Shown here: one piece after another, positions 1-64,000 of the stretch
How positions within the stretch are numbered: the stretch's first letter is position 1
Layout of the letters: every line of letters starts with the position of its first letter
NCBI GenBank assembly: GCA_017427715.1
Contig: JAFRSF010000026.1
Coordinates: forward strand, 6-64,005
Source: Alphaproteobacteria bacterium
Lineage (GTDB): Bacteria > Pseudomonadota > Alphaproteobacteria > Rs-D84
Reading direction: 5' to 3'
Length of the DNA: 64,000 nucleotides
Position numbers and translations under genes: made by a program
The notes under the pieces: generated by a model
Told to the model about the DNA's origin: nothing
Databases searched by the model: none
The model's input: the letters and a program-made list of their open reading frames with translations, nothing else

Positions 1-1
1 T

Positions 2-1522
2 TTACGTTTTGCTTATGAACAGTTGAAGGCGGAAGATTTCAATGATTGCTTGGTGGCCATAGACGAATTTCACCATGTTTCTGCGGATATCAATGCAAGT
101 AAACTTGGGGATCTGTTCCATGGACTTATAATTGGATCTAGTGCACATATTATAGCCATGACCGGATCTTATTTTCGTGGGGATGGTATAGCAGTTATGT
201 TGCCTGAAGATGAATATAAATTTGATCGTGTAACCTATAACTACTATGAACAATTGAATGGGTATAAATATCTGAAATCTTTGGGAATTGGTTATCATTT
301 TTATCAGGGTCAATATATTTCGGCGATCAAAGATGTATTGGATACTGACAAGAAAACAATTATTCATATTCCGTACGTTAATTCACAGGCTTCAACCAAA
401 GATAAATATGAAGAGGTTTCAAAGATTATAGATGTCATAGGCGAAATAGACCATGAAGACCAAGACACCGGTATAATCTATGTAAAAAGACATTCAGACG
501 GTAAGATTTTGAAGGTGGCAGATCTGGTCGAAGAAGATGGGCGTGATCGTGTGGTGACTTATCTTCGAAACATGAAAAGTGAAGATGATCTTGATATTTT
601 GATTGCTCTTGGTATGGCGAAAGAAGGTTTTGATTGGCCTTATTGTGAACATACTTTGACAATTGGGTACAGAGGATCTTTGACGGAAGTTGTGCAGATT
701 ATTGGACGTTGTACCAGAGATAGTGAAAACAAAACACATGCACAATTTACAAACCTTATAGCTGAACCGGCCGCAACAGAAGAACAAACAACAGTGGCGG
801 TACAAAATATGTTGAAAGCCATCACTTGCTCTTTGTTGATGGAACAGGTTATTGCACCAAAATTCGACTTTAAACCACGCAAAGGGTCTGATGTTAGCGA
901 TAATAAACCAGGTGAAATCAAAGTTCGTGGTCTGAAAGATACTACGGATAGGGTTAGTAAAATTTTGGAAACAGATTTAGACGATTTGAAGGCCAAGGTT
1001 TTACAAGATACCGATATTCAAAAAGCAATTCCTGGCAACGTAGATCCACTGATTATAAACAAGCATTTGATACCGAAGATTATCAGAACTGCATACCCGG
1101 ATTTGACCGATGACGAAGTAGATCAAGTACGTCAAAGAGTGGTTGCAGATGCGGCTATCAAGACAGGACATATTGAACAAGTTGGTGACAAGCAATTTAT
1201 CAGAATAGCCAACCAGTTTATAAACATTGTGGATTTGGATATCGATCTTATTGATGCCATTAACCCGTTCCAGAAAGCATTTGAGGTCTTGTCTAAATCG
1301 CTTGATAAAAAGATGTTCAAACTGATCCAGGATTCTATTGACACAACAAGGATCAAAATGACGTTGGACCAAGCTCGTATGTTATGGCCACAGATTCAAG
1401 AATTTCGGAAGAATGTCGGTCATGAACCTTATTATCATTCCAATGATCCAAAAGAACGTGAATTGGCAGAAGCTTTGTTATGTCTGAAAGATGAAATCCG
1501 TAAGCAAAAGGCTGCAAAATGA
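2..1522 (+). CDS. SF2 DExH-box helicase, C-terminal part (5' end outside the window)
   Basis: The reading frame is open from base 2. It shows motif II AIDEFHH, motif III MTGSYFRGD and motif VI QIIGRCTRD, followed by a ~240-aa extension. Confidence 0.8.
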   Translation, partial: LRFAYEQLKAEDFNDCLVAIDEFHHVSADINASKLGDLFHGLIIGSSAHIIAMTGSYFRGDGIAVMLPEDEYKFDRVTYNYYEQLNGYKYLKSLGIGYHFYQGQYISAIKDVLDTDKKTIIHIPYVNSQASTKDKYEEVSKIIDVIGEIDHEDQDTGIIYVKRHSDGKILKVADLVEEDGRDRVVTYLRNMKSEDDLDILIALGMAKEGFDWPYCEHTLTIGYRGSLTEVVQIIGRCTRDSENKTHAQFTNLIAEPAATEEQTTVAVQNMLKAITCSLLMEQVIAPKFDFKPRKGSDVSDNKPGEIKVRGLKDTTDRVSKILETDLDDLKAKVLQDTDIQKAIPGNVDPLIINKHLIPKIIRTAYPDLTDDEVDQVRQRVVADAAIKTGHIEQVGDKQFIRIANQFINIVDLDIDLIDAINPFQKAFEVLSKSLDKKMFKLIQDSIDTTRIKMTLDQARMLWPQIQEFRKNVGHEPYYHSNDPKERELAEALLCLKDEIRKQKAAK

Positions 1523-2691
1523 TAGAAGATTGGTTGCAACAGATCATTGATGAAGATGAATATGGCCTTTTGTATATAAAGCCGATTGTTAGACCACAGA
1601 CCGAAGAAGAACGCACGGTTATGGGGTTTGAAGAGATAAATAGCTTTATTGATAAACATGGCAAAGAACCGACTGACAACCCAAATGATATAATAGAAAA
1701 GCGGTTATTTATGAGATTAAAGGGGCTTAGAAACAATCCGGATCTTGCACACAAATTGAAAGAAGTAGACGTTCATAATTTGCTACCGGAACAAGTAACA
1801 CAAACTGAACCTGCAAGCATTGAAGATATTATGAACAGTGACGATTTTGGTATGTTAGATACAGATCCAGAACATGATATATTCACAATCAAACATGGCA
1901 AACCAGTGAACAGATCTGTTGGTACGTTCGATCATATTGCGAAGCAGAAAAAGTGTAAAGATTTTGATAAATTCGAACACCTTTTCAAATCGTGCCAAGA
2001 GGATCTGAAAAACAATAAGCGTAGATTGCTAAAATTTGCTAATGAGGGATCCATTAAACCAGGTGCATTTTTCGTTTTGCGTGGGATGTTGCTGTATATC
2101 GATAGTGTCGGTGATTTTACATACAGAAACCATCGGCAGCAAGCAAGAACTAGATGTATTTATGAAAATGGCACTGAATCCGATATATTGAGAAATTCTT
2201 TGGCCAAGACCATGTACAGTGAAGGTCAGATTGTTTCTGAAAACGTGGAAGATACATTGAAAGATATGGCTGGGATCACTGAAGAGGATGAATCAAATGG
2301 ATATATTTATATTCTGCGATCATTGAGTAAAGATCCACAAATCAGAGACATCCCAGACTTGTATAAAATTGGTTGGTCTAGTACCGGTGTTGAAGAAAGA
2401 ATAAAAAATGCAATAAACGAACCAACTTATTTGATGGCAAAAGTAAAAATTGTAGAAACATATAAAACATTCAACGTTAATGCTCAGAAGTTTGAAGATA
2501 TAATCCATAAATTCTTCAAAACAGCACAAGTTTTGATAGATGTTACTGATCATAATGGTACAAGATGTTCGCCTCATGAATGGTTTAGTGTGCCTTTGGG
2601 AATAATTCAACAAGCAATAGCATTGTTGGTGTCTGGTGAAATTGTAAAATACAAATATGATTCTGTAACCAAAACGATTGTTGAAAGATAA
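1519..2691 (+). CDS. T5orf172 / MUG113-type GIY-YIG-like domain protein (putative nuclease)
   Basis: Its start overlaps the helicase stop in an ATGA, indicating translational coupling. The C-terminal domain reads GYIYILRS...YKIGWSS...ERIKN...FEDIIHKFF...HEWFSVPL. Confidence 0.7.
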   Translation: MIEDWLQQIIDEDEYGLLYIKPIVRPQTEEERTVMGFEEINSFIDKHGKEPTDNPNDIIEKRLFMRLKGLRNNPDLAHKLKEVDVHNLLPEQVTQTEPASIEDIMNSDDFGMLDTDPEHDIFTIKHGKPVNRSVGTFDHIAKQKKCKDFDKFEHLFKSCQEDLKNNKRRLLKFANEGSIKPGAFFVLRGMLLYIDSVGDFTYRNHRQQARTRCIYENGTESDILRNSLAKTMYSEGQIVSENVEDTLKDMAGITEEDESNGYIYILRSLSKDPQIRDIPDLYKIGWSSTGVEERIKNAINEPTYLMAKVKIVETYKTFNVNAQKFEDIIHKFFKTAQVLIDVTDHNGTRCSPHEWFSVPLGIIQQAIALLVSGEIVKYKYDSVTKTIVER

Positions 2692-2755
2692 AATCACATA
2701 ATCCTTGAATTTCCAGGTTGTTTTGTTATATTTGGCATAAAAGAAAAGGATTATC

Positions 2756-3658
2756 ATGCCAAGTACGGAAGATAAAATAAAATTGAAATTTACTGGTGAA
2801 GATACGACCATTGATGCCACACTGTTGGCACAGACTATATTAGATCTAAATACATTATCAAATATTGCTGCAAAACAGATAGACCCAGAGGCAAAAACTG
2901 GACTTATTCTAACAGAAACGAAACCAGGATGTTTTGAGGCATATTTTTCAACAATTGCGACTGTAGGTGCATCGTTATTGAGTCCAGAAGGCCTAAATAC
3001 GATTGGTGCAATTATAGAATATTTGAGATTCATAATTCAACTAGGGAAAAAACAACCAGAAAGTGTTTCTGTAAATAATTCCAATGGGAATGTAACCGTA
3101 ATTAATGGTGATGGTAATACTATAAATATAAATCGTAATACCTACAACATATATGTAGATCCAAATGCACGAAAAGCAACGACGGATCTTTGGAAATCTT
3201 TATACAAATCGTCACGGCAAGGCGACTTGTCTATATCTGCCACTAATGAAGATCAGGAACAATCTGATCAAAATACAGTAACAATAGAAAAATCGTACGG
3301 TAACAATTTTCCTGATGTAGTTTTTGAACCAAAACAAAACAGTATAGAATCAGAGATGGTAATAAATGCATTCTTGCCTATTCGTAGACCAGATTTAGCC
3401 AAGGATGGTCCATGGGTTATGGAATATCAGCAATCAAATGTTTGGATGAAAATCGAAGATGAACAATTTATGGAAAAAGTAAAATCTGGGACAATATCTT
3501 TCAAATCGGGGGATTCTTTATTGTGTCAATTAAGAATCAAATACGTGGAAGATCCAGATGGGAATCCTGTAGTTGGATCAGAAAAATATTCCATAAAGAA
3601 AGTATTGAAACAGGTTCCTCGTGCTGAAAATGTTGATATGTTTGATCAGGCAGATTAG
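2756..3658 (+). CDS. Hypothetical protein, third gene of the helicase operon
   Basis: A 300-aa ORF with an AAAGGA Shine-Dalgarno before the ATG and the same strand as the helicase. I recognised no motif. Confidence 0.55.
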   Translation: MPSTEDKIKLKFTGEDTTIDATLLAQTILDLNTLSNIAAKQIDPEAKTGLILTETKPGCFEAYFSTIATVGASLLSPEGLNTIGAIIEYLRFIIQLGKKQPESVSVNNSNGNVTVINGDGNTININRNTYNIYVDPNARKATTDLWKSLYKSSRQGDLSISATNEDQEQSDQNTVTIEKSYGNNFPDVVFEPKQNSIESEMVINAFLPIRRPDLAKDGPWVMEYQQSNVWMKIEDEQFMEKVKSGTISFKSGDSLLCQLRIKYVEDPDGNPVVGSEKYSIKKVLKQVPRAENVDMFDQAD

Positions 3659-3726
3659 AATATTTGAACTTTCTCTATTAAGTTACGTCTCTACTCAAGA
3701 AAATGTACCACGAACGGCACCTTTTG

Positions 3727-5415
3727 CTATCTAAACACCGTATACGTATCGCCATTATCCAGTTCTTCTATTGCATTATCAATTCTTTTTAGCATAAGCT
3801 GAGGGATTGTTCGAAATTTCTTAGCTTCTTCGCTTCCTGGCTGTGTTTTTTCATACTGTTGCACTAAAATAAACTTTCTGTTACCACCATCATATTTATT
3901 CTGTGTCATAACAGCATCGCCTGTTGTACCAGAGCCGGCAAAAAAATCAGCAATTATCAGGCCTGCATCTTTTTTACCCAGCAAACGTAAGAGCATCATC
4001 AACAATTTTTTTGGTTTTTTCCCAGCATGGAACGGCACATTAGACTCTTTTTGGATACGGGACTTCTGTGATCGTAAGTCCCAACAATTTCCAAGAATGT
4101 AACCGCTTTCTATCGTCCCATCTTCATTTTCTATCAATTTGTCAGAAAATCGTTTATAATGGACTGTAATGCTTGAAGATAGCTTTTCGAACAAAGACCC
4201 ATCTTTTTCAATTATAACGCCTGTACAGGCATCTGAAGCGTTTTTAAGTGGGTTTGAACGAGGTGTGGTTGGTTTATAAAGTTTGTGTGCTAAATTATTG
4301 TAAAAATAGCTCTCAAATTCACTAGACATATCCACCAACGAAGGTATATTGGCAACACTCATCTTTAGACCGTATTTATGAAAAAGGTTTACCACCCAGT
4401 CCTGAGATTTTAGATAGTCTATTAGTGGCGTTTTCCTGTACAGTGGCTCGATGGGGGCTGCTCGTTCAATAACCCACGTAAAGCCGCTCAGTCTAGTACT
4501 TACTACCGGTTCGTATAATCGTTGCAAATAATTGATCTTGGATATATCACGAGAGAATAAAAGTAAGTAAGAACATACGTTTGGCAATCTGTAATTTGAA
4601 TATCCAACAATCGGTCCGGCACTTTCACTAGTGATAACGGTAACTAAAGAAATAAACTGCTCTGGTCCAAATACTTCGTCCATCAAAAGTCGAAGTTGAG
4701 CAAGCCGATGATGCGAAATACTGATTGCAATAACCCCGTCCGGACTCAACAACTGTTTAGCCAATTGTAATCTTGGATATAAAAAACTTAGAAAATCACA
4801 CGCCCCTTCAAAATTAGCAGAATCCAGATACGGTTGAGGACTGCGAGTTGAAGGTGCATCATACAAAACATCCATGTATATAAGCCCTATACGATCCTTA
4901 TAAGTGGGCATAATTTGTTTCATTACATCCAGGTTGTCCCCTATGTAAATTTCATGATTCTTTTTATTAGGTTGATTATAATGGTCATATGGTTTGAATT
5001 TTTTAGTAGGCGGCATGTTAACCAATTTTTCAGCGGCTGCACGTCCCTGGAATTGTAATGAAACACCGTTGAGATTCTGTGTGCTTGTACTATTGCTTGA
5101 GAAATTTTCAGATAATCCAACCACCGAATTGTATCTATATCGTTGTCCCCATTGACGGCTTGGATCTACAGGTGAAACAAATCCATATTTGATAAGCTTA
5201 TTCACAGTGGTTGTAACATTTTGTCTTGAAACTTTGGTCTTTTTTACGAGGTCTGCCACCGCTTGTTCAGGCTGATCATAAAAAGCGTTCAAAATCATTG
5301 TGGCGGTTCGTGGAAATTTGAATAGCTTTTTTACTTTTTCACGATCAATAGTGGCCCTATCATGATTGATGGCTTCAAGTGTTTTTCTGACGTTTTGAAA
5401 TTTTACGTTTCTCAT
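3727..5415 (-). CDS. Type III Mod-like (beta-class) DNA methyltransferase homolog with N-terminal winged-helix domain; motif IV is degenerate
   Basis: Motif I (ADFFAGSGTTGDAV) lies C-terminal, and LIYMDVLYDAPS sits where IDPPY is expected. The N-terminus has an HTH (ADLVKKTKVSRQNVTTTVNKLIKYGFV). Confidence 0.7.
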   Translation of the reverse strand: MRNVKFQNVRKTLEAINHDRATIDREKVKKLFKFPRTATMILNAFYDQPEQAVADLVKKTKVSRQNVTTTVNKLIKYGFVSPVDPSRQWGQRYRYNSVVGLSENFSSNSTSTQNLNGVSLQFQGRAAAEKLVNMPPTKKFKPYDHYNQPNKKNHEIYIGDNLDVMKQIMPTYKDRIGLIYMDVLYDAPSTRSPQPYLDSANFEGACDFLSFLYPRLQLAKQLLSPDGVIAISISHHRLAQLRLLMDEVFGPEQFISLVTVITSESAGPIVGYSNYRLPNVCSYLLLFSRDISKINYLQRLYEPVVSTRLSGFTWVIERAAPIEPLYRKTPLIDYLKSQDWVVNLFHKYGLKMSVANIPSLVDMSSEFESYFYNNLAHKLYKPTTPRSNPLKNASDACTGVIIEKDGSLFEKLSSSITVHYKRFSDKLIENEDGTIESGYILGNCWDLRSQKSRIQKESNVPFHAGKKPKKLLMMLLRLLGKKDAGLIIADFFAGSGTTGDAVMTQNKYDGGNRKFILVQQYEKTQPGSEEAKKFRTIPQLMLKRIDNAIEELDNGDTYTVFR

Positions 5416-5437
5416 GTGTTTTATTGTAACAAAATAT

Positions 5438-5464
5438 CATGACAAGGTCAATCGGCTTGTCATG
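5438..5464. promoter_or_regulatory. Perfect 9-bp inverted repeat (CATGACAAG-N9-CTTGTCATG) just upstream of the methyltransferase start; candidate operator
   Basis: Read directly from the sequence, 23 bp upstream of the start codon at 5415. The adjacent protein has an HTH domain. Confidence 0.4.
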
Positions 5465-5693
5465 AAAATTGGTATAAAAAATATTTTCAAAAGTTTTTGA
5501 AATTTACAGGCTGAAAGTGGCGGTTTTGTTGGGCGTTTGCCTGCAAATTTTTCTTGTATTAATGGAAATTAAGTTCTGTCTTTAATTTTTCTTGGAATTA
5601 TAATATATATAAGTAATAAAAAAACAAAATAATATCGTCAAAACATACAGTTCTAATAGATATGGGCAATGATATTATAAAGGAAAATAGATT

Positions 5694-7271
5694 ATGGCAC
5701 AGAAGCAAAAATATACAAAAGCAGAATGGGTTATTTTGGATAAAAATACCAGGTTAGCTGCTTGTTTGGGTTTTGATGTGTCTAATACTGCCTTCTGGAC
5801 AAGCAAAAAAGATAAAAATACTGGCTCAACTAAATATTCTAAGTGTAATTTTTCAAATGGTTGTGTTTGGGATGAAAGTTTACGAACGGTTCGTAAAACG
5901 CCTCTTAAATCATTTTTGAGTTCGAATTTTGGCAAAGAACCCGTGTTTGACGAGTTTAGAATTCCTAAAAAACCGAACTTGATCAAATGGAAAAATGTTA
6001 TAGCACCAATTGCTCATCCAAATATTTTTGTATATGATTTTGATAATCATGACAATTTGGCTTCTTTATCCCAGAAAATACAAGAAATTTATGAAAGATT
6101 GCATCAAAATAAGGACTTGTTGATAGGATATAAAACAGGGTTCAATGGTTTACATGTGTTTTGTTTGGTGCAACATAAAAGCATAGTAGAAAAAGAATGT
6201 GAAGAATTTGAATCTACGGGTGGTCATATTGATATATTTAACAGTGAAAAAGGTAATGGCATAGGAATCCCAGGTTTTGATCATTATCTGTACAAGGAAG
6301 AAGAAGTTCAACATTTTATAGATATTGCTGAGGTTCAAATCGAAGGCCGGCTTTCTATATATCAATCAAAACCTGATCAACCTATAAAATACCCAAAACC
6401 ATTAGAAATTTCACCAGATGTGATAGAAACTATTCAGTTATATAAAGCTGCTAAAGCTAATATAAAATCGCATAAAGACGGTGTAAAAAATTGTGTAATG
6501 TGGCGACATAACACAGGAGTGGAACGTGGTGTAGAATATATAGAATCACTTATGAGTGCAAAAGGCCACAGAACAGAAATTTTATTATCAAGCAATGGTC
6601 ACGAATATATCACTAGGGCGTTATCAAATTTAAATATACAGGATATAACTGATTTTAGGAAACGTTTCCCAGATTTCGAAGAGAATCATTACAAATTGAT
6701 AGAAGAAAGAATAGAATATATAAAAAATACAAAGAACAAAACAACATCGACCAGAATTCAGTGCGATAAAAATTATAAGGAAGATATACTAGAATTGAAC
6801 GCTTCCTTGAGAGAATTTTTCATTTCTAATGGTATAAAACCCAAGAAAGAACTGTTGTTTGTAGCAACATATTTGGCGAATTGTACGCACCGTAATATTC
6901 GTTGCCCTGGGTATATTCATTACATAGAATTTTGTAAAATGAACGAGTTAGAAATTATACCAGAAAGAAGTTATTATCGTATAGTAAAAGAATGTAAAGA
7001 CCATAGACTTATTTCTATTCCAAACGGTGGTGTATGGACTGTAGGGAAGAAATGTAGAGAAATAATAAAAGGTCATTTATTATATGTGTTCGATTTTGAA
7101 AGAAGTAAAAAAGTTCTTCATAAAGTATTTGATTATATTCAAGTAAATGTTACTTATAACAAATTGTATAGCTATTCTTTCTTTTCTACAGTATTATGTA
7201 CTGCCAAAAATGCAATTGTCACAATAACAGACATGTTCAATATGCAGAATTTTTACTATCTTAGACCATAA
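5694..7271 (+). CDS. Archaeo-eukaryotic primase (prim-pol) domain protein, putative island replication protein
   Basis: The three AEP motifs occur in order: IFVYDFDNHD (DxD), TGFNGLHVFCL (sGxGxH) and GGHIDIF (hD). The C-terminal ~300 aa is unknown. Confidence 0.55.
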   Translation: MAQKQKYTKAEWVILDKNTRLAACLGFDVSNTAFWTSKKDKNTGSTKYSKCNFSNGCVWDESLRTVRKTPLKSFLSSNFGKEPVFDEFRIPKKPNLIKWKNVIAPIAHPNIFVYDFDNHDNLASLSQKIQEIYERLHQNKDLLIGYKTGFNGLHVFCLVQHKSIVEKECEEFESTGGHIDIFNSEKGNGIGIPGFDHYLYKEEEVQHFIDIAEVQIEGRLSIYQSKPDQPIKYPKPLEISPDVIETIQLYKAAKANIKSHKDGVKNCVMWRHNTGVERGVEYIESLMSAKGHRTEILLSSNGHEYITRALSNLNIQDITDFRKRFPDFEENHYKLIEERIEYIKNTKNKTTSTRIQCDKNYKEDILELNASLREFFISNGIKPKKELLFVATYLANCTHRNIRCPGYIHYIEFCKMNELEIIPERSYYRIVKECKDHRLISIPNGGVWTVGKKCREIIKGHLLYVFDFERSKKVLHKVFDYIQVNVTYNKLYSYSFFSTVLCTAKNAIVTITDMFNMQNFYYLRP

Positions 7272-7338
7272 ACATCTATCAATAATACAAAATAATAATA
7301 AATAATTCAGATTTAAGTCAAAATAAAAGGAATAAACA

Positions 7339-7647
7339 ATGTCAATTTTGAATGTAAGTAGAACAGCAAATCAACAAAATCCCTATTGTAATTTTCGTTT
7401 TCAAGATCCTAATAATCCAAATCATAATCCATGTAAAATAATGGTAAAGGAATCTGATGTATGGAAATATATGGGGTGTATGGAAAAAGGATGGGTGTTT
7501 AGGGATGGTAAAAAAGAAGTGCAATTCCAAAAGTGTGATGGTGGCACAGTATTAAATACTATCGTAAACGGGACAACATATCCTTATACTCTATTTGATA
7601 GTGAAAAACAACAGGTCTACGATTGGATAGAGCAAAATCTAGTGTAG
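7339..7647 (+). CDS. Hypothetical small protein
   Basis: A 102-aa ORF with an AAAGGA Shine-Dalgarno. Its 3' end overlaps the integrase 3' end by 9 nt. Confidence 0.4.
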   Translation: MSILNVSRTANQQNPYCNFRFQDPNNPNHNPCKIMVKESDVWKYMGCMEKGWVFRDGKKEVQFQKCDGGTVLNTIVNGTTYPYTLFDSEKQQVYDWIEQNLV

Positions 7648-9084
7648 GGTATGTTGTATTAGTGAGGTTATAGAATCTGGTAATATTCCACCAAACAAAA
7701 GTTCCATATAGGGGTATTGTATTTGGTTTACAGCGTTTATCATCTTAGTTGGTAACCTGGTAAAACTTTGTTTGTTGTACACCCTTGATGAGATTGATTT
7801 GTTTGATGGTTTATTGCCGGCTATAGCTTCCAGCATGTCTCTGCTTATATGCATTTCGTTATGGCTGTAGAATGATTCCTTGAGGCTGTGCATATCAAGC
7901 ATAAATTTATCTGTAGTTTTTGGTTTGATATTTATAACTTTAAACAAGACATTTACACATTCGTTCATTACCTTTGGTCTATAACCTTGTTTTGTCTTAT
8001 TTTGAATCATTTCTTCGAATATAAAAGCCTGTGATCCATATTTTTGTTCGTGTTGTTTTATGTAATCGATCAGTCCAAGTTCTTCTAGCACTATTGCGAT
8101 TGGTATCTTACGTTCTGAATCATCTGTTTTTAGTTTTTTATAAGTTTCTCTGGTATCGCCTTGTTGAATTATTGTTTCGTTTCTGGATATGGTTATTGTT
8201 TTATTACAGCAATCTACGTCTTGGTGTCTGATCGTTATTGCTCCACAGGCTCTTGTTCCAGTAAATAAGCAAATAAGAATAACATAACCGATCTGTAAGG
8301 GGTATTGTTTGATTGTGTCTAGCCGATTTAATTCCACACTAGATAAATTGATGGGGTGGTTCAAAAATGTAATATCTCGGTGTAGCAATTTATAAAGACA
8401 ACAAAAAAGCTTCTCAAAATCGGGTTCAGATAAAGGCTCTCTGCGAACCGATGCACCAAACCCCTTTATCTTCCGTATTTGTAGTTTGGATATGAGTTTG
8501 TCGGCATTATCTATCCATTCTCTATCTGCAGCATGATTTATAACCTGGCGAAGTAATAACAGATAATTTTTCAACGTTTTAGCTGCTATAGTTTTTCCTT
8601 TATGTATCCCAGCTTGTATCGGTGTGTCCCTAAATTTGCTTATCATGGTGTATATAAGGTCTGGCTGTGCAGCTAAATCTTCTATATATTTGCACCCTAA
8701 AAACTCCACGACTCTTACGATATATGCTCTGTTGTTGCGTAGCCTTATCTCATTCTTACATTGATGCTGCAGACTGTCCCATACCTTTACAATATCATGT
8801 TTTGCTAAGGACTGTTTTGGGACTGATATTTTAGCGGAATTTGTGTGAGTAAAAGAGGGGATAATAGGGACTGATTGGATAGGACTGTTGGCTAAATTCT
8901 GTGATAAAATCTGTCTAAGCAAAAAGATGGCGATATAAGGATCAGATGTGTGTAGGGACTTATAAATACGCTTACCATTGATCTGTTGCCGATAATAATA
9001 AACGCCATTTCTAAGACTCAAATTACGACAGACAGGTAACGACAAACTGGCATCAAAGTTACGGGAAAATAAAAAAGATTGCAT
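7639..9084 (-). CDS. int: Tyrosine recombinase / integrase
   Basis: The N-terminus reads NGVYYYRQQINGKRIYKSL, and the C-terminal catalytic region reads TGTRACGAITIRHQD...MHSLKESF...RVY. It is adjacent to the tRNA. Confidence 0.75.
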   Translation of the reverse strand: MQSFLFSRNFDASLSLPVCRNLSLRNGVYYYRQQINGKRIYKSLHTSDPYIAIFLLRQILSQNLANSPIQSVPIIPSFTHTNSAKISVPKQSLAKHDIVKVWDSLQHQCKNEIRLRNNRAYIVRVVEFLGCKYIEDLAAQPDLIYTMISKFRDTPIQAGIHKGKTIAAKTLKNYLLLLRQVINHAADREWIDNADKLISKLQIRKIKGFGASVRREPLSEPDFEKLFCCLYKLLHRDITFLNHPINLSSVELNRLDTIKQYPLQIGYVILICLFTGTRACGAITIRHQDVDCCNKTITISRNETIIQQGDTRETYKKLKTDDSERKIPIAIVLEELGLIDYIKQHEQKYGSQAFIFEEMIQNKTKQGYRPKVMNECVNVLFKVINIKPKTTDKFMLDMHSLKESFYSHNEMHISRDMLEAIAGNKPSNKSISSRVYNKQSFTRLPTKMINAVNQIQYPYMELLFGGILPDSITSLIQHTLH

Positions 9085-9151
9085 ATCCAGCCCTTTTATC
9101 TGTCTGCAATCTCAAGCAAACTAGGCAATCTATGCAACCTTATCTAAATCT

Positions 9152-9227
9152 TGGCTCGGGCAACTGGACTCGAACCAGTGACATATGGATTAACAGTCCA
9201 TTGTTCTACCGACTGAACTATGCCCGA
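9152..9227 (-). tRNA. tRNA-Asn (anticodon GUU), intact, CCA encoded
   Basis: A 76-nt cloverleaf read by hand: TCGGGCA/TGCCCGA acceptor, GTTC/GAAC D stem, ATGGA-CTGTTAA-TCCAT anticodon arm, ACTGG-TTCGAGT-CCAGT T arm. It is close to E. coli tRNA-Asn. Confidence 0.95.
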
Positions 9228-9442
9228 ATAACGCGACATATAATAACTCTAAAATCCGCACAAGTCAAGGACTTTGTGTGAATTACGAAAAGATTTTTCA
9301 TATTTCCCACAATTCTGCTGGTTAAACCAAACCAAAAACCACCTCTCTGGACTGCATCCCAAAAGCGGACAAGATAAAACCTGTTACGCAATCATATTGA
9401 CAACCGATATCTTTTTGATATTATTCCGTCAAAGAAAAGTTT

Positions 9443-10285
9443 ATGTCGAATAAAATAGAATCTTTACAGAATCTTGCTAAAAATGGTGTCATTACACACT
9501 CCAGTCGTTTTCATGCAGATGATATTTTGTCGGCAGCTCTGTTAAAGATTGTTGGTGTTATACCTGATATTTCAGCGATACAGCGTGTTGGTCGGGTTCC
9601 ACAGGATTTTAATGGATTGGCTTTTGATATTGGTGGCGGCGAATTTGACCATCATCAACAAAATGCTGGTATTCGTGCAACTGGCGAAAAGTATGCTGCA
9701 TTTGGTTTGTTATGGAATGCTGTTGGTGCAGAATATATCATAAACAAATATAAAACGGACATACAAACCGCAAAATCTGCCGCTGAAAAATTTGATATGG
9801 ATTTTGTAGTTTCAATGGATTTATCCGATAATCATGGGACCAAGATGTATCCAAACACACTATCTTATTTTATTGCGGCACGAAACGATGTTAAATTTAC
9901 GCCAGAACAAAACAATAAAATGTTTGTGAACATAGCAAACAGCTGTTGTGAGTATTTAGAATCTGCTATTTACAAATCGTACAAATTTACAAAAGATAAA
10001 ATCCAGGCAGATGCTTTGGCGGTTTCCGATTTTATAACATTGCCATTGGATTGCGATATTGATCGTTCCGCATTTGAAGGAACGCGTGTAAAATATATTA
10101 TAAAAGAATCCCATCGTGGCACATACAACATCACAACGGTTGAACCTTATAAGATTCCAGCAGATTATATAAATATGCCCGGCTGTGTTCAGGTATACAG
10201 CATTGGTGCCGCGTTTGATACATATAACAATGCATTGCTTTCCGCACAGAAATTGGTAAAAAATCCACAAATAAAAACAAGATAA
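9443..10285 (+). CDS. MYG1 / UPF0160 family metal-dependent hydrolase
   Basis: Family motifs ITHSSRFHADD and DIGGGEFDHHQQ are present. Confidence 0.7.
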   Translation: MSNKIESLQNLAKNGVITHSSRFHADDILSAALLKIVGVIPDISAIQRVGRVPQDFNGLAFDIGGGEFDHHQQNAGIRATGEKYAAFGLLWNAVGAEYIINKYKTDIQTAKSAAEKFDMDFVVSMDLSDNHGTKMYPNTLSYFIAARNDVKFTPEQNNKMFVNIANSCCEYLESAIYKSYKFTKDKIQADALAVSDFITLPLDCDIDRSAFEGTRVKYIIKESHRGTYNITTVEPYKIPADYINMPGCVQVYSIGAAFDTYNNALLSAQKLVKNPQIKTR

Positions 10286-10291
10286 ATTAAA

Positions 10292-10323
10292 ACCCCAAAG
10301 ATTCAACCTTGGGGTGTTTTTTT
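10292..10323. terminator. Bidirectional intrinsic terminator between convergent genes
   Basis: A hairpin ACCCCAAAG-attcaa-CCTTGGGGT is followed by a T-run. Confidence 0.6.
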
Positions 10324-10365
10324 ATCTGTCCACTTTTTGGGATACAGTTCAAATAGGCGGTTATT

Positions 10366-11118
10366 TTATAATTTCTTATAAACACTTATCACATGACTGG
10401 AACAACCAATCATATCTGACCGTTCTGCTATTTGCAATTGCATCTGTTTGATCTTGTTAAATGTGGCTTGATCCAGTTTATTTGTGTATTCTTTTAATAT
10501 TTCAAATAACCCATCCAATGATATATCAGTTACGTGTTTTAATGTTTTCGGGACTAGTTCATTAAATTCATTTACAAAATATGTGGCATATATATCTTTT
10601 TCTGTTCTGTGTGCATATTTTGCGAAAGCTTTGACATCGCCCTTTATCAATCCGGAACGATAAATGATGGGCGTATTTGTTAAATAATTAAATAAGACAA
10701 AACCACCTTTTTTGCATATTCTGCAAGACTCTTTTATCGCTTGTAATCTTTCCTTGGTTGTAAACAAATGGGACATTGGACCATTCACAAAAACAACATT
10801 AAAACTGTCGGATTTTATAGATGCTAAATCCAAAACATCTGCGCACAATGTATCAAAATTATTCGTTTTTATCTGTTTTGATAATCTATCAAGGTTGTCT
10901 TGGAATAAATCCACCGCGGTAATGTGCTTAGCAATTTTTGATATATCCGGAGAATATGCCCGAATACCAGCCCCAATTTCTGCAACGGAACTGTTGGATT
11001 TTATATACTTTTTAAGATAAGCAATTGTTACAAAACGTTCCAATAATACGTTGTTTTCTGATATAACTGTGCTCTTTGTACGTGCTTTATAGAACTTATC
11101 TAATAATTGTTTTTTCAT
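10366..11118 (-). CDS. Class I SAM-dependent methyltransferase
   Basis: Motif I is VAEIGAGIRAY and the post-I/II region reads VTAVDL...VFVNGPMSHL. Confidence 0.65.
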   Translation of the reverse strand: MKKQLLDKFYKARTKSTVISENNVLLERFVTIAYLKKYIKSNSSVAEIGAGIRAYSPDISKIAKHITAVDLFQDNLDRLSKQIKTNNFDTLCADVLDLASIKSDSFNVVFVNGPMSHLFTTKERLQAIKESCRICKKGGFVLFNYLTNTPIIYRSGLIKGDVKAFAKYAHRTEKDIYATYFVNEFNELVPKTLKHVTDISLDGLFEILKEYTNKLDQATFNKIKQMQLQIAERSDMIGCSSHVISVYKKL

Positions 11119-11133
11119 TATAATAACCTTTTG

Positions 11134-11907
11134 TTATTTCTCTGCCTCGGCTATTTTAGCACGCAGTTCGTTTTCGTTGGCTTGGATCCAAGCATATGAC
11201 CTTTCCATGAAATCATAAATATCTTTGCGTTCCAGATACATCTTTTTCATCGTATCAAATATCAATTCGCCATTTATGGTCATATCGTAAAAATATGAAT
11301 ATGCGATGTAATTTGGCTGTTCTGATAAGTCGTCAATGTCCGAATTTCTGATTATTGTTTCCACAACAATTTCAGACAGCAGCCATTTTAGGTGTGGAGA
11401 ATCATAATCTGCCGGATCGTCTTGAAAATGCTTTTGCCAGAATGTAAACCATGCAAAATGTGTTATTTCGTGTAACGCGGTTGATATGGCCCATTTTGTT
11501 TCAAAATAGTGATAAACATCAAAGCTATGATCCGACACATTTCGTGGACAAATCGGGTTTAATCCGACCTCGGCTGCCATATCATTCAAAATGTCGCTGC
11601 AATCGTTGTCAAACGCAGAACTGTATGCGGCATTAAGTTTACCAGCCACCAGCGCATTCCAACTGTCTTTGAATATTTTGATCGAATTTTCTACGGTTGG
11701 TTGGCGTTTCTGTGCCATGAACTTCATTTGACTGGTAATATAATCAAACCTTTCGGATTCAGACACAGATTTCGCATATTTGTAATTCAATTCCGGATAG
11801 GCATTGAATAATTGTTTTTGCCACCATTCTGGTGTGCCATCTTTCTGATGGAACAAGATAAATTCAATGTCTTCATTAAAATCTTTTTGTTGCCATTTTA
11901 ATTTCAT
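11134..11907 (-). CDS. HExxH-motif protein (putative zinc metallopeptidase-like), unknown family
   Basis: LHEITHFAW, with a downstream LSEIVVE. Confidence 0.5.
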   Translation of the reverse strand: MKLKWQQKDFNEDIEFILFHQKDGTPEWWQKQLFNAYPELNYKYAKSVSESERFDYITSQMKFMAQKRQPTVENSIKIFKDSWNALVAGKLNAAYSSAFDNDCSDILNDMAAEVGLNPICPRNVSDHSFDVYHYFETKWAISTALHEITHFAWFTFWQKHFQDDPADYDSPHLKWLLSEIVVETIIRNSDIDDLSEQPNYIAYSYFYDMTINGELIFDTMKKMYLERKDIYDFMERSYAWIQANENELRAKIAEAEK

Positions 11908-11931
11908 TTAGTACCCACCTTTGTATCAACA

Positions 11932-13551
11932 TCAAAAACTACGTCCATCTTGTTGCATTGAATATATTGTCCCATTATTTTCCAAAGCCAAGGATTTTGA
12001 TAAATTGTCGAGCCATGTTTTGAACTCTGGATCCTTATACAATTCATAGTTTGGATCATCCAACGCAGAAGCCTTGTTAGCTACTTTACCAAAAGAAAAA
12101 ACTGGTTTCTTATCTGTTGAAGTGGACTGTTCTTTTTCAGTTTTCATTCTTTTAATTTCTGTTTCTAATAACTCGCCTTTTAATTCTTTCCAAATATATT
12201 CTCGCAATTTTTCAGACCGGGTATCAGTTCGGAAATCAGCACCTGCAAAAGCAGAAAAATCTAAATCTTTATCTGGTTTTCGACCCAATTCATCCATGAT
12301 TCTGTAATAAATATTTAACATTGAAAGATACGAACAACTGCCATCACCCTTTTCAGTAAACTGGCTTTTATCATGGTAATCAACAACCGTATAGTCCTTG
12401 AAACATTTATCAAAAATCATTTTGAGTTCTTGTGGCATATCAAATCCCGTAGAATCGTGATAAATTATCCTTTTTTTAATCGGATTTATTATCAGTGCAA
12501 CAGCATGCGTTCCAGCAATCACACTTGTGCGTGACAATGGTCTTGGAATAGATATCTGGAATCCCACAATCCTTTTATCTTTTGACGCTTTGTAAAATCT
12601 ATGCATAAATTTTTCTAGCTTGTCTTTATCAAAGAAACTCTTGTAATTTTCTGTATTTTTGACTTTTTTTTGTATCTCTAGCAAATTATCAGCAGATATA
12701 TCTATATCCACAGCTGGATTGTTTATCTTGTCTAAGAACAAATCCATCAACAACATTTCCACATTGTCATAACTAGTCGTTGAACTTATATCCATAATTT
12801 TGCGTTTGGCGGTAATTTGTGCGGCTACTTGTTTGCCAAATTCTTGTTTTTCAAAGTAGTCTTGCAGATAGTAAGCTATCGCCTCAAAAGGTCTTTGTTT
12901 GTATGCTATTAAATCTTCCTCAGTTACAATACCTATCGGGGAATCTGCAATAAAGTTTTCCATGACCGCCGCAACTTTTTGTTCACCTAATGGACTGCGT
13001 TCTGGATGTTTTACATACAAATGATGTGTGTATTCGTGTAAAACTGCACCGATAAAATACTGCAAATCGCCAATATAATTTTTGTTTATATTGATATCGC
13101 CGGTCTTAAAATCGTATTCTGCGCCTTTGCTTTGTGGCATATCTTCTTTCAAGATCAACTTATTTTGGGCAATCCTAAAATGTTTTGCCACATAATTTAT
13201 AAATGTTTGACCGAATTTTAGTTTATTATCAACTGATAATGTATCAAATCGCGTTGCTGCATCGGCTAGATATGTTACTATTATGTCCACTGATATATCA
13301 AACATCCGTCTTGCATATTGTTCACAATGTTCTTGTGTTTCTTTCTGCAATAATTTGATTATAGCATCGTCATACACTTTTCGTTTAGCAACCAATACTT
13401 TTATTTGCTGAAAATTGCCTGTGGCATCGGTCACCAATGGATCTATCTTTCGTTGAATTTCTTTTTTCGATTTTCTTAACGATTGATATTCTTTGGAAAA
13501 ATCTAAATCAAACGGTGATGATTTCATAATTATTCCCTTATTCTTACCCAT
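11932..13551 (-). CDS. Two-domain protein: N-terminal HExxH region plus C-terminal CE-clan (Ulp1-like) cysteine-protease signature
   Basis: The N-terminal region reads LHEYTHHLYVKHPERSPLGEQ...FEAIAYY. The C-terminal region reads THAVALI-(17 aa H to D)-YHDSTG...SQFTEKGDGSCSY, giving His/Asp/Gln/Cys in the order of Ulp1-type proteases. Confidence 0.5.
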   Translation of the reverse strand: MGKNKGIIMKSSPFDLDFSKEYQSLRKSKKEIQRKIDPLVTDATGNFQQIKVLVAKRKVYDDAIIKLLQKETQEHCEQYARRMFDISVDIIVTYLADAATRFDTLSVDNKLKFGQTFINYVAKHFRIAQNKLILKEDMPQSKGAEYDFKTGDININKNYIGDLQYFIGAVLHEYTHHLYVKHPERSPLGEQKVAAVMENFIADSPIGIVTEEDLIAYKQRPFEAIAYYLQDYFEKQEFGKQVAAQITAKRKIMDISSTTSYDNVEMLLMDLFLDKINNPAVDIDISADNLLEIQKKVKNTENYKSFFDKDKLEKFMHRFYKASKDKRIVGFQISIPRPLSRTSVIAGTHAVALIINPIKKRIIYHDSTGFDMPQELKMIFDKCFKDYTVVDYHDKSQFTEKGDGSCSYLSMLNIYYRIMDELGRKPDKDLDFSAFAGADFRTDTRSEKLREYIWKELKGELLETEIKRMKTEKEQSTSTDKKPVFSFGKVANKASALDDPNYELYKDPEFKTWLDNLSKSLALENNGTIYSMQQDGRSF

Positions 13552-13554
13552 GTG

Positions 13555-14637
13555 TTAAAACCGCGTGTTTTTTAACTGGTTATATAATTCATGTTCTATT
13601 TCATACGAACTGATTTCTGTTGCCGATGCATGATATGCTTTTTCATCATCCTTGTGCTGCACATATATTTTATCATCTATTCGTTCTATTTGTGGTCCAA
13701 GAGCCCCTTGTCGTGGCTGTAAAAAATCTAGTGCATGATGCATCTCATGAGCAAAAACCGAGAGTAAGACATAAAACAAATCTTCCGGTTTGCTTTTATA
13801 TGCCAACCTCGAAAAATTTACCCGTACGATCGACTTTCTGATAGTATTAGGATGATTTTTATAATCTTTTAAGAATTCTTCTTTTATCTTTTTTTGTTCC
13901 TCTTCTGGTAGGTCTTGCGGATAAGATATAGAATACACTTTTGACTGAAACCCATTTGTAGTCGGATCGCTTGGTTGTTCGTCTGCTGTATCCCAATCTT
14001 TTACTAACTTTGCGTCTATTTCACAATCATATTCTTCACAAAAATCCTTGTTCAATGCCTCAAATAGTTTATTGTAAGCGGCAATGATTTTTTCTTCACT
14101 TGGATTTTGGACTGTTTCTGGATATTTCTCTATGCTATCTACCCATCTATCTTGAGCATCTGCAAAATATTCTTCGCCGGTTTTTCGTGCTATATCAACC
14201 AAATCTTTATGTTTATTCAACCTGCGTATCCAGTCAGCAGAAAACTGTTTTGCCAAAAGGTATACATTATGAGTTCCGCCTTTGAAACGTTCTCGTATCA
14301 CCTCTGGCTTTTCGTTATTCTTGATCATTCGACTCAATTTTTTATCAAAGGTACTAAAATCGCCACCGATATGTTCCAAATCATCACTTATGGCCAATTG
14401 CACAATTGACATATTCTTTGGTCTGTATTGATCCAGTTGTACAGCTTTTTCCATTTTGGTGGCAAGATCTATTGGTTCATAATTTTGCTGCGTAAGTAAT
14501 ATATGCGCCCCCAGATTAACAGAGTGTATCTGCTGTAACAAATTATCTTTTTCTTCCTGTGTTTTTGCTGCAGCATACGATTTTAATAACTCAATCGTTT
14601 GTTGTGCATTTTGTATTTCAATATTATTGTTATCCAT
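13555..14637 (-). CDS. HExxH-motif protein, paralog of the N-domain of 11932..13551
   Basis: AHEMHHALDFLQPRQGALGPQ...ATEISSYE parallels HEYTHHLYVKHPERSPLGEQ...FEAIAYY in the neighbouring protein. Confidence 0.5.
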   Translation of the reverse strand: MDNNNIEIQNAQQTIELLKSYAAAKTQEEKDNLLQQIHSVNLGAHILLTQQNYEPIDLATKMEKAVQLDQYRPKNMSIVQLAISDDLEHIGGDFSTFDKKLSRMIKNNEKPEVIRERFKGGTHNVYLLAKQFSADWIRRLNKHKDLVDIARKTGEEYFADAQDRWVDSIEKYPETVQNPSEEKIIAAYNKLFEALNKDFCEEYDCEIDAKLVKDWDTADEQPSDPTTNGFQSKVYSISYPQDLPEEEQKKIKEEFLKDYKNHPNTIRKSIVRVNFSRLAYKSKPEDLFYVLLSVFAHEMHHALDFLQPRQGALGPQIERIDDKIYVQHKDDEKAYHASATEISSYEIEHELYNQLKNTRF

Positions 14638-14663
14638 ACCAAACCTCTAAATAATCACTGTCC

Positions 14664-14924
14664 TTACAAAAACTCTTTTTCTTGTACATCTTCTGGAACA
14701 AACCGTAGTGCGATATCCGTTTTGCGTTGTATATGATCCAAATAATCTGTGGTTTCATCCAAATTCTTTAGTGCTAAATCTAAGCTCTTTTTTATCTCTT
14801 CTGACACATCTGGGATATTTTTGATTATATCCTGTGCAATACCAATCACATCCCTTGTTTCTGTTATTGTTTCTTCAATACTAAATTGTTTGGTTGTAAA
14901 CGTTCCAGATTTTACATATTTCAT
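14664..14924 (-). CDS. Hypothetical small acidic protein
   Basis: An 86-aa ORF packed tightly between co-directional genes. Confidence 0.4.
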   Translation of the reverse strand: MKYVKSGTFTTKQFSIEETITETRDVIGIAQDIIKNIPDVSEEIKKSLDLALKNLDETTDYLDHIQRKTDIALRFVPEDVQEKEFL

Positions 14925-15472
14925 CTGCTTTCCCTTTTTATATAAATCAAAGAATCACATTTGCCAACGCACTTGGCCCATGATGCCATCGGCAATCTTT
15001 TATCCAAAGTATATCCATTGCGTTTAGCAAGATTTTCCGAATGAATGTTTCCGTTATCTATATCCAGTGTGATTTTATTAAACCCGAATTTGAATAACTC
15101 TGTTTCCAGCGCAGATAACGCCTCGCTCATATATCCATGCCCATTTGCCGATTTAATCAACCAGTATCCTATTTCACATCCGTTATCTTGGATATTAAAA
15201 AAGCGAATTCGACCAATGATGTTATCATTCAGATAAATATAAAAACACACACCTTGGTTGGTTTTAATTTGATTTGCTCGTTTATTCAAATATGCCACTA
15301 CATCTTCAACGGTTTTTAATTCGCCAAAGTGTGCCTGCCAGTCCATAAAATAATCACGATTCTGATCAATAATGCTCAAAAGCTTTGTTGCGTTTTCTTT
15401 GGTTGGTGCAACCACACGCAACACCAATCGTGGTGTCTTTATCGTTTGTGGAAATTCTGTCAAATTCTTCAT
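14921..15472 (-). CDS. GNAT N-acetyltransferase (RimJ/RimL-like)
   Basis: Size and pattern fit the family: PRLVLRVV...IGRIRF...GYWL...GHGYMSEA. Confidence 0.65.
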   Translation of the reverse strand: MKNLTEFPQTIKTPRLVLRVVAPTKENATKLLSIIDQNRDYFMDWQAHFGELKTVEDVVAYLNKRANQIKTNQGVCFYIYLNDNIIGRIRFFNIQDNGCEIGYWLIKSANGHGYMSEALSALETELFKFGFNKITLDIDNGNIHSENLAKRNGYTLDKRLPMASWAKCVGKCDSLIYIKRESR

Positions 15473-15546
15473 TTTTTATCCTTTATTCTCATAATTATAC
15501 CATATTTTTTGCGATTTTGTATATTTTATGCTATAATAACGGTATT

Positions 15547-16251
15547 ATGATAGACAAACAAAAAGTTCAACGCGTTATTACAAACTTGCTGGATCACGAG
15601 GCCCTGTTTCCGTACGAACAGCACGAGTCTTCTGCCCAGATTTTTTATGATAAATTACTGCAGAATGGTTTTAAACCAACCATTGAGGTTTGTCACGAAT
15701 ACAAATTTCCAAATGGTTATGATGAGGCATCGTTTGAAAAGTATATTTTTCAACAAGCTTATATCCATCTGTTTGATCCGGAACGGGTCACAAACACAGA
15801 AAAATATGTACAAAGGTTTTATGCTGATATGGATGCAGATGTTCCGGAACTGGTACAAAAGGAATATCTTGCCGATTTATTGAAAGTTACCGGTACATTA
15901 TCCGATGAAGAAAAAGCATATGTGGCGGATTATTTTCGAGCTGAACAACCAAAGGCCGTTGGCCGCATGAAAAGTTTCTTGCCGGAATTAAAAAAATTAA
16001 ACCCTGAAATTGATAGTATAAATCCACAATCGGCTTTTGATTTTTACAATCTGTATATCGGTATGACTTCACGATTTCATCTCGAAGATATTAAGTATTT
16101 TTCTAGTCTGACAAATTTTGATGAGGCAGATAAAAATCAACGTAAGCTCGAAGATGCTTTGGGTTTCGGTCCTGGTTTCAGAATCGCCCCACATCGTATA
16201 CAACAATTGATTGATGGAATTATTGCACAAAAACAAAATAAAAAGGATTGA
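15547..16251 (+). CDS. Hypothetical protein
   Basis: I chose the ATG at 15547 (MIDKQKV). The listed upstream extension (15385) is a hydrophobic, low-complexity read-through of the divergent promoter region. Confidence 0.5.
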   Translation: MIDKQKVQRVITNLLDHEALFPYEQHESSAQIFYDKLLQNGFKPTIEVCHEYKFPNGYDEASFEKYIFQQAYIHLFDPERVTNTEKYVQRFYADMDADVPELVQKEYLADLLKVTGTLSDEEKAYVADYFRAEQPKAVGRMKSFLPELKKLNPEIDSINPQSAFDFYNLYIGMTSRFHLEDIKYFSSLTNFDEADKNQRKLEDALGFGPGFRIAPHRIQQLIDGIIAQKQNKKD

Positions 16252-16253
16252 TT

Positions 16254-16799
16254 ATGAATCGTGCTATCAAATTAAAATTAAAAAATGGGAAAATTGTGAC
16301 AATTCGCCGTCTACGCGCGGAAGATTATGATGCTGTTGTAAAATATTATAAAGAATTTAATAATGGCCCTAGTGCAAAAATGGTATTTGAATATCCGGGA
16401 TCCCCGGTAAGCACAAAGGAACATATGGTAAATAAATGGGAAAACAAAAATAATCTATGTATTGCTGCGTTTGATGGCAATAAAATTATTGGGTGCGCCC
16501 AAATTTGCAAAATAATGCCCGATCATCCTTTTTCTGGCCGCAATGCTATAACAGGAACCACCATGTTGGAAAAATATACATCTAATGGATTAGGAACAAA
16601 ATTCAAGCAGATTGTTGAAAAATGGGCGCATGAGAATAATGTCCATAAATTGGTTGCCGAAACCTTTCATAAAAACAACCGTTCCGTTGGAAATTTGTTA
16701 AAAAATGGTTATGAAATTGTCGGTATATTACATGATGTAGCTTTTATAGATGGCGAATGGTATCATCAGTATAATTTGGAAAAAATATTAGAAAAATAG
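16254..16799 (+). CDS. GNAT N-acetyltransferase (paralog of 20270..20815)
   Basis: The ATG at 16254 is preceded by AAGGA. The N-terminus MNRAIKLKLKNGKIVTIRRLRAEDY nearly matches MNRSIKFKLKNGKFITIRRTRGADY. Confidence 0.7.
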   Translation: MNRAIKLKLKNGKIVTIRRLRAEDYDAVVKYYKEFNNGPSAKMVFEYPGSPVSTKEHMVNKWENKNNLCIAAFDGNKIIGCAQICKIMPDHPFSGRNAITGTTMLEKYTSNGLGTKFKQIVEKWAHENNVHKLVAETFHKNNRSVGNLLKNGYEIVGILHDVAFIDGEWYHQYNLEKILEK

Positions 16800-16803
16800 A
16801 AAC

Positions 16804-16826
16804 AACCGCCATTTTGGCGGTTTTCT
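16804..16826. terminator. Intrinsic terminator between convergent genes
   Basis: A hairpin AACCGCC-atttt-GGCGGTT followed by TTCTG. Confidence 0.5.
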
Positions 16827-16827
16827 G

Positions 16828-17283
16828 TTATTTGCTTTTGGAATGTTCACGCAGATATTTTTGTATTCCTACTTTGTATTCCCAATATGGCAGTTCTTTG
16901 ACTTCCGGTTCCTTTTCAACAAAGATTTTGCACCAAACAATCATAAAATTGAACATATCAGATAAAGCCTGGATATCTTGAACGTTTGCCGACTTTACCC
17001 TGCGTTGTTCCAGATCGTATTCGCAATTGATTGTTGCATGTGCAGCACAAGTAAATTTATCGTTTTCTTTATGGGTTTCTACGTTTGTAAAACCAACCTT
17101 GCGCAAACAATCCGTAGCAAAATCCGCGGCTATTTCCGTTCTGAACGGGTCACGTGGATAGAATAATAATTTGGCAGACAATGTATCGCCATACACCTTG
17201 AAATGGCCCATTGTCTTCAATGTTTCGCACAAATGTTCTATATCTCTTGTGTATCTGTATCCAGGGTTAATTTCTCTTGCCAT
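16828..17283 (-). CDS. Hypothetical protein
   Basis: I chose the start at 17283 (MAREINPG) because a strong GGAGG lies 6 nt upstream. The longer listed ORF overlaps the upstream gene. Confidence 0.5.
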   Translation of the reverse strand: MAREINPGYRYTRDIEHLCETLKTMGHFKVYGDTLSAKLLFYPRDPFRTEIAADFATDCLRKVGFTNVETHKENDKFTCAAHATINCEYDLEQRRVKSANVQDIQALSDMFNFMIVWCKIFVEKEPEVKELPYWEYKVGIQKYLREHSKSK

Positions 17284-17299
17284 ATCAACCTCCTGTTGT

Positions 17300-18109
17300 T
17301 TATTTTTGACCACGTGTAAATCTTTCCATGATACTATGCAATGTTTGCGATGTTGCATCTTCATATTCGTGGCGCAAATGTCTTAATTTTTCTTTCAAGT
17401 CCGCAGGTATAACATTGTTTTCGTCACGTATACCTTGTCCGTCAAAGGTCAAATATCCATTTGCTATTGTATTAAATGTTTTTGAATACTGTTTTGGCGG
17501 TTCCCAATTGTGCATCAAAGTGCTTTCTGCATTTCTGGCCATAAATTTAAAACCAATCAGACCAGCAACTTGATTCACATGTCTTGGAATATATACAGAT
17601 TTACGTTCCAACAAATCATCTATCCCATGAGAAACAGCATTGCAAACTTCTTTGTGGGTTGGTTTATCATGTTTCAAATATGCTGTGGCATAGGCCGAAA
17701 CCTCATCAAAAGCATACAGACCTGTCATTTCATAATAATTGGTCACAACAAACAATGGATTACCAAACCTATCATTTTTCATGTGTTTGGCCTCATGTTT
17801 GATTGTGTTGTCCTCGGTTGCACGCATAAATTCTATATCTTGGATTATTTGGTCTTCTGGATCCAAATGCAAATATGGATCAATAACGTATCTGTACACA
17901 ACAACGTATTTGGCACCGTTCACATGATCACCACCGACAAACTGTGCGCGTCCGGAACGATACGCATCCACATTGTTCGCGTTTATTATGCGTTCAACGT
18001 ATTTCACTTCCGGTTTTTCATCTGCTGTTTTTGCCGGCATAACAATGACAGGCGAGTCTTTGACCGCCTTGCGTTGAAATAAATTAAAAAATCTGTCTAT
18101 AATAGTCAT
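17300..18109 (-). CDS. HExxH-motif protein (fourth member of the local family)
   Basis: KHEAKHMKNDRF...FDEVSAYA. Confidence 0.45.
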   Translation of the reverse strand: MTIIDRFFNLFQRKAVKDSPVIVMPAKTADEKPEVKYVERIINANNVDAYRSGRAQFVGGDHVNGAKYVVVYRYVIDPYLHLDPEDQIIQDIEFMRATEDNTIKHEAKHMKNDRFGNPLFVVTNYYEMTGLYAFDEVSAYATAYLKHDKPTHKEVCNAVSHGIDDLLERKSVYIPRHVNQVAGLIGFKFMARNAESTLMHNWEPPKQYSKTFNTIANGYLTFDGQGIRDENNVIPADLKEKLRHLRHEYEDATSQTLHSIMERFTRGQK

Positions 18110-18149
18110 ACCGATATTATAGACAAATCTTTTTAATTGTCAAGACAAA

Positions 18150-18911
18150 TTAACTTATAAACTCAGCAAGTTCCAGCGCAATCTCAAAATGTTGCGCATC
18201 GTGTTGAGTGCCCTCAACCTGGCCTTCAAAGGCATGACGTTCGTCCCATTCTGGTGCATCAAGTAAATCGCCACTTGTGAAAAATACATAAAAATCAAGT
18301 CCGCGGAAGTCGCACATTGCTTGGACCGCCGCACTTTCCATTTCTACACTGATACATCCGGCCGCCTTGCGTTTCTCAAAGTTGCCACGTGTTTCGCGAT
18401 AAAAAGAATCTGTTGTCCAAGTCTTTCCGCGTACAAATGGTAATTTGCTTTGTTCCATAAATTCACATACTTTCTCGCAATTACGAATTTCGACCCAATC
18501 ACTTGCAGGCATATAATGATAGGATGTTCCCTCATCTCGCCATGCTGCGTTTGGCACCATAACTTTGCCGCGTGCGATTTCTTTATTTAAGCAACCTGCA
18601 CCACCGAAAAGGATATATTTTTTTGTCTTGATACATCCAAAGGAATCTTCAATTGAACCAACGCATGCAGGAGCACCAACATATGTCTTGAAAAATGCGA
18701 ACTTTTTCCCATTTCTTTCAATAAGCCATACTGGTGTCAAACCTGTGGCAAAATGAAGTTCACCAATTTGTGTATGATCAAAATGAGACAACACATATTC
18801 TTCTATTTTATACGAAAAAGTAACTATACAGGCATCAACAATCACCGCATTTGGGTTTTCTGTTGGGTTTATAATCGCCGGTGTGGCATTATCAAAAGCA
18901 TCTGTTATCAT
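18150..18911 (-). CDS. Nucleoside phosphorylase (PNP/UDP-1 superfamily)
   Basis: GGAGCLN and VEMESAA motifs are present, and the 253-aa length fits the family. Confidence 0.65.
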   Translation of the reverse strand: MITDAFDNATPAIINPTENPNAVIVDACIVTFSYKIEEYVLSHFDHTQIGELHFATGLTPVWLIERNGKKFAFFKTYVGAPACVGSIEDSFGCIKTKKYILFGGAGCLNKEIARGKVMVPNAAWRDEGTSYHYMPASDWVEIRNCEKVCEFMEQSKLPFVRGKTWTTDSFYRETRGNFEKRKAAGCISVEMESAAVQAMCDFRGLDFYVFFTSGDLLDAPEWDERHAFEGQVEGTQHDAQHFEIALELAEFIS

Positions 18912-18922
18912 TGTATATCCTT

Positions 18923-19687
18923 TTATTTTTTATCAATCTTTCGTTTTCCACGGAATTGTCCGATATCAAAGCCGCCATTTGATTTGATCACATATTTGTA
19001 TAATTTATCAATGGCTGGTATTTTATCTTTTGGTTTCGCATCAAAACAATCCTGCAACAGTTTTATAAATTTCTTATCCGGCAGGCGATCCGCATGATAT
19101 TTTTTTGCATATTTTGGATCTAACAGCATTTTTTGTATTTTAGACATTGGATATTTAGGCAGACAATTAAAATCACAATATGCAGTAATCAATCGCCCCA
19201 CCAAAGCCCAATATACCAAATCTATTGGATACCCATCCTGTTTCAATGAAATCATATCATCGTAATTACACCATAAACCATATTTTGTAAAATCGTTTGT
19301 ATATTTTGAAAATGCTTTAATCGGCTTTTTTAAATCACGAACTGATTGTTGGCGAAGTTTTTTCATTACACCATGTTTATCATGCAATATAACACCATAG
19401 GCAAACATATTCTGATCAATCAAACTGTGTCGTTCAATGCCAGATTTCATATATTCTTGGATTTTATATACAGGATTTATTGTATATTCCATCAAGAATC
19501 CATCAACATAACAATTTGATTTTTCTTGCCACCCCATATTGTTTTTCCCAACAATAACAACATCTATATCGGAAAATCTATTTTGATTGCCCGCCGCATA
19601 ACTGCCGCACAACAAAGCACCTTCGAACCAAGGTTCATTGATATATCTTTCCAGAAACTTATTTAATGCTTTTTCCCATTTTTGCAT
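18923..19687 (-). CDS. Pol-beta superfamily nucleotidyltransferase (KNTase/ANT-like)
   Basis: LCGSYAAGNQNRFSDIDVVIV (G-S ... DxD). Confidence 0.65.
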   Translation of the reverse strand: MQKWEKALNKFLERYINEPWFEGALLCGSYAAGNQNRFSDIDVVIVGKNNMGWQEKSNCYVDGFLMEYTINPVYKIQEYMKSGIERHSLIDQNMFAYGVILHDKHGVMKKLRQQSVRDLKKPIKAFSKYTNDFTKYGLWCNYDDMISLKQDGYPIDLVYWALVGRLITAYCDFNCLPKYPMSKIQKMLLDPKYAKKYHADRLPDKKFIKLLQDCFDAKPKDKIPAIDKLYKYVIKSNGGFDIGQFRGKRKIDKK

Positions 19688-19699
19688 TGTGAATCCTTT

Positions 19700-20263
19700 T
19701 TAATCAAATTTCTTCAGATGTTTCTTTATTTGTTTGAACGTTTCTTCTGGTGACAATTTACTTGAATCTAACACCAGCTTGTTGGGGTGGCGCGAATGAA
19801 ACGCATCCGGCAGCCATTGCTTTAGTAAATCATTATATTGATCTTTATTGTGTAGTTTTTTACGTTTTCTGCGTGCTTCTGTGTCACAACGTTTCAGTAG
19901 CACATTTCCCTGAACAGCCAATTCAACTGGTATAAAATCAGCATCTATGTCACGTGCAAACTTGCGCAATCTGGCCGGCAAATTTTCCCCTTTCAATAAC
20001 ACCGATGTAAATATGTATCGGACATGTTGTTTTTTTGGATAAAAGGTTCGCAAAACATCAAGAAAAGCTCTGCGGACCGCCCCAACTTTACCAAAGTACT
20101 GATTGCGGTTTTTTTCGGACACCTCCGTTATGCCTACAAACAAATCGTAGAAATAATGGTTATCAAACAGTACACCACCACATTTTTCTTGTATCTGCTT
20201 TGCCATGGTGTACTTGCCACTTGCTGGCAACCCGTATATTAAAATTACTTGATTTCGTTTCAT
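19700..20263 (-). CDS. P-loop kinase-like protein (AAA_33 / phosphotransferase-like)
   Basis: Walker A motif GLPASGKYT; 187 aa. Confidence 0.55.
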   Translation of the reverse strand: MKRNQVILIYGLPASGKYTMAKQIQEKCGGVLFDNHYFYDLFVGITEVSEKNRNQYFGKVGAVRRAFLDVLRTFYPKKQHVRYIFTSVLLKGENLPARLRKFARDIDADFIPVELAVQGNVLLKRCDTEARRKRKKLHNKDQYNDLLKQWLPDAFHSRHPNKLVLDSSKLSPEETFKQIKKHLKKFD

Positions 20264-20269
20264 ATCTGT

Positions 20270-20815
20270 TTAGTCCAATATTTTTTCAACTAAATAATGA
20301 TGAACGTACTTACCATTGATGATAGCTGCATCACGTTGCAAACCTACGATTAAAAAACCATTTTTAATGCAATTGGCAATGGATGGGATGTTCATATGAC
20401 GAATTTCTGCCTCTATTCTGTGTACACCATTTTCACGCGCCCACTTTTCCAAGATTTGCATCATTTTATTTCCGATGCCATTATGAGTATATTTGCTTAG
20501 CATAACCATGCCGATACTCGCACTTTTGCCTTGGCTATAAGGATGGTTCGGACGTATTTTACTGATAGAACATGTACCAATAACATTGGTACCGTCCCAA
20601 GCACTCACGTGCAAATTATCTTTGCTTTCATACAATTGAATAGATTTTTCTTTGTCTTTTTTGGGTTGGCCTGCGTATTGAAACGTTTGAATTGCCCCTA
20701 CATCATGAGTAAACTTTTCCATGAATTTCATGATTGCTTCATAGTCTGCGCCTCGTGTCCGGCGAATTGTTATAAATTTACCATTTTTTAATTTAAATTT
20801 AATTGAACGATTCAT
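20270..20815 (-). CDS. GNAT N-acetyltransferase
   Basis: It is a paralog of 16254..16799 and shares the GIGNKMM / GLGTKF acetyl-CoA loop region. Confidence 0.7.
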   Translation of the reverse strand: MNRSIKFKLKNGKFITIRRTRGADYEAIMKFMEKFTHDVGAIQTFQYAGQPKKDKEKSIQLYESKDNLHVSAWDGTNVIGTCSISKIRPNHPYSQGKSASIGMVMLSKYTHNGIGNKMMQILEKWARENGVHRIEAEIRHMNIPSIANCIKNGFLIVGLQRDAAIINGKYVHHYLVEKILD

Positions 20816-20891
20816 AGCATATCCTTTCCTTGTCTTTCATATGATTGTATCATAAAAAACGCAACTTTGCTATTTTTAGCAAATGTATTTT

Positions 20892-23687
20892 TTACATACT
20901 GCCTCTACCATCTGATCCTGTGGTCTTGCCCTTTGTTGTGCTTATTTCTGCCAATGTTTCAACCAGCTTTGTTCCTTGTTTTATAACATCGGCTTTTGAC
21001 TTAATCGGCAGCCCAGAGAATTTGATAAATTCTGTGATATTTTTAACATTAACGCACAGATCCAACAAATCTGTTTCTGGGTTCATCAAAACAACAATAC
21101 TGTTAGACATCCATGTCTTGTAACCAGAAAACTTTTTTAGTTCCGCAGAAATCTCATCTATACTTGCATCAATATGATATTCTGATTTTAATTCTGCTGC
21201 GTTTTTCCATTCATCTGTTTTTAATGGCACTGGTGATGGCATAAAATCAGCATATTCACACAAATCTGGTATGTATGCGATATTGAATAAAAATGATTTA
21301 TAATCACTTGCCAATTTGACCGATGCAGGGTATTTTTCTGCAAAATGTTCTAGTATTGTATGCAACTCTTTCGGATCTACTTCAATCTCTACATATTTTG
21401 TCAGAAGCTGTTCTGTCTTCCATATAGCCGTACCCTTGCGTTGCGGCTTAAAACCAGTTTTTGCACTTGTAACAACACCCGTTTGTTTTGCCTCGGCTCG
21501 TTCTTGCGCGGATTGTTTGCGTTTTTCTTCCTTTGTAAGAACATTGATTGTTTTACAAAATTCGTTTATATAACCTTTTTTCAATTTATAATTCGGTTTT
21601 GATGGCGCACTTGGATACAATTTGATTGTTCCATCTATAATGATTGCTTCGCGCAATTTTTCGCTAGCATTATAGTAAGGTCTAGCCTCACGCCACTGCA
21701 CTTCGCCATCCTTATCTCTATACCAATCTCTTGGTATCATTTCTTCGTTATAAATACGTCTTAAAGCATCATGAATACGACCAGCATTTGTGTCTATGTA
21801 TCTACCAGCTAATACCTTGGCATCAATATATGTATTTCTTGTTTCTTTGACACGTGGTTTTAAACCTACCGCCACTTCCTTGAGGTATTGCTTATCAAAA
21901 CACAAAACAAGGTGTCCTGTCTTGCCGTCTATTTTGTATATGGCATTTACTTTCTGTGCCAATTGCATCAATCTTAATTTGGCTTGCTGCTTATTTATCA
22001 CATACAATTCGGTCAATCTATCTATGTCCACATCTCTTTTGGTTTTAACCGAAATTTCTTGCCAGCCCGAATTTTTAACAAATTCGGCATAGTATTCATC
22101 TCTCAAGTACAAACTTCTTCTGTTGTTATCGCTACGTTTCAATTGAATCGCATCCGGCATAATATTATTTTCTTTCATCCATTTCATTTTAGCCAGGATT
22201 TCCGTAGGTTTTACTCTCTTTATTGTTTTTGGATCAAACAGTTTCTTTGCCAAATATTTTGGACTCATATCATGCAATTCATCAACCGGTGGCACATAAC
22301 CTGCGGCCAACCATTCGTTGTCTTTGCGCCATTCTTTATAACGTGGATTCAAACGTTTTAACAAAGTGTCATCCGTTACAACATCAAAAGGATCTTTTGG
22401 TTTTGAATTTGAGTCTTTTGACGGCTTAGCCGGTTGTTTTACCTGTTCCTCTGGTTTTACAACAAATTCGCCGGCCACATCACGATACAAAACCTGTCCT
22501 GCAACAAAAGCTCTACGCAAAGATATTTCTAACGGTTCTTCTGGTGCTGCACGAAAGATTGTATCCAACACGTATGCAAATTTATTTGGATTGTCGCCAT
22601 CTTGTCTTAATACACGACCACCGGTTTGTTCTATCTTTACCGGAGAATGTGACGGATAATTGATGCACAATTCCACACTTGGATCATCCAAGCCCTCAGT
22701 CAATGTATTTACTTGACATACCACACGATATTTTTTTGCTAAAAATGCATCAACTCTTTTCTTGAAATCTCTTTGATCGCTATGTACAGATACAGCTATA
22801 TCTCGACCATATAACTCGTTCAGTTTTTCCGCTTGTTTATCTGCGATCTCTACTGTTGGACAATTTATGATGGCTCGCATTTGTCTGAATTTGCGATCCC
22901 CATCACCATATGTTCCATACAATTGTGAAATCTCGTCTATCAAGGTTTGTAATTTTACCTTTTTACCCATTTCGGCATAATCATAATCTGATCCACGACC
23001 TGCTTTAATAGGCGCATCTAAAATATCATAATTTATACTTGGTCGATATAACACATTTTTAACTGGACACAAAAGTCCATCTTTTACGCAATCTTCAATG
23101 CTCAATGTGTATAATTCGGTGTTTAACAAATCGCCCAATGCATGATCTTCAGAAAATGTTGGTGTGGCTGTAAAACCTACAACAGGTGTATTTTCTGCAA
23201 TGGCCTGTATCGTTTTTGCTTTTTGTTCGCCCAAGGCATGATGTGCCTCGTCTGCTATAATTAGACCGATATCTTGTTTCTTTGCTTGTAATTCAGAAAT
23301 CAATTTATCTGCGGAATGATATGTAGATACAATAATATCTGCCGATGTGTCTTTTTCGGTTCCAATATAAACACTACCTGTTTTGTCGGCAAATTGCTGC
23401 AGTTTATCCAATGTTTGCCATACCAATGTCAGGCGTGGAACCAATATAATAATCTTGCTTTTCTTTGCTGATTTATCCAAGAAAGCACGTGCCATCAATG
23501 AAAACATGACCGTTTTACCAAATGCTGTTGGCAATCTAAAATATCCATCCGATATTTCTATCAGTTCCTTTTCAGACATTTTGGCAAATGCCTCACGTTG
23601 TTTATCTCGCAGCACCGTATCGTTTTCTAGAATTTCCAACAATGCATCCTGTAATATTTGTGCTTTTGCAAGCTTTACGTCGTTCAT
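20892..23687 (-). CDS. SF2 DEAH helicase with ~480-aa C-terminal extension of unknown function
   Basis: Motif I PTAFGKTV, II IIADEAHHA, III GFTATP, VI QTGGRVLRQ. I preferred the ATG at 23687 (MNDVKLAK) to the GTG at 23723. Confidence 0.75.
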   Translation of the reverse strand: MNDVKLAKAQILQDALLEILENDTVLRDKQREAFAKMSEKELIEISDGYFRLPTAFGKTVMFSLMARAFLDKSAKKSKIIILVPRLTLVWQTLDKLQQFADKTGSVYIGTEKDTSADIIVSTYHSADKLISELQAKKQDIGLIIADEAHHALGEQKAKTIQAIAENTPVVGFTATPTFSEDHALGDLLNTELYTLSIEDCVKDGLLCPVKNVLYRPSINYDILDAPIKAGRGSDYDYAEMGKKVKLQTLIDEISQLYGTYGDGDRKFRQMRAIINCPTVEIADKQAEKLNELYGRDIAVSVHSDQRDFKKRVDAFLAKKYRVVCQVNTLTEGLDDPSVELCINYPSHSPVKIEQTGGRVLRQDGDNPNKFAYVLDTIFRAAPEEPLEISLRRAFVAGQVLYRDVAGEFVVKPEEQVKQPAKPSKDSNSKPKDPFDVVTDDTLLKRLNPRYKEWRKDNEWLAAGYVPPVDELHDMSPKYLAKKLFDPKTIKRVKPTEILAKMKWMKENNIMPDAIQLKRSDNNRRSLYLRDEYYAEFVKNSGWQEISVKTKRDVDIDRLTELYVINKQQAKLRLMQLAQKVNAIYKIDGKTGHLVLCFDKQYLKEVAVGLKPRVKETRNTYIDAKVLAGRYIDTNAGRIHDALRRIYNEEMIPRDWYRDKDGEVQWREARPYYNASEKLREAIIIDGTIKLYPSAPSKPNYKLKKGYINEFCKTINVLTKEEKRKQSAQERAEAKQTGVVTSAKTGFKPQRKGTAIWKTEQLLTKYVEIEVDPKELHTILEHFAEKYPASVKLASDYKSFLFNIAYIPDLCEYADFMPSPVPLKTDEWKNAAELKSEYHIDASIDEISAELKKFSGYKTWMSNSIVVLMNPETDLLDLCVNVKNITEFIKFSGLPIKSKADVIKQGTKLVETLAEISTTKGKTTGSDGRGSM

Positions 23688-23706
23688 TTTGTTTACCTTT
23701 GTTAAG

Positions 23707-24297
23707 TTATTTCCTATACTCACAGACCAGCTTTGAAAACCATAAATGATCCATAAATGTGCCGTCTGGCATTTGGTTTGCTTGTCTGTCTATTCCATCC
23801 AAATGATATCCACTGGATTCAATTGATTTCTTAGATTCAAGATTGCCTGCCATGGTTTGTCTGCATATACGGTTGGCGTGCAATCCATTGAATGCTAAAT
23901 CTTCCAGTTTATTGTGGACTTCTTTGTTGAAACCGTTACCCCAAGCAGATTTGATAAACCACACACTGGCGCATTGCAGTGTTTTGGAATCGGCCCAATA
24001 ATGCACGCGCATATAGCCTATGAATTTGTTGTTATAGAATATGTAATATGCACATCCGTTTTTGGATTCATAATCCAATTTCATCCTTTCTTGGGTTTCT
24101 TCGACAGATTCTGTCAAATGTGATTTGTGTGATACTGAATACCACATGTATTTGAAATCTTCCGGATTCTCGTTCTTTAATACATCCCATACAATCTTTG
24201 CGTTTTCTGGTGTAGGTTCCAGTATCCGCATTTCCAAACGTTCTGTTTTGAGATCTCTCTTAAATAATTCAAAGAACTTTTCCATATGTGTCATCAA
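23707..24297 (-). CDS. GNAT N-acetyltransferase (RimJ/RimL-like)
   Basis: TERLEMRILEP...IGYMRVHYW...GNGF. Confidence 0.6.
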   Translation of the reverse strand: MMTHMEKFFELFKRDLKTERLEMRILEPTPENAKIVWDVLKNENPEDFKYMWYSVSHKSHLTESVEETQERMKLDYESKNGCAYYIFYNNKFIGYMRVHYWADSKTLQCASVWFIKSAWGNGFNKEVHNKLEDLAFNGLHANRICRQTMAGNLESKKSIESSGYHLDGIDRQANQMPDGTFMDHLWFSKLVCEYRK

Positions 24298-24305
24298 TTA
24301 TCCTT

Positions 24306-26057
24306 TTATTTCTTATGTGTTTGGATGCGCCATAACTTGCTATATTCGCCACCTTTGTGTAGCAATTGATTATGGCTACCTGTTTCAACGATCTTCCCGT
24401 TTTTAATAACAATTATTCTGTCCATGTTTTTAAGGGTCGACAATCTATGTGCTATTACAAGTGTTGTCTTCCCTTTCATGGCATTTGATAATGACTTCTG
24501 GATCATTTGTTCGTTTTGTGAATCTAGTGCGGATGTTGCCTCATCTAATACCAAGATTGCTGCATTTTTTAACAATGCTCGTGCTATGGATACACGTTGC
24601 CTTTGCCCCCCCGACAATCTTATGCCGTTATTTCCAACTAAAGTATCATAACCTTTTGGTAACTTGGAAATGAACTCGTGTATATGTGCTTTTTTTGCAG
24701 CATTTATTATTTCTGCTTTTGTTGCGGTTGGTTTTGCATATTTTATGTTCTCAAAAATAGTACGATTAAACAATGTTGTTTCTTGTGGCACAAAAGATAT
24801 GTTTCGTAACAAAGAATCTTGTTTTATATCACGTATGTCTGTGCCATCTATTTTTATGGCACCGGTTTGTACATCGTACATACGTAATAATAAATTACAC
24901 AGGGTTGTTTTACCAGCACCGGACAAACCAACAATTCCTACTTTTTCAGCATTGTCTATATGTAAATTGAAATTATGAAAAACCTTGTTTTTACCGTATG
25001 CAAACGAAACGTCATTAAAGTCAACAGTAGCCTTTTTAACTCGTAGATTTTTTGCGTTTTCTTTGTCTTGAATTTTAATCGGCACAACCAAATTATTGTA
25101 TGCTTTTGTTGCACGTGCAGAATTTGTAGAATATTTACGCAATGAATTATTTATCTTACTAAAAGATCCATTTATGGACATTGCTGACGTCATAACAAAG
25201 ACAGCATTTGAAATTGATAATTCGCCATCTTTAATTAACACAAAACATAAAACCAACAAAAGCACACGTGTAAAAATCCATAAAATTCGTGTTGGCAGTC
25301 CTTGTAATCTTTCTAAATAATAAGCCTGTCTGATTATTTCAATCAATCTTTCTCGACCCCTATAAATATACATGTTTTCATATTCTGTATTTGCAAAGTA
25401 TTTTACAACTAGGGCATTATTCAAACTGTCGCTACGTATTCCTGAATATATAGAGCTTTCTTCCATCTCTTCTATTTTATTTGCTTTGATTCTTCTTTGG
25501 ATTATCCACTCCCAAACAACTTTAATTATACCGTAGGTTAATAAAATAATAACGAACCATATATTCATCATAAACAAAGAACCAACGATAAATAAAAAAC
25601 CAAGAACAGTTCCGATAATTTCTGTCCAGAAACTTTGCATTAAAAAGAACAATTGTCCCGAAATTTCTGTGCGTTGCGATTCTATCTGACCGGCTGGGTG
25701 ATCTATGAAAAAAGAAATGTCGTTTGCATAAATTCTTTTGTACAACAAATACAGTTTATACCTATTGAATATTTGCATTCGTCTGCCATTAAAAATTGAT
25801 GTGATCAATTGTAATATCGTTGTAGAACACCATACGCCAATTAAGAAACAAATAAGTTTAAATATTGTGTGATAATTTGCTGAAATTGCATTCTCAAAAA
25901 CCTGTGTCATCCATTTCATTATCAATGGATCAAAAATCAAGTTTATTGCATTCCCTATAACACCACAAAGAAATATGATGCCAAAATAAAATGGAAATTT
26001 TTTAATAACTAACCAATAAAAACCACGCAGTGTTTTTGGAAATGTATCTTGTTTCAT
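24306..26057 (-). CDS. ABC exporter half-transporter (fused TMD-NBD, MsbA-like)
   Basis: Walker A GLSGAGKTT, signature LSGGQRQR, Walker B ILVLDEATSALD, and an N-terminal six-TM region. Confidence 0.9.
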   Translation of the reverse strand: MKQDTFPKTLRGFYWLVIKKFPFYFGIIFLCGVIGNAINLIFDPLIMKWMTQVFENAISANYHTIFKLICFLIGVWCSTTILQLITSIFNGRRMQIFNRYKLYLLYKRIYANDISFFIDHPAGQIESQRTEISGQLFFLMQSFWTEIIGTVLGFLFIVGSLFMMNIWFVIILLTYGIIKVVWEWIIQRRIKANKIEEMEESSIYSGIRSDSLNNALVVKYFANTEYENMYIYRGRERLIEIIRQAYYLERLQGLPTRILWIFTRVLLLVLCFVLIKDGELSISNAVFVMTSAMSINGSFSKINNSLRKYSTNSARATKAYNNLVVPIKIQDKENAKNLRVKKATVDFNDVSFAYGKNKVFHNFNLHIDNAEKVGIVGLSGAGKTTLCNLLLRMYDVQTGAIKIDGTDIRDIKQDSLLRNISFVPQETTLFNRTIFENIKYAKPTATKAEIINAAKKAHIHEFISKLPKGYDTLVGNNGIRLSGGQRQRVSIARALLKNAAILVLDEATSALDSQNEQMIQKSLSNAMKGKTTLVIAHRLSTLKNMDRIIVIKNGKIVETGSHNQLLHKGGEYSKLWRIQTHKK

Positions 26058-26059
26058 TT

Positions 26060-27082
26060 TTACTCCCGTCCATGATTATTGATGTTCGACATTGTTCGGC
26101 TAAATTCTTCAAATTCTTTGATGTATTCTTCTGGTGACACAACCTTTTGGAATGTGTATCCTGATAGACCAAATTTTTCTTTTGATTGTTCAAGATCCCC
26201 ACCTTTCCAAAAAGACAAATATTTCTTTTTAAGGTTAAGACCATAGAATTCGTCTTTTTCTTTTATGCAAGGCATGCAGCTGAACCTTTTCCCATCACTG
26301 AACACCAATATTTGTATTGAAGGGTTGTTTTTGTCACTTAATGCTTTACAAAATTCGTATATTTGCTTGTTAGAATCTTTGTATTGTCCAAGGTTGTTGC
26401 TTTGCAGTATCAGTTTGATCGTTGGACATAGAAAAGCTAATTTTCCCTTATGCACCATCGAGGCTTCTAAAAATTTACCAAAGTCAGAATATGTTGTTGC
26501 TTGTTCTTCTGGTGTTACGATTTTTGTGATCTGATATGGTCGAGCTTTTTCTTTTATCGATTTCAATTGGTGCCAAATTTCGCCACCAACCTTTACATCA
26601 TCGCATACAAATTGGAATCCTGGTTGTTTGTCTTTTTCTGGCTGTATCTGCGGTTCTATTGCATGCCATTTGCCATCGGATAATTTTACACATGGCAAGG
26701 TATGTCCCTCTTTTGCATCGACCAAATGTTCAATATCTGTACTGAATAAAACTTTCAAATCCAACTGTTCATCTTTTGGCAGTTGTGAATTTACATAACA
26801 AAAAGCCTTTGCCGCCTGACCGCATGAAACATACAGACGGCTATCCATGATGTCTTTACCTGTTAATTTGAATTTTACTTCATCTCTGTTGTTGGCTTTT
26901 GTTAATCCATACTTTTCTGCTAATTCGTATTCTTTATCAACAATACGTTGTTCGTATTCTTCCTTTTTTAAGTGTTGCTCGCGCAATTCTTTCCGAAATG
27001 CATTAAAGCCTGTATCTGGATCGTGTAACGCATCCAATATTTTACGAACCGTAGCAATTATTTGTTCATCAGTATGTTTCAT
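26060..27082 (-). CDS. Hypothetical protein embedded between the two ABC genes
   Basis: A 340-aa ORF with 2-nt and 9-nt gaps to the flanking ABC genes. I recognised no motif. Confidence 0.55.
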   Translation of the reverse strand: MKHTDEQIIATVRKILDALHDPDTGFNAFRKELREQHLKKEEYEQRIVDKEYELAEKYGLTKANNRDEVKFKLTGKDIMDSRLYVSCGQAAKAFCYVNSQLPKDEQLDLKVLFSTDIEHLVDAKEGHTLPCVKLSDGKWHAIEPQIQPEKDKQPGFQFVCDDVKVGGEIWHQLKSIKEKARPYQITKIVTPEEQATTYSDFGKFLEASMVHKGKLAFLCPTIKLILQSNNLGQYKDSNKQIYEFCKALSDKNNPSIQILVFSDGKRFSCMPCIKEKDEFYGLNLKKKYLSFWKGGDLEQSKEKFGLSGYTFQKVVSPEEYIKEFEEFSRTMSNINNHGRE

Positions 27083-27091
27083 ATCATGCCC

Positions 27092-28882
27092 TTATTCTTG
27101 TTCTTGTAAGAATCCGCCAGATTGCATTTTCCACAAGTTTGCATATAAACCTTTCTTGCGTAATAACGATTGATGTGTGCCAGACTCAATAATTTGTCCT
27201 TTGTCCAAGACTATTATTCTGTCCATATTACGCAGGGTTGATAATCTGTGCGCAATGGCGATGGTTGTATGACCCTTTGCCAATTTCTCAAAAGAATTTT
27301 GAATTGCGACTTCGGTTTCACTGTCTAATGCAGATGTTGCCTCGTCCAATATCAAAATCGGGGCATTCTTCAAAAACGCACGTGCGATTGCTACGCGTTG
27401 TCTTTGTCCACCAGATAATTTGATTCCACGATCACCGACCATTGATTCATATTTCTTTTCTGCAGCATTTATGAAACCATCTGCGGCAGCTTTGCGTGCA
27501 GCACTATGGATTTCTGCATCGGTGGCATCTGGTTTACCGTATGCGATGTTTTCACGCAATGTACGATTAAACATTGTTGGATCTTGTGGGATAAATGATA
27601 TTGCATTACGCAAAGAATTTTGCGTTACGGTTTTTATATCTTGACCGTCTACCAATATCTGACCATGTGTTGGGTCATAAAAACGCATCAGTAAATTTAC
27701 CAATGTGGTTTTACCAGCACCTGATGTCCCGACCAATCCGACACGTTCGCCGGCTTTTATCGTCAAATTCAAATCACGTAAAACGTATTTTTTCTTATAT
27801 CTGAATGACACATTTTTGAATTCAATTTTGCCACGTGAAACAACCAGTGGTTCAGCATCTGGTGCATCCTTAATATCAATTGGCTGATTTAATTCTTGGT
27901 ATGAATGCAAAGCAGAACCGATTGTATCGGTCAATCTTGGTATTGTTCTGGCAATATATCCAATGTTACCTTGCACCACTTGATATACTGATAATGTGAA
28001 AACGATTTCGCTGACTTTGATGTTGCCACGCATGTATAAAACCAGCATCAAAACCAAAACTGCCCCGAATAATAAATCCCATAAAAACATCGGGATGATC
28101 CACATGATGCGTTGCAAGAATGATGATTTTATTTGGTCTTTCATATTTTTTACACGCAATGGATCCAAATATTGTTCTTCGTGTCTTGCACCATTGAATA
28201 ATTTAACAATTGAAAACCCGGATATTGAATCAACGATGTGTCCTGACAATGTTGATGATGATTCCGATGCTGTTTTTGATGCCTTGGTTACCGGTTTCAT
28301 CATCAACACAGAATATACAACGCGGAATATAAATGATCCCAACAGCACCATCGCAACATATTTGTTTATGCTTAACACCAACCCCATATTCAACAAAATC
28401 ACGCCCAGGGTGGATATAATCGCTGTGAAATCAAATAAAGTTTCAAAGCCAGTTATGATATAATTTATCTGGCTATTTATTTTGCCTGGAATTCTATTGT
28501 TATAAAAAGTGATTGATTGGTTATGTACATAATTGGTCAGTGTTTCGCTGATGTTTTTACGGGCTAATGGTTTCCAATGCGCCGCCATTTGTTCATGAAC
28601 TGTGTTCATAACATCAAATACCAAGAACAACCAGATAATGATTCCAATTGTCCACAATGCATGTGTGAAAAATCCATCGCCTGTAACGCCATTTTCAAAT
28701 AATGCAACAATCTTTTGCTGCGACATTGGCCACCATGTGGAATTTGCTATATCCCAAGATATAAATAAAAACATCCACGCAATCAAAAACCACATCATCG
28801 GTTTTGCTGCATATTTCACATAAAATCGCCACAATGACTTTGGTAATGCTTGCTCTTTACCATCTGTCTTTTTTTGTTTCAT
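27092..28882 (-). CDS. ABC exporter half-transporter (fused TMD-NBD)
   Basis: Walker A GTSGAGKTT, signature LSGGQRQR, Walker B ILILDEATSALD. Confidence 0.9.
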   Translation of the reverse strand: MKQKKTDGKEQALPKSLWRFYVKYAAKPMMWFLIAWMFLFISWDIANSTWWPMSQQKIVALFENGVTGDGFFTHALWTIGIIIWLFLVFDVMNTVHEQMAAHWKPLARKNISETLTNYVHNQSITFYNNRIPGKINSQINYIITGFETLFDFTAIISTLGVILLNMGLVLSINKYVAMVLLGSFIFRVVYSVLMMKPVTKASKTASESSSTLSGHIVDSISGFSIVKLFNGARHEEQYLDPLRVKNMKDQIKSSFLQRIMWIIPMFLWDLLFGAVLVLMLVLYMRGNIKVSEIVFTLSVYQVVQGNIGYIARTIPRLTDTIGSALHSYQELNQPIDIKDAPDAEPLVVSRGKIEFKNVSFRYKKKYVLRDLNLTIKAGERVGLVGTSGAGKTTLVNLLMRFYDPTHGQILVDGQDIKTVTQNSLRNAISFIPQDPTMFNRTLRENIAYGKPDATDAEIHSAARKAAADGFINAAEKKYESMVGDRGIKLSGGQRQRVAIARAFLKNAPILILDEATSALDSETEVAIQNSFEKLAKGHTTIAIAHRLSTLRNMDRIIVLDKGQIIESGTHQSLLRKKGLYANLWKMQSGGFLQEQE

Positions 28883-29096
28883 TATTTTTCCATCCTTGCT
28901 TTCTGTTTTTCTTAAAAAACCTTAGAAAATACAGATGTTCGGGCGATTTTTATAGTGAATAAATTAAACCGTCGTTAAATTTATCGGGGTTTAGATATAG
29001 ATACTTTTATGAAAAAAATCTTGTGAAAACGGGAAAAAAGTGGTAAAATATAGCTCATGAAATTATAGGTGTCTAACGACCGTTTTTTGTGTAAAT

Positions 29097-29714
29097 TTAA
29101 CCACGGTTAGACACTTGTTTGTTGTTATTGGCCAAATATTTATAAATACAAGACACACTGACTTTAAGCTTTTTGGCGATCTTCGTTTTTGGAATCTTAT
29201 TATTTAGCATTTTCTTGATGTTTTCCGCCTGTCCATCCAGTTTGTGGCTTTTGTTTTTGCTGCCTTTTTCTCGACCTAGCTTTTGTCCGGATGCACGACG
29301 TACTGCCAATGCCTCTTTGGTTCGTTGGCTTATCAAATCACGTTCTATTTCTGCGGACAGACCAAATGCGAATGCCAGCACTTTGCTTTGGATATTGTCG
29401 CCTAGTACGTATCCATCTTTGACTGTATAAACGCAGGCACCGATCCGCATACAGTGTTCCAGTATTCTCATTACCATAAATAATTTACGGCCTAGTCGGG
29501 ATAATTCCGAGCAAATAATAACATCGCCTGGTTTTAGTTTTTTAAGGCAGCCACCCAGCGCACGCTTTTCTGGTTCCTTGGTTCCAGATATGCCTGCATC
29601 TTCGATGTACTTGTCTATTTTTAGACCCAAAGATGCCGCTTTCTGTTCTATACCAAGTTTCTGATTTTCGCAGTCTTGGTGGTCTGTGCTAACACGAATG
29701 TAGCCATATATCAT
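29097..29714 (-). CDS. Small serine recombinase (resolvase/invertase family) with C-terminal HTH
   Basis: The N-terminus reads MIYGYIRVSTDHQ with the catalytic Ser, followed by SRLGR and a C-terminal HTH (KIAKKLKVSVSCIYKYL). A strong AAGGAG Shine-Dalgarno precedes the start. Confidence 0.85.
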   Translation of the reverse strand: MIYGYIRVSTDHQDCENQKLGIEQKAASLGLKIDKYIEDAGISGTKEPEKRALGGCLKKLKPGDVIICSELSRLGRKLFMVMRILEHCMRIGACVYTVKDGYVLGDNIQSKVLAFAFGLSAEIERDLISQRTKEALAVRRASGQKLGREKGSKNKSHKLDGQAENIKKMLNNKIPKTKIAKKLKVSVSCIYKYLANNNKQVSNRG

Positions 29715-29751
29715 GTTTTACTCCTTGTTTTGGTTGTTTATTATTATGTGG

Positions 29752-29779
29752 TTGAAAATTCTGATGTTTGGTGTATAAT
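29752..29779 (+). promoter_or_regulatory. Sigma70-like promoter (TTGAAA-N16-TATAAT)
   Basis: Read directly from the sequence. It faces the structured region and the PLD gene. Confidence 0.5.
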
Positions 29780-29785
29780 GCCCTT

Positions 29786-29973
29786 ATGAGCAATGCGTTT
29801 GCTCATGACAAATTTGGGGCGAGTTAGGACTGATCATCCATACACCCCGACCGCTTATTTGTCCCGACTATGGTCGGGATGTCGTTGCTATAAAACAGGC
29901 TTCGGCTGAAGGCAACGGGGTTCAGTGTATGAATTGATCAAATCCCGACCACCTTAAACAAGTGGTCTTTTTT
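29786..29973 (+). ncRNA. Structured ~190-nt RNA (leader or sRNA) ending in an intrinsic terminator that abuts the PLD start codon
   Basis: Four elements were paired by hand. (a) Hairpin 29786-29806. (b) Long-range helix 29829-29845 with 29925-29940, enclosing TCCCGAC-tatg-GTCGGGA. (c) GTTGC...GCAAC containing a GC-UUCG-GC tetraloop. (d) Terminator GACCAC-N9-GTGGTC-T6 at 29947-29973. Confidence 0.45.
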
Positions 29974-30501
29974 ATGGCAAAAACAGTCGGGACATTTTTT
30001 CTGTGTTTATTAACTATGACATTGGTCGCGTGTGGTTCCGCTGACCAAAACCCAGTCCAAGAAAATACCGCAGGAAACAAAGCGTTTTTTACGCCTGGCA
30101 CTGATTGCGAAACGCATATCATTGCGGCCATAAAAAGGGCCGCCCGTATTGATGTCGCGGTCTATTCTATTACCCATCCGGATATCACTGATGCCATTAT
30201 TGATGCACATAATCGTGGCGCAAATATTCGTATCGTAACCGACAGGATGATGGCAAAAAACAAAGGTTCATTGGTTGGAAAAATTCGGAATGCTGGTATT
30301 CCTGTATTAACGAATAAAAAACATAAAATCGAACATAATAAGTTCGCTGTATTTGATGATGTGCATGTTGTTTCCGGATCTTATAACTGGACCACAAATG
30401 CCAGCAAATATAACAGTGAAAACTGTGTATTCTTTGACCAGCAAAACAAAGAATATTCCCACAGATTTGAATACCTGTGGGATTTGTATAATGCCAAATA
30501 A
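29974..30501 (+). CDS. PLD-superfamily endonuclease (Nuc-like), predicted lipoprotein
   Basis: HKD motif HNKFAVFDD...GSYNWT, and a signal peptide with lipobox LVAC. I chose the ATG at 29974. Confidence 0.75.
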   Translation: MAKTVGTFFLCLLTMTLVACGSADQNPVQENTAGNKAFFTPGTDCETHIIAAIKRAARIDVAVYSITHPDITDAIIDAHNRGANIRIVTDRMMAKNKGSLVGKIRNAGIPVLTNKKHKIEHNKFAVFDDVHVVSGSYNWTTNASKYNSENCVFFDQQNKEYSHRFEYLWDLYNAK

Positions 30502-30735
30502 TTATTTGCACAATTCTTCATATGCGATGTTATTTTGATCTATCTGCTGAATTGTTTCGGCAGTATCGTTCTCATAATCCGCATATACCGGCCTGTATAA
30601 AAAACAGAAATCATTTGCGGCGGTATTTATCGTGCAGCTTGCGAACATCATCAGTATTATCAACAATGCGATTCCTAGCTTTATTAACCCTTTGTATGTT
30701 CGCCAAAAGTGTATTATTTTGATGTGCTTTTTCAT
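30502..30735 (-). CDS. Outer-membrane spanin (Rz1-like lipoprotein), overlapping the i-spanin gene
   Basis: It has a lipobox FASC, overlaps 30611..30826 in another frame, and sits at the end of the lysis cassette. Confidence 0.5.
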   Translation of the reverse strand: MKKHIKIIHFWRTYKGLIKLGIALLIILMMFASCTINTAANDFCFLYRPVYADYENDTAETIQQIDQNNIAYEELCK

Positions 30736-30826
30736 TTTCTTTACCCCTTTTTATGCCTAAAAAATAAGCCAGCGCAACTGCACCGGCCGCTATTGCTAAT
30801 GCGTATTGTTTCAATTTGCTTAACAT
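30611..30826 (-). CDS. Inner-membrane spanin (Rz-like)
   Basis: An N-terminal TM segment (ALAIAAGAVALAYFLGI) is followed by a charged periplasmic tail. Confidence 0.5.
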   Translation of the reverse strand: MLSKLKQYALAIAAGAVALAYFLGIKRGKENEKAHQNNTLLANIQRVNKARNRIVDNTDDVRKLHDKYRRK

Positions 30827-31227
30827 TGTATTGCTGCCTCTATTTCTTCGGTTGTATATGGTTGTTTGCCATTTTCATGTTTTATGATTGCTTTTATCAA
30901 TTTGACCAGCACTTCGGTGCTTTCTAAATTCAATTGCAAATGCGGATCGTATCCAGTGCTTGCGGCTACGGATTTGATGTATGCATCGGTCTGATTTTCT
31001 GTTGCTGGTGCAAACCTTTTGATAATTCCATTGATGGTTCTGATCCCATAATATCGATTGTAATTGCGCAACAATTTCCCCAGCGCACGTATTCCATATC
31101 TTGGTTCTGTGAATATGCAAAAAACGCCATCGCTTGGCGGTATTGATAAACCCATCCAATTGATGCCATTGTATTTTATATTTCCGGGGTTATTGTTCCG
31201 GATTCCTCTTGGTTCTGTGTTCATCAT
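30820..31227 (-). CDS. Putative endolysin (peptidoglycan hydrolase, RNNNPGNI-motif family)
   Basis: It carries the GIRNNNPGNIKY motif and lies between holin-like and spanin genes. Confidence 0.5.
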   Translation of the reverse strand: MMNTEPRGIRNNNPGNIKYNGINWMGLSIPPSDGVFCIFTEPRYGIRALGKLLRNYNRYYGIRTINGIIKRFAPATENQTDAYIKSVAASTGYDPHLQLNLESTEVLVKLIKAIIKHENGKQPYTTEEIEAAIQC

Positions 31228-31427
31228 TTATCCTTTTCAAATATGCTTGCTATGTTTTCGCCCAATGCTGCCGCAACAAATACCGCAACAACATCCACGC
31301 TGTAATGGCAAAATGCCAGAACAACCGCCGTTATTCCGAACACTGCGCATGCGTATCTTTTGGCGGATGGATATCCGGCCCGATCGCTGAACAGGTCGTA
31401 TAAATATTTCAAAATGCGTTTAATCAT
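31224..31427 (-). CDS. Small membrane protein, holin candidate
   Basis: A 67-aa ORF with hydrophobic segments, located in the lysis cassette. Confidence 0.45.
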   Translation of the reverse strand: MIKRILKYLYDLFSDRAGYPSAKRYACAVFGITAVVLAFCHYSVDVVAVFVAAALGENIASIFEKDK

Positions 31428-31665
31428 TTTTGATTCCTTTTAATAAAATTTTCATGTCGCCTTTGATTTCGTATAAACTGTCTTTGATGGATTTCAGATC
31501 CGCCTCTAATGTATCGGTCCGTCTTTCCAACTGTAATAATCTGGTGTCTATTGCCGCACTATGTGATTCAACCCGGACAATGAATCCGATCAATGCTGCG
31601 GCCAAACAATAAAGTAATGAACTGTCCAATTTTACCTTGAATCCATCTTTTGTTTCCTTGCTCAT
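31420..31665 (-). CDS. Small membrane/coiled-coil protein (holin or antiholin candidate)
   Basis: An 81-aa ORF with one TM segment (LLYCLAAALIGFIV). Confidence 0.4.
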   Translation of the reverse strand: MSKETKDGFKVKLDSSLLYCLAAALIGFIVRVESHSAAIDTRLLQLERRTDTLEADLKSIKDSLYEIKGDMKILLKGIKND

Positions 31666-32636
31666 AATGCCCTCCGTACATTTTCAATTGTTGTCTTGTA
31701 TCCCGATGTATTCATCGTGTGCTTTGCTGATATCACAATCCATTGGCCGCACGCATCTGATCGAATCCCATGAACATTCACAATGCTTTCCGCTGTTAAT
31801 GCCGGATTGCCAACCAGATCTAATGTCAAACTCTCGGTTCCGGCCATGATCTCGGTCAATTTCTGTTTTGCCCGGTATGCTGCCAGATCTTCGGTTGTAT
31901 AAATATCTCGCAAAGTAAAAACCGGGGACCCAGCCCCGGCAGACACCTGTTTCTCTTCCGCCATGTCAAAATCATAATATTTTGCAATGACCTGGCCGTA
32001 TTTTCCCCTTTCTGTGATCTTGTAATGATATCCGCTGATATCTTTCCCAATGCTTATTGTTGGCATTGATCTGCCATCTGGAAATTGTCCGGATAATGGC
32101 GATATGAACATCAATTTTCCACCGGCAATCTTTACACTGGCATTGTAATCACTGGCCAACCGCTGTATAAATGCGCAATCGCTTTCTTCGGTCTGATCCA
32201 GATGCGTTACCATCAATTCTTTGTAACTTTCGGCTACTGCTGCAGAAAGGCCATATTTGCCAGCGATCGTTTCTATGATCTCGCCCAGTGGCTTTTTATC
32301 CCATGAATATGTTTGCGGTGCTTTGAATGCTGCAATATTGTCCAGCATTGAATTGCTGGCTCTGGCGGTTATGATCATCGTCTGTGGTGGGCTTTTCAAT
32401 TCGATTTCATCAACGATAAATCTGCCCATTTCATAAAGTTCATCATATCCCATAAAAACAACCAATTCTGCACCCCGGGGCGGTACTGCCAACATGCCAT
32501 CCCGGTCATCCAATTGCATTGTTAAACTATCCGAAACAATTCCTATTTCATCGGTTATTTCTAATGATAACAAGCGGCCATTTATTGTTTTTGTTATGTC
32601 CGATTTATTCGCAATGATTCTGTATTTCGGTTGCAT
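31662..32636 (-). CDS. Tail protein D (P2 gpD-like late control/tail protein)
   Basis: YRIIANKSDIT...LLSLEITDE...LTMQLDD fits gpD, and it follows the X and U genes. I chose the ATG at 32636. Confidence 0.75.
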   Translation of the reverse strand: MQPKYRIIANKSDITKTINGRLLSLEITDEIGIVSDSLTMQLDDRDGMLAVPPRGAELVVFMGYDELYEMGRFIVDEIELKSPPQTMIITARASNSMLDNIAAFKAPQTYSWDKKPLGEIIETIAGKYGLSAAVAESYKELMVTHLDQTEESDCAFIQRLASDYNASVKIAGGKLMFISPLSGQFPDGRSMPTISIGKDISGYHYKITERGKYGQVIAKYYDFDMAEEKQVSAGAGSPVFTLRDIYTTEDLAAYRAKQKLTEIMAGTESLTLDLVGNPALTAESIVNVHGIRSDACGQWIVISAKHTMNTSGYKTTIENVRRAL

Positions 32637-32637
32637 T

Positions 32638-32838
32638 CTATTGCCATAATTTGATTTTCTTTGTATCTTCTGGTTCTTCAATTGTTGGCAGTGTTATCTT
32701 GATTCCGCCCGGCAACACCGCATCTTGTTTTGCCAGATGTCTATTTGCCTGCAAAACTTGTTCAACAACATTCGTTTTGCCGTAATATTTCCAGCAAATG
32801 TAATCCAATGTTTCGCCGTCTTTGGTTGTGTATATCAT
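32638..32838 (-). CDS. Tail protein X (P2 gpX-like, LysM-like)
   Basis: MIYTTKDGETLDYICWKYYG at the N-terminus; 66 aa. Confidence 0.75.
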   Translation of the reverse strand: MIYTTKDGETLDYICWKYYGKTNVVEQVLQANRHLAKQDAVLPGGIKITLPTIEEPEDTKKIKLWQ

Positions 32839-33257
32839 CGCATGCCGCCTTTACGATTGTCTTCGCCATATCGCTTTAATTTCAAATTGAATGTCACTTT
32901 GCGTGGCGATCCATTGCTCATAAATGTTGTTTGGGTTTCGCTGATTGAAACTATGCACCATCTGCCAAACGCTGCGCCATTTCCGCTGACCAGCATCAAT
33001 GGTTCGCCTTGGGATGCTTGTGATCGCATGCTTTCAACCTGGGACACACCGCCCCGGAAGTGCGGATAAATCGTTCCCTCCAGGGTTATGGTGTCTGTGC
33101 CGTTATCAACAAATTGCATTGCTGCATCTTTGCCGAGCCGTCTTTGTTCTTCCCAATGATATTCTGTGGAACGCGTGAATGTTTGATATGCTGCACTGTT
33201 GATGCAAAACCTATATTCGCCCAGCATCATCATTGTGCTTGAATTAAAATTGGTCAT
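32835..33257 (-). CDS. Tail protein U (P2 gpU-like)
   Basis: It matches the family pattern (MMLGEYRF...TLEGTIYP) and lies after the tape measure. Confidence 0.7.
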   Translation of the reverse strand: MTNFNSSTMMMLGEYRFCINSAAYQTFTRSTEYHWEEQRRLGKDAAMQFVDNGTDTITLEGTIYPHFRGGVSQVESMRSQASQGEPLMLVSGNGAAFGRWCIVSISETQTTFMSNGSPRKVTFNLKLKRYGEDNRKGGMR

Positions 33258-35502
33258 AATTCACACCTCGCATTCTTCGTTGCGCCGCTTGTTCTCGTGC
33301 ATTTAATTCTGCTGAAACTTGCTGCGCTATTTGTTCCGCTGTTGCACCCTCGGATGCATTTATTGTTATCGGTGCATTTACAGATACATTGGTTTGACTT
33401 GATGAATTGTTGATCGCTGTTTTTGGGATTTCTTTCACATTGGATATATCTGTATCCTCTATGATCGTCTGCCCAATTTCTGGCGGTTTGGATTCTTCGG
33501 TATTGCTGCCGAATGCCCAATTCCATGCCTTGCCAACCCAACTATCTTTGATCCATTCCTTGATGCCGCTGAATATGTCTTTGGCTTTTTCCCAAAGGTT
33601 TGTGATCCAATTCCATACATTCTTGAAAACCTCGACCACTGGTTCAAATATCCGCTTAAAAAATGCCGATATCGGTTTCCAATATTTGATTATCAATGCG
33701 GCCCCAACTGCAATCCCGGTTATTATCAATCCAATTGGATTGCTGACAATCGCTGTGCCAACTGATCTGATGATTGGTATCAATCCACCAAATCCCAGTT
33801 TCAACAATGAAAATGCCGTTCTCAATCTGGTAAAAACGCCAACGATGCTTAAAATACCGCCCTTGATAAATGTGAATCCATATCCCAGCGCAAATGTTGC
33901 CAATTTGAATGACATCATCCCGGTTACTGCCAGGCCAATGTATTTGATCAATGTTGGATGCTTTTCTGCAAATTCTGCCAAACTGGATGCTGCCTTGCCG
34001 AATATTCCAACCACGCTGTTAATGGTCGGCAGCAATGTTGCCCCAATATTCGTTGCCAGAACTGACATCTGGTTTTTCAACAACTGCAAACTGTTTGCGG
34101 TGGTTGCCGATCTCATTTCAAATTCTTGCTGCATACTGTTTGTGTATGCTGCCTCATCTGAAACCATCGCCAGATTTGTTTTCAAAGAATCCAATCCATC
34201 AATCAATGCATTCACTTTTTGGCTGACTTTTTCGCCAAATATTTCTTTCAATGCTTGTGAACGTTTGATTGTGGATAATCCTTTGATGCTTTCCAATACC
34301 GACAATAATGCCTCTTTGCCTCTGCCGGATTCAACCATGTTTGTGTATTCCTGCATGGAAATGCCCAACATGTTGAATGCATCGCGTGCCGCCCCGGTTG
34401 CCACTGGCAATAATTTCAAACGGGATGTCATCATGTTTATTGATGATGCCGCTTGTTCCGGTGCGATCCCCAATGCTATGAATGAACTTGCCAATGCAGA
34501 CAAATCGCTATGGGTCATCCCGAAAGATTTCGCCATTGCCCCGGCTTTGATGCTGACCGTCAATAAATCTTGTGCGGTTGCCGCGGTGTTATTGGAAAGA
34601 TGATTTATAACATCGCCAACCTTGGTCATTTCTTCGATTGGCACTTGCAAAACATTTGATAATTTTGCCATTGATTGGCTGGCCTCATCGGCTGTTATAT
34701 CAAATGCGATCGACATCTTGGATGCGATCTCTGCAAATTGTGCCAGCTTTTCCCTTGGCACGCCTAATTGGCCACCGGTTGCGATCATCTGGGTCAATCC
34801 ATCAACTGCTATCGGAATCCTCTTCGACAGCTGTTTGATGTCGTGTTCCATCTCTTTGATCTGCTGCGGTGTGTCAAAATTAACAACTTTCTTCACATCC
34901 GCCATCGCACTTTCAAATGCGATTGCCGGTTTGACCAATCCATAAAGCGATGTTCCCAGCGCAACAACATCCATCATTTGGGATCGATACATGGAACGCT
35001 TGGACAGGTTCGCCTGTCTTTTGTTCTCGATCGCCGTCAATGCGGTTTGTCTTTTGCGAAGAATTTCCATCGCTTGGCCCAGGCGGTTTTGTTCCTGGGT
35101 CAAATTCTTTGTATCCACACCGGCTGTTTTCAATGATGTGGACATTTCTTTCAAGGCAGCTTTGTTCTGCTCATATGCAGATTTTGCAATTGCTGCCTCT
35201 TTTTTTGCATTGCGGAAACTGTTGTTTAATTCCTTGCTTGGCTTTTCAGTATTCTTGATTTCCTTGGCCAATCGTTTGACCTCGGCCTCGGCTGCGTTCC
35301 ATTCCTGCTTGGCCGATATCGTGCTTTGGCGCAGATCCTTAAACGCATTCACATTTTCTGATGTGGTGTTTAATTGTTTAATGCTGCGCCCCAGGGTGTC
35401 CAATTGCTTTTTGCTGGATGTAAATGCACCCTTGAAAGTTCCGCCCAGTTCCGCGCCGATAACAACTGAAACTGCTGTTTGAACACCCATGTTATTCCCC
35501 AT
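33244..35502 (-). CDS. Tail tape measure protein
   Basis: A 752-aa protein that is alpha-helical and Ala/Gly-rich with TM-like segments, located after the E/E' genes. Confidence 0.85.
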   Translation of the reverse strand: MGNNMGVQTAVSVVIGAELGGTFKGAFTSSKKQLDTLGRSIKQLNTTSENVNAFKDLRQSTISAKQEWNAAEAEVKRLAKEIKNTEKPSKELNNSFRNAKKEAAIAKSAYEQNKAALKEMSTSLKTAGVDTKNLTQEQNRLGQAMEILRKRQTALTAIENKRQANLSKRSMYRSQMMDVVALGTSLYGLVKPAIAFESAMADVKKVVNFDTPQQIKEMEHDIKQLSKRIPIAVDGLTQMIATGGQLGVPREKLAQFAEIASKMSIAFDITADEASQSMAKLSNVLQVPIEEMTKVGDVINHLSNNTAATAQDLLTVSIKAGAMAKSFGMTHSDLSALASSFIALGIAPEQAASSINMMTSRLKLLPVATGAARDAFNMLGISMQEYTNMVESGRGKEALLSVLESIKGLSTIKRSQALKEIFGEKVSQKVNALIDGLDSLKTNLAMVSDEAAYTNSMQQEFEMRSATTANSLQLLKNQMSVLATNIGATLLPTINSVVGIFGKAASSLAEFAEKHPTLIKYIGLAVTGMMSFKLATFALGYGFTFIKGGILSIVGVFTRLRTAFSLLKLGFGGLIPIIRSVGTAIVSNPIGLIITGIAVGAALIIKYWKPISAFFKRIFEPVVEVFKNVWNWITNLWEKAKDIFSGIKEWIKDSWVGKAWNWAFGSNTEESKPPEIGQTIIEDTDISNVKEIPKTAINNSSSQTNVSVNAPITINASEGATAEQIAQQVSAELNAREQAAQRRMRGVNYDQF

Positions 35503-35874
35503 TTATTTCTTTCTGAATGGCAACCGCTGAACGGTGCCATTCATAGAAATCCTCTTCGGTCATTTCCAAAATTTCGGATAATGGCCAATGTGTTATTTTT
35601 GAAAGCACGATTATTTCTCGTCTGATATCGCCGCAGGTCCGAAAAAACCCATATATACCTTTTGAATCTTGGTGTAATCGGTTTCATCCAATTCCTTGAT
35701 TACGGTTGGCGATACTTCGCATAAATTTGCAAAAAGATTGATCTCTTTTTCTTCATCCGTTGTCTTCATGACAGAAACTGCCAATCGGTCTTTGACTTTG
35801 CTGCGCCGCATCGTCAATTCCGTATATGTCATTTCATCAATCTTGACCGGGTATTGTAATTTTATTTTTTCCAT
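35492..35874 (-). CDS. Tail assembly chaperone E+E' produced by programmed -1 frameshift
   Basis: The slippery heptamer T_TTT_TTC is at 35641-35647 (minus strand). The -1 frame stays open through ...HWPLSEILEMTEEDFYEWH... to a TAA at 35492, which overlaps the tape measure start. Confidence 0.65.
35611..35874 (-). CDS. Tail assembly chaperone E (P2 gpE-like)
   Basis: It lies between the tube and tape measure genes and contains the slippery site near its 3' end. Confidence 0.7.
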   Translation of the reverse strand: MEKIKLQYPVKIDEMTYTELTMRRSKVKDRLAVSVMKTTDEEKEINLFANLCEVSPTVIKELDETDYTKIQKVYMGFFGPAAISDEK

Positions 35875-35875
35875 C

Positions 35876-36373
35876 TTATACCCCCAATGCTGAACGGATG
35901 TCGCTTAAAACATCTTTGCCGTTTATATTGCGGACCATGTTGTCCACATCGATTTCAATGACCTTTGTGCCACCGATATCCAATGAATAATATCGGCATG
36001 CTACGGTGCATTTTAATGTTGCCAAATCGCCAGCTTTGAAATTGCCCATATCGACTTCGGTAAACATGCCGCGCAAACTGATTGTCATTGGTGTGGTTGT
36101 CTTGTCATCAACCAATGCACCGCGCAATGTGACTTGGACATTGTTGCCGGATATCAATCCGAATTGCTTTAATACATCCGGATCATATTCAACAATCGAA
36201 AAACTGCCCTCTAATTTTTCCATGCCCATATCAACCGCCGCAGGCACATCCATTCCGCCGCCGCGGAATTCTTCTGTCTTGATGGTCAATTTCGGTGGTG
36301 TTACTTCTTCTGCCTTGCCAGCATATCCGCGGCCATCGACAAACAAACTAAAATTTTTCAATATTTTTGCCAT
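35876..36373 (-). CDS. Major tail tube protein (P2 FII-like)
   Basis: MAKILKNFSLFVDGRGYAGK...FRGGGMD. Confidence 0.8.
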   Translation of the reverse strand: MAKILKNFSLFVDGRGYAGKAEEVTPPKLTIKTEEFRGGGMDVPAAVDMGMEKLEGSFSIVEYDPDVLKQFGLISGNNVQVTLRGALVDDKTTTPMTISLRGMFTEVDMGNFKAGDLATLKCTVACRYYSLDIGGTKVIEIDVDNMVRNINGKDVLSDIRSALGV

Positions 36374-36387
36374 ATTTTCCCCCTTTG

Positions 36388-37596
36388 TTATTCAAAGATT
36401 TCTTCCAAATAGTCATTTGTTAAACGGCTACGGAATGTGATATGTTCTGCCGGGAACGATGGTGTGAAATCGAAATCAAATGTGATATTCCCCAGCTGGA
36501 TGTTTTCTGGTGTATTCAAATTCTTATCGGCCCAGCATGTGCCATTTATGATCGCGCCGATATTCTTCAAATAACGCAGATAATTGTTCACGCTTTCGCA
36601 TACATCTTCGGTGTATGTGCGATTAACATTTCTGTCTATTGCCCACAATTGTGCTGCCAGCAAACTATCATTGATCATGTCGGCTGTGCGGCGGACAGAT
36701 AAGAATTGCCATTTGGTATCTGTTGCCGCAGTGCGGTTGCCCCATAATCTGAATCCGTCTTGTTGAATAACCGTTGCCACTTTATGTTCATTCAAATAAT
36801 TGGCCACGCATTGGCTGTCGCCCAATGTAAAATCAACCGGCTTGGATAATCCAATGATGCCTTTGATTTCTTGATTGGATGGGGACCACCAAAATCCGCG
36901 ATCATTATCCGATTTTGCAATCAACCCGGCAACGCGTGCGGATAATGGTTCTTCAACAACATCTTCGCCTTTTTGAACCTTTGCCCATGGATAAACTGAA
37001 TACAAACGCGCTGATGTAAATGCGGATTGGTATGTTGTCGCTTGTTCTCTTGTGCCATTCGGGCAATCTGCAACAACCGTTGCACGCAAACGATCTGCAA
37101 CCGCCAATAATGCTGTTACAACTGCATTGGCCGCATTATTTGCCCCTGGTTGATGTGTGAATCCCGGTGCAATCAATATGCGCGGCTGCACGCTGCATTC
37201 GCTTTGCGCTGCCAATAAACATTGAATTCCGGTATATGATCCATCAACTTGCACGCCACCGATGATGTCGGTTGCGGTTATTGCATCTGGATCTAATTCA
37301 TCATCTTCGCCCAGGTGGCTTTCATTATCTGGGTCGGCAACATTGACCACAACCACAACTGCGCCAGTTTGTTCAAGGATGCCTTTCAATGCTGTTGGTA
37401 TTGTGAATCCATCGGTTTCTTCGCCGAATGTATCTATTGCCTCGATCAAATTTCCAGTGATCACTGTTGGTTTGTTCACTGGGCCTTTGGGTGCTGTTCC
37501 AACCAATCCGATAACGGATGATGCAACAGTGCTGACCGGATGTGCGCTGCCATCCAATTCAATGACTTCGATGCCATGTAAAAATCTGTCTGTCAT
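36388..37596 (-). CDS. Contractile tail sheath protein (P2 FI-like)
   Basis: MTDRFLHGIEVIELD at the N-terminus. I chose the start at 37596, which has a Shine-Dalgarno and avoids overlap with the upstream gene. Confidence 0.8.
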   Translation of the reverse strand: MTDRFLHGIEVIELDGSAHPVSTVASSVIGLVGTAPKGPVNKPTVITGNLIEAIDTFGEETDGFTIPTALKGILEQTGAVVVVVNVADPDNESHLGEDDELDPDAITATDIIGGVQVDGSYTGIQCLLAAQSECSVQPRILIAPGFTHQPGANNAANAVVTALLAVADRLRATVVADCPNGTREQATTYQSAFTSARLYSVYPWAKVQKGEDVVEEPLSARVAGLIAKSDNDRGFWWSPSNQEIKGIIGLSKPVDFTLGDSQCVANYLNEHKVATVIQQDGFRLWGNRTAATDTKWQFLSVRRTADMINDSLLAAQLWAIDRNVNRTYTEDVCESVNNYLRYLKNIGAIINGTCWADKNLNTPENIQLGNITFDFDFTPSFPAEHITFRSRLTNDYLEEIFE

Positions 37597-37625
37597 GTTT
37601 TTTCCTTTTTGTTTTTGGGTTGTTG

Positions 37626-38408
37626 TTAAAGTTTGCGTATTCTTACGTAACCAGGTTGTCCTGCGACTGCGGTCATCGCATTTGTATTTGTGCGCCAACC
37701 AAAGTCACCAGATTTGCCGCGTGTTGTATCATCTGGCCAGTTATCATTTTCTCGGCCAACTCCGGTTCTTGCAGATGCTGTTGATGATGCCTGTGACGAC
37801 GTGCAAGCATTTGGATTGTTTATCAATGTCGATAACAATGCCGTTCCGCTTGCGGTATTGGTACCAATCACACCAACTGTTCGGGTACATCCGGTTGTTG
37901 ATGTTGCTCGTGTGCTTGCCGCTGTTCCGCCGCCTGCGGACAATGTCAAATTTGTGAATCCTGTTACTGTACTTGCTACCCCAGGGTTACCTGTTACAGT
38001 TCCGCCTGATGCACTTGAAAATGAACCTGTCTTTGTTGCACCGCCACTACCAACAACGATTGTTATCGTTGCTGCGGCTGTCAGTTTTGCAGTTATTTGT
38101 ATTGTTCCGCCAACTCCGCCTTGGGCATAGTGATATGTGCTGTTGGTTGTGCATTTTCGTCCAGATGCACCACCGCCGCCGCCAATCAATGTGATTTCAT
38201 ATGTGCCAGCAGATAATGCCTGCGTGTATGTTCCGGCTGTTGAATTTTCATATATCAACACTGGATCGCCTGTATAAAATACTCGTGCCAATCCGCCAAC
38301 GCCGATATATCCTTTCTTGACCTTGCGTGCATATCCACCAACGCCAACATATAATTTTGCTATCTTGCGTGCTAATGAACTTATTCCTATCAATGCATTT
38401 TTGCTCAT
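37626..38408 (-). CDS. Glycine-rich protein downstream of the tail fibre (distal fibre or receptor-binding candidate)
   Basis: It has an N-terminal duplicated ARKxxKxYxGVGGxAR, an IGGGGGASG run and Gly/Thr/Ser-rich beta-like repeats. Confidence 0.5.
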   Translation of the reverse strand: MSKNALIGISSLARKIAKLYVGVGGYARKVKKGYIGVGGLARVFYTGDPVLIYENSTAGTYTQALSAGTYEITLIGGGGGASGRKCTTNSTYHYAQGGVGGTIQITAKLTAAATITIVVGSGGATKTGSFSSASGGTVTGNPGVASTVTGFTNLTLSAGGGTAASTRATSTTGCTRTVGVIGTNTASGTALLSTLINNPNACTSSQASSTASARTGVGRENDNWPDDTTRGKSGDFGWRTNTNAMTAVAGQPGYVRIRKL

Positions 38409-38417
38409 TGTTTATCC

Positions 38418-39326
38418 TTATTCGTAAACCAATAAAATCTGGCCGTTTGCTAACGAACTCAATTCGCCCGGATCCGTTGCAGTGGCTTTTATGTTTCGCA
38501 CGTTGAATGCCGATGTCGGATCTGCTGTGGCAACCGATATCGTGTCATTTGTTTTTGCTGCCTTTGCCGCCAACGCATTTGTCATCGTTGTTGAAAAATT
38601 CGCATCATTGCCCAGCGCAGTCGCCAATTCTTTCAATGTATCCAATGCTGCCGGCGAAGAATCCACGATCGCTGCGATTGCTGCGGCAACAAATGCCGTT
38701 GTTGCAATTTGCGTTGAATTTGTGCCTGTGGCGGCCGTTGGTGCTGTGGGTGTGCCGGTTAATGCCGGCGATGCCAAATCCGCTTTGGCATCCAATTTTC
38801 CTTGTCCTGTATTGCTTAAATTGCTCAGATCCACATTTGCTTTGGCATCTAACTTGCCTTGTCCGGTGGGGGTCAAATTGCTTAAATCCGTATTGGCCGC
38901 GCCTTGCATAATTCCGTTGTTATATGTTACAACAACACTTGCCGCATTGCTGACCGCTAAAACCATCCTTATACCCAATTCTTTGACGGTTCCCTCGTTG
39001 GCCAATGGTTTATATGTCGCCGGATATTTTCCTACTGCGAACAGATCACCATCTGAATCAAAGATCCCAACTTCGCGTATCCAAAATCCGCCAACTGTGC
39101 TATCTATAACCGCCTCGGCTGCAAGATTATTTGGTGCTGCTGGATCAATTGTTACCGCGTTCAATGTGCATCTGTGCTGTTCGCTATGCAATGCCGTCAT
39201 ATCTGCTGTCGGGTCAAGTGTGCTGTTCCCGAATGCCATATGCGTTAATGTCAATGTTGCGCCTGTCGGCAATGCTGCCAATTTCGCCAAACCGGCATTG
39301 GTTATCAATGAAAAGAATTCTGACAT
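38418..39326 (-). CDS. Tail fibre protein (P2 gpH N-terminus-like)
   Basis: MSEFFSLITNAGLAKLA...FWIREVGIFDSDGDLFAVGKYP, plus an internal duplicated DLSNL(T/S)xTGQGKLDAKA. Confidence 0.8.
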   Translation of the reverse strand: MSEFFSLITNAGLAKLAALPTGATLTLTHMAFGNSTLDPTADMTALHSEQHRCTLNAVTIDPAAPNNLAAEAVIDSTVGGFWIREVGIFDSDGDLFAVGKYPATYKPLANEGTVKELGIRMVLAVSNAASVVVTYNNGIMQGAANTDLSNLTPTGQGKLDAKANVDLSNLSNTGQGKLDAKADLASPALTGTPTAPTAATGTNSTQIATTAFVAAAIAAIVDSSPAALDTLKELATALGNDANFSTTMTNALAAKAAKTNDTISVATADPTSAFNVRNIKATATDPGELSSLANGQILLVYE

Positions 39327-39330
39327 TGTT

Positions 39331-39876
39331 CTATCCTGGGTATATTGTTGTTGTTTCTAAATGGCCAAATGCCACGCCATATTTTGGTACTGGTTCTTGG
39401 TGTTCTATCTCTGGCAAGAAATATTCCAATTGCGATCGCAGATTTTTGGTCTGCACAATCGTTCTGTAAATTGTTTCGATGTCATCCAGGGATATATTCA
39501 CATCTCGGAATGTCGCAAATACTCGAAATGTGTATGGATCGCCATTGTATTCATACCATTCCGAAATGCGTATCTCGGATGCCATAAATGCCTCTAATGC
39601 TCGCCACAATGATCCAAGTGTTCCTTTGGTTTGATGCACTCGCATGCTTTCTCGAATAACTGTCCGTTTTGTATCAATGGACCAATCGTTATTCCAAACA
39701 TCCACCGACATCGACCATGCCAACCATGGCAAAAAATCCGCTTTGCATAATTCCGGATTGTTCAAATATCGCAACTGATCTTCATTCAAAGAAGAAAGCC
39801 GCAATGTTGTTGCGGCCTCTAAATCTTTTTGTAATTGCGTTGCGTTTGGTGGCAAAATGCTTTTAATCTGACTCAT
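39331..39876 (-). CDS. Tail protein I (P2 gpI-like)
   Basis: LPPNATQLQKDLE...FLPWLAWSMSVDVW. Confidence 0.8.
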   Translation of the reverse strand: MSQIKSILPPNATQLQKDLEAATTLRLSSLNEDQLRYLNNPELCKADFLPWLAWSMSVDVWNNDWSIDTKRTVIRESMRVHQTKGTLGSLWRALEAFMASEIRISEWYEYNGDPYTFRVFATFRDVNISLDDIETIYRTIVQTKNLRSQLEYFLPEIEHQEPVPKYGVAFGHLETTTIYPG

Positions 39877-40753
39877 CGGTTATTATAAATTCCAATTGTA
39901 TATCTGTACATGTTGGTGCTTGTTCTTTCGTTGTTTCAACATCCGTTGCCGGATCTGTCAAAATAACTTTTTGCACGCCCTCGGTATGCAATGCATCAAA
40001 GATTCCGGATCGTGCGATCATGTTTCCAATCGTTGTATTCTTGGCAATATATGCATCCAGCGCATCACGACATTCTTGTTCGGTTACTGCCACACTTGGA
40101 CTCAAATAAAGATATATCTGGGCGGTTATTTGATATTGAACCAATTCCGCGCCTTGAACTGTTACTTGATCCGTCAATGGCCGTCTGTCTTCGCTGCTAA
40201 GATATTCTTCGACCGTATCAATCAAATCCTGGCTTGGTGTTCCATCATCTTCTGTTGATAAAATTGTAACCAGAACTTCGCCTGCATCCGGGGATTTCAC
40301 GCTTGCTGATTTGACCCTTTGATCTGCGCTTAATGCATGAAACAAATATGCTTTTTCTGCACCGGCTGTTGTTATTGCCTCCATCGCCAATTGTGTCCGG
40401 TACCGCAAACGTTCATCTGTTTCCCCGGTTTGTCTGGTCAATCCATAAAAAGCTGCATGGTTATCCAAATCTGATCCGGTTGCATATGCCAGCATGCATG
40501 CTTTGGCGGCCTCGTTGATTTTGTTTCTAAGCAAGACCTCTCTGTATGCTGCGCATTCTAATGCGATTATCACTGGATCGCTTTCCACCAATGCATCATA
40601 TGTTGGATCTTTGGATTTGAAATCCACCAACAATTCTTCGAAGATATCTTCAAATGATAATGTTTCAATTATCGTTGGTGCCGGTAATTGCGACATATCA
40701 ATGTGATTTGGTGTCAATAAACTTTCAATATCTGTTTGGTTTGCTGTACTCAT
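39863..40753 (-). CDS. Baseplate protein J (P2 gpJ-like)
   Basis: Called from its position between W and I, its size, and the N-terminal pattern (LPAPTIIETLSFEDIF). Confidence 0.75.
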   Translation of the reverse strand: MSTANQTDIESLLTPNHIDMSQLPAPTIIETLSFEDIFEELLVDFKSKDPTYDALVESDPVIIALECAAYREVLLRNKINEAAKACMLAYATGSDLDNHAAFYGLTRQTGETDERLRYRTQLAMEAITTAGAEKAYLFHALSADQRVKSASVKSPDAGEVLVTILSTEDDGTPSQDLIDTVEEYLSSEDRRPLTDQVTVQGAELVQYQITAQIYLYLSPSVAVTEQECRDALDAYIAKNTTIGNMIARSGIFDALHTEGVQKVILTDPATDVETTKEQAPTCTDIQLEFIITDESD

Positions 40754-41088
40754 TGTATTTCAATTCCAGTTAGGGTTATGTCTTCGCCGGTTATCAAATA
40801 TTTGCCTGTAACATCTAAAATCAAATGTCCTTGGTCCATTGAAACAACCGACACATTGGTTACTTCGAATCTTGGTTCATAACTGAATAATGCCTCGACC
40901 ACATCCGCATAAATTTCCGCCATCAATTCGCCTGTTAATGGCGCATCCAATCGTTTGAACAATCGGCTGCCATAATCGCGCCGCATAATTCTTGATCCAA
41001 TCGGTGTTGATAAAATATTCGTTATGCTTTGGCGCAAATGTTCCATGTCGCTTATCGTGCGGCCTGTATTTATATTCATCCCTTGCAT
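40750..41088 (-). CDS. Baseplate protein W (gp25-like lysozyme-fold)
   Basis: LRQSITNILSTPIGSRIMRRDYGS. Confidence 0.8.
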   Translation of the reverse strand: MQGMNINTGRTISDMEHLRQSITNILSTPIGSRIMRRDYGSRLFKRLDAPLTGELMAEIYADVVEALFSYEPRFEVTNVSVVSMDQGHLILDVTGKYLITGEDITLTGIEIQ

Positions 41089-41090
41089 TT

Positions 41091-41591
41091 TTAACTCGGT
41101 TGTTCTGTTGTTGCTGTTGATGGTGTGTCGCCTGCGTTATATGAAAATTGGTGCGTATGTGTTGATAACTTTTTGCCTTTGCCCTCGACCTCGCCAGTGG
41201 CTGTAACTTTACCGGTGGTTGTTATATTTCCACTTGTTGAAATATTGCCTGTTGCTGTTACATTTCCTTTGTGATTCACATCAACATTAAATGTGATTTT
41301 GTTTGAATCATGTGCCGGTGGCGATTTTGTATTTTGATACAATGCCGGCAAAATCATTCCCATTCGCAGATCGCCATTCGGCGACAAAACAAGAACCTGT
41401 TCGCCGTTTCTCAATGGTATCCATGCGGATGTGCTGGGTGTCAACCAGGGCATATAATCTGTTGTTAAATTGCCAATTTTAACCTTGGCTTTTGCCTTTG
41501 TATAATCGACAGAAATCACTTTACCAATTCGGATTAAATTCCCGATACGACGGAATAATTCTGAAATATCTTTACCTTGTTCAATGCTCAT
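41091..41591 (-). CDS. Baseplate spike/assembly protein V
   Basis: LIRIGKVISVDYTKAKAKVKIG...WIPLRNGEQVLVLSPNGDL. Confidence 0.8.
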   Translation of the reverse strand: MSIEQGKDISELFRRIGNLIRIGKVISVDYTKAKAKVKIGNLTTDYMPWLTPSTSAWIPLRNGEQVLVLSPNGDLRMGMILPALYQNTKSPPAHDSNKITFNVDVNHKGNVTATGNISTSGNITTTGKVTATGEVEGKGKKLSTHTHQFSYNAGDTPSTATTEQPS

Positions 41592-42012
41592 TATTTGTTT
41601 CCGTTTGGTACGTTAATGTGAATGTTAATTTGATCGCGCCATATATTTTATTGCCGTCAATGCTCATATCTGTTTCGGTGCTTTTGAAACGCAAAACCGC
41701 ATTCATTCTGTTTGGCATTTCCCACCCATCGAATAACCGTTCAATCGTTTCGGCCATCGTATCTAATTTGTTATCCAAATCATCTTTGCCAATATCGATT
41801 GCCTCTATTGAAACATCCAAATCGCGAAACAAATTTCCAAATCCATCCGTATCCCATCTTTCTTTTTGGATCGTTTCGTTTGCTGTATAAACAAGTATCG
41901 CTGGCATGTCTTGTTCGAACAAAACTTTGGATCGTGATGTGAATACATTCACAAATTCTGTTCGCAAATGTTCTGCGATTTGTTCTCTGATGTCTTGTCT
42001 TGCGTGTGTCAT
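41581..42012 (-). CDS. Head-tail connector / tail completion protein (family uncertain)
   Basis: Called only from its position between the capsid and baseplate genes. Confidence 0.4.
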   Translation of the reverse strand: MTHARQDIREQIAEHLRTEFVNVFTSRSKVLFEQDMPAILVYTANETIQKERWDTDGFGNLFRDLDVSIEAIDIGKDDLDNKLDTMAETIERLFDGWEMPNRMNAVLRFKSTETDMSIDGNKIYGAIKLTFTLTYQTETNNEH

Positions 42013-42335
42013 TCTTCATGTAGAACCAGTTTTCTTGATCCGGGAATATGATGTTCAATATCAATGATTTGATATGTTACGCCCCAAATCTCAACGTAGT
42101 CGCCTTGCTTTGGTTTTGGATATGTGGTCGGAAAATCCACCAGCCGTACAAATAAAACTATCTTGGCCGATGATATGTCCGCGCCTGCATTTTTCAGTTC
42201 AATTTCCATGTAACTTTTATGGAAATCGCCTGTGATTTCGAACGGTGCAAATTGGGTATTCTTTGGGCGGTACGTTACCGGCCGCCCAAAGATATCCATG
42301 CTTGGTTTATTAACAAAATTGTCAAAGTCAAACAT
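42009..42335 (-). CDS. Head-tail adaptor protein (family uncertain)
   Basis: Called only from its position directly after the major capsid gene. Confidence 0.4.
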   Translation of the reverse strand: MFDFDNFVNKPSMDIFGRPVTYRPKNTQFAPFEITGDFHKSYMEIELKNAGADISSAKIVLFVRLVDFPTTYPKPKQGDYVEIWGVTYQIIDIEHHIPGSRKLVLHEE

Positions 42336-42338
42336 TGT

Positions 42339-43289
42339 TTACTCTGTTTTTGTTAAAGTCACTTGGCACGCTTGTTGCCAATATCCATAGCCGACATTGC
42401 GCCATGTGTCGACACCGTATTGGTGCGCATCATGATCGAATTCATATTCTGAACCCTCGGCTTTGGCTTTGATTTGAACCGCTGTTTCTTCTTGGCGGAT
42501 GAATGCTTTCACATCGCCATCTGCGCGGAAAACATAAATCTTGTTTCCGGTCAAACGTGGATTTGCCGCCACCCCGATATCAAGATCTGCAAAAACCTTG
42601 ACTGGGTTGCTTGCGCCACCGACAGACAATGGTGCTGCCAATGCTGCCTTGGCAACGAACCATAAATTCACTGGTACCATGACCAAGAATTTTGATGCGT
42701 TTTCGTTCATCGGTTCGCCTTGATCGTCTTTGAAACTGATGATCTGTTGGATGCCGGCCAAGATTGCTTCACGCAATGCTGCCTCTGTTGGGGCATCTGC
42801 CGTACCAACTTCGCCGTTCACTGCCGCAGTCGCCAAATTGAATTCAATTTTGTTCGATTGCGTTCCGGAACGACCCTCTTTGTGATCATCCGCAAAGAAC
42901 TTTTTGCCGTCATAGCATGGCAATGTTTCGCCATCGGCTATCAATTTGGACAATAACAATGCCCAATGGCTGTTTGTTCTTGTCGCCAATTCGCCAATGC
43001 GAACTTGGATTTGCCCGGTCTTATCGCGGCGCAAGTGTTTCAATGGGATATCCAGTGTCGCCTCGAAATGTTTATTTTCGATTGTGATACCATTGGATGT
43101 GAATCCTTTGGCATGGCGGCCACCGGCCCATTCACGCATAACCGGTGATTGACCGATCCATGCATATTCTTCTGTATCTTGATCCGATGTGAAGTAGTTT
43201 GAAATGGCGGTTATCCATTCCATTCCGCTGTTTTCGTTCAAGCGTTTATAAAATTGGCCTATGATGGCCCGAGACGATAATTTATTCAT
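42339..43289 (-). CDS. Major capsid protein (Mu gpT-like family)
   Basis: WIGQSPVMREWAGGRHAKGF is present, and it follows the protease and decoration genes. Confidence 0.7.
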   Translation of the reverse strand: MNKLSSRAIIGQFYKRLNENSGMEWITAISNYFTSDQDTEEYAWIGQSPVMREWAGGRHAKGFTSNGITIENKHFEATLDIPLKHLRRDKTGQIQVRIGELATRTNSHWALLLSKLIADGETLPCYDGKKFFADDHKEGRSGTQSNKIEFNLATAAVNGEVGTADAPTEAALREAILAGIQQIISFKDDQGEPMNENASKFLVMVPVNLWFVAKAALAAPLSVGGASNPVKVFADLDIGVAANPRLTGNKIYVFRADGDVKAFIRQEETAVQIKAKAEGSEYEFDHDAHQYGVDTWRNVGYGYWQQACQVTLTKTE

Positions 43290-43891
43290 TATTGACCCCC
43301 ATTTTGTTCAGTGTTGTCTTCTGGTGTTGTTTCGGTTCCCGATGTATCATCGCCACCACCTGGTGTGTCGGATCCGGCCGGTGTATCTGTTCCACTTGGT
43401 GTGTCGCCGCCTTGTGTTTCAGTGCCAGTAGGTGTTTCCGGTGTATTTGATGCCGGTGTTTCTTCGGTTGTCGTTTCCGCTGCGGTTTCTTTCACATAAA
43501 TGAAATCAAATGCAACAATCGCATGTGCCGCATCTTCTAAACGCAACACTTTGCCGAAATAATCGCCGTCTGATCCCAGCGCAAATGTATCGTCATCTGT
43601 TGCAACAACATCGCTGCCGATACTTGTCTGTGCCAAACTTGCGATTTCCAAACAGATTTTGCCGCGTGCTTTTACATCCACTTTTTTATCGCCGGCTTGA
43701 CCGTTGCTGTTATCGATTTCGTCCTTTGCAAAACCAACTATCTTGTCGCCAGCTTGGAATGGACGCGCATATCCGTCATTCAATCCCAACAACATTCCCT
43801 GGAAGATATGAACACCTGCCGCAACTGCGACTGTGTTTGTATCCGCCTGTGTTTCGAAATTTCTAATTACATTCTTTGTTATTTTGGCCAT
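43289..43891 (-). CDS. Head decoration / DUF2190-like protein with low-complexity T/E/P/G tail
   Basis: It occupies the lambda gpD slot. The C-terminal ~60 aa is composed of Thr/Glu/Pro/Gly repeats. Confidence 0.5.
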   Translation of the reverse strand: MAKITKNVIRNFETQADTNTVAVAAGVHIFQGMLLGLNDGYARPFQAGDKIVGFAKDEIDNSNGQAGDKKVDVKARGKICLEIASLAQTSIGSDVVATDDDTFALGSDGDYFGKVLRLEDAAHAIVAFDFIYVKETAAETTTEETPASNTPETPTGTETQGGDTPSGTDTPAGSDTPGGGDDTSGTETTPEDNTEQNGGQ

Positions 43892-43894
43892 GTC

Positions 43895-45160
43895 TTATTC
43901 CCCTTTGGTTTGGATTTTGATTTGACCGTTTTCCTGTGCAACGCAATATGCAATGAACGCATCTTTATCCCCATTGAATTCACTGCGGATTTCTGGGTTG
44001 TTGTTCCATTCATTTTTTGCACGTTCTTCCGGTGTTGCCCCTTTGTTTACTTTTGCCACTGGCTTTGTGCTTGGTGCAACCTGTGGCATAGAATTTGCGG
44101 CCTTTTTCAGACCGTTCAGATAATCGCCACCTTTGGCTTTTTCTGCTTTTACGATTTGTAATGCCAATTTTTCCGCTGTCATATTTGGATCGGCTTTCGC
44201 TTTGGCCAACAGATCTTCATGACCTGCAACCGCAACTTCATCCAATGCCAAAAGACGTTCGCGTTCTGCCTTTGCACCCTCGGCGCGGTAGGCAGCAATT
44301 TGGTCTTTTGTGATGGCTTTCGCATCCATGCTGTTTTCTCCTTTGGTTTTGGTTGATAAATTTTTGATGGTTGTTTCGTAATCCCCGATTTCATCGGCCA
44401 TGCCAGCATTTATTGCTGCCTCGCCGACAACCACACCGCCTTGGCCAAAATCGCTTTTGACCGTATCTGTTCCGACATTTCGATACGTGGCAACCGATTG
44501 AATAAATTCGGCCTCCAATGCATCCAATTCTGAACGGATTGTTGCCTCGCCCTCGGGTGTTCTCGGGTCCGGTCTTTTGTTCTTCGCATTCGAAGAAACA
44601 ATTTCTATTTGTTTATATCCATCTGCATCCGGTTGTTCTTGAACTGCCACACTGGATACAACGCCAATGCTGCCCAGCAATGCCGTCTTTTGTGCAACGA
44701 TGTTGCTTGCTGCTGATGCCAACCAATATGCTGCCGAACAACAATTGCGGCCAACATATGCCCATATTGGTTTCTTCTGTGTTGCTTTGCGAATTGTGTC
44801 CGCCATTTCTGATGGTCCAACCGCCACGCCCCCAGGGCTGTCGATATCCAGCAATATTGCATTGACCTCTGGATTATCCAATGCGGCTTGCAAATCTCGT
44901 GCCAGCAATTCCAATGCTGTGCCACCCATCAGAAACGTAAATACATCGGCACGTGGTGTGATAATTCCATGAATGGGGATAACTGCCACCCCATCGCGAA
45001 TTGTCGTTGTGTATGTATTTACCAATGGTTTTTGCGCAAATAAAGAAAGGCCCGATTGGACCTCCTTGAATGTTGCTGCGACCAATTGCATCGCACTAGG
45101 TTCTATTGCCCAATGCTTTGCGAATGTTTGAAATTCATTCTTCATCTTTATCTTCTTCAT
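43895..45160 (-). CDS. Head maturation protease (S49/ClpP-fold, lambda gpC-like) with scaffold-like C-terminus
   Basis: LLDIDSPGG...CSAAYWLAS. I chose the start at 45160 (MKKIKMK) because of its AAGGAAAGGA Shine-Dalgarno; the listed start at 45190 lies inside a terminator hairpin. Confidence 0.8.
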   Translation of the reverse strand: MKKIKMKNEFQTFAKHWAIEPSAMQLVAATFKEVQSGLSLFAQKPLVNTYTTTIRDGVAVIPIHGIITPRADVFTFLMGGTALELLARDLQAALDNPEVNAILLDIDSPGGVAVGPSEMADTIRKATQKKPIWAYVGRNCCSAAYWLASAASNIVAQKTALLGSIGVVSSVAVQEQPDADGYKQIEIVSSNAKNKRPDPRTPEGEATIRSELDALEAEFIQSVATYRNVGTDTVKSDFGQGGVVVGEAAINAGMADEIGDYETTIKNLSTKTKGENSMDAKAITKDQIAAYRAEGAKAERERLLALDEVAVAGHEDLLAKAKADPNMTAEKLALQIVKAEKAKGGDYLNGLKKAANSMPQVAPSTKPVAKVNKGATPEERAKNEWNNNPEIRSEFNGDKDAFIAYCVAQENGQIKIQTKGE

Positions 45161-45180
45161 GTCCTTTCCTTTTTTGGTGT

Positions 45181-45210
45181 ATAAAAACACCCCACCGTTT
45201 TGGTGGGGTG
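45181..45210 (-). terminator. Intrinsic terminator after the toxin-antitoxin cassette, inside the head operon
   Basis: The minus strand reads CACCCCACC-aaaa-GGTGGGGTG followed by TTTTTAT. Confidence 0.6.
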
Positions 45211-45228
45211 TGGTTTTCTAATAAAATT

Positions 45229-45531
45229 CTATAATACGTCTTCTATATTTTGTTCTGATCTGAAACAGTGTAAAATATGGACCTCATTACCGCGTATTGT
45301 ATACAGTATTCGAAATCCTTTCTTGAATACCAAATGTCTGATTTCATGGTCGCGAACAATTATAATAACTTGATGCCGTTCTGGAAATTCTTCCAAAGAA
45401 TGCATCTGTTCCAAAAGACCGTCATATATTTGATCCGCAATCAAAGGCGAATCTTTTGCGATATAAATAAATATATCACGCAAATCATTATATGCACGCT
45501 CTTCAACTATAACTGAATATTTTTTTGCCAT
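45229..45531 (-). CDS. Type II toxin, ParE/RelE family
   Basis: A 100-aa protein with the pattern YSVIV...AYNDLRDIFIYI...FPERH...RHLVFKKGFRILYTI, placed downstream of the antitoxin. Confidence 0.7.
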   Translation of the reverse strand: MAKKYSVIVEERAYNDLRDIFIYIAKDSPLIADQIYDGLLEQMHSLEEFPERHQVIIIVRDHEIRHLVFKKGFRILYTIRGNEVHILHCFRSEQNIEDVL

Positions 45532-45534
45532 TGT

Positions 45535-45837
45535 CTAACCTTGACGTTTTGTTGCAAGACGCATATCTTGTTTCAGCATTTTGAATGCGGCATCCAAAGG
45601 CATACCACGATTTTCTTCCATGCTTTTCAAACCATCTTCAATGCCACGCATCATAGATCCCATCTCTGCATCGCGTGCAATTCTGTGATATTCGTTTGCG
45701 TCCAGCACAACCACAGATGCTGCACCGTTGACAGTCAAGACAGCTGGCGATTTATCATCTTTTATGCGCTTTACAACATCTGCTGCATTGCGCTTAAAAT
45801 CTGTTAAAGAAATAATATTTTCAGGATTTGCTATCAT
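45535..45837 (-). CDS. Type II antitoxin, Phd/YefM family
   Basis: ISLTDFKRNAADVVKRIKDDKSPAVLTVNGAASVVVLDANEYH. It lies 3 nt upstream of the toxin gene. Confidence 0.7.
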   Translation of the reverse strand: MIANPENIISLTDFKRNAADVVKRIKDDKSPAVLTVNGAASVVVLDANEYHRIARDAEMGSMMRGIEDGLKSMEENRGMPLDAAFKMLKQDMRLATKRQG

Positions 45838-45907
45838 TTTTACCTCGCATCTAATTTGATGTTCAATTTAATGCTAACATTATACCATAAAAAAGTCCAG
45901 AAAAAAA

Positions 45908-47473
45908 TTATTCTTCATCTTTTTCATCACCAGTATCATTGTCTATCGCTGTTACCAATCCTGCCTTGGTTCGTAGTTTCTGTTCCTTGGCTCGCTGGAT
46001 GTGTTTTGTTTCCCATGATCCACCTGTGATCTGCGCGGTTTCTTCTTCCAAAGTCGAAACGCCCAAATCCACCCGATATGCTGCGGCTCGGATTTCTTTC
46101 AATTGGTCAATCTGGCCCCTTGGTGGTCCGATCCATTCGGCACCAAGATATGCGGCCCGGACAAATGGGTCTGAAAAAAATCCTGGTGCATCCAGGAATC
46201 CTTTCGCTATTGCCTCGCTGATAACCATTTCATATACTGGTTGGCAAAATTGGTTTGCCATCCATGTCCGTCTGGCACTGAATGTTTTCCATGCCTCGAC
46301 CAATGCTGCTTGCGCTGCTGAATAACTTGATGTGAAATGCTTGATCAATATTTCAAATGGCAATTCCAATGCTACACCAATTTGCCGCAATATCGATTGA
46401 ACAAATCCATCAAATGATTGGTTCGGTCTTTTCGGATCTGCAATCTCAATCGCCTCATTCGGTTGTAAATCCAGAATGGCCCCGGGCGACAATTTATAAT
46501 CGCTGTTGCGTGGTGCTGCGGCTGTTTCTGTACCGGACATTGGTACCATCGGCTGCAATCCCTCTTCAGATTCTGTTTTTACAAATATCGTGAACATGGA
46601 TGATATCACTGCGGCCATGATTTCGGCCTCGGTGTATCTGTCCAATTGTTTCAAACTCTCGATCACTGGTGCCAAATATGGCACGCCCCGGGTCATTCCT
46701 GGTCTGTTTCTATTGAATACATGTAAAACCTGTCTGTATCCATTTTCATCAAACGCCGGAATCTTTGCATATTCCAGCGCACCTTGGTCATAATCATCTG
46801 GATGATGGTTTGCAATATGATAGGCAACTGGTGCGCCGTCATCATCCATTTCAATGCCAGCAATGATTTTATCGTTTGTTTGATCTGGATCTGCAACCCT
46901 GTCTGCCTCAACAATTTGAATTGCTGTTCCAAATGGTGTTCCTGGATGTTCTTTGTATTTCCGCAATGCGAAAACATCGCCAGATTCCAAACATGAACGC
47001 AAAACCAATGCTTGCATCTCTGCAAAGTTTTGGCATCTGGTTATGTCGCAATCTCTATTTGATGCCCATATTTGAAAAATGCGTTCTGCTTTGTTTTCCC
47101 ATTCTTCCATCGCATCATCGGTTTTCAAATATGGTCGCAGAACATTGCGGTCAACATGCGCCTGTGGTTTCAATCCTGTTCCGATAACATTGGTCACAAC
47201 TGTGCTGACCGCCCCAACTGCCAATGGGGCATTGCGCAATAAATCCCTGGAACGATCGCGTAGCACTGGCAAATCATCCAATGTCACATTATTCCCGGAT
47301 CCTTTGACCGGACTCCAGCTTTGTGTCTGGCGGCGGCTTTTGCTGGCACCGGTATATCCGCCCAGCATTGCCATCTGGGTGCGTGCCTGCCACCGTTTTA
47401 ATCCAGCTTGTGGCGATATCCATGAAATTGCTTTGTCCACAAATGTTTGTGGTGGTATTTTAATTTTGCTCAT
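45908..47473 (-). CDS. Portal protein (lambda gpB family)
   Basis: The N-terminal pattern AISWISPQAGLKRWQAR...LDDLPVLRDRSRDLLRNAP fits, and it lies after W and TerL. Confidence 0.85.
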   Translation of the reverse strand: MSKIKIPPQTFVDKAISWISPQAGLKRWQARTQMAMLGGYTGASKSRRQTQSWSPVKGSGNNVTLDDLPVLRDRSRDLLRNAPLAVGAVSTVVTNVIGTGLKPQAHVDRNVLRPYLKTDDAMEEWENKAERIFQIWASNRDCDITRCQNFAEMQALVLRSCLESGDVFALRKYKEHPGTPFGTAIQIVEADRVADPDQTNDKIIAGIEMDDDGAPVAYHIANHHPDDYDQGALEYAKIPAFDENGYRQVLHVFNRNRPGMTRGVPYLAPVIESLKQLDRYTEAEIMAAVISSMFTIFVKTESEEGLQPMVPMSGTETAAAPRNSDYKLSPGAILDLQPNEAIEIADPKRPNQSFDGFVQSILRQIGVALELPFEILIKHFTSSYSAAQAALVEAWKTFSARRTWMANQFCQPVYEMVISEAIAKGFLDAPGFFSDPFVRAAYLGAEWIGPPRGQIDQLKEIRAAAYRVDLGVSTLEEETAQITGGSWETKHIQRAKEQKLRTKAGLVTAIDNDTGDEKDEE

Positions 47474-47484
47474 TGTTCATCCGT

Positions 47485-47703
47485 TTATACTGGTGTGGCA
47501 CCGCGAACTGGAATGCCGCCGCGTTTTTTTAATGCGATTTGTTTTTGAAGATATTCCTCTCTGGCCTGTAATGCTGATAGGTCTGCTTTCCTAACTTTTT
47601 GATTGTTATATGATGCCTCTTGCGCACCGGTTAGGATCGCAGTGATTGCCTCTTGCACTTCGACCAATTGTTCTTCATAGGTTTTAATTCTTATCGTTGT
47701 CAT
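47485..47703 (-). CDS. Head-tail joining protein W (lambda gpW family)
   Basis: A 72-aa protein with YEEQLVEVQEAITAILTGAQEASY, located between TerL and the portal gene. Confidence 0.7.
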   Translation of the reverse strand: MTTIRIKTYEEQLVEVQEAITAILTGAQEASYNNQKVRKADLSALQAREEYLQKQIALKKRGGIPVRGATPV

Positions 47704-49592
47704 TCTATCCCCCGACTACGTACTGTTCTGCCGCGTGGTTGGATCGCCACTATTGGCTCGGGCCGCTTTTGTTCTTGAACAACCACAGGTTTGTGGGGTT
47801 GTTTCATTTTCATTTCGGCCAATTTGTCTGCGCCAAGATCCAGATTCAACCGGAAATTTCGGACCAATCCTCGCAATGCTGCATATGCATAAACGCGGCA
47901 ATCTAATCCCTCGGTTCGCACACCGTTCTTGCGTGGAACCCATTCCCGGATCAATCGTCCTTTGCTCAATTTCTTTGATGCAACCTCATTGGTTATTTGT
48001 TCAAACCAATCAGATTCTCGATCCATCGGGAAATGCCAGATGCCTGGTCCGCTACTGTCTTCCAAATGTAATCGCCGCATCAATGTATCTTTCGCATCAT
48101 TAACCCCGATCAAATAAACCGGTTTCTTGGTATTGTTGCTTTTGCTGGCTGTTGCTGGCCAAATTGGTTTTCCAACTCCGCCAACGCCCTTGATGGCAAA
48201 TACCCCATGCAATCGCCTTGCATGGCAATAATTGATCACATAATCTGTGTAGTGTCCGCCGCTATCGATGCATGTTGCTGCAATCGATAAATCTGGAACA
48301 TCTTTGCTATGTGAATATTTGCGACTCAAAACCTCATCCAATTGCGCCCACAATTCTGGTGTGCTTGGATCGCCATACAGAACTTGGTAATCAATTGACC
48401 ATGATTCTTCGCCGCGCCCCCATCCAACAATTTCCAATTCTAAACGGTTGTCTTGAACGTCCACGCCACAGGTCAATATCACAACCTGTCGTGGCAATTC
48501 TGGCCCCCATTTTTCTCTGCGAACCATCAAACTTGTCGGATCTATTTGCTGTCCGGCCATGTCTTCCCATGTTTCGGCCAGCTTTGTATTGGTCCATACT
48601 TGAAGTCGTGATGGATCATTTTTGGAATCCAAAAATTCTCTCGCAATACTCGTCCAACTGGTCCACCCATGCGGTGAATAAAGCGATGATAAATGAAATG
48701 AAACAACCCCGGAATTAACATTCGGTTTTGATGCAATCCATTTGCCTTTTTTAAGAATTTGTTCCTTTTCGTAATCGTGCCAAATCGCCTCACATTTTTC
48801 GCATTTATAAACTGCCTCTGTTAGGTTCTTTGGATCGAATATCACATTGCGCCATCGCAGCACTTGGAAATATCCACAATGCGGACATGGCACATGATAA
48901 TATCTTTGATCGCCCTCCAAAAATGCTTGCTCGATGCGGCTTGCATCTTTGATGGTCGGTGTTGATACCATGAAAATCTTGCGATTATTGAACGTTGCCG
49001 TTCTTTGTACTGCAAGATCCACTGGGTCGCCCTCGGTTCCGGCCTCATCTGGGAAGCCGTCTACCTCGTCCAGAAACAAATAACGAACAGGAAGTGATCG
49101 TAATCCGACCGGGGAATTCGCGCCGGTCAAGATCAAGATTCCACCCGGAAATTCTTTCATCAACATCGTGTTGCCACTGTCACGTGAACGTGGGCTTTTA
49201 ATTCTGTCGCGCAATACCGGGCAATTTTCTATTGCCGGATCAATGCGCATTCTGGATGTTCTTTTGGCCGTTTCTGTTGTTGGATTTACAATCAACATTG
49301 GCCCTGGTGCATTGCAGACGCAGAATCCCATCCAATTGTTTCCGCATTCTGTTCCGCCTACCTGTGCGCCTTTCATAAAAACAACCCTTTCACATGGGTG
49401 TTTGGGCGACAGGCAGTCCATAATCTCTTTCAAATATGGTGTCCTTTCGGTTTGCCATTTGCCTGGCTCGCTGCTCGACACACTGGATAGGAATCTATAT
49501 TCATCCGCCCATTCGGTAACTGTCTGAATTGGATCTCGTGCCAAGCCGTCAATTATTAAACAATTCGTCAAATTTTCATGATTGATTTCCAC
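47700..49592 (-). CDS. Terminase large subunit (lambda gpA family)
   Basis: WADEYRFLS...GKWQTERTPYLKEIMD...MKGAQVGGTE (Walker A-like); 630 aa. Confidence 0.9.
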   Translation of the reverse strand: MEINHENLTNCLIIDGLARDPIQTVTEWADEYRFLSSVSSSEPGKWQTERTPYLKEIMDCLSPKHPCERVVFMKGAQVGGTECGNNWMGFCVCNAPGPMLIVNPTTETAKRTSRMRIDPAIENCPVLRDRIKSPRSRDSGNTMLMKEFPGGILILTGANSPVGLRSLPVRYLFLDEVDGFPDEAGTEGDPVDLAVQRTATFNNRKIFMVSTPTIKDASRIEQAFLEGDQRYYHVPCPHCGYFQVLRWRNVIFDPKNLTEAVYKCEKCEAIWHDYEKEQILKKGKWIASKPNVNSGVVSFHLSSLYSPHGWTSWTSIAREFLDSKNDPSRLQVWTNTKLAETWEDMAGQQIDPTSLMVRREKWGPELPRQVVILTCGVDVQDNRLELEIVGWGRGEESWSIDYQVLYGDPSTPELWAQLDEVLSRKYSHSKDVPDLSIAATCIDSGGHYTDYVINYCHARRLHGVFAIKGVGGVGKPIWPATASKSNNTKKPVYLIGVNDAKDTLMRRLHLEDSSGPGIWHFPMDRESDWFEQITNEVASKKLSKGRLIREWVPRKNGVRTEGLDCRVYAYAALRGLVRNFRLNLDLGADKLAEMKMKQPHKPVVVQEQKRPEPIVAIQPRGRTVRSRGIE

Positions 49593-50058
49593 GTAAACAA
49601 CTCGTTAAAACTTCCAAGAATGATTCAAATTCTTTGGTTAAAATTTGTTCTATTTCGGCAATATCTGTCTTCCCGATTATTTGCGATGCGATCTTATGCG
49701 GTGCGCCCATCCATCTATCCCGGGCCGCACGTGCCGCATTGAAAACATCCGTTTCGACTTCTGCTCGCGGAATTAACTTTCCAATCCGTTCATCGTAATC
49801 CAGCTTTTTTAACATCAAGTCCAATGTTTCTCGCTTGTCCCGGGTGGAATGCGAAACTGGATTTCCTCGATCTTCATTTTTGTATACTGGGGCCAAATAT
49901 TCGTGCTTGGTGTTCTCATCCCACTCTTTATCGGCAATCTCTGGATCGATCATGCCATCGATGGTTGTTATCCGTTTGGTTGCAATCGCATTGCGAACGG
50001 CTTTATCGTCAACACCTCTATGTTTTGCATATTCACGCCTTGATAATAACATATTCAT
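49576..50058 (-). CDS. Terminase small subunit
   Basis: An N-terminal HTH (LSRREYAKHRGVDDKAVRNAI). Its 3' end overlaps the TerL start. Confidence 0.65.
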   Translation of the reverse strand: MNMLLSRREYAKHRGVDDKAVRNAIATKRITTIDGMIDPEIADKEWDENTKHEYLAPVYKNEDRGNPVSHSTRDKRETLDLMLKKLDYDERIGKLIPRAEVETDVFNAARAARDRWMGAPHKIASQIIGKTDIAEIEQILTKEFESFLEVLTSCLRGNQS

Positions 50059-50064
50059 TTTCCT

Positions 50065-51384
50065 TTATTGTTCTTGTGATAATTCATTGAATGTTTTGCC
50101 GGTTGCTTGATGTATCGCATCTCTGCCTGTGAATTCCTGCCATCTTCTGATCGTGGTATCCACATATTTTTCTTCGATTTCTATCATCCTGCAACGGCGG
50201 TGTGTTTTCTCGGCTGCAATCATTGTTGAACCAGATCCGCCGAAACAATCCAAAACGATATCGGATACTCTGCTTGAATTGTTGATTGCTCGTTCAATCA
50301 AAGCCACCGGTTTCATTGTTGGATGCAAATAATTGTTTGTTGGTTTGTCGAAATTCCAAACATCCGTTTGGCTGCGACCACCAAACCATGGGATTTCGCA
50401 TGGGCAATCTTTGCGCCCAACCATTACATCTTCATGGATTTCTTTGTATGGCGGTTCTTCTGGATCTAATTCGCCAAATAAAATCCATTCATTTTTGTGT
50501 TGGTATCTTGCCCGGGTTAATGAAAAACTATTCTTAACCCAAACAATGTATGCCTCCCATCTGCCACCGGCTGCCTCGAATGCCTCACGCAATGTATGCA
50601 ATTCGGCGCAACTCATGCAGATATAACTGGATCCCTTGGTGTAATTCAAAATATTCGTTACTGCTTTCAGTAAGAAATTATAAAATTCATGACCCAAATT
50701 ATCGTTCTTGATTGATCGATCCCGATTGGCATTTTTATCCGCAACGCTGCCACTGTATGCAACATTGTATGGTGGATCTGTAAATGTCATCGTTGCTTTT
50801 TCATCGCCCATCAACTTTTCAAAATTCTCTGGCAAACATGCATCGCCGCATAACAATTTATGTTCGCCAAGAATCCAAATATCGCCTTGTTTTGAAATGT
50901 ATTTATCCTGTGATTCCGGAACAATATCTTCAATTGCTGCGGCCTCGATTTCGCTTTCAAATTCCGCGGTGTATTTTTCCAATTCTTTTGTTGTGAATCC
51001 AAGAACCGTTAAATCAAATTCTTCATCATGCAATTGTTGCAAAATATCTTGCAACTTTTCATCATCCCATCCGGCATTTTCTGTGATGCGGTTGTCTGCA
51101 ACCAATAATCCCAATTTTTCTTTTTCAGACAAATGGCATAATTTTGCGACTGGAACTTGTCTGTATCCCAATTGCTTGCCGGCCATCAACCTGCCATGAC
51201 CTGCGATGATTTCCATATTCTCATCGACCAATATCGGATTGACCCAGCCGAATTTGCGCATTGAATCCGCGATCTGTTGAACCTGTTCGCGATTGTGTGT
51301 GCGCGGATTTCTTGCTGATGGTTTCACCGCATCGATATCAACATATTCGATGTTCAATTGTAAATCTTTGAAATCAATGTTCAT
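50065..51384 (-). CDS. ParB-like nuclease domain fused to N6/N4 DNA methyltransferase
   Basis: The ParB N-domain reads NPRTHNREQV...IIAGHGR. The methyltransferase has motif IV TFTDPPYNV and motif I VLDCFGGSGST. Confidence 0.85.
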   Translation of the reverse strand: MNIDFKDLQLNIEYVDIDAVKPSARNPRTHNREQVQQIADSMRKFGWVNPILVDENMEIIAGHGRLMAGKQLGYRQVPVAKLCHLSEKEKLGLLVADNRITENAGWDDEKLQDILQQLHDEEFDLTVLGFTTKELEKYTAEFESEIEAAAIEDIVPESQDKYISKQGDIWILGEHKLLCGDACLPENFEKLMGDEKATMTFTDPPYNVAYSGSVADKNANRDRSIKNDNLGHEFYNFLLKAVTNILNYTKGSSYICMSCAELHTLREAFEAAGGRWEAYIVWVKNSFSLTRARYQHKNEWILFGELDPEEPPYKEIHEDVMVGRKDCPCEIPWFGGRSQTDVWNFDKPTNNYLHPTMKPVALIERAINNSSRVSDIVLDCFGGSGSTMIAAEKTHRRCRMIEIEEKYVDTTIRRWQEFTGRDAIHQATGKTFNELSQEQ

Positions 51385-51402
51385 GGTTTTCTCTTTTGGT
51401 TG

Positions 51403-51519
51403 GGTGCGGACACATTTTGGTTAGGTGCGGACACATTCAAATGTGTCCGCACCCCAAAATCTTCATTTTGCCGCAGATTTCCGCCACTTTTTGTCGTGGG
51501 TGCGGACTGCGGACACATT
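51403..51519. repeat. Cluster of GGTGCGGACACATT motifs including a perfect 14-bp palindrome; candidate cos/terminase-binding or late-promoter control region
   Basis: Copies are at 51403-51416, 51424-51437, inverted at 51440-51453 (2-bp spacer) and 51508-51519, with a partial GGTGCGGAC at 51499-51507. The cluster lies upstream of the methyltransferase/terminase operon. Confidence 0.6.
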
Positions 51520-51604
51520 TGGCGGTCTGTGTGTAGCAAGGTGGCTTGCTCGCCGTTACCCTCGATCGTTTTTATTTCTGACAGAACCTATTTTTTTCAA
51601 CAAC

Positions 51605-52147
51605 CTATTGTAAATTCTGGGAAAACAACCGGGGAAATTCTGTTTTGGCTACATCTTCGCCAATCTCGATCATCTGTAAACGTTTCGGGACCAGCGCAAC
51701 GTTTTTGATGTGATATAAAATCTCAATGTCTTTGTTTATTCTTCGTGCAATAACCATGCCGCCGGATTTCAATGTCATCAGAAATGAATCCGGCTGATTG
51801 GTTTTCCGGACAGCTTTCAAATTGCGCAGGTCATCGTACTGCGGTATTGCCAACTGTCCGGATTTTGCGACACGTCTGCCGCCTGTCTGCTGCAATGTTG
51901 CGAATCCGGCCATTGTATAAACACTTGCTTGAAGTGTTTGTTTGGTTGCGGAACGGATCTTGATTGATTTCTCAAAATTCGGCTTTCTTAACACAAATGT
52001 GGAATGCAAATGCTGTTTGATTTGTTCCTGTGCCAATTGCGCCGTTTGGGTCAATGATTTTGCAGCAGTAAACAGAACATCTTTTTCGCATAGGGTCATC
52101 AATTTTGCGCTATCCGATGATGATAATTCAAGTTTGATGATTGCCAT
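51605..52147 (-). CDS. Hypothetical phage protein
   Basis: A 180-aa ORF. No clear Shine-Dalgarno precedes it, so the start is uncertain. Confidence 0.45.
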   Translation of the reverse strand: MAIIKLELSSSDSAKLMTLCEKDVLFTAAKSLTQTAQLAQEQIKQHLHSTFVLRKPNFEKSIKIRSATKQTLQASVYTMAGFATLQQTGGRRVAKSGQLAIPQYDDLRNLKAVRKTNQPDSFLMTLKSGGMVIARRINKDIEILYHIKNVALVPKRLQMIEIGEDVAKTEFPRLFSQNLQ

Positions 52148-52293
52148 TTTGCGTATTGAAAAACCGCCTTGCTGGCGGCTTTGTATATCGATGTCCTATT
52201 ATATCGAAAATATTATGTTATTTTTGCAAAAGTGTAAAGTGCTAATTTTTGCGACACTTTTATATTTGACTGGTTTTTCCTAGTTTTTCCTTG

Positions 52294-52710
52294 CTATGAC
52301 ATTAAATATGTTGATATTTTTATATTTGGCTTGCTCAATTTCTTTGCCAGATCTTCAATTGCGTTTTTATAATGCAATGCCACTGATTGCCGGGACAGAT
52401 GAACCTTTTTGCCTATCTTTGTCCAGCTTTTGCCGCAGGCCCGCATCCAAACGATCTTTTTATCTTTGTTGTCGTCTATCAATCTGAACCAGCGCAAAAC
52501 AACTTCTTCCCACATTGATATTTGTTTGTTTGTTGGTTGAAAATGTGGTTCGATATCATCATTCGTATCCCAAAGATATTCGTACCATTCTCTGACTATA
52601 TCCCATTTTTGCCCAACCACTTTTGCTGGTCTTACTGGTGGCAACGATTTATCAACCATTGCTGCGATCTTCAACCATTCTTCAATGATGCTTGGTGTCC
52701 ATATTTCCAT
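52294..52710 (-). CDS. Putative DNA-binding regulator (C-terminal sigma70-region-4/LuxR-like HTH)
   Basis: SWTKIGKKVHLSRQSVALHYKNAIEDLAKKL. It is the last gene of the early operon. Confidence 0.45.
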   Translation of the reverse strand: MEIWTPSIIEEWLKIAAMVDKSLPPVRPAKVVGQKWDIVREWYEYLWDTNDDIEPHFQPTNKQISMWEEVVLRWFRLIDDNKDKKIVWMRACGKSWTKIGKKVHLSRQSVALHYKNAIEDLAKKLSKPNIKISTYLMS

Positions 52711-52712
52711 TG

Positions 52713-53309
52713 TTATCCCTCTTGGCTGCTTTTATAAAATGCATGTTGCTTTTCTATCCAATCCAATAACTGGGCCATATTGATCCATTGACCTTTGCGT
52801 TTCTTTTTTAATGTCTTTTGTGCTGTTTCTATAACTGATGGTGGAAACATTGCCAAGTAATCTTTGAATTTTGGTTGGCATTGAATGACTAAATCGAATG
52901 TGAAATTTTCATCAATTGGAAACTCTGATATGTTTTCAACAGGCATTTCGGCATTTTCAACAGAGTTTTCAACAATTTTTTGTGCATTTCTTCTTTCACT
53001 TCCTTTTAATATTTTTATATTTATATTTTTATTTTCTTCTTTCTCTTCTTCTACTGATGATTTCTGTTGTGATTTCAATATTGAATTCAGACCTGTGCGA
53101 CAAGCTCGATTTAAACTCAACCGCATGCATTTTTCTTTGTATTTTTGCTCATCTTTTTCTATCTGTTTTTTCATGTATTTCCAAACACCCAGATCACTAT
53201 CTCGGTTTGGATATTCAAAGATGCACCGCAACAATTCTGCGCATTGCTCATCTGAAAAATCTTTGATAAGTACTGCCAATGCTGGATCTATCAATATTTT
53301 CATGTTCAT
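52713..53309 (-). CDS. Hypothetical phage early protein
   Basis: A 198-aa ORF in the early operon with a central acidic/lysine-rich low-complexity segment. Confidence 0.5.
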   Translation of the reverse strand: MNMKILIDPALAVLIKDFSDEQCAELLRCIFEYPNRDSDLGVWKYMKKQIEKDEQKYKEKCMRLSLNRACRTGLNSILKSQQKSSVEEEKEENKNINIKILKGSERRNAQKIVENSVENAEMPVENISEFPIDENFTFDLVIQCQPKFKDYLAMFPPSVIETAQKTLKKKRKGQWINMAQLLDWIEKQHAFYKSSQEG

Positions 53310-53312
53310 TCC

Positions 53313-53720
53313 TTATTGTTCAAATAATGTTGGTTGTCCGGCTTGTTTTTGCCAATTCACTTTGTATTGCACACAATCTTTGACCTCGGTTATGTAAAAC
53401 AATTCATCGCTTTGTCTGATGGTTTTCGCGTTCTTGGTTATAACAAATCTGTATATCTGAATCTTGCCTTGCAAAAACCAAACGCCATTGTTTGTGATTT
53501 GCCATTCGTTGTGTTCATTGGTTGGTATTGCCAAACCGAAATATCTCAATTTCTGAAAATTTGCGAACTGTGTATTATCCAGATTCATCTTGTCTAATCT
53601 GGCACGACCACCCATCGCATTCAATCTGGCCAAACATGAAACCAATGTTTTATTCATGGTGTGTTTGTATTCAACCAATTTGTGGCCACACATGGGGCAT
53701 ATAGAAACATTATTTTTCAT
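53313..53720 (-). CDS. Zinc-finger-containing phage early protein
   Basis: I chose the start at 53720 (MKNNVSICPMCGHKL). It contains a CxxC...C pattern. Confidence 0.5.
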   Translation of the reverse strand: MKNNVSICPMCGHKLVEYKHTMNKTLVSCLARLNAMGGRARLDKMNLDNTQFANFQKLRYFGLAIPTNEHNEWQITNNGVWFLQGKIQIYRFVITKNAKTIRQSDELFYITEVKDCVQYKVNWQKQAGQPTLFEQ

Positions 53721-53952
53721 CGTTGCCCCCTTTATTTTTATCCATCCGCGTGAATGAATTGAAAAACGTTCTTGTTTGTTCGTATTCTTGAACGGCTCTG
53801 CGTGGATACAAAACCCGGCCACCAATCTTCAAATATATCGGTCCACCTCCACATGAACGCCATTTTCGTAAAGTCGCTTGGTTGATTCCCCAATATTCAG
53901 AAAGATCTTTTTCTGTAAGCATGATCTTTTTTAATATCACATCGTCATCCAT
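53710..53952 (-). CDS. Excisionase-family HTH protein, first gene of the early operon (Cox/Cro-like by position)
   Basis: LTEKDLSEYWGINQATLRKWRSCGGGPIYLKIGGRVLYPRRAVQEYE. I chose the ATG at 53952; the longer listed ORF runs through the operator repeats. Confidence 0.6.
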   Translation of the reverse strand: MDDDVILKKIMLTEKDLSEYWGINQATLRKWRSCGGGPIYLKIGGRVLYPRRAVQEYEQTRTFFNSFTRMDKNKGGNDEK

Positions 53953-54039
53953 CGTAAAATTCCTTGCTTTTGGTTGTTTTTGCTTGCTTTCACTTGTTTT
54001 AACTGTACGAACATAATTTGCGTTTGTCGGTGGGGACTT

Positions 54040-54123
54040 TGAACGGAGATTGATGCCATCTGGTGTGGCATGGTGTGGCGATGGTGTGGCAAGTGAACGG
54101 AGCTTGTAGCCTTTTGGTGTGGC
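54040..54123. promoter_or_regulatory. Direct-repeat operator/iteron cluster between divergent early genes
   Basis: TGGTGTGGC occurs at 54061, 54071, 54082 and 54115. TGAACGGAG occurs at 54040 and 54094, each ~13-15 bp upstream of a TGGTGTGGC. Confidence 0.55.
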
Positions 54124-54170
54124 ACTTGAATAAACTTGAAACAATCGGTTGTTTTTACTATGATTCAAAC

Positions 54171-54389
54171 ATGGAAAAATTTACTAAGGATTTTATAAGA
54201 TTAAAAATTGATACTGCGATTGAACAAAATCCGGGTGTGCGGCCACTGTGCGTTACTATTGATGGGAAGAATTGTAAGTATATAATTTCCTACGATACTG
54301 TGGATCGTACGGTTACGGGTGTGATAGCCCAATATGCTCATAAAAAACGGCCAATCACTTTATCAGATATCTTGGCTGCAGACCAATAA
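54171..54389 (+). CDS. Small protein divergent from the early operon (immunity-repressor candidate by position only)
   Basis: A 72-aa ORF from the ATG at 54171. It is the only plus-strand gene in the early region. Confidence 0.35.
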   Translation: MEKFTKDFIRLKIDTAIEQNPGVRPLCVTIDGKNCKYIISYDTVDRTVTGVIAQYAHKKRPITLSDILAADQ

Positions 54390-55109
54390 TGGTGTTCCTT
54401 TTGGTGGCAAATTTAATTTGTATTTTCCTGTTTTATCAGATTTGATTATTCGGTGCCAATATCGATTGTGATTGAATATGCTACGTATTCGATCGCTGCT
54501 GGCACCAATGTCAGTCAATATGCGTTTGCCGTACATCCAAGGATTACCATCTTCTCTTGCTTGCCATAATCGCTTGATGACCTTTGCTTGCATTTCGCCA
54601 AACCGATATTCCTTTCCGCACCAAATAAAACAAGTAAAATCATCTGATAGCAGTTTGAATTCGTATTGTTTTTCATTGATATTGCCATGTTTGAATTCAA
54701 AATCTTCAACCTGTGTCATTGGGATTATGAGATCAAAAAAATCCACGCGGAGTGGACTTTCTAGGATTTCTTTCATATCGTAATCGCCGATACGAGCAAT
54801 TTCTATTTTATGTTCTTTGTTTTTGAACATCATATAGATATATCTATGATCTATATGCATGCCAGCTAATTGTCGAACCATAGTGTTATATTTTTCTGGT
54901 GGGGTTCGTGCCAGTGCAACTTCCAGCGCAGCAGGTCGTAAACAGAATCTTATTTTATCGGTTTCGGCCAGGGATTCTATTGTGGAAACTCTGCATTTCC
55001 AACGTTGTGCCAAGTCCTCTATACCCAAGAACTCAACGGGGATGTCCAACCCAGTCATGAACGTCCTTTTGTTGTGTGGTTCTATCAAAAAAGAAAAAGG
55101 GTCACCCAA
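54363..55109 (-). CDS. Hypothetical protein (start uncertain)
   Basis: A 248-aa ORF with no recognised motif, located between the switch region and int. Confidence 0.45.
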   Translation of the reverse strand: MGDPFSFLIEPHNKRTFMTGLDIPVEFLGIEDLAQRWKCRVSTIESLAETDKIRFCLRPAALEVALARTPPEKYNTMVRQLAGMHIDHRYIYMMFKNKEHKIEIARIGDYDMKEILESPLRVDFFDLIIPMTQVEDFEFKHGNINEKQYEFKLLSDDFTCFIWCGKEYRFGEMQAKVIKRLWQAREDGNPWMYGKRILTDIGASSDRIRSIFNHNRYWHRIIKSDKTGKYKLNLPPKGTPLLVCSQDI

Positions 55110-55298
55110 AGGGTAACTCCTTTCCTTATGGTTGCAAAATACAATATGTTTTTTTGATTTGCAATAATAAAAGACGCCTGTAAAAATAAAATCTGGATGG
55201 CTTGATTTTTCTGCTGTTTATGTTATAATATGGCTACTTTCCCCCCATATAAGAAAACTGTCCTAGGTATTGTTTCTTCCTATATTGTTATCAACATT

Positions 55299-55844
55299 TT
55301 ATATTAAAATGCGATTGTTTCCACGATCGTTCTTTTTATGCAGTTTGTCTTGTATGTATCCCCACATAAAATGCATTTCCTCTGTTGTGGTATTCTCTGA
55401 TTCCAACCATGATTCCGGTGTCGGCCATATTTTGCCAGTACCACATCCAACAACGGATATTACAAGTTCTTTTATTTGTCTTTTGCGCATTTCATTTCTT
55501 ATTGCTGCTTTGAATAACTCTCTTTTATCCAGCATGGCAAATGCCATGCTAATGCCATAATGATATGCCCACCATTTGGCCATCTTCAATTTATTCAACA
55601 TTGCGATCTTCATCATCAACACATTTATTGGGATCTCTTCCGGGGCATCCAGCAATTCATCTGCAAAATGTCGCCCAGTTTTCGCATTTAAAAATTCAAA
55701 GATTTCATCTTCCGTTTTGTTGGGATATATTTCTTCTAATTTTTGCGTTACAACATCCCAAATCTTTTGTGTATCTATCGCATTAAAACTATTGTTAATC
55801 GTGCCATAAAATCCAAACTTTTTATTTATTTCTACCATGTTCAA
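55299..55844 (-). CDS. Hypothetical protein
   Basis: A 181-aa ORF that overlaps the upstream gene by 4 nt. Confidence 0.45.
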   Translation of the reverse strand: MNMVEINKKFGFYGTINNSFNAIDTQKIWDVVTQKLEEIYPNKTEDEIFEFLNAKTGRHFADELLDAPEEIPINVLMMKIAMLNKLKMAKWWAYHYGISMAFAMLDKRELFKAAIRNEMRKRQIKELVISVVGCGTGKIWPTPESWLESENTTTEEMHFMWGYIQDKLHKKNDRGNNRILI

Positions 55845-56083
55845 TCCTCTTTGCCATCAAATTTTATATCCGCGGATCCCTTGAAGTCCTTTGGAATGTC
55901 ATATCCAATCTTGCGCAGCAATGCAACGATTTCCTTTTCTGTGCGACCATCTTCGATCCAACAATATGCATTGCTTTCTCTGGCATCGCGACCAAGCGCA
56001 CGACAAATTCTGCCTATGCCTGCATATGTTTCTATTTCATGATAAAATGCTGCCAAATATATGTTTTTCTTTTTTCTGATCAT
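55841..56083 (-). CDS. Hypothetical small protein
   Basis: An 80-aa ORF lying 3 nt downstream of the int stop. Confidence 0.4.
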   Translation of the reverse strand: MIRKKKNIYLAAFYHEIETYAGIGRICRALGRDARESNAYCWIEDGRTEKEIVALLRKIGYDIPKDFKGSADIKFDGKED

Positions 56084-56086
56084 GAT

Positions 56087-57337
56087 TTATCCCTCTTGTT
56101 GACATATGGTTTGTGTAATATGATTCACTGCTTTGAATGCTTGTGCATCTGCCAAATGCGTATACATTTCCGTAGTCGTTATTTTGCTGTGTCCGGCAAC
56201 ATCTTTCAGTGCTGTTATACTTTCGCCCATGTTGGCACCCATGGTAATGAATGAATGTCGTAAATCATGGATGCGCATATGTGGCAATCCAGCATCTTTC
56301 AATGCCCATTCAAAAGGTTTTCGAACATTGTCCACCGATTTGTTTTTATCCAATATCCCAGGGAATACAAATTTGCTGCCGATCAATTCTGCCTCTTTCA
56401 TTGCAAATTCCAATTCTTTTATTGCATCATCTGATAGCATCACATCTCTTGGCCCAGTTTTACTATCTTTCAAGTGGATTTTCTTTTCTGGCAATGATAC
56501 CTCATCCATTTCCAAATCCCGAATTTCTGAACAACGACATCCGGTCAATGCCAAAACTTTTAATACCCGGAATAATCTTGGATGCATTCTTGATTTTGCC
56601 GGGCCATTATCCAATGATTTGAACAGTCGTTTATATCCATCCAAATCCAATACTGTGGCTCTATATTTTGGCCCATGACCTTTTTTAATAAATCCACATA
56701 AATTTGATCGTCTTGGCATATATCCATATGATTCACACCAATCCCAAAAATTTGATAACAACGACAATATTTTATTCGCGGTTGAAAAGGATGTTTTCTT
56801 GGCCCATTCGGTATATGCATCCATGATATCTCTTTCTGTAAGATCTTCCAAATATCTTTTTCCAAATACCGGTCTTAAATACAATCTGAAATGCAATTGA
56901 TTTAATTGCTGCGTACTTGGTTTTTTGTGTACAGATGCATACTTGTCCATATAAACCGCGAAAGCGTTTTCAAATATTTTCTCTTGTGCATTACGGATCA
57001 ATCCTTTCGCCGTTTCTGTGGCATCATCATTTGTTGCTGTGCCTCTTACTGTGGCTAATACTTTGTTTTTAAGTATCATTGCGCGGATGTCTTTGGCTCT
57101 TTTATAAACTTCCCCCACATCCACAAAATCGGCCCATTTGCCCAGCATTAAAGTTTTTCTTTCATGACCTGTTCCTACTCTGCAATTAAGAAAAAAACTG
57201 ATCCCTTTGGTTTTTGCATAATATCTTAACTGCAGGCCCGGAATGGTTCCATCCATAATTTGCAGATTCACATCGGATTTTAATTGTGCAATCCATGAAT
57301 CCTTAAAAATTCTTCTTTTGCATTTCCATTCAGTCAT
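56087..57337 (-). CDS. int: Tyrosine integrase, P4-like (N-terminal arm-binding domain)
   Basis: GLQLRYYAKTKGISFFL at the N-terminus, and the catalytic region TGCRCSEIRDL...HDLRHSFIT...GHSKITTTEMYTH. The ATG at 57337 has an AAGAGG Shine-Dalgarno. Confidence 0.9.
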   Translation of the reverse strand: MTEWKCKRRIFKDSWIAQLKSDVNLQIMDGTIPGLQLRYYAKTKGISFFLNCRVGTGHERKTLMLGKWADFVDVGEVYKRAKDIRAMILKNKVLATVRGTATNDDATETAKGLIRNAQEKIFENAFAVYMDKYASVHKKPSTQQLNQLHFRLYLRPVFGKRYLEDLTERDIMDAYTEWAKKTSFSTANKILSLLSNFWDWCESYGYMPRRSNLCGFIKKGHGPKYRATVLDLDGYKRLFKSLDNGPAKSRMHPRLFRVLKVLALTGCRCSEIRDLEMDEVSLPEKKIHLKDSKTGPRDVMLSDDAIKELEFAMKEAELIGSKFVFPGILDKNKSVDNVRKPFEWALKDAGLPHMRIHDLRHSFITMGANMGESITALKDVAGHSKITTTEMYTHLADAQAFKAVNHITQTICQQEG

Positions 57338-57418
57338 TTTGCATACCTCTTTGTTGCGACACACACACTGCCATTAAAAAACTAAAAAGCAAGTAAAAAG
57401 AACGGGTTGTGCGATTTT

Positions 57419-57607
57419 TTATAATTCATCATTGAACCGGTTCAGCCATTCTTCAACATCTTCTTTTCTGTACCGGATCAATTTTTCCCCAAAACGCAAA
57501 TATTTTGGTCCAATCCCCAGTTTTCTATATCTGGCGATGCTGTATTCGGATATTCCAATAATTTTTGCAACTTGTTTTGGTGTTAACAATGGTTCTTTTG
57601 GATTCAT
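57419..57607 (-). CDS. alpA: AlpA-family HTH regulator/excisionase
   Basis: LTPKQVAKIIGISEYSIARYRKLGIGPKYLRFGEKLIRYRKEDVEEWL. I chose the ATG at 57607. Confidence 0.8.
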   Translation of the reverse strand: MNPKEPLLTPKQVAKIIGISEYSIARYRKLGIGPKYLRFGEKLIRYRKEDVEEWLNRFNDEL

Positions 57608-57829
57608 GATGTGTCCTTTTGGTTTGTTGTACATTTTTTATGGTATGGATAAAATCGGATTTTTCTATTCACAAATATCTAAAAATATCTACATTGTTTT
57701 TTATAAATCGTTCTTCAAATCTGGTGTGTTATTTTTGATTTCATATAAGAACCATTTTCAAAATCGGATAAATAATCGGCATTTGTTTCATATTTGAAAT
57801 CGTGAATGATATCCACAGGCATTTTTATA

Positions 57830-57858
57830 TTGACATCAGAAATGATTTCATATAAAAT
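57830..57858 (+). promoter_or_regulatory. Near-consensus sigma70 promoter (TTGACA-N17-TAAAAT) reading toward the tRNA-Asn 3' half
   Basis: Read directly from the sequence. No plausible ORF lies downstream, and the next terminator is at 58043-58065. Confidence 0.55.
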
Positions 57859-57992
57859 ATCATGTGCTATATGGCTGGCTCAGACATGTTTTTCGGGTGA
57901 GGCGCACTAATCCGCACACTAAAAACATGTTAAGAACGGGAAACCGGCGGAACCTGTGGCTTACAGCAGATTTTTTGATTTTATCATTAGGT

Positions 57993-58037
57993 CTGTTAAT
58001 CCATGTGTCGTTGGTTCGAGCCCAACTGCCGGAGCCA
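57993..58037 (+). pseudogene. tRNA-Asn 3' half (anticodon loop to CCA) on the plus strand
   Basis: CTGTTAA-TCCAT-GTGTC-GTTGG-TTCGAGC-CCAAC-TGCCGGA-G-CCA. The upstream sequence (TAGGT) cannot form the anticodon stem, and no 5' half lies on this strand. Confidence 0.9.
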
Positions 58038-58042
58038 GAATT

Positions 58043-58065
58043 TCCGCGGTTTCCGCGGATTTTTT
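58043..58065 (+). terminator. Intrinsic terminator immediately after the tRNA 3' half
   Basis: TCCGCGG-ttt-CCGCGGA followed by T6. Confidence 0.75.
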
Positions 58066-58306
58066 ATACAATAATTTTGCGGCAATCTGTTCCGGCATAT
58101 AAAGTTTTTGAACATAAAAAAATGATCATGATTTTTCATCAAATTTTTAAGAAAAAAATGCACCAGATTTTTTCTGTGCGACTGGGTTTTTGGTGTTACT
58201 TTGTGCGACTTTATCAAAAAATGGGGCAAGAAATAGCCATTTCTAGCCAGGAAAATTACTTGCTGATGATATCACAATGATATCAGAAATGGCAAAATTT
58301 AGACAT

Positions 58307-58334
58307 AAAAAAACCGCAGATTCCTGCGACTTTT
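58307..58334. terminator. Bidirectional hairpin terminator (stronger on the minus strand)
   Basis: A7-CGCAG-attc-CTGCG-ACTTTT. On the minus strand the stem is followed by T7. It lies ~45 nt downstream of the tRNA 5' half. Confidence 0.45.
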
Positions 58335-58374
58335 AGAAACATTTCAAAACATGTTTTTCAAAACCCGGTCAATT

Positions 58375-58412
58375 TTAACAGTCCATTGCTCTACCGACTG
58401 AGCTATGCCGGA
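58375..58412 (-). pseudogene. tRNA-Asn 5' half (acceptor strand to anticodon loop) on the minus strand, with its own promoter
   Basis: TCCGGCA-TA-GCTCAGTCGGTAGAGC-A-ATGGA-CTGTTAA, then non-tRNA sequence (AATTGACC...). The acceptor strand is complementary to TGCCGGA of the 3' half at 58027-58033. The upstream TTGACTT...TATTATAT region matches that of the intact tRNA-Asn at 9227. Confidence 0.9.
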
Positions 58413-58515
58413 ATGACAGCGCATATAATATACCCCTGAACCACATAAGTCAAGTATTTTGTGTGGGTTAATCAAAAGAATTTTCAACATTCCCACAATT
58501 CTGCCTTGTTGTTTG

Positions 58516-59676
58516 TCATTTTGATCTGTATTTTAATCCAACAAACACCAGCGAATCCACCATCAGTGCTATTGAATATGCGGCAAGCAATGCCCAATAT
58601 GGCGAAGTGATGTCGGCCAGGTATCCGATAAATATCGCCGCGCCGGAATAACATAAACTGCCGAAAATCGATGCAATGGACAGTGTTGTTGCGCGTATCC
58701 GGTTTGGGATTTCGTCCTGGACGATGGTGTTTATTGCTGGGCTGTGGATGCCCTCGGCCAATGGCGATGCCAGGCGCACAATCGGGGTCAAGATGCTGTT
58801 GCATAATACCGACACAATGTTCATAAAATTATCGGCAACCAATCCATATCCGGCGGTCCGACCAATACCTATCTTGCGTGCTATCCAGTTTGATAAATGT
58901 GCGCCGAAACTGTTCAATAAATGCCCCAAGGATTTGAATATGCCCAATGCCCATACAGGCACGAATTGCGATATAAATACGCTGTTGAAACTGTATGCGG
59001 ATTCATTTAATCCATAGTTCAATCCATTTCCGGTTGCGACATATCTTAACCGGCGGTTGCGCCACAGGTTCTTTATTGCGGCAATAAATTGTTTGATAAA
59101 TGATGTTTCGGACGATGTTTTGCATCTGGGTTCAACAATAGCCAAAGATAGCCCCAGCGCAATCGTCAATGGCACAATGTTTAATATAATGGCCAGACGC
59201 ATTGAATAAAAAGCAACAACAGCACCAATCAAAGACCCCATAAATAATGCGAATTGATAAAACGATGTAATCCTGGCATATATTCTGTGGTATGATTTTT
59301 TTTGTTTCGTGTCGCACAAACTGTCGTATAACAATGCATCGTTGTTTCCGCTGGCCAGCGCATCTGATGCCCCACCGATTATTGCGCCAAGTAATAATGG
59401 CACAAAACTGTATGACATTGCCCAGATAACAAAGCATAACAGTCGTGTAATCGCGCCCAGGACCATTATGTTCTTGCGCCCAATTCTGTCCGATATAATG
59501 CCAAACGGTATTTCCAGCAACGAACAAGATATGCTTTGCGCGGCATATATCGTCATGGACAGTGCATAATTGTCCAATACAGAATTAAAAAACAAAACCA
59601 AAATTGGCGATGAAAATATAAAATAACTGAAAAAATTAAACCATCGCAAAAACTTTGGGTTGTCCTTGGTATTCAT
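58516..59676 (-). CDS. MFS transporter
   Basis: It has multiple TM segments and the MFS motif A, SDRIGRKN. Confidence 0.8.
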   Translation of the reverse strand: MNTKDNPKFLRWFNFFSYFIFSSPILVLFFNSVLDNYALSMTIYAAQSISCSLLEIPFGIISDRIGRKNIMVLGAITRLLCFVIWAMSYSFVPLLLGAIIGGASDALASGNNDALLYDSLCDTKQKKSYHRIYARITSFYQFALFMGSLIGAVVAFYSMRLAIILNIVPLTIALGLSLAIVEPRCKTSSETSFIKQFIAAIKNLWRNRRLRYVATGNGLNYGLNESAYSFNSVFISQFVPVWALGIFKSLGHLLNSFGAHLSNWIARKIGIGRTAGYGLVADNFMNIVSVLCNSILTPIVRLASPLAEGIHSPAINTIVQDEIPNRIRATTLSIASIFGSLCYSGAAIFIGYLADITSPYWALLAAYSIALMVDSLVFVGLKYRSK

Positions 59677-59832
59677 ATTTATTCCTGTAATTTGTCTTAG
59701 GAATTATAGCATATTTTTCATTGGGAATAAATTGTAATTTATGCGCCGCGAACCGGCGTGGCACAGAAACATTGTAAATACTTTGCTCCGTTCGAACCCA
59801 CCGAGGCAGTTTTGGTTTAAAATATCTTCATG

Positions 59833-60672
59833 TTATGCGATAAAACTTTTACGATTTGTTATAAACCATTTAATCAGTAAATTTTTATCTGATTCCGATA
59901 TACGTTTGGGATCAATGGCATAACAAAAATGATCTAAAATATGCCAATGAATAAAAATAAGTTTATCTTCGTAAGTATCAAATTTATGTTCCTTTAACAT
60001 TTGCATTTTATAATCCAGCATCTTGATTCTGGACAGAACTTTTTTGTGCGACAGTTTTTGTGCATCCAACGATCCAGGTCTTTGAACATAATGATAGCAC
60101 GTATCATCTATGGTTGTGATTTTATTGGTATGTAATACAAGATTTGATAAAAATACAGCATCTTGACCTGTGATAACATTTTCGGGATATAGTATATTAT
60201 TGTCTAATAAAAACTTTTTGTTATACATTGCAGAACAATGTTCAGAACCAAAATATAAATAGTTTCTTTTTACAAGTTCGTGGGTTTTCCAGAATTTATC
60301 ACCAACTTTAAATTTTGCCTTGGCCACATCAGACTTATGTTCTGTTATATTTTTATATAATTTTTCGATAAAATCGTTATCAATAAAATCATCTGGATCC
60401 AGAAAACATACATATTTTCCATGAGATTTTTTTAATCCATAATTCCTTGCATAACCTGCGCCATGATTTTTGGCAAGTTTATATAAACTTATGCGTTTAT
60501 CAGATTTCATAAATTCACGAATTTTTTTAACAGTATTATCTGTTGATTTATCATCAACACAAATTATTTCAATATCTTTTAGTGTTTGGCTGCGTAAAGA
60601 AGCGAACATATTATCCATATAATCCGCAACATTATAACATGGCAATATAACAGAAACTTTCGGCATATTCAT
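59833..60672 (-). CDS. Family 2 glycosyltransferase
   Basis: VSVILPCYNVADYM...IICVDDKSTDNT...FLDPDD. Confidence 0.85.
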   Translation of the reverse strand: MNMPKVSVILPCYNVADYMDNMFASLRSQTLKDIEIICVDDKSTDNTVKKIREFMKSDKRISLYKLAKNHGAGYARNYGLKKSHGKYVCFLDPDDFIDNDFIEKLYKNITEHKSDVAKAKFKVGDKFWKTHELVKRNYLYFGSEHCSAMYNKKFLLDNNILYPENVITGQDAVFLSNLVLHTNKITTIDDTCYHYVQRPGSLDAQKLSHKKVLSRIKMLDYKMQMLKEHKFDTYEDKLIFIHWHILDHFCYAIDPKRISESDKNLLIKWFITNRKSFIA

Positions 60673-60756
60673 ATATCATCCTTTTAAATCGACTTTTATT
60701 ATATCATATCCTAGATTTTTATGGTATATTATATTCTGTTATCAAAAAGGTAAAAT

Positions 60757-61287
60757 ATGAAAATTGGTAATAAAATTATTATTATGGGTGGGTCTTATTC
60801 TGGTAAATCAACAATGGCGGAAAATTTAAGCAAGAAATTTGATTTGCCTGTTGTGTATCTGGATTTGTATGACCCGTATGCTGTGCCACAAGGTAAAGAA
60901 CGCGATACAAGAAAAAAGAAAATAAACCGTATTATTCAACAAACTGTTGCAAAGGATGCATGGATAATTGAAGGAATCTATGAATGGTATGCTTTTGATG
61001 AACGGCTGGATAATGCGGATACTTTAATATTGTTGTTGGCGCCAGCGTATAAAAGAATTTGGTGTTATTTGAAAACCTGTATCACAAAAACAAAACGACA
61101 TGGTCGCCAGGGGTTTTCTGCGAAGAACTTTAGATGGAATCATATTTGGTATATGTTAAGAAAACATGATGCACCATACGATTTAATTGACAAAGCAATT
61201 AAAAACCACCCACAGTTGCAAATTGTTAAATTGAAATCTTATACAGAAGCAAACGAATTTTTGAAATCTGTAAAGTTAAAAGATTAA
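60757..61287 (+). CDS. P-loop NTPase (adenylate-kinase/topology-modulation FlaR-like)
   Basis: Walker A motif GGSYSGKST; 176 aa. Confidence 0.6.
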   Translation: MKIGNKIIIMGGSYSGKSTMAENLSKKFDLPVVYLDLYDPYAVPQGKERDTRKKKINRIIQQTVAKDAWIIEGIYEWYAFDERLDNADTLILLLAPAYKRIWCYLKTCITKTKRHGRQGFSAKNFRWNHIWYMLRKHDAPYDLIDKAIKNHPQLQIVKLKSYTEANEFLKSVKLKD

Positions 61288-61307
61288 CAAGATAACCATT
61301 TCTCTTT

Positions 61308-61546
61308 AAACTCTTTTACTGTTCGCGGCTATTGACCAATGAATGTAACTTGTTCAAGAACGCTCTTTCCTTTACTGCGGTCAATTTCTGTATTCCCTCT
61401 GCCATTTTAATAGCATTAACAGCTGGCTGTTTGCTAACATCTTCATATATTTGTTTTGCACAATTTTCTGATATTTTCAGCACCTTGCCATCTGAATCTT
61501 TTAAACGGTGAGTTATATTGTTCGCGAATTTTTCTCGGTTTGCGGG
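61308..61546 (-). pseudogene. Truncated duplicate of the 3' half of gene 62172..62612 (direct repeat copy 1)
   Basis: It is near-identical over ~239 bp to 62164-62403, with only a handful of substitutions. It lacks the N-terminal coding part and a start codon. Confidence 0.75.
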
Positions 61547-61556
61547 TCTATGATCC

Positions 61557-62165
61557 TTATCTATGTTGCCCGTATGGGGTCACCATAAAACAACGCAGAG
61601 CATCATTATAATGCGGGGCAAATCCATTTTTTTCGAATGTGTCCATCCACCATTGCCGTGGCTGGATAAGGCGCGGTTTATTACAAGTGGTCAATTCATC
61701 GCCATTGGCCTTAGCCGCATCAACATCTTCGGTCGTGTTATGTATCGCGCAAAGCATCTTGCTCTGGCGGAATTTATCCAAAACTTGCGCCAACTCATCT
61801 TCGGTAAAATAAGTCAATGTGCCGTTACAGAACACCAAATCCGCAATAATCGGTTCGCTGTCCAGTATGGATTTAATCTGTATTTTCCCATTTTTAAATA
61901 ATTCGTCATAACAACTGCATTGATACGGGTATTTTTTTATATCTATGCCACGCGCGTCCATGCCAGCCCTTTGTGCACGCCAAACAATAACCCCGGTGGC
62001 CGCGCCGCAATCAAAGAAAGTTTTGGGCGGCTGCCCAAATGTATTTGCAAATTCCGCCGCCAACATTTCGGGGGGTATTGAAAACATGGTCCAAAGGCCA
62101 TCTGTATCGCGATAGTTATAATGCAAATATGGATATTTTTGATAATAATAATGTGACACTTCCAA
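61557..62165 (-). CDS. Class I SAM-dependent methyltransferase
   Basis: Motif I FFDCGAATGVIV, then GIDI...VFCNGTLTYF. Confidence 0.65.
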   Translation of the reverse strand: MEVSHYYYQKYPYLHYNYRDTDGLWTMFSIPPEMLAAEFANTFGQPPKTFFDCGAATGVIVWRAQRAGMDARGIDIKKYPYQCSCYDELFKNGKIQIKSILDSEPIIADLVFCNGTLTYFTEDELAQVLDKFRQSKMLCAIHNTTEDVDAAKANGDELTTCNKPRLIQPRQWWMDTFEKNGFAPHYNDALRCFMVTPYGQHR

Positions 62166-62171
62166 ACTCTT

Positions 62172-62612
62172 TTACTGTTCGCGGCTATTTACCAATGAAT
62201 GTAACTTATTCAAGAACGCTCTTTCCTTTACTGCGGTCAATTTCTGTATTCCCTCTGCCGTTTTAATAGCATTAACAGATGGCTGTTTGCTAACATCTTC
62301 ATATATTTGTTTTGCACAATTTTCTGATATTTCCAGCACCTTGCCATCTGAATCTTTTAAACGGTGAGTTATATTGTTCGCGAATTTTTCTCGGTTTGTG
62401 GTCCTGCACCATTTAGTAACTTTAAAAACAGGTTCTGTACCGTTTATAACTGAATAACTATAGGTGATGGTGCCAAATGGTATGTCTATTTGATTCACTT
62501 TAAAGTGTTCTGTGGCCTCTATAGTGCGCTCTTTTACAACATATACAGACGGATTTTCTAATAACAATTGAACTGTTTTAATCAAATCTTCTGCATAATT
62601 ATCTTCTGCCAT
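62172..62612 (-). CDS. Hypothetical protein (its 3' half is duplicated at 61308-61546)
   Basis: A 146-aa ORF with no recognised motif. Confidence 0.5.
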   Translation of the reverse strand: MAEDNYAEDLIKTVQLLLENPSVYVVKERTIEATEHFKVNQIDIPFGTITYSYSVINGTEPVFKVTKWCRTTNREKFANNITHRLKDSDGKVLEISENCAKQIYEDVSKQPSVNAIKTAEGIQKLTAVKERAFLNKLHSLVNSREQ

Positions 62613-62624
62613 TTTATTTACCTC

Positions 62625-63227
62625 TTATCTGCTTTGGGGTTTATAAACTTTGCGCCGGGCGGCCAGTTGCTGACACGCCTGTTCGTATCCACGTAATGCT
62701 TTTTGGACTTTGGGTTCTTTAACAAAAGCATCTTTATCAAAGCCCACTTTATAATAACCATGACGATACCCATCCCCCGGGGTTTCGTATACAACATATT
62801 TGTATAAATAATCGGTTCCACTGAGGTTAATAAAACGGGATATTTTCCGACTGTAACGTGCTGAATCACGTTCTGCTGTCTTTTGTGGAATCATCACATA
62901 ATTCGCAAAATTGATTGTATCCACCGATTTTACCGCACGCGAATGCGTGGATTCCAAAACCTGTTCTGTTCCATGTTTTCGTGCTTGATCTAATTGTTCA
63001 TCCCATTCGGTTTTATAGAAAAATGCTACATATCCCGCATAAGCAGCCATTGCACCCATCATAACAATGCAAAGAATCCAAAGCCACAACGCTCCTTTAT
63101 CATCGTCACGATTGTTCCGATTGTTCCAATCTGGCAATGGCGATGAACCGGATGAACCCGACCCCCATGACTCATTAAACTTTTTTCCCCAATACCAACC
63201 AAAATTCGGGACGATAATATTATGCAT
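62625..63227 (-). CDS. Hypothetical membrane protein
   Basis: A Ser/Gly-rich N-terminus is followed by one TM segment (LWLWILCIVMMGAMAAYAGYVAFF). Confidence 0.5.
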   Translation of the reverse strand: MHNIIVPNFGWYWGKKFNESWGSGSSGSSPLPDWNNRNNRDDDKGALWLWILCIVMMGAMAAYAGYVAFFYKTEWDEQLDQARKHGTEQVLESTHSRAVKSVDTINFANYVMIPQKTAERDSARYSRKISRFINLSGTDYLYKYVVYETPGDGYRHGYYKVGFDKDAFVKEPKVQKALRGYEQACQQLAARRKVYKPQSR

Positions 63228-63255
63228 TTACTTTACCTTTTATCTGTTTTGTTGT

Positions 63256-63750
63256 TTACATTACATTTTGTAACTTATCGTATGCAATAACACCAACAGG
63301 ATTAACAATTGTTTTTTCCGATGGTTGTTCTTGGTGTGTTTTTGGTTTTTCTGCTTTTTCTAGTAGTCCATATTTATAAATAAGACCCGCACCTATCCCC
63401 GCCATCATAAGCACCAAAATTATCATGACTAGTGGACATCTTTTTTCTTGTAAATAAAACAGGTTTTCAAGTGTATAATGCAAATCATCGCCATACCATA
63501 TCATAAATTTTTGGTTGTTGTATATTATTTCATACCCCCCATCATGAACCGTTCGGGAAACCATCCTATACTCATAGTTTGGAGATGGGCTATATATTTG
63601 ATGTTCTTTATTTTTATCTATTACTTTAATGTCAATAGAATCTTTGTTGAATTTTAGACCACGTCCAAAAAACAGCCATTGGAGTGAATTTTGGTGTTGT
63701 GATAAAAATTTTACAATTTGTTCTGGTGTATCTAACAACTGTTTTTGCAT
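63256..63750 (-). CDS. Hypothetical membrane-anchored protein
   Basis: A 164-aa ORF with one C-terminal-proximal TM segment (LVMIILVLMMAGIGAGLIY). Confidence 0.5.
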   Translation of the reverse strand: MQKQLLDTPEQIVKFLSQHQNSLQWLFFGRGLKFNKDSIDIKVIDKNKEHQIYSPSPNYEYRMVSRTVHDGGYEIIYNNQKFMIWYGDDLHYTLENLFYLQEKRCPLVMIILVLMMAGIGAGLIYKYGLLEKAEKPKTHQEQPSEKTIVNPVGVIAYDKLQNVM

Positions 63751-63866
63751 TTTACAAGCCTTTTCATTGATATTTTACACCAGCACTATATTTTGTCAAG
63801 AAAAATATGGCGAAAATTTGGTCTAACTTTTGACCGAGCTCGTATAATTATGCCGAAAAATGCATT

Positions 63867-64000
63867 TTATAGATATCTGTCTTTATTCTGTAAAAGTTTA
63901 TCCAGTATATCTATTGGTATTGGTTTTCGATTATCAATATCGCCATACATCCCAAGTTCCCTGTTTATTTTGCTCGGGCTGTGATAATCGCTGCCGCCAC
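63867..64000 (-). CDS. 3' end of a gene continuing beyond the right edge (PHP-domain-like C-terminus)
   Basis: The minus-strand frame reads GGSDYHSPSKINRELGMYGDIDN...DRYL-stop. GSDxHSP resembles the last PHP-family metal-binding motif. Confidence 0.4.
   Translation of the reverse strand, partial: GGSDYHSPSKINRELGMYGDIDNRKPIPIDILDKLLQNKDRYL

What the first reader, a model, noticed from the sequence alone, without database searches (positions are those of the whole stretch)
2..5464. Candidate defence module on the tRNA-Asn island: SF2 helicase, T5orf172 nuclease-like protein, unknown protein, and a convergent Mod-like methyltransferase
The helicase and the T5orf172/GIY-YIG-like gene overlap in an ATGA, indicating translational coupling. 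A 300-aa unknown protein follows after 64 bp. A Type III Mod-like gene converges on the operon. All of this sits on an integrase-bearing island that has its own prim-pol replication gene and no virion genes. That is the kind of satellite or integrative element that commonly carries anti-phage cargo. The helicase + nuclease + methyltransferase logic resembles restriction-modification-like or helicase-nuclease defence systems. However, I cannot match the gene set (T5orf172 partner, unknown third gene, methyltransferase with an altered catalytic motif) to a named system from memory.
Basis: partly seen in the sequence, partly recalled or inferred. Interest (0 to 1): 0.6.

Follow-up and report, generated by a model that had tools for sequence, protein, structure and literature searches.

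The report
Known YeeABC-type restriction-like defence trio
The helicase and T5orf172 genes are two parts of an already described three-gene, restriction-modification-like anti-phage system; its methyltransferase gene lies just upstream on another contig, so this is an ordinary new member carried as swappable cargo on a 15-kb tRNA-Asn island.

Summary
The genes are real and sit where stated. The ATGA overlap, the 64-bp spacer, the convergent Mod-like gene and the integrase/tRNA-Asn island are all confirmed.

The proposed four-gene module is not the functional unit. The window cuts the helicase. Contig C10 of the same genome carries its first 134 aa and, 12 bp upstream, an 899-aa MmeI-family methyltransferase/TRD protein that lacks an alignable PD-ExK nuclease region. 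Four metagenome assemblies join the two contigs with 7 bp between them.

MmeI-like + SF2 helicase + T5orf172/GIY-YIG is the DnmA(YeeA)-YeeB-YeeC cluster. It was described in 2009, studied in B. subtilis, and shown to protect Vibrio crassostreae. Synteny is near-obligate: helicase in 76/77 loci, MmeI-like gene in 58/59. All catalytic motifs are intact.

The Mod-like gene (DPPY changed to DVLY, N-terminal wHTH) belongs to the island backbone. It travels with the 525-aa gene, the 102-aa gene and the recombinase, while the neighbouring cargo changes (Type I RM + GmrSD + PLD in a Ca. Enterousia relative).

The 300-aa protein is a PDC-S42/LAPAL-family member with an OB-like C-terminal domain. The wider family is mostly prophage-borne. 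Its own subfamily repeatedly follows methyltransferase-based cassettes, so an accessory role stays open.

Verdict: new member of a known kind, modest interest.

The parts
2..1522 (+). YeeB-like SF2 (DExH) helicase. The window holds the C-terminal 506 of 645 aa. The first 134 aa are on contig C10 of the same genome (L015:404..3, minus strand).
   Evidence: full-length relatives are 645 aa; the N-terminus is on C10; four assemblies join C10(rc) to C20 with the 7 bases TACGCAT; motifs PASGKS, DEFHH, MTGSYFRGD and QIIGRCTRD are invariant. AF2 model matches the generic SF2 core, including Type ISP LlaBIII and EcoR124I HsdR.
1519..2691 (+). YeeC-like protein. The N-terminal ~250 aa are of unknown fold. 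The C-terminal part is a T5orf172 (GIY-YIG-like) nuclease domain. It is translationally coupled to the helicase through an ATGA overlap.
   Evidence: PF10544, E 1.7e-12, residues 261-368; the overlap. G261, Y264, K283-I-G285, R294, E326, H330 and E354-W355 are 100% conserved in 46 sequences; the helicase lies directly upstream in 76 of 77 loci with room; 46% identical to the Acinetobacter 'YeeC-like' protein.
2756..3658 (+). 300-aa PDC-S42 / LAPAL-family / phrog_3243 protein. It has an alpha/beta N-terminal part and an OB-like C-terminal beta-barrel. It is a facultative neighbour of the trio and a possible accessory gene.
   Evidence: PDLC05015, E 5e-22. NF053583, 148 bits against a cut-off of 60; phrog_3243; 732 representative clusters. 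AF2 pLDDT 87.6; no significant PDB match; uncharacterised phage proteins at E 1e-8; contexts of the subfamily.
2705..2732 (+). Sigma-70-like site (TTGAAT-16-TATATT with a TG extension) inside the 64-bp spacer. It may be an own promoter for the 300-aa gene.
   Evidence: the site is listed, but the total count of sites equals the chance expectation; the spacer sequence is conserved in L104. This is weak evidence only.
3727..5415 (-). wHTH (MarR-like) fused to a Type III Mod-like beta-class N6/N4 methyltransferase whose motif IV is degenerate (DVLY). It is an island backbone gene, not part of the defence operon.
   Evidence: domains. DPPY to DIPY to DILY/DVLY across the subfamily, with motif I kept; co-conserved with the 525-aa gene, the 102-aa gene and the recombinases while the adjacent cargo differs; absent from all 80 trio loci.
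5437..5465 (.). Perfect 10-bp inverted repeat (TCATGACAAG N9 CTTGTCATGA) overlapping the -35 of the best promoter-like site of the Mod-like gene. It is a candidate operator for that gene's own wHTH.
   Evidence: coordinates; identical in L151 and partly kept in L141. TTGACC-17-TACAAT at 5451..5423 on the minus strand.
5694..7271 (+). 525-aa island backbone protein.
   Evidence: no hits; homologs at 49% (L141) and 88% (L151), in both cases divergent from the Mod-like gene.
7339..7647 (+). 102-aa island backbone protein of unknown function.
   Evidence: homologs in L141 (38%) and L148 (30%) in the same relative position.
7639..9084 (-). 481-aa tyrosine integrase of the island.
   Evidence: phrog_1 integrase, E 9e-21; 50% identical homolog next to the Mod-like gene in L148.
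9146..9168 (.). att core. This 23-nt direct repeat (AAATCTTGGCTCGGGCAACTGGA) overlaps the 3' end of tRNA-Asn. The second copy lies on C10 (position 232 of its reverse complement), 15,357 bp away.
   Evidence: and (family D5 in L096: 1012-1034 and 16369-16391).
9152..9227 (-). tRNA-Asn (GTT), the integration target.

Best explanation
**What it is.** Window 2..2691 holds the last two genes of a three-gene, restriction-modification-like defence system of the DnmA(YeeA)-YeeB-YeeC type.

- **First gene.** It is on contig C10 of the same genome (L015:3115..416, minus strand; 899 aa). It is an MmeI-family gamma-class N6-adenine methyltransferase with its own target-recognition domain. Its first ~87 residues cannot be aligned to the PD-ExK nuclease core of MmeI.
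- **Second gene.** A 645-aa SF2 DExH helicase follows after 12 bp.
- **Third gene.** A 390-aa protein with a C-terminal T5orf172/GIY-YIG-like nuclease domain follows through an ATGA overlap.

**Inferred mechanism.** This follows Morgan et al. 2009 and was not shown here.

1. The MmeI-like subunit reads an asymmetric site and methylates one strand of host DNA.
2. On unmodified incoming DNA it recruits or licenses the helicase/translocase and the GIY-YIG-like nuclease, which cut the DNA.
3. This is a split, Type I / Type ISP-like division of labour.

**Setting.** The trio, together with a 300-aa PDC-S42/LAPAL-family gene, is the cargo of a 15.4-kb integrative island in tRNA-Asn.

- The island's conserved frame is: DUF2779/Cas4-like gene, short tyrosine recombinase, [cargo slot], wHTH-Mod-like gene, 525-aa gene, 102-aa gene, integrase.
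- The same frame carries other defence genes in relatives.
- The convergent Mod-like gene is frame, not cargo.
For: **Shown here**

- **The upstream gene exists and is contiguous.** tblastn places helicase residues 1-134 and an MmeI-like ORF on C10. Four independent assemblies (L096-L099) join C10(rc) to C20 with 7 bp between them.
- **Identity of the upstream gene.** PADLOC REase_MTase_IIG, E 6e-301. Pfam MmeI_N, MmeI_hel, MmeI_Mtase, MmeI_TRD and MmeI_C. PDB MmeI 5HR4, E 1e-181, aligned only from residue 108 of the 919-aa reading, which is residue 88 from the ATG. The position-equivalent N-terminal stretch reads E-R-V or E-Y-C, not E-x-K.
- **Synteny.** Among 80 genome loci from at least six phyla found with the T5orf172 partner, the helicase is adjacent in 76 of 77 with room, and the MmeI-like gene is upstream in 58 of 59 with at least 2.9 kb. 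The same holds in metagenome loci L007-L014.
- **Catalytic motifs.** All three proteins have intact motifs that are invariant across the family.
- **Accessory status.** The T5orf172 partner is absent from 18 same-genus and 12 same-order genomes.
- **Cargo swap.** L151 (Ca. Enterousia) has the same frame at 88-100% identity but carries Type I S + Type I M + GmrSD + PLD instead. L141 and L148 show the same pattern.
- **Transcription.** Metatranscriptome contigs cover the helicase and T5orf172 genes, and one spans their junction. This is weak evidence.

**From the literature**

- Architecture and proposed mechanism: PMC2731913.
- DnmA is an active m6A methyltransferase at GACGAG: PMC7261158.
- Conserved cluster with YeeB at +1 and YeeC (T5orf172) at +2: PMC9973331.
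- yeeAB confer phage resistance in V. crassostreae: bioRxiv 10.1101/2021.05.05.442762.
Against: - No direct sequence comparison with B. subtilis YeeA/B/C was possible. The link is by architecture, by Pfam content and by 46% identity to the Acinetobacter 'YeeC-like' protein.
- In B. subtilis the trio gave no protection against three phages and no restriction of transformation (PMC9973331, PMC7261158). Activity is therefore not guaranteed.
- Absence of a nuclease in the MmeI-like N-terminus is inferred from failure to align, not from a structure.
- The restriction mechanism has never been reconstituted biochemically.
- Nothing here tests methylation or protection.
Confidence: 0.8

Rival explanations
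1. Four-component system. The 300-aa PDC-S42/LAPAL-family protein is a functional fourth subunit or accessory of the trio, for example a nucleic-acid-binding sensor or regulator acting through its OB-like domain. More generally, it would be an accessory of methyltransferase-based defence cassettes.
For: - Every homolog with at least 52% identity whose context could be read sits on the same strand directly after a methyltransferase-based cassette.
- Four of these follow YeeABC trios with different flanks: the window's own island, L104, L105 and L153, with gaps of 30-108 bp.
- One follows an Eco57I/TaqI_C-type methyltransferase plus a DUF4357 protein (L155/L156).
- Linkage persists down to 52% identity, with a 30-bp gap in L105.
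- The AF2 model shows an OB-like C-terminal domain.
Against: - The gene is absent from 88 independent trio loci by profile search.
- It is absent from three close trio relatives, L007, L009 and L016, whose helicases are 88-97% identical.
- In 13 other genomes the wider family sits in prophage-type neighbourhoods with no trio within 9 kb.
- PADLOC lists it as a single-gene candidate.
- The conserved spacer contains a promoter-like site.
- No RNA contig links it to the T5orf172 gene.
Confidence: 0.2
2. Helicase, T5orf172 protein, 300-aa protein and the convergent Mod-like methyltransferase form one restriction-modification-like system, with the Mod-like protein as its modification subunit.
For: The genes are physically adjacent. 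The Mod-like protein belongs to the Type III Mod family (MTase_III, E 1e-52). In principle a helicase plus a nuclease could play the part of Res.
Against: - The Mod-like gene is absent from all 80 trio loci.
- It is co-conserved with the island frame genes while the neighbouring cargo changes.
- Its motif IV is degenerate, DVLY.
- The trio already has its own methyltransferase.
- The gene is convergent and has its own promoter and operator.
Confidence: 0.03
3. Relic system. As proposed for B. subtilis, the trio here no longer restricts. Only the methyltransferase matters, as an orphan epigenetic regulator, and the helicase and nuclease genes are passengers.
For: B. subtilis dnmA-yeeB-yeeC gave no protection against three phages, no restriction of transformation, and no depletion of the motif in phage genomes (PMC9973331, PMC7261158).
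Against: - All catalytic motifs are intact and invariant.
- All three ORFs are full length, whereas the MmeI-like gene is split in L105 and the pair is truncated in Acinetobacter transposons.
- Helicases of close relatives are 88-98% identical, while the methyltransferase/TRD proteins have diverged to 72-88%. That is the pattern expected when specificity diversifies under selection.
- The cassette is recently mobile cargo in a 1-Mb genome, where useless DNA is unlikely to persist.
- The V. crassostreae homologs protect (bioRxiv 10.1101/2021.05.05.442762).
Confidence: 0.15

Closest known systems
DnmA(YeeA)-YeeB-YeeC cluster of Bacillus subtilis and its homologs in Vibrio crassostreae. [quoted passage not shown] 2009.
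   Same: - Same three genes in the same order and on the same strand: an MmeI-like methyltransferase/TRD without a recognisable PD-ExK motif, then an SF2 DEAD/DEAH helicase, then a protein with a C-terminal T5orf172/GIY-YIG-like domain.
- It lies on a low-GC, horizontally acquired element next to recombinase genes.
   Different: - The host is a gut alphaproteobacterium with a ~1-Mb genome (Ca. Enterousia-like).
- The helicase (645 aa) and the T5orf172 protein (390 aa) are full length, whereas the B. subtilis proteins are reported to lack C-terminal stretches (PMC9973331).
- A PDC-S42-family gene follows the trio here.
- No functional data exist for this locus.
MmeI and the Type IIL / IIG single-polypeptide enzymes (PDB 5HR4)
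   Same: The helical spacer, the gamma-class N6A methyltransferase domain (FDPACGSGNF, NPPY), the TRD and the C-terminal domain align over residues 108-908 at E 1e-181.
   Different: The N-terminal PD-ExK nuclease core (D70, E80, K82 in MmeI) is not alignable. Cleavage is presumably handed to separate helicase and nuclease subunits.
Type ISP (LlaGI, LlaBIII) and Type I (EcoR124I HsdR) ATP-dependent restriction enzymes
   Same: They combine a methyltransferase/TRD, an SF2 translocase and a nuclease. The helicase model matches LlaBIII (E 1.5e-8) and HsdR (E 2.5e-7) among other SF2 cores.
   Different: - Here the three activities are on three polypeptides.
- The nuclease is GIY-YIG-like, not Mrr- or PD-ExK-like.
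- There is no separate HsdS.
- The structural similarity is confined to the generic two-RecA core (TM about 0.35-0.40).
PADLOC candidate PDC-S42 / NCBIfam NF053583 'LAPAL motif-containing putative phage structural protein' / phrog_3243 (for the 300-aa gene)
   Same: Full-length matches to all three models. Family members are uniformly about 300 aa.
   Different: - The window's protein is a divergent member, at most 33% identical to any representative outside its own subfamily.
- Its subfamily follows methyltransferase cassettes, whereas the wider family sits in prophages.
- The predicted fold (alpha/beta plus an OB-like barrel) gives no support to the 'structural protein' label.
Type III restriction-modification Mod subunits (for the convergent gene)
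   Same: A beta-class N6_N4_Mtase fold with motif order IV, TRD, I. PADLOC MTase_III, E 1e-52.
   Different: - It has an N-terminal MarR-like wHTH.
- Motif IV is DVLY instead of DPPY.
- There is no adjacent res gene.
- It is conserved as an island frame gene.

Membership tests
DnmA/YeeA-YeeB-YeeC (nuclease-less MmeI-like methyltransferase + helicase + GIY-YIG-like protein) | An MmeI-homologous methyltransferase/TRD subunit that resembles MmeI over its whole length except the first ~100 residues | tested here: met
   MmeI 5HR4, E 1e-181, aligned 108-908; all five MmeI Pfam domains. PDLC03598, E 6e-301. The gene is on contig C10, joined to the window in L096-L099.
DnmA/YeeA-YeeB-YeeC (nuclease-less MmeI-like methyltransferase + helicase + GIY-YIG-like protein) | No PD-ExK endonuclease motif (MmeI D70, E80, K82) in the N-terminal domain | tested here: met
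   the first ~87 residues do not align to MmeI, even when searched alone at E up to 10; the equivalent stretch reads ...LFERV / ...FYEYC, with no E-x-K, in four relatives. Caveat: this is sequence-level evidence only; no structure of this domain was made.
DnmA/YeeA-YeeB-YeeC (nuclease-less MmeI-like methyltransferase + helicase + GIY-YIG-like protein) | An SF2 DEAD/DEAH helicase gene immediately downstream on the same strand | tested here: met
   a 12-bp gap in L096. ResIII, DEAD and Helicase_C domains; motifs intact; present in 76 of 77 loci.
DnmA/YeeA-YeeB-YeeC (nuclease-less MmeI-like methyltransferase + helicase + GIY-YIG-like protein) | A gene for a protein with a C-terminal T5orf172/GIY-YIG-like domain immediately after the helicase | tested here: met
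   PF10544, E 1.7e-12, at residues 261-368. ATGA overlap; catalytic-type residues invariant.
DnmA/YeeA-YeeB-YeeC (nuclease-less MmeI-like methyltransferase + helicase + GIY-YIG-like protein) | Direct sequence homology to B. subtilis YeeB and YeeC | not tested
There is an indirect link only: 46% identity to the Acinetobacter Tn2006/Tn2009 protein that the literature calls 'YeeC-like', which lies next to 'DEAD helicase YeeB'.
DnmA/YeeA-YeeB-YeeC (nuclease-less MmeI-like methyltransferase + helicase + GIY-YIG-like protein) | m6A methylation of one strand of an asymmetric site, and phage restriction that depends on the helicase and the nuclease | not testable with these tools
   This needs a long-read methylome and plaque assays.
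Canonical MmeI-type (Type IIL) single-polypeptide restriction enzyme | An N-terminal PD-ExK nuclease within the same polypeptide | tested here: not met
Type III restriction-modification (Mod + Res) | A Mod subunit with a catalytic (D/N/S)PP(Y/F) motif and an adjacent, co-oriented res helicase-nuclease gene | tested here: not met
   the motif is DVLY; there is no res gene, the neighbouring genes are convergent or divergent, and the nearby helicase is tied to the MmeI-like gene.
PDC-S42 / NF053583 LAPAL_fam (300-aa gene) | A full-length match to the family model above its curated cut-off | tested here: met
   148.2 bits against a cut-off of 60, model positions 1-291 of 292. PDLC05015, E 5e-22, positions 4-299 of 302.
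PDC-S42 / NF053583 LAPAL_fam (300-aa gene) | A virion structural role, as NCBIfam's name suggests | tested here: inconclusive
   no match to any capsid, tail or baseplate fold, only OB-like partial hits and uncharacterised phage proteins; neighbours elsewhere include both early/immunity genes and structural genes of prophages.
DISARM / BREX (other methyltransferase + helicase defence systems) | The signature genes: DrmA/DrmB (DUF1998) for DISARM, and PglZ/BrxC for BREX | tested here: not met
   only weak partial hits of the methyltransferase to DrmMI and PglX, through the shared methyltransferase core. No DrmA/B, PglZ or BrxC is on the island.

The most novel reading that the evidence does not exclude
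The 300-aa PDC-S42/LAPAL-family protein, with its OB-like C-terminal domain, is not a bystander. It would be a portable accessory module that plugs into methyltransferase-guided defence cassettes. Its close subfamily follows four YeeABC trios in different islands and one unrelated Eco57I-type methyltransferase + DUF4357 cassette. It might sense phage nucleic acid or an anti-restriction factor and so widen or gate the restriction response. A wider reading: the island frame (short recombinase ... wHTH-Mod-like protein with a decayed DPPY motif) is a dedicated defence-cassette exchange platform in ~1-Mb gut alphaproteobacterial genomes.
Probability: 0.2. Interest if true: 0.55.

Novelty: new member of a known kind. 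Interest (0 to 1): 0.3.

Why it matters
- **Why it is not new.** The trio has been known bioinformatically since 2009, and one natural Vibrio system has been shown to protect. This locus is therefore not a new kind of system.
- **Value as a specimen.** The mechanism of YeeABC-type systems has never been reconstituted, and the B. subtilis copy seems inactive. This locus offers a compact, intact, recently mobile copy in a 1-Mb genome. Close relatives show a diversifying TRD and a nearly invariant helicase.
- **Worked example of cargo exchange.** The same tRNA-Asn island frame holds YeeABC + PDC-S42 in one species and Type I RM + GmrSD + PLD in another.
- **Testable lead.** The recurrent placement of a PDC-S42-family gene after methyltransferase cassettes gives a concrete test for a PADLOC candidate with no known function.
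- **Practical lesson for the scan.** A module cut by a contig end can look unnameable until the neighbouring contig is found.

Tried and rejected
- **Pattern scans for the 300-aa protein.** Scans of genome contigs and viral contigs found nothing. The family alignment was too divergent for pattern scans. I replaced them with the representative-library search and a whole-genome search with NF053583.
- **Early tblastn result.** Single-sequence tblastn suggested the 300-aa gene was never linked to the trio (0 of 80 loci). That was too strong. Identity look-ups showed linkage within its own subfamily.
- **Promoter and terminator scan.** It gave counts equal to chance: 41 promoter-like sites against 39.6 expected, and 5 terminator-like sites against 4.9. 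I use it only as a weak hint.
- **'Prim-pol' claim for 5694..7271.** Pfam, NCBIfam, PHROGs and PDB sequence searches all returned nothing useful. I ran no further search on it.
- **Helicase structure.** The model matched only the generic SF2 core. The C-terminal extension (about 420-645, with an invariant NPFQ motif at 560-563) had no specific match.
- **RNA evidence.** Only low-depth metatranscriptome contigs from related strains were available. They cannot settle the operon structure.
- **Literature.** Searches for 'PDC-S42' and 'LAPAL motif' returned nothing. No paper from 2022 onward was found that names the trio as a defence system or reconstitutes it.
- **Rejected assignments.** Type III RM, DISARM, BREX, canonical MmeI and a fused Type ISP enzyme are all ruled out (see the membership test).

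Full report
**1. Observation**

- The ATGA overlap is real, with ATG at 1519-1521 and TGA at 1520-1522. The spacer to the third gene is 64 bp.
- Pfam gives Helicase_C for the first ORF. It gives T5orf172 (E 1.7e-12, residues 261-368) for the second and nothing for the third. For the convergent ORF it gives N6_N4_Mtase plus a MarR-type winged helix.
- tRNA-Asn lies at 9152..9227 (-). It is flanked by a 481-aa integrase (phrog_1, E 9e-21).

**2. The window cuts the operon**

- The window starts at base 6 of contig C20. Full-length relatives of the helicase are 645 aa.
- tblastn against the whole assembly places helicase residues 1-134 at the very end of the 6.4-kb contig C10. Directly upstream of them lies an MmeI-like ORF.
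- An identity look-up of the window's own 300-aa protein returned four independent metagenome contigs (L096-L099). In these, C10(rc) and C20 are contiguous with only TACGCAT between them. The helicase gene is therefore intact.
- The operon reads: MmeI-like (899 aa), 12 bp, helicase (645 aa), ATGA overlap, T5orf172 protein (390 aa).

**3. Identity of the upstream gene**

- It matches PADLOC's Type IIG model PDLC03598 at E 6e-301 and carries all five MmeI Pfam domains.
- It aligns to the MmeI crystal-structure sequence (5HR4) at E 1e-181, but only from residue 108 of the 919-aa reading.
- The first ~87 residues, searched alone, still align only from residue 88 on.
- In four relatives the stretch that corresponds in position to MmeI D70...E80-x-K82 has no E-x-K.
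- The methyltransferase motifs FDPACGSGNF and NPPY are invariant.

**4. This is a known system**

- Morgan et al. 2009 (PMC2731913) split MmeI homologs into two sets. One set has PD-ExK. [quoted passage not shown] They proposed that the MmeI-like subunit supplies specificity and single-strand modification, while the helicase and nuclease cut the DNA.
- Nye et al. 2020 (PMC7261158) showed that B. subtilis YeeA, renamed DnmA, is an active m6A methyltransferase. They called the trio a possible Type I-like or non-canonical RM system.
- Fernandez et al. 2023 (PMC9973331) confirmed the conserved order dnmA, helicase (+1), T5orf172 protein (+2). They found no protection in B. subtilis.
- Piel et al. 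(bioRxiv 10.1101/2021.05.05.442762) showed that yeeAB mediate resistance to one phage group in V. crassostreae.
- I found no paper from 2022 onward that renames the trio or reconstitutes it.

**5. Co-conservation, tested here**

- The T5orf172 partner retrieved 80 genome loci. They come from Alphaproteobacteria, Campylobacterota, Patescibacteria, Bacteroidota, Actinomycetota, Chloroflexota and Verrucomicrobiota.
- The helicase lies directly upstream in 76 of the 77 loci with room for it. The MmeI-like gene lies upstream of that in 58 of the 59 loci with at least 2.9 kb of sequence.
- In some loci an AIPR gene is inserted between the methyltransferase and the helicase.
- The Mod-like gene and the 300-aa gene were found in none of the 80 loci (profile search).
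- Catalytic-type residues are invariant. In the T5orf172 protein these are G261, Y264, K283-I-G285, R294, E326, H330 and E354-W355. In the helicase they are PASGKS, DEFHH, MTGSYFRGD and QIIGRCTRD.
- Among close relatives the helicase is 88-98% identical, while the methyltransferase/TRD protein is only 72-88% identical. This fits diversifying specificity on a conserved motor.

**6. The helicase and its C-terminal extension**

- An AF2 model was built from a 40-sequence alignment (pLDDT 76.8).
- It matches many SF2 enzymes through the two RecA domains (TM about 0.35-0.40). These include MrfA, Hel308/Hjm, the Type ISP enzyme LlaBIII (E 1.5e-8) and the Type I HsdR of EcoR124I (E 2.5e-7).
- The extension (about 420-645) is mostly helical with a small beta unit. 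It carries an invariant NPFQ motif at 560-563. It has no specific structural match.
- It is a candidate docking region, but that is inference.

**7. The island and the Mod-like gene**

- A 23-nt direct repeat of the tRNA-Asn 3' end bounds a 15,357-bp element.
- Gene order: DUF2779/Cas4-like (488 aa), short tyrosine recombinase (195 aa, -), MmeI-like, helicase, T5orf172 protein, 300-aa gene, Mod-like (-), 525-aa gene, 102-aa gene, integrase (-), tRNA-Asn.
- The Mod-like protein belongs to a small subfamily (P0128-P0142, at least 40% identity). That subfamily is set well apart from canonical Type III Mods, which are about 30% identical.
- Within the subfamily, motif IV decays from DPPY to DIPY to DILY/DVLY, while motif I is kept.
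- Relatives of the Mod-like gene show that it belongs to the frame, not the cargo:
  - L141: Mod-like at 90%, 525-aa gene at 49%, 102-aa gene at 38%, in the same arrangement. Serine recombinases replace the integrase. The cargo is PLD + GmrSD + Type I M/S.
  - L148: Mod-like at 41%, integrase at 50%, a 102-aa-like gene. The cargo is SNF2-PLD + an MmeI_Mtase-like gene.
  - L151 (a Ca. Enterousia MAG): DUF2779 at 95-100%, short recombinase at 100%, Mod-like at 94%, 525-aa gene at 88%. The cargo is Type I S + Type I M + GmrSD + PLD.
- The Mod-like gene is therefore part of the island frame. The slot between the short recombinase and the Mod-like gene exchanges defence cassettes.
- A perfect 10-bp inverted repeat at 5437-5465 overlaps the gene's best promoter-like site and is conserved in L151. 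This suggests autoregulation through the wHTH.
- None of 18 same-genus and 12 same-order genomes carries the T5orf172 partner.

**8. The 300-aa gene**

- It matches PADLOC candidate PDC-S42 (E 5e-22), NCBIfam NF053583 'LAPAL motif-containing putative phage structural protein' (148 bits against a cut-off of 60) and phrog_3243.
- The family is large and uniformly about 300 aa: 732 representative clusters. It is sporadic, found in 18 of 401 genomes of the phylum and always as a single copy.
- In 13 other genomes no trio lies within 9 kb. The neighbours there are largely prophage genes such as MuB, CI/S24 repressors, Erf, Mu portal, tape measure and baseplate.
- The AF2 model is confident (pLDDT 87.6, pTM 0.78). 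It has no significant PDB match. The best partial hits are OB-fold domains: HIN-200, ExoVII, aaRS anticodon-binding domains and SSB, at E 0.03-0.3. Its only significant matches are uncharacterised phage proteins, the best at E 1e-8.
- The window's own subfamily (at least 52% identity; only seven clusters among 5.8 billion proteins) behaves differently from the wider family.
  - In the own island, L104, L105 and L153 it follows a YeeABC trio, with four different flanks and gaps of 30-108 bp.
  - In L155/L156 it follows an Eco57I/TaqI_C-type methyltransferase and a DUF4357 protein.
  - Yet three equally close trio relatives (L007, L009, L016) lack it.
- I read it as facultative defence-island cargo, with about a one-in-five chance of being a true accessory subunit.

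**9. Transcription**

- Two gut metatranscriptome runs hold low-depth contigs over the helicase and T5orf172 genes. One spans the ATGA junction (1418-1925).
- None lies over the 300-aa or Mod-like genes. The contigs diverge just past the T5orf172 stop codon, so they come from relatives without the 300-aa gene.
- This agrees with the pair being one transcription unit, but it is weak evidence.

**10. Verdict**

- The Mod-like gene is island frame. The 300-aa gene is a PDC-S42-family neighbour of uncertain relation to the trio.
- The mechanism is inferred from the literature and from intact motifs, not shown: methyltransferase-guided self-marking, plus helicase- and GIY-YIG-dependent cleavage of unmarked DNA.
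- Novelty: new member of a known kind. Interest: 0.3.

Noticed in passing
window 3727-5465; L141, L145, L148, L151: The wHTH-Mod-like methyltransferase subfamily shows stepwise decay of catalytic motif IV (DPPY to DIPY to DILY/DVLY) while motif I is kept. It is a conserved frame gene of integrative islands, always placed at the edge of a variable defence-cargo slot. A perfect 10-bp inverted repeat overlaps its promoter. It may be a regulator or an anti-restriction methyltransferase of the element.
   Followed up: partly
L151:1-11286 (Ca. Enterousia sp. MAG JAZQCG010000003.1) compared with L096:1012-16391: The same island frame at 88-100% protein identity carries Type I S + Type I M + GmrSD + PLD in place of MmeI-like + helicase + T5orf172 + the 300-aa gene. 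This is a clean example of defence-cassette replacement at a fixed slot.
   Followed up: yes
L015:3437-4024 (+), which is L096:3188-3775 (-); also L141:16642-17244: A short (195-203 aa) tyrosine recombinase sits directly beside the specificity-bearing gene in each island. Here that gene is the MmeI-like methyltransferase/TRD; in L141 and L151 it is the Type I hsdS gene. It could be a cassette integrase or a specificity-shuffling recombinase. No inverted TRD repeats were seen.
   Followed up: partly
L096:594-679 compared with 16413-16498; L097:1-284: An 86-nt inverted copy (93% complementary) of the 5' half of tRNA-Asn plus its upstream region lies about 330 bp outside the left att repeat. ARAGORN does not call it as a tRNA. 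In L097 a second T5orf172-domain gene lies further to the left. This suggests a second, disrupted tRNA-Asn locus with another element.
   Followed up: no
L011-L014 (for example L011:8347-10008): In a branch of the trio with 66% helicase identity, a 553-aa AIPR (abortive-infection) gene is inserted between the MmeI-like gene and the helicase, overlapping the helicase start. This is another facultative fourth gene of the system.
   Followed up: no
L155:3-3282 and L156:2-4661: A 76%-identical copy of the 300-aa gene follows an Eco57I/TaqI_C-type 922-aa N6-methyltransferase and a 324-aa DUF4357 protein, with gaps of 22 bp and an 8-bp overlap. That cassette is an RM-like system unrelated to the trio.
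   Followed up: partly
L007:13174-18912: Next to a 92%-identical trio lies a block resembling Zorya: a MotA/ExbB-like gene, an OmpA-like gene, a 193-aa gene and a 921-aa SNF2 helicase, flanked by DUF8245 genes.
   Followed up: no
L105:4202-6849: The MmeI-like gene is split into 583-aa and 272-aa ORFs (methyltransferase part and TRD/C part). It is either a pseudogene or a frameshifted copy in that relative.
   Followed up: no
L152 (Acinetobacter wuhouensis plasmid NZ_CP033130.1, 99814-102430): The ISAba1-bounded blaOXA-23 transposons of Acinetobacter carry a truncated helicase and a broken T5orf172 gene that is 46% identical to the window's protein. These are remnants of a YeeABC trio captured by the transposon.
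   Followed up: partly
window 2756-3658: NCBIfam names the family 'putative phage structural protein', while PADLOC lists it as a defence candidate. The confident AF2 model (an OB-like C-terminal barrel, with no capsid- or tail-like fold) does not support the structural label.
   Followed up: yes
Only two homologs were found (L141 at 49%, L151 at 88%). The label rests on short motifs only (YDFDNHD, GFNGLHVF).
   Followed up: partly
whole genome G000: The genome is about 1.0 Mb (95% complete, 36% GC). Its genus and order have 0.7-1.1-Mb genomes from animal guts. A 15.4-kb defence island is about 1.5% of such a genome.
   Followed up: no

What the first reader, a model, noticed from the sequence alone, without database searches (positions are those of the whole stretch)
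57830..58412. tRNA-Asn gene split at the anticodon loop into two oppositely oriented halves bounding a 375-bp invertible-looking segment next to int/alpA
The 5' half (58412->58375, minus strand, with its own promoter) and the 3' half (57993->58037, plus strand, with its own terminator) have mutually complementary acceptor strands (TCCGGCA/TGCCGGA). They differ from the intact copy at 9152-9227 by a compensatory pair, so they belong to one gene. Both halves retain the complete 7-nt anticodon loop CTGTTAA, as an inverted 7-bp repeat at 57993-57999 and 58375-58381. Flipping 58000-58374 in silico does two things. It recreates an intact 76-nt minus-strand tRNA-Asn. It also leaves ...CATTAGGT-CTGTTAA-AATTGACC... 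beside the P4-type int/alpA module, which looks like an attP-type site. This is the signature of tyrosine-recombinase crossover within a 7-bp overlap between inverted sites, not of a classical prophage junction, where the halves would be direct and ~28 kb apart. In the present orientation a near-consensus promoter (TTGACA-N17-TAAAAT, 57830-57858) transcribes ~130 nt of hairpin-rich sequence into the tRNA 3' half and its terminator. That sequence includes ACATGTTTTT...AAAAACATGT at 57884-57932 and a CGG-GAAA-CCG tetraloop. The motif ACATGTTTTTC also recurs at 58349-58359, in the extension of the 5' half. Possible readings are an integrase-driven ON/OFF switch of a tRNA gene, a frozen aberrant recombination product, or an RNA made only in one orientation. 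I know of no described system that reversibly splits a tRNA gene by inversion.
Basis: partly seen in the sequence, partly recalled or inferred. Interest (0 to 1): 0.8.

Follow-up and report, generated by a model that had tools for sequence, protein, structure and literature searches.

The report
Prophage junction beside old tRNA-Asn fragment
The two facing halves of a tRNA-Asn gene are most likely two separate scars left by phage integrases cutting in the anticodon loop, one a prophage end and one an older gene fragment, and not a tRNA gene switched on and off by flipping 375 bp.

Summary
The sequence facts are correct. A 5' half (58412->58375, minus strand) and a 3' half (57993->58037, plus strand) of tRNA-Asn each end in CTGTTAA. 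Flipping 58000-58374 in silico makes a perfect 76-nt tRNA-Asn.

Related assemblies from uncultured rumen Alphaproteobacteria give a different reading.
- The 3' half is the host side of the int-proximal end of a P2-like prophage. The same phage arm joins at CTGTTAA to at least seven different right-hand sequences.
- The promoter, 5' half and following spacer also occur where no phage adjoins. There they face an intact convergent tRNA-Asn. A second species at about 88% identity has the 5' half and 190 bp of spacer, with no 3' half.
- No assembly shows the flipped orientation.
- The pairing of this 3' half with this 5' half occurs only in the window. Four other records, including a 332-kb scaffold, link the same 3'-half module to a different 5' half. 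The link crosses 300 bp that is identical in every variant. It is therefore either a real recombinant or an assembly mis-join.

Verdict: ordinary att-site scars at a tRNA-Asn recombination hot spot. Low to moderate interest.

The parts
29751..57992 (-). P2-like myovirus prophage of about 28 kb: gpD, tape measure, sheath, tube and baseplate genes, ending in xis and int.
   Evidence: PHROGs hits and Pfam labels of called genes in identical contigs. GC content is raised across 30-52 kb. The distal boundary near 29751 comes from two alternative flanks.
56087..57364 (-). Tyrosine integrase of the prophage.
   Evidence: Pfam Phage_integrase at E = 2e-22, plus SAM-like and central domains.
57419..57634 (-). 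Excisionase-like HTH_17/AlpA-family protein.
   Evidence: Pfam HTH_17 at E = 4e-11 and Phage_AlpA at E = 1e-4.
57635..57992 (.). Int-proximal phage arm ('P'), ending in ...TTATCATTAGGT.
   Evidence: The same arm is present in every contig that carries this phage end, whatever follows CTGTTAA.
57830..57858 (+). Promoter-like site TTGACA-17-TAAAAT inside the phage arm, reading towards the junction.
   Evidence: 11 of 12 consensus matches. Function was not tested.
57993..57999 (+). Crossover core CTGTTAA (the anticodon loop) at the phage/host junction, called J2 here.
   Evidence: Homology among contigs breaks exactly here.
58000..58037 (+). Displaced host 3' half of a tRNA-Asn gene ('B-type' variant, including CCA).
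   Evidence: Sequence. At the same position other genomes have the 3' half of an intact convergent tRNA-Asn. One has the phage arm joined to the other allele of this 3' half (L049).
58043..58066 (+). Intrinsic terminator of that tRNA gene.
   Evidence: A homologous terminator follows the intact gene in L002.
58075..58374 (.). 300-bp spacer that is identical in all variants. Its part 58188-58374 is also conserved in a second species.
   Evidence: Alignments. BLAST match L032 5898-7489 = window 59779-58188.
58302..58334 (-). Terminator about 45-75 nt downstream of the orphan 5' half.
   Evidence: The stem is conserved in L032 although the loop has changed.
58375..58381 (-). Second CTGTTAA core, where the orphan 5' half joins non-tRNA DNA, called J3 here.
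   Evidence: The spacer side joins here to two different 5' halves in different records.
58382..58412 (-). Orphan 5' fragment of tRNA-Asn (B-type): acceptor strand, D arm and the 5' strand of the anticodon stem.
   Evidence: Present in 12 loci next to the MFS transporter gene.
58425..58453 (-). Promoter of the orphan 5' fragment (TTGACT-17-TATTAT), belonging to the upstream block shared by the tRNA-Asn paralogues.
   Evidence: Similar to the promoters of other tRNA-Asn loci.
9152..9227 (-). Intact tRNA-Asn (A-type). Its CTGTTAA is a direct repeat of the one at 58375-58381.
7639..9084 (-). Divergent integrase of a separate defence-type island lying downstream of the intact tRNA-Asn.
   Evidence: PHROG phrog_1 (integrase) at E = 9e-21. 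Neighbouring genes are a methylase, a T5orf172 protein and a helicase.

Best explanation
The region holds two independent recombination scars at a tRNA-Asn hot spot. They face each other because the chromosome carries, or once carried, convergent tRNA-Asn genes here.

Scar 1 (57635-58066) is the int-proximal end of a P2-like prophage. Its tyrosine integrase crosses over within the 7-nt anticodon loop of tRNA-Asn genes. The phage arm takes the place of the promoter and 5' half. What remains is the displaced host 3' half with its own terminator. This phage arm does not rebuild the tRNA, so the targeted gene copy is inactivated.

Scar 2 (58302-58453) is an older displaced fragment made of the promoter and 5' half of another tRNA-Asn gene. 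It joins non-tRNA DNA at the same 7 nt, and a terminator follows. It has the form of a left-hand (attL-type) junction left by an earlier element.

The roughly 340 bp between the scars is ordinary resident DNA, not an invertible cassette.

Shown here: which side of each junction is constant and which varies, the empty-site form, conservation in a second species, and the absence of flipped forms. Inferred: that the integrase made both junctions, the order of events, and which element made scar 2.
For: 1. Contigs of the same species (99.7% identity) have the MFS gene, promoter, the same 5' half, CTGTTAA and the same spacer, followed by an intact convergent tRNA-Asn with no phage adjoining (L001-L005; L033).
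2. A different species (L032, about 88% nt identity) has the MFS gene, promoter, a 5' half, CTGTTAA, a diverged spacer with the terminator stem conserved, and about 190 bp homologous to window 58374-58188. A LeuRS-like gene follows, and there is no 3' half there.
3. The phage arm ...CATTAGGT-CTGTTAA joins at least seven different right-hand sides. Five are tRNA-Asn 3' halves, each with its own downstream DNA: this B-type 3' half with the spacer (7 loci), the A-type allele at the same locus (L049), a locus called D here (L019, L064, L067, L071, L073), another locus (L069) and the L020 locus. The other two are non-tRNA sites (L022, L068). The downstream DNA of locus D is syntenic with L032.
4. 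Neither phage-arm-CTGTTAA-spacer nor an intact B-type tRNA appears in any locus or in IMG/VR viral contigs.
5. Anticodon-loop crossover is a common, described class. Displaced 5' tRNA-gene fragments are a described minority class. Islander lists 2083 anticodon-centred attP sites, and 159 islands with 5' fragments against 3760 with 3' fragments (PMC4383910).
Against: 1. The matching left-hand junction of the prophage was not found. No CTGTTAA and no tRNA piece lies at its distal end near 29751, so a textbook pair of phage ends is not demonstrated.
2. In this dataset the B-type 5' half and the B-type 3' half are the only B-type pieces seen. They pair perfectly, which suggests a shared origin in one gene.
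3. The spacer side of the second junction joins two different 5' halves in different records: B next to the MFS gene, and D in L026, L065, L066 and L070. That junction has therefore also taken part in exchanges and may not be a fully dead scar.
4. The same 300-bp spacer occurs twice, inverted and 50 kb apart, in one 332-kb scaffold. I have no worked-out account of that duplication.
Confidence: 0.68

Rival explanations
1. Assembly mis-join. The 3'-half module and the 5' half next to the MFS gene are not neighbours in the real genome. The assembler crossed from one copy of the 300-bp identical spacer to the other. The nature of each junction, as described in the best explanation, would be unchanged. 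The 'split gene with matching halves 375 bp apart' would be an artefact.
For: Window 58075-58374 plus the core is 100% identical in all variants. In four independent records the module phage-arm-CTGTTAA-B-type-3'-half-spacer is linked to a different 5' half (D): L026, L065 (80-kb scaffold), L066 (332-kb scaffold_27) and L070. In five records the 5' half next to the MFS gene is linked to an intact A-type tRNA. Only the window has the B/B link. Scaffold_27 carries both spacer copies in inverted orientation 50 kb apart, which is the situation that produces mis-joins. Several contigs break inside or at the edge of this repeat: L006-L008 at 58074, L035 at 58214 and L021 at 58281.
Against: The left part of the window belongs to a lineage supported by independent contigs (L036; L021/L072), and that lineage differs from scaffold_27 beside the intact tRNA. 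It may therefore have only one spacer copy, which would force the B/B link. The origin of the window and the read type are unknown. Recombination between the two 310-bp inverted copies would produce the same link biologically.
Confidence: 0.35
2. The prophage integrase reversibly, or once, inverted the 375-bp segment between two inverted CTGTTAA cores. This split one tRNA-Asn gene and left an attP-like site next to int.
For: The two cores are inverted repeats 375 bp apart, next to int and xis. The in-silico flip gives a perfect tRNA. Both cores show alternative partners across assemblies, so both have been recombination sites. An 11-nt motif is shared by the phage arm and the spacer end.
Against: The 5' half and spacer exist without the phage arm or the 3' half, in this species and in a second species. 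The phage-arm junction is a true phage/host boundary at several other loci. The flipped form is never seen: 0 of 7 phage-arm junctions with this 3' half and 0 of 12 junctions of this 5' half. In the common arrangement the flip would join a D-type 5' half to the B-type 3' half, which gives a G3.G70 mismatch. Next to the core, the spacer side (AATTGACC) has nothing resembling the ..GGA/TCC.. core arms present at the tRNA and at the other junctions. Repeats of 11-13 nt are at chance level in this AT-rich stretch.
Confidence: 0.06
3. Both halves come from one integration event of this phage, or a close relative, into a B-type tRNA-Asn next to the MFS gene. They would then be its two ends (attL and attR). 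A later large inversion of the whole prophage, not of 375 bp, brought them face to face.
For: The halves are perfectly complementary, and in this dataset B-type sequence occurs only in these two pieces. The 5' half-CTGTTAA-spacer has the form of a left-hand junction, and the phage arm-CTGTTAA-3' half the form of a right-hand junction. The prophage lacks a left-hand junction at its distal end. That distal end near 29751 is a recurrent rearrangement breakpoint with two alternative flanks.
Against: The 5' half and the first 190 bp of spacer are shared with a second species that has no phage there. The same spacer also sits beside an intact A-type tRNA. The model needs extra steps to explain two spacer copies in one genome. 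No contig joins the spacer to the distal end of the phage.
Confidence: 0.15

Closest known systems
Integration of phages and islands in the anticodon loop of tRNA genes (anticodon-centred class of Williams 2002; Islander database)
   Same: A tyrosine integrase lies next to the junction. Crossover falls within the 7-nt anticodon loop. A tRNA gene fragment marks the end of the element. Several copies of the same tRNA gene are used as targets (PMC4383910).
   Different: The int-proximal arm replaces the 5' side of the gene and does not rebuild it, so the targeted copy is lost. The partner junction at the other prophage end was not found.
Islands that leave a displaced 5' tRNA-gene fragment (159 of about 3900 Islander islands)
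   Same: A promoter-bearing 5' fragment ends at the crossover site. It lies in direct orientation with an intact tRNA-Asn at 9152-9227 and has integrase genes in between. A relative in IMG/VR (L042, Int 54% identical) has a tRNA-Asn promoter and 5' half at the position of the phage arm, 340 nt from xis compared with 358 nt here.
   Different: The 49 kb in between contains ordinary chromosomal genes and is not a coherent island. The element that made the fragment is not identified.
Chromosomal inversions between prophage or att-related repeats
   Same: Two arrangements differ in which flank is joined to which across inverted copies of the same 310 bp, 50 kb apart. The distal phage end also has two alternative flanks consistent with an inversion of about 40 kb.
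   Different: Not shown within one strain. Site-specific recombination, homologous recombination and mis-assembly cannot be told apart here.
Phage regulatory switches (active lysogeny: reversible excision restores a split host gene)
   Same: A host gene is interrupted by a prophage that encodes Int and Xis.
   Different: That mechanism restores the gene by excision between directly repeated ends. No restored form was seen at this locus in lysogens, and several other tRNA-Asn copies exist.
Site-specific invertible switches (fim, hin, shufflons)
   Same: Short inverted repeats flank a small segment next to a recombinase gene.
   Different: Only one orientation is seen. The repeats are 7 bp cores shared with every tRNA-Asn gene. 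A true switch of this kind lies elsewhere in the window, at 28967-29108.
Split tRNA genes of Nanoarchaeum and related archaea
   Same: Separate 5' and 3' half genes, each with its own promoter-like site.
   Different: There are no complementary leader and trailer sequences directly adjoining the halves. The organism is a bacterium without the archaeal splicing endonuclease system. The halves are explained by integration junctions.

Membership tests
Prophage end in a tRNA gene (attR-type junction, anticodon-loop class) | A tyrosine integrase, usually with an excisionase, is encoded next to the junction. | tested here: met
   Pfam Phage_integrase at E = 2e-22 and HTH_17/AlpA.
Prophage end in a tRNA gene (attR-type junction, anticodon-loop class) | The junction lies at the anticodon loop, with a tRNA fragment on the host side. 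| tested here: met
   CATTAGGT|CTGTTAA|TCCATGTG... followed by the T arm, acceptor strand, CCA and terminator.
Prophage end in a tRNA gene (attR-type junction, anticodon-loop class) | The element side is constant and the host side varies between genomes. | tested here: met
   One phage arm and at least seven right-hand sequences. The locus D flank is syntenic with another species.
Prophage end in a tRNA gene (attR-type junction, anticodon-loop class) | An unoccupied site (intact tRNA gene) exists at the same locus in relatives. | tested here: met
   L001-L005 and L033 have an intact convergent tRNA-Asn at that position. It is the A-type allele. An intact B-type gene was not found.
Prophage end in a tRNA gene (attR-type junction, anticodon-loop class) | A matching junction with a directly repeated core lies at the other end of the prophage. 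| tested here: not met
   No CTGTTAA lies between 26866 and 31793, and no tRNA piece lies at the distal end. The distal end joins two different non-tRNA flanks.
Displaced tRNA-gene fragment (Islander island signature) | A partial tRNA gene ends at a known crossover position. | tested here: met
   The 5' fragment ends exactly after the anticodon loop.
Displaced tRNA-gene fragment (Islander island signature) | The fragment and an intact gene of the same tRNA lie in direct orientation and bracket an integrase-bearing element. | tested here: inconclusive
   58375-58412 (-) and 9152-9227 (-) are direct, 49 kb apart, and have int genes between them. The interval includes about 20 kb of chromosomal genes shared with other arrangements.
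Site-specific invertible DNA switch | Inverted repeats bound the segment and a recombinase gene is adjacent. | tested here: met
   The 7-bp cores at 57993-57999 (+) and 58375-58381 (-), with int 630 bp away.
Site-specific invertible DNA switch | Both orientations occur in populations or relatives. | tested here: not met
   0 flipped junctions among 7 phage-arm and 12 5'-half junctions in independent assemblies. No hit for either flipped junction in IMG/VR. Assemblies report only the majority form, so minor subpopulations were not testable.
Site-specific invertible DNA switch | The segment and its bounding sites occur together as a unit. | tested here: not met
   The 5' half and spacer occur without the phage arm or the 3' half. 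The phage arm occurs without the spacer.
Split tRNA genes joined in trans (Nanoarchaeum type) | Complementary sequences directly flank the two halves and bring the transcripts together. | tested here: not met
   The only shared element is an 11-nt motif 21 nt from one core and 98 nt from the other. It is already paired within a local hairpin.

The most novel reading that the evidence does not exclude
The 375-bp module consists of a tRNA-Asn 3' half, its terminator and 310 bp, bounded by inverted anticodon-loop cores. It occurs twice, in inverted orientation, flanking about 50 kb that holds the prophage and about 20 kb of chromosomal genes in one genome. Recombination at these modules, either by the prophage integrase at the cores or by homologous exchange in the 310-bp repeat, would flip that 50 kb. 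The flip would re-pair the tRNA-Asn 5' and 3' halves. The window would then be a real alternative state, in which the cognate B-type halves end up 375 bp apart. The promoter-bearing 5' fragment with its own terminator, conserved across species, might also be expressed as a stable RNA of about 105 nt.
Probability: 0.2. Interest if true: 0.5.

Novelty: new member of a known kind. Interest (0 to 1): 0.27.

Why it matters
The evidence points away from that.

What remains has modest value. It is a clear example of a phage integrase family that cuts in the tRNA-Asn anticodon loop, with its int-side arm occupying the 5' side of the gene. Lysogeny therefore destroys one gene copy instead of rebuilding it. 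Leftover 5' fragments that keep a live promoter persist across species. Such fragments, together with identical short spacers, make these loci prone to real rearrangements and to assembly errors. Anyone annotating tRNA sets or prophage borders in metagenome-assembled genomes should take this into account.

Tried and rejected
- ARAGORN and Rfam at the site found nothing beyond the intact gene.
- Phage database search of 55800-58500 gave only a 47-nt tRNA-like hit.
- Searching for the phage's free attP found nothing. Exact scans of IMG/VR for the phage-arm junction, for core+spacer, for the L022 right-hand side and for the B-type 3' half all gave 0 hits. The metagenome scan for the phage-arm junction gave one true hit (L049) and four chance hits.
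- L022 and L068 (phage arm-CTGTTAA-TCCGT[AG]TGTCGGTT...) were considered as the free attP. L068 is flanked by host LysR and SAM-synthetase genes, so they look like integrations at secondary sites. This is unresolved.
- Searching for the left-hand prophage junction failed. No core or tRNA piece lies near 29-31 kb. The alternative distal flank in L051 shows no similarity to the spacer. L060-L062 have no core beyond the PLD-like gene.
- I walked to the flank upstream of locus D through a protein homologue search, hoping to find that 5' half joined to the phage's true far arm. Only intact tRNA-Asn genes with other downstream elements turned up.
- The idea that the 3' half and terminator are carried by the phage was rejected, because the right-hand side of the phage arm varies.
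- The idea that the spacer is the arm of an element family sharing the motif TTGCGGCAAT.TGTTC.GG.ATA.AA was tested. Similarity is limited to that motif.
- Trans-assembly of two half-tRNA transcripts was rejected (see the membership test).
- A single-step derivation of the window from the scaffold_27 arrangement, or the reverse, could not be made to fit. The gene cassette beside the intact tRNA also differs between them.
Full report
OBSERVATION

The sequence is as described. A tRNA-Asn 5' half with the full anticodon loop lies at 58412->58375 on the minus strand. A 3' half that begins with the same loop lies at 57993->58037 on the plus strand and is followed by a terminator hairpin. ARAGORN and Rfam see only the intact gene at 9152-9227.

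The halves belong to a distinct sequence variant, called B-type here. Compared with the intact A-type copy, B-type has C3:G70 instead of G3:C70, one compensated D-stem pair and two compensated T-stem pairs. Flipping 58000-58374 in silico gives a flawless 76-nt tRNA-Asn and leaves CATTAGGT-CTGTTAA-AATTGACC beside the integrase region.

The promoter-like site at 57830-57858 matches 11 of 12 consensus positions. The orphan 5' half also has a promoter-like site (58453-58425) and a terminator of its own (58334-58309). The shared motif ACATGTTTTTC is real, but perfect repeats of 9-13 nt are frequent in this AT-rich stretch.

SURROUNDINGS

- Window 29.8-58.0 kb is a P2-like myovirus prophage with gpD, gpU, tape measure, tube, sheath and baseplate genes. 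It ends in an HTH_17/AlpA-type excisionase-like gene (57419-57634) and a tyrosine integrase (56087-57364).
- To the right lie an MFS transporter gene and glycosyltransferase genes.
- The intact tRNA-Asn at 9.2 kb is followed by a divergent integrase (7639-9084) and a defence-type island with a methylase, a T5orf172 protein and a helicase.
- The closest named relatives are uncultured rumen Alphaproteobacteria genomes assembled from metagenomes.

WHAT RELATED ASSEMBLIES SHOW

1. The 5' half exists without an adjoining phage. Contigs of the same species (99.7% identity) run MFS gene, promoter, the same B-type 5' half, CTGTTAA and the same spacer. They then reach an intact tRNA-Asn gene in convergent orientation, with no phage adjoining (L001-L005; L033). 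The window's 3' half sits exactly where the 3' half of that convergent gene lies.

2. The 5' half is old. A different species (L032, about 88% nt identity through the MFS gene) has the MFS gene, a promoter, a tRNA-Asn 5' half and CTGTTAA. A diverged spacer follows with the terminator stem conserved, and about 190 bp is homologous to window 58374-58188. A LeuRS-like gene comes next. There is no 3' half or phage there. The orphan 5' half and half of the proposed invertible segment therefore predate, or are independent of, the 3' half and this prophage.

3. The 3' half is the host side of a prophage end. The phage arm ending in ...TTATCATTAGGT joins at CTGTTAA to at least seven different right-hand sequences. 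These are:
   - the B-type 3' half with the spacer (window, L021/L072, L026, L065, L066, L070);
   - the A-type allele at the same locus (L049);
   - a locus called D here (L019, L064, L067, L071, L073);
   - two further tRNA-Asn loci (L020, L069);
   - two non-tRNA sites that share only about 12 nt with the tRNA (L022, L068).
   The downstream flank of locus D is syntenic with the intact gene of L032. A constant element side with a variable host side is the signature of an ordinary phage/host junction. It also rules out the idea that the phage carries the 3' half.

4. No flipped form was found. Across all fetched loci there is no phage arm-CTGTTAA-AATTGACC and no intact B-type gene. IMG/VR has neither.

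5. This pairing of halves is unique to the window. The 300 bp at 58075-58374 is identical in every variant. On its left it carries either the phage arm with the B-type 3' half or the intact A-type gene. On its right it carries either the MFS-side B-type 5' half or a D-type 5' half with a different flank. The observed linkages are B-3'/D-5' (L026, L065, L066, L070) and A/B-5' (L001-L005, L033). B-3'/B-5' occurs only in the window. One 332-kb scaffold, scaffold_27, contains both modules inverted and about 50 kb apart. They flank the prophage and about 20 kb of chromosomal genes (L066, L059, L033, L001).

INTERPRETATION

Both breaks lie exactly at the anticodon loop. This is the crossover site of a large, described class of tyrosine integrases. 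Islander lists 2083 anticodon-centred attP sites (PMC4383910).

The junction at 57993 is a normal int-proximal prophage end. In this phage the arm lies on the 5' side of the gene and does not rebuild it. The five bases before the loop (TAGGT) cannot pair with TCCAT. The targeted gene copy is therefore lost and its 3' half is left stranded with its terminator.

A relative in IMG/VR (L042, Int 54% identical) has a tRNA-Asn promoter and 5' half at the equivalent position, 340 nt from xis compared with 358 nt here. Elements of this kind would displace the host promoter and 5' half. Islander records such 5' fragments as a minority class, 159 against 3760. The orphan at 58375-58453 has exactly that form. 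It is a host promoter and 5' half joined at the core to foreign-looking DNA that soon terminates transcription.

I therefore read the region as two separate att-type scars facing each other, not as one gene split by a local flip. This conclusion rests on points 1-4 above. That the integrase made both scars, and the order of events, are inferences.

WHAT DOES NOT FIT NEATLY

- I could not find the prophage's other junction. Its distal end near 29751 has no core. It joins either a serine-invertase gene and an ABC transporter gene or, in other contigs, a different 8-kb block leading to the EamA gene.
- In this dataset B-type sequence occurs only in these two pieces, and they pair perfectly. They probably descend from one B-type gene.
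- The spacer side of the second junction joins two different 5' halves, so that junction has also been a site of exchange.
- The spacer is duplicated in inverted orientation in one genome.
- One alternative account is that the two halves are the two ends of a single integration event, later brought face to face by a large inversion. It explains the complementarity. It conflicts with the second-species evidence and needs extra steps.
- I could not derive the window from the scaffold_27 arrangement in one step. The gene cassette next to the intact tRNA-Asn also differs between them: a MYG1-like gene and a methyltransferase gene in the window, against a 154-aa gene, AsnRS and an acetyltransferase gene in scaffold_27.

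IS THE ADJACENCY REAL?

The link crosses a 300-bp exact repeat that is present twice in at least one related genome, and only the window shows this pairing. A mis-join is therefore a serious possibility, which I put at about one in three.

Two points argue the other way. The left part of the window belongs to a lineage supported by independent contigs (L036, L021), and that lineage may have only one spacer copy. Recombination between the two inverted copies would also create this link biologically. Only reads from the source sample can decide.

THE RNA CLAIMS

The promoter-like site in the phage arm is strong on consensus. A transcript from it would run through a stable hairpin (57884-57930) into the stranded 3' half and its terminator. 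The fold has z = -3.9, but much of that comes from the hairpin and the terminator. The orphan 5' half would give an RNA of about 105 nt with an unremarkable fold, z = -2.1. Nothing here tests whether either RNA is expressed or has a function.

COMPARISON AND VERDICT

In mechanism this is tRNA-gene integration of the anticodon-loop class, together with a displaced 5' fragment. Most defining features of a prophage end are met. The one that is not met is the partner junction at the other end.

The defining features of an invertible switch fail on two counts: only one orientation is seen, and the parts do not occur together as a unit. The split-tRNA analogy fails because the halves lack adjoining complementary sequences.

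I class the finding as a new member of a known kind, of low to moderate interest. The most novel reading still open is a real 50-kb inversion polymorphism mediated by the duplicated half-tRNA modules. I give it a probability of about 0.2.

Noticed in passing
window 28967-29108: A 142-bp segment lies between the serine DNA-invertase gene (29097-29714, Resolvase + HTH_7) and the ABC transporter gene (27092-28882). It is flanked by 17-nt inverted repeats, AACCGTCGTTAAATTTA and TAAATTTAACCACGGTT. It is found in the opposite orientation, at 100% identity, in L015 (NCBI GCA_017427305.1) and in L052 (scaffold_27). This looks like a genuine invertible promoter-type switch.
   Followed up: partly
window about 29751 (37 bp upstream of the invertase start codon): The distal end of the prophage, after the PLD-like gene, joins two alternative flanks. 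One is the invertase and ABC transporter genes (window, scaffold_27). The other is an 8-kb block leading to the EamA and rhamnosyltransferase genes (L051, L053, L060-L062). In scaffold_27 those EamA and rhamnosyltransferase genes lie on the far side of the MFS region. The pattern fits a chromosomal inversion of about 40 kb.
   Followed up: partly
window 1-9151: A defence-type island lies downstream of the intact tRNA-Asn. It carries a divergent integrase (7639-9084), a MarR-fused N6/N4 methylase (3727-5415), a T5orf172 protein (1519-2691) and a helicase C-terminal domain protein (23-1522). In L039-L041 the same island adjoins a tRNA-Asn with a different upstream arm.
   Followed up: partly
window 9344-11140: A cassette polymorphism lies next to the tRNA-Asn promoter. 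The window and L036 have a MYG1-like gene and a methyltransferase gene here. scaffold_27 and others have a 154-aa gene, an Asn/Asp-tRNA synthetase gene and an acetyltransferase gene. The flanks are 99.98% identical.
   Followed up: no
L042 1-570 (IMG/VR), L039 and L040 1-530: A relative of the phage (Int 54% identical) has a complete tRNA-Asn promoter and 5' half in its int-proximal arm. Upstream are tandem GTCTACAC repeats and ACGGAAT motifs. The contig ends exactly at CTGTTAA. The same arm precedes the tRNA of the defence-island locus in L039 and L040.
   Followed up: partly
window 58075-58105; L020, L043, L074: The motif TTGCGGCAAT[CT]TGTTC[CT]GG[CT]ATA.AA lies about 35-60 nt downstream of tRNA-Asn 3' ends at several unrelated loci. 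Its part TTCCGGCATA equals the first bases of the B-type tRNA. Its meaning is unknown.
   Followed up: partly
L043 about 600-1400 (reverse-complement reading): Several near-palindromes of the form GACA[TC]ACGGA-N7-8-TCCGT[AG]TGTC lie on both sides of the core of a related phage end. They mimic a perfected anticodon stem-loop core and may be integrase-binding sites.
   Followed up: no
window 29751-29961: A 210-bp non-coding stretch lies between the PLD-like gene and the invertase gene. It contains repeated CCCGAC/GTCGGG elements and is conserved at about 80-96% in contigs with either flank. It has no Rfam match at gathering threshold.
   Followed up: no
window 61308-61545 and 62164-62401: A 238-bp direct repeat (97.5% identity) lies within two paralogous 200-aa genes of the cluster upstream of the MFS gene.
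   Followed up: no
L034 16243-19010: A third arrangement lacks the convergent tRNA-Asn, the spacer, the orphan 5' half and the MFS gene altogether. The acetyltransferase gene is followed directly by diverged (84.5% identity), inverted copies of the 176-aa gene and the glycosyltransferase gene.
   Followed up: no
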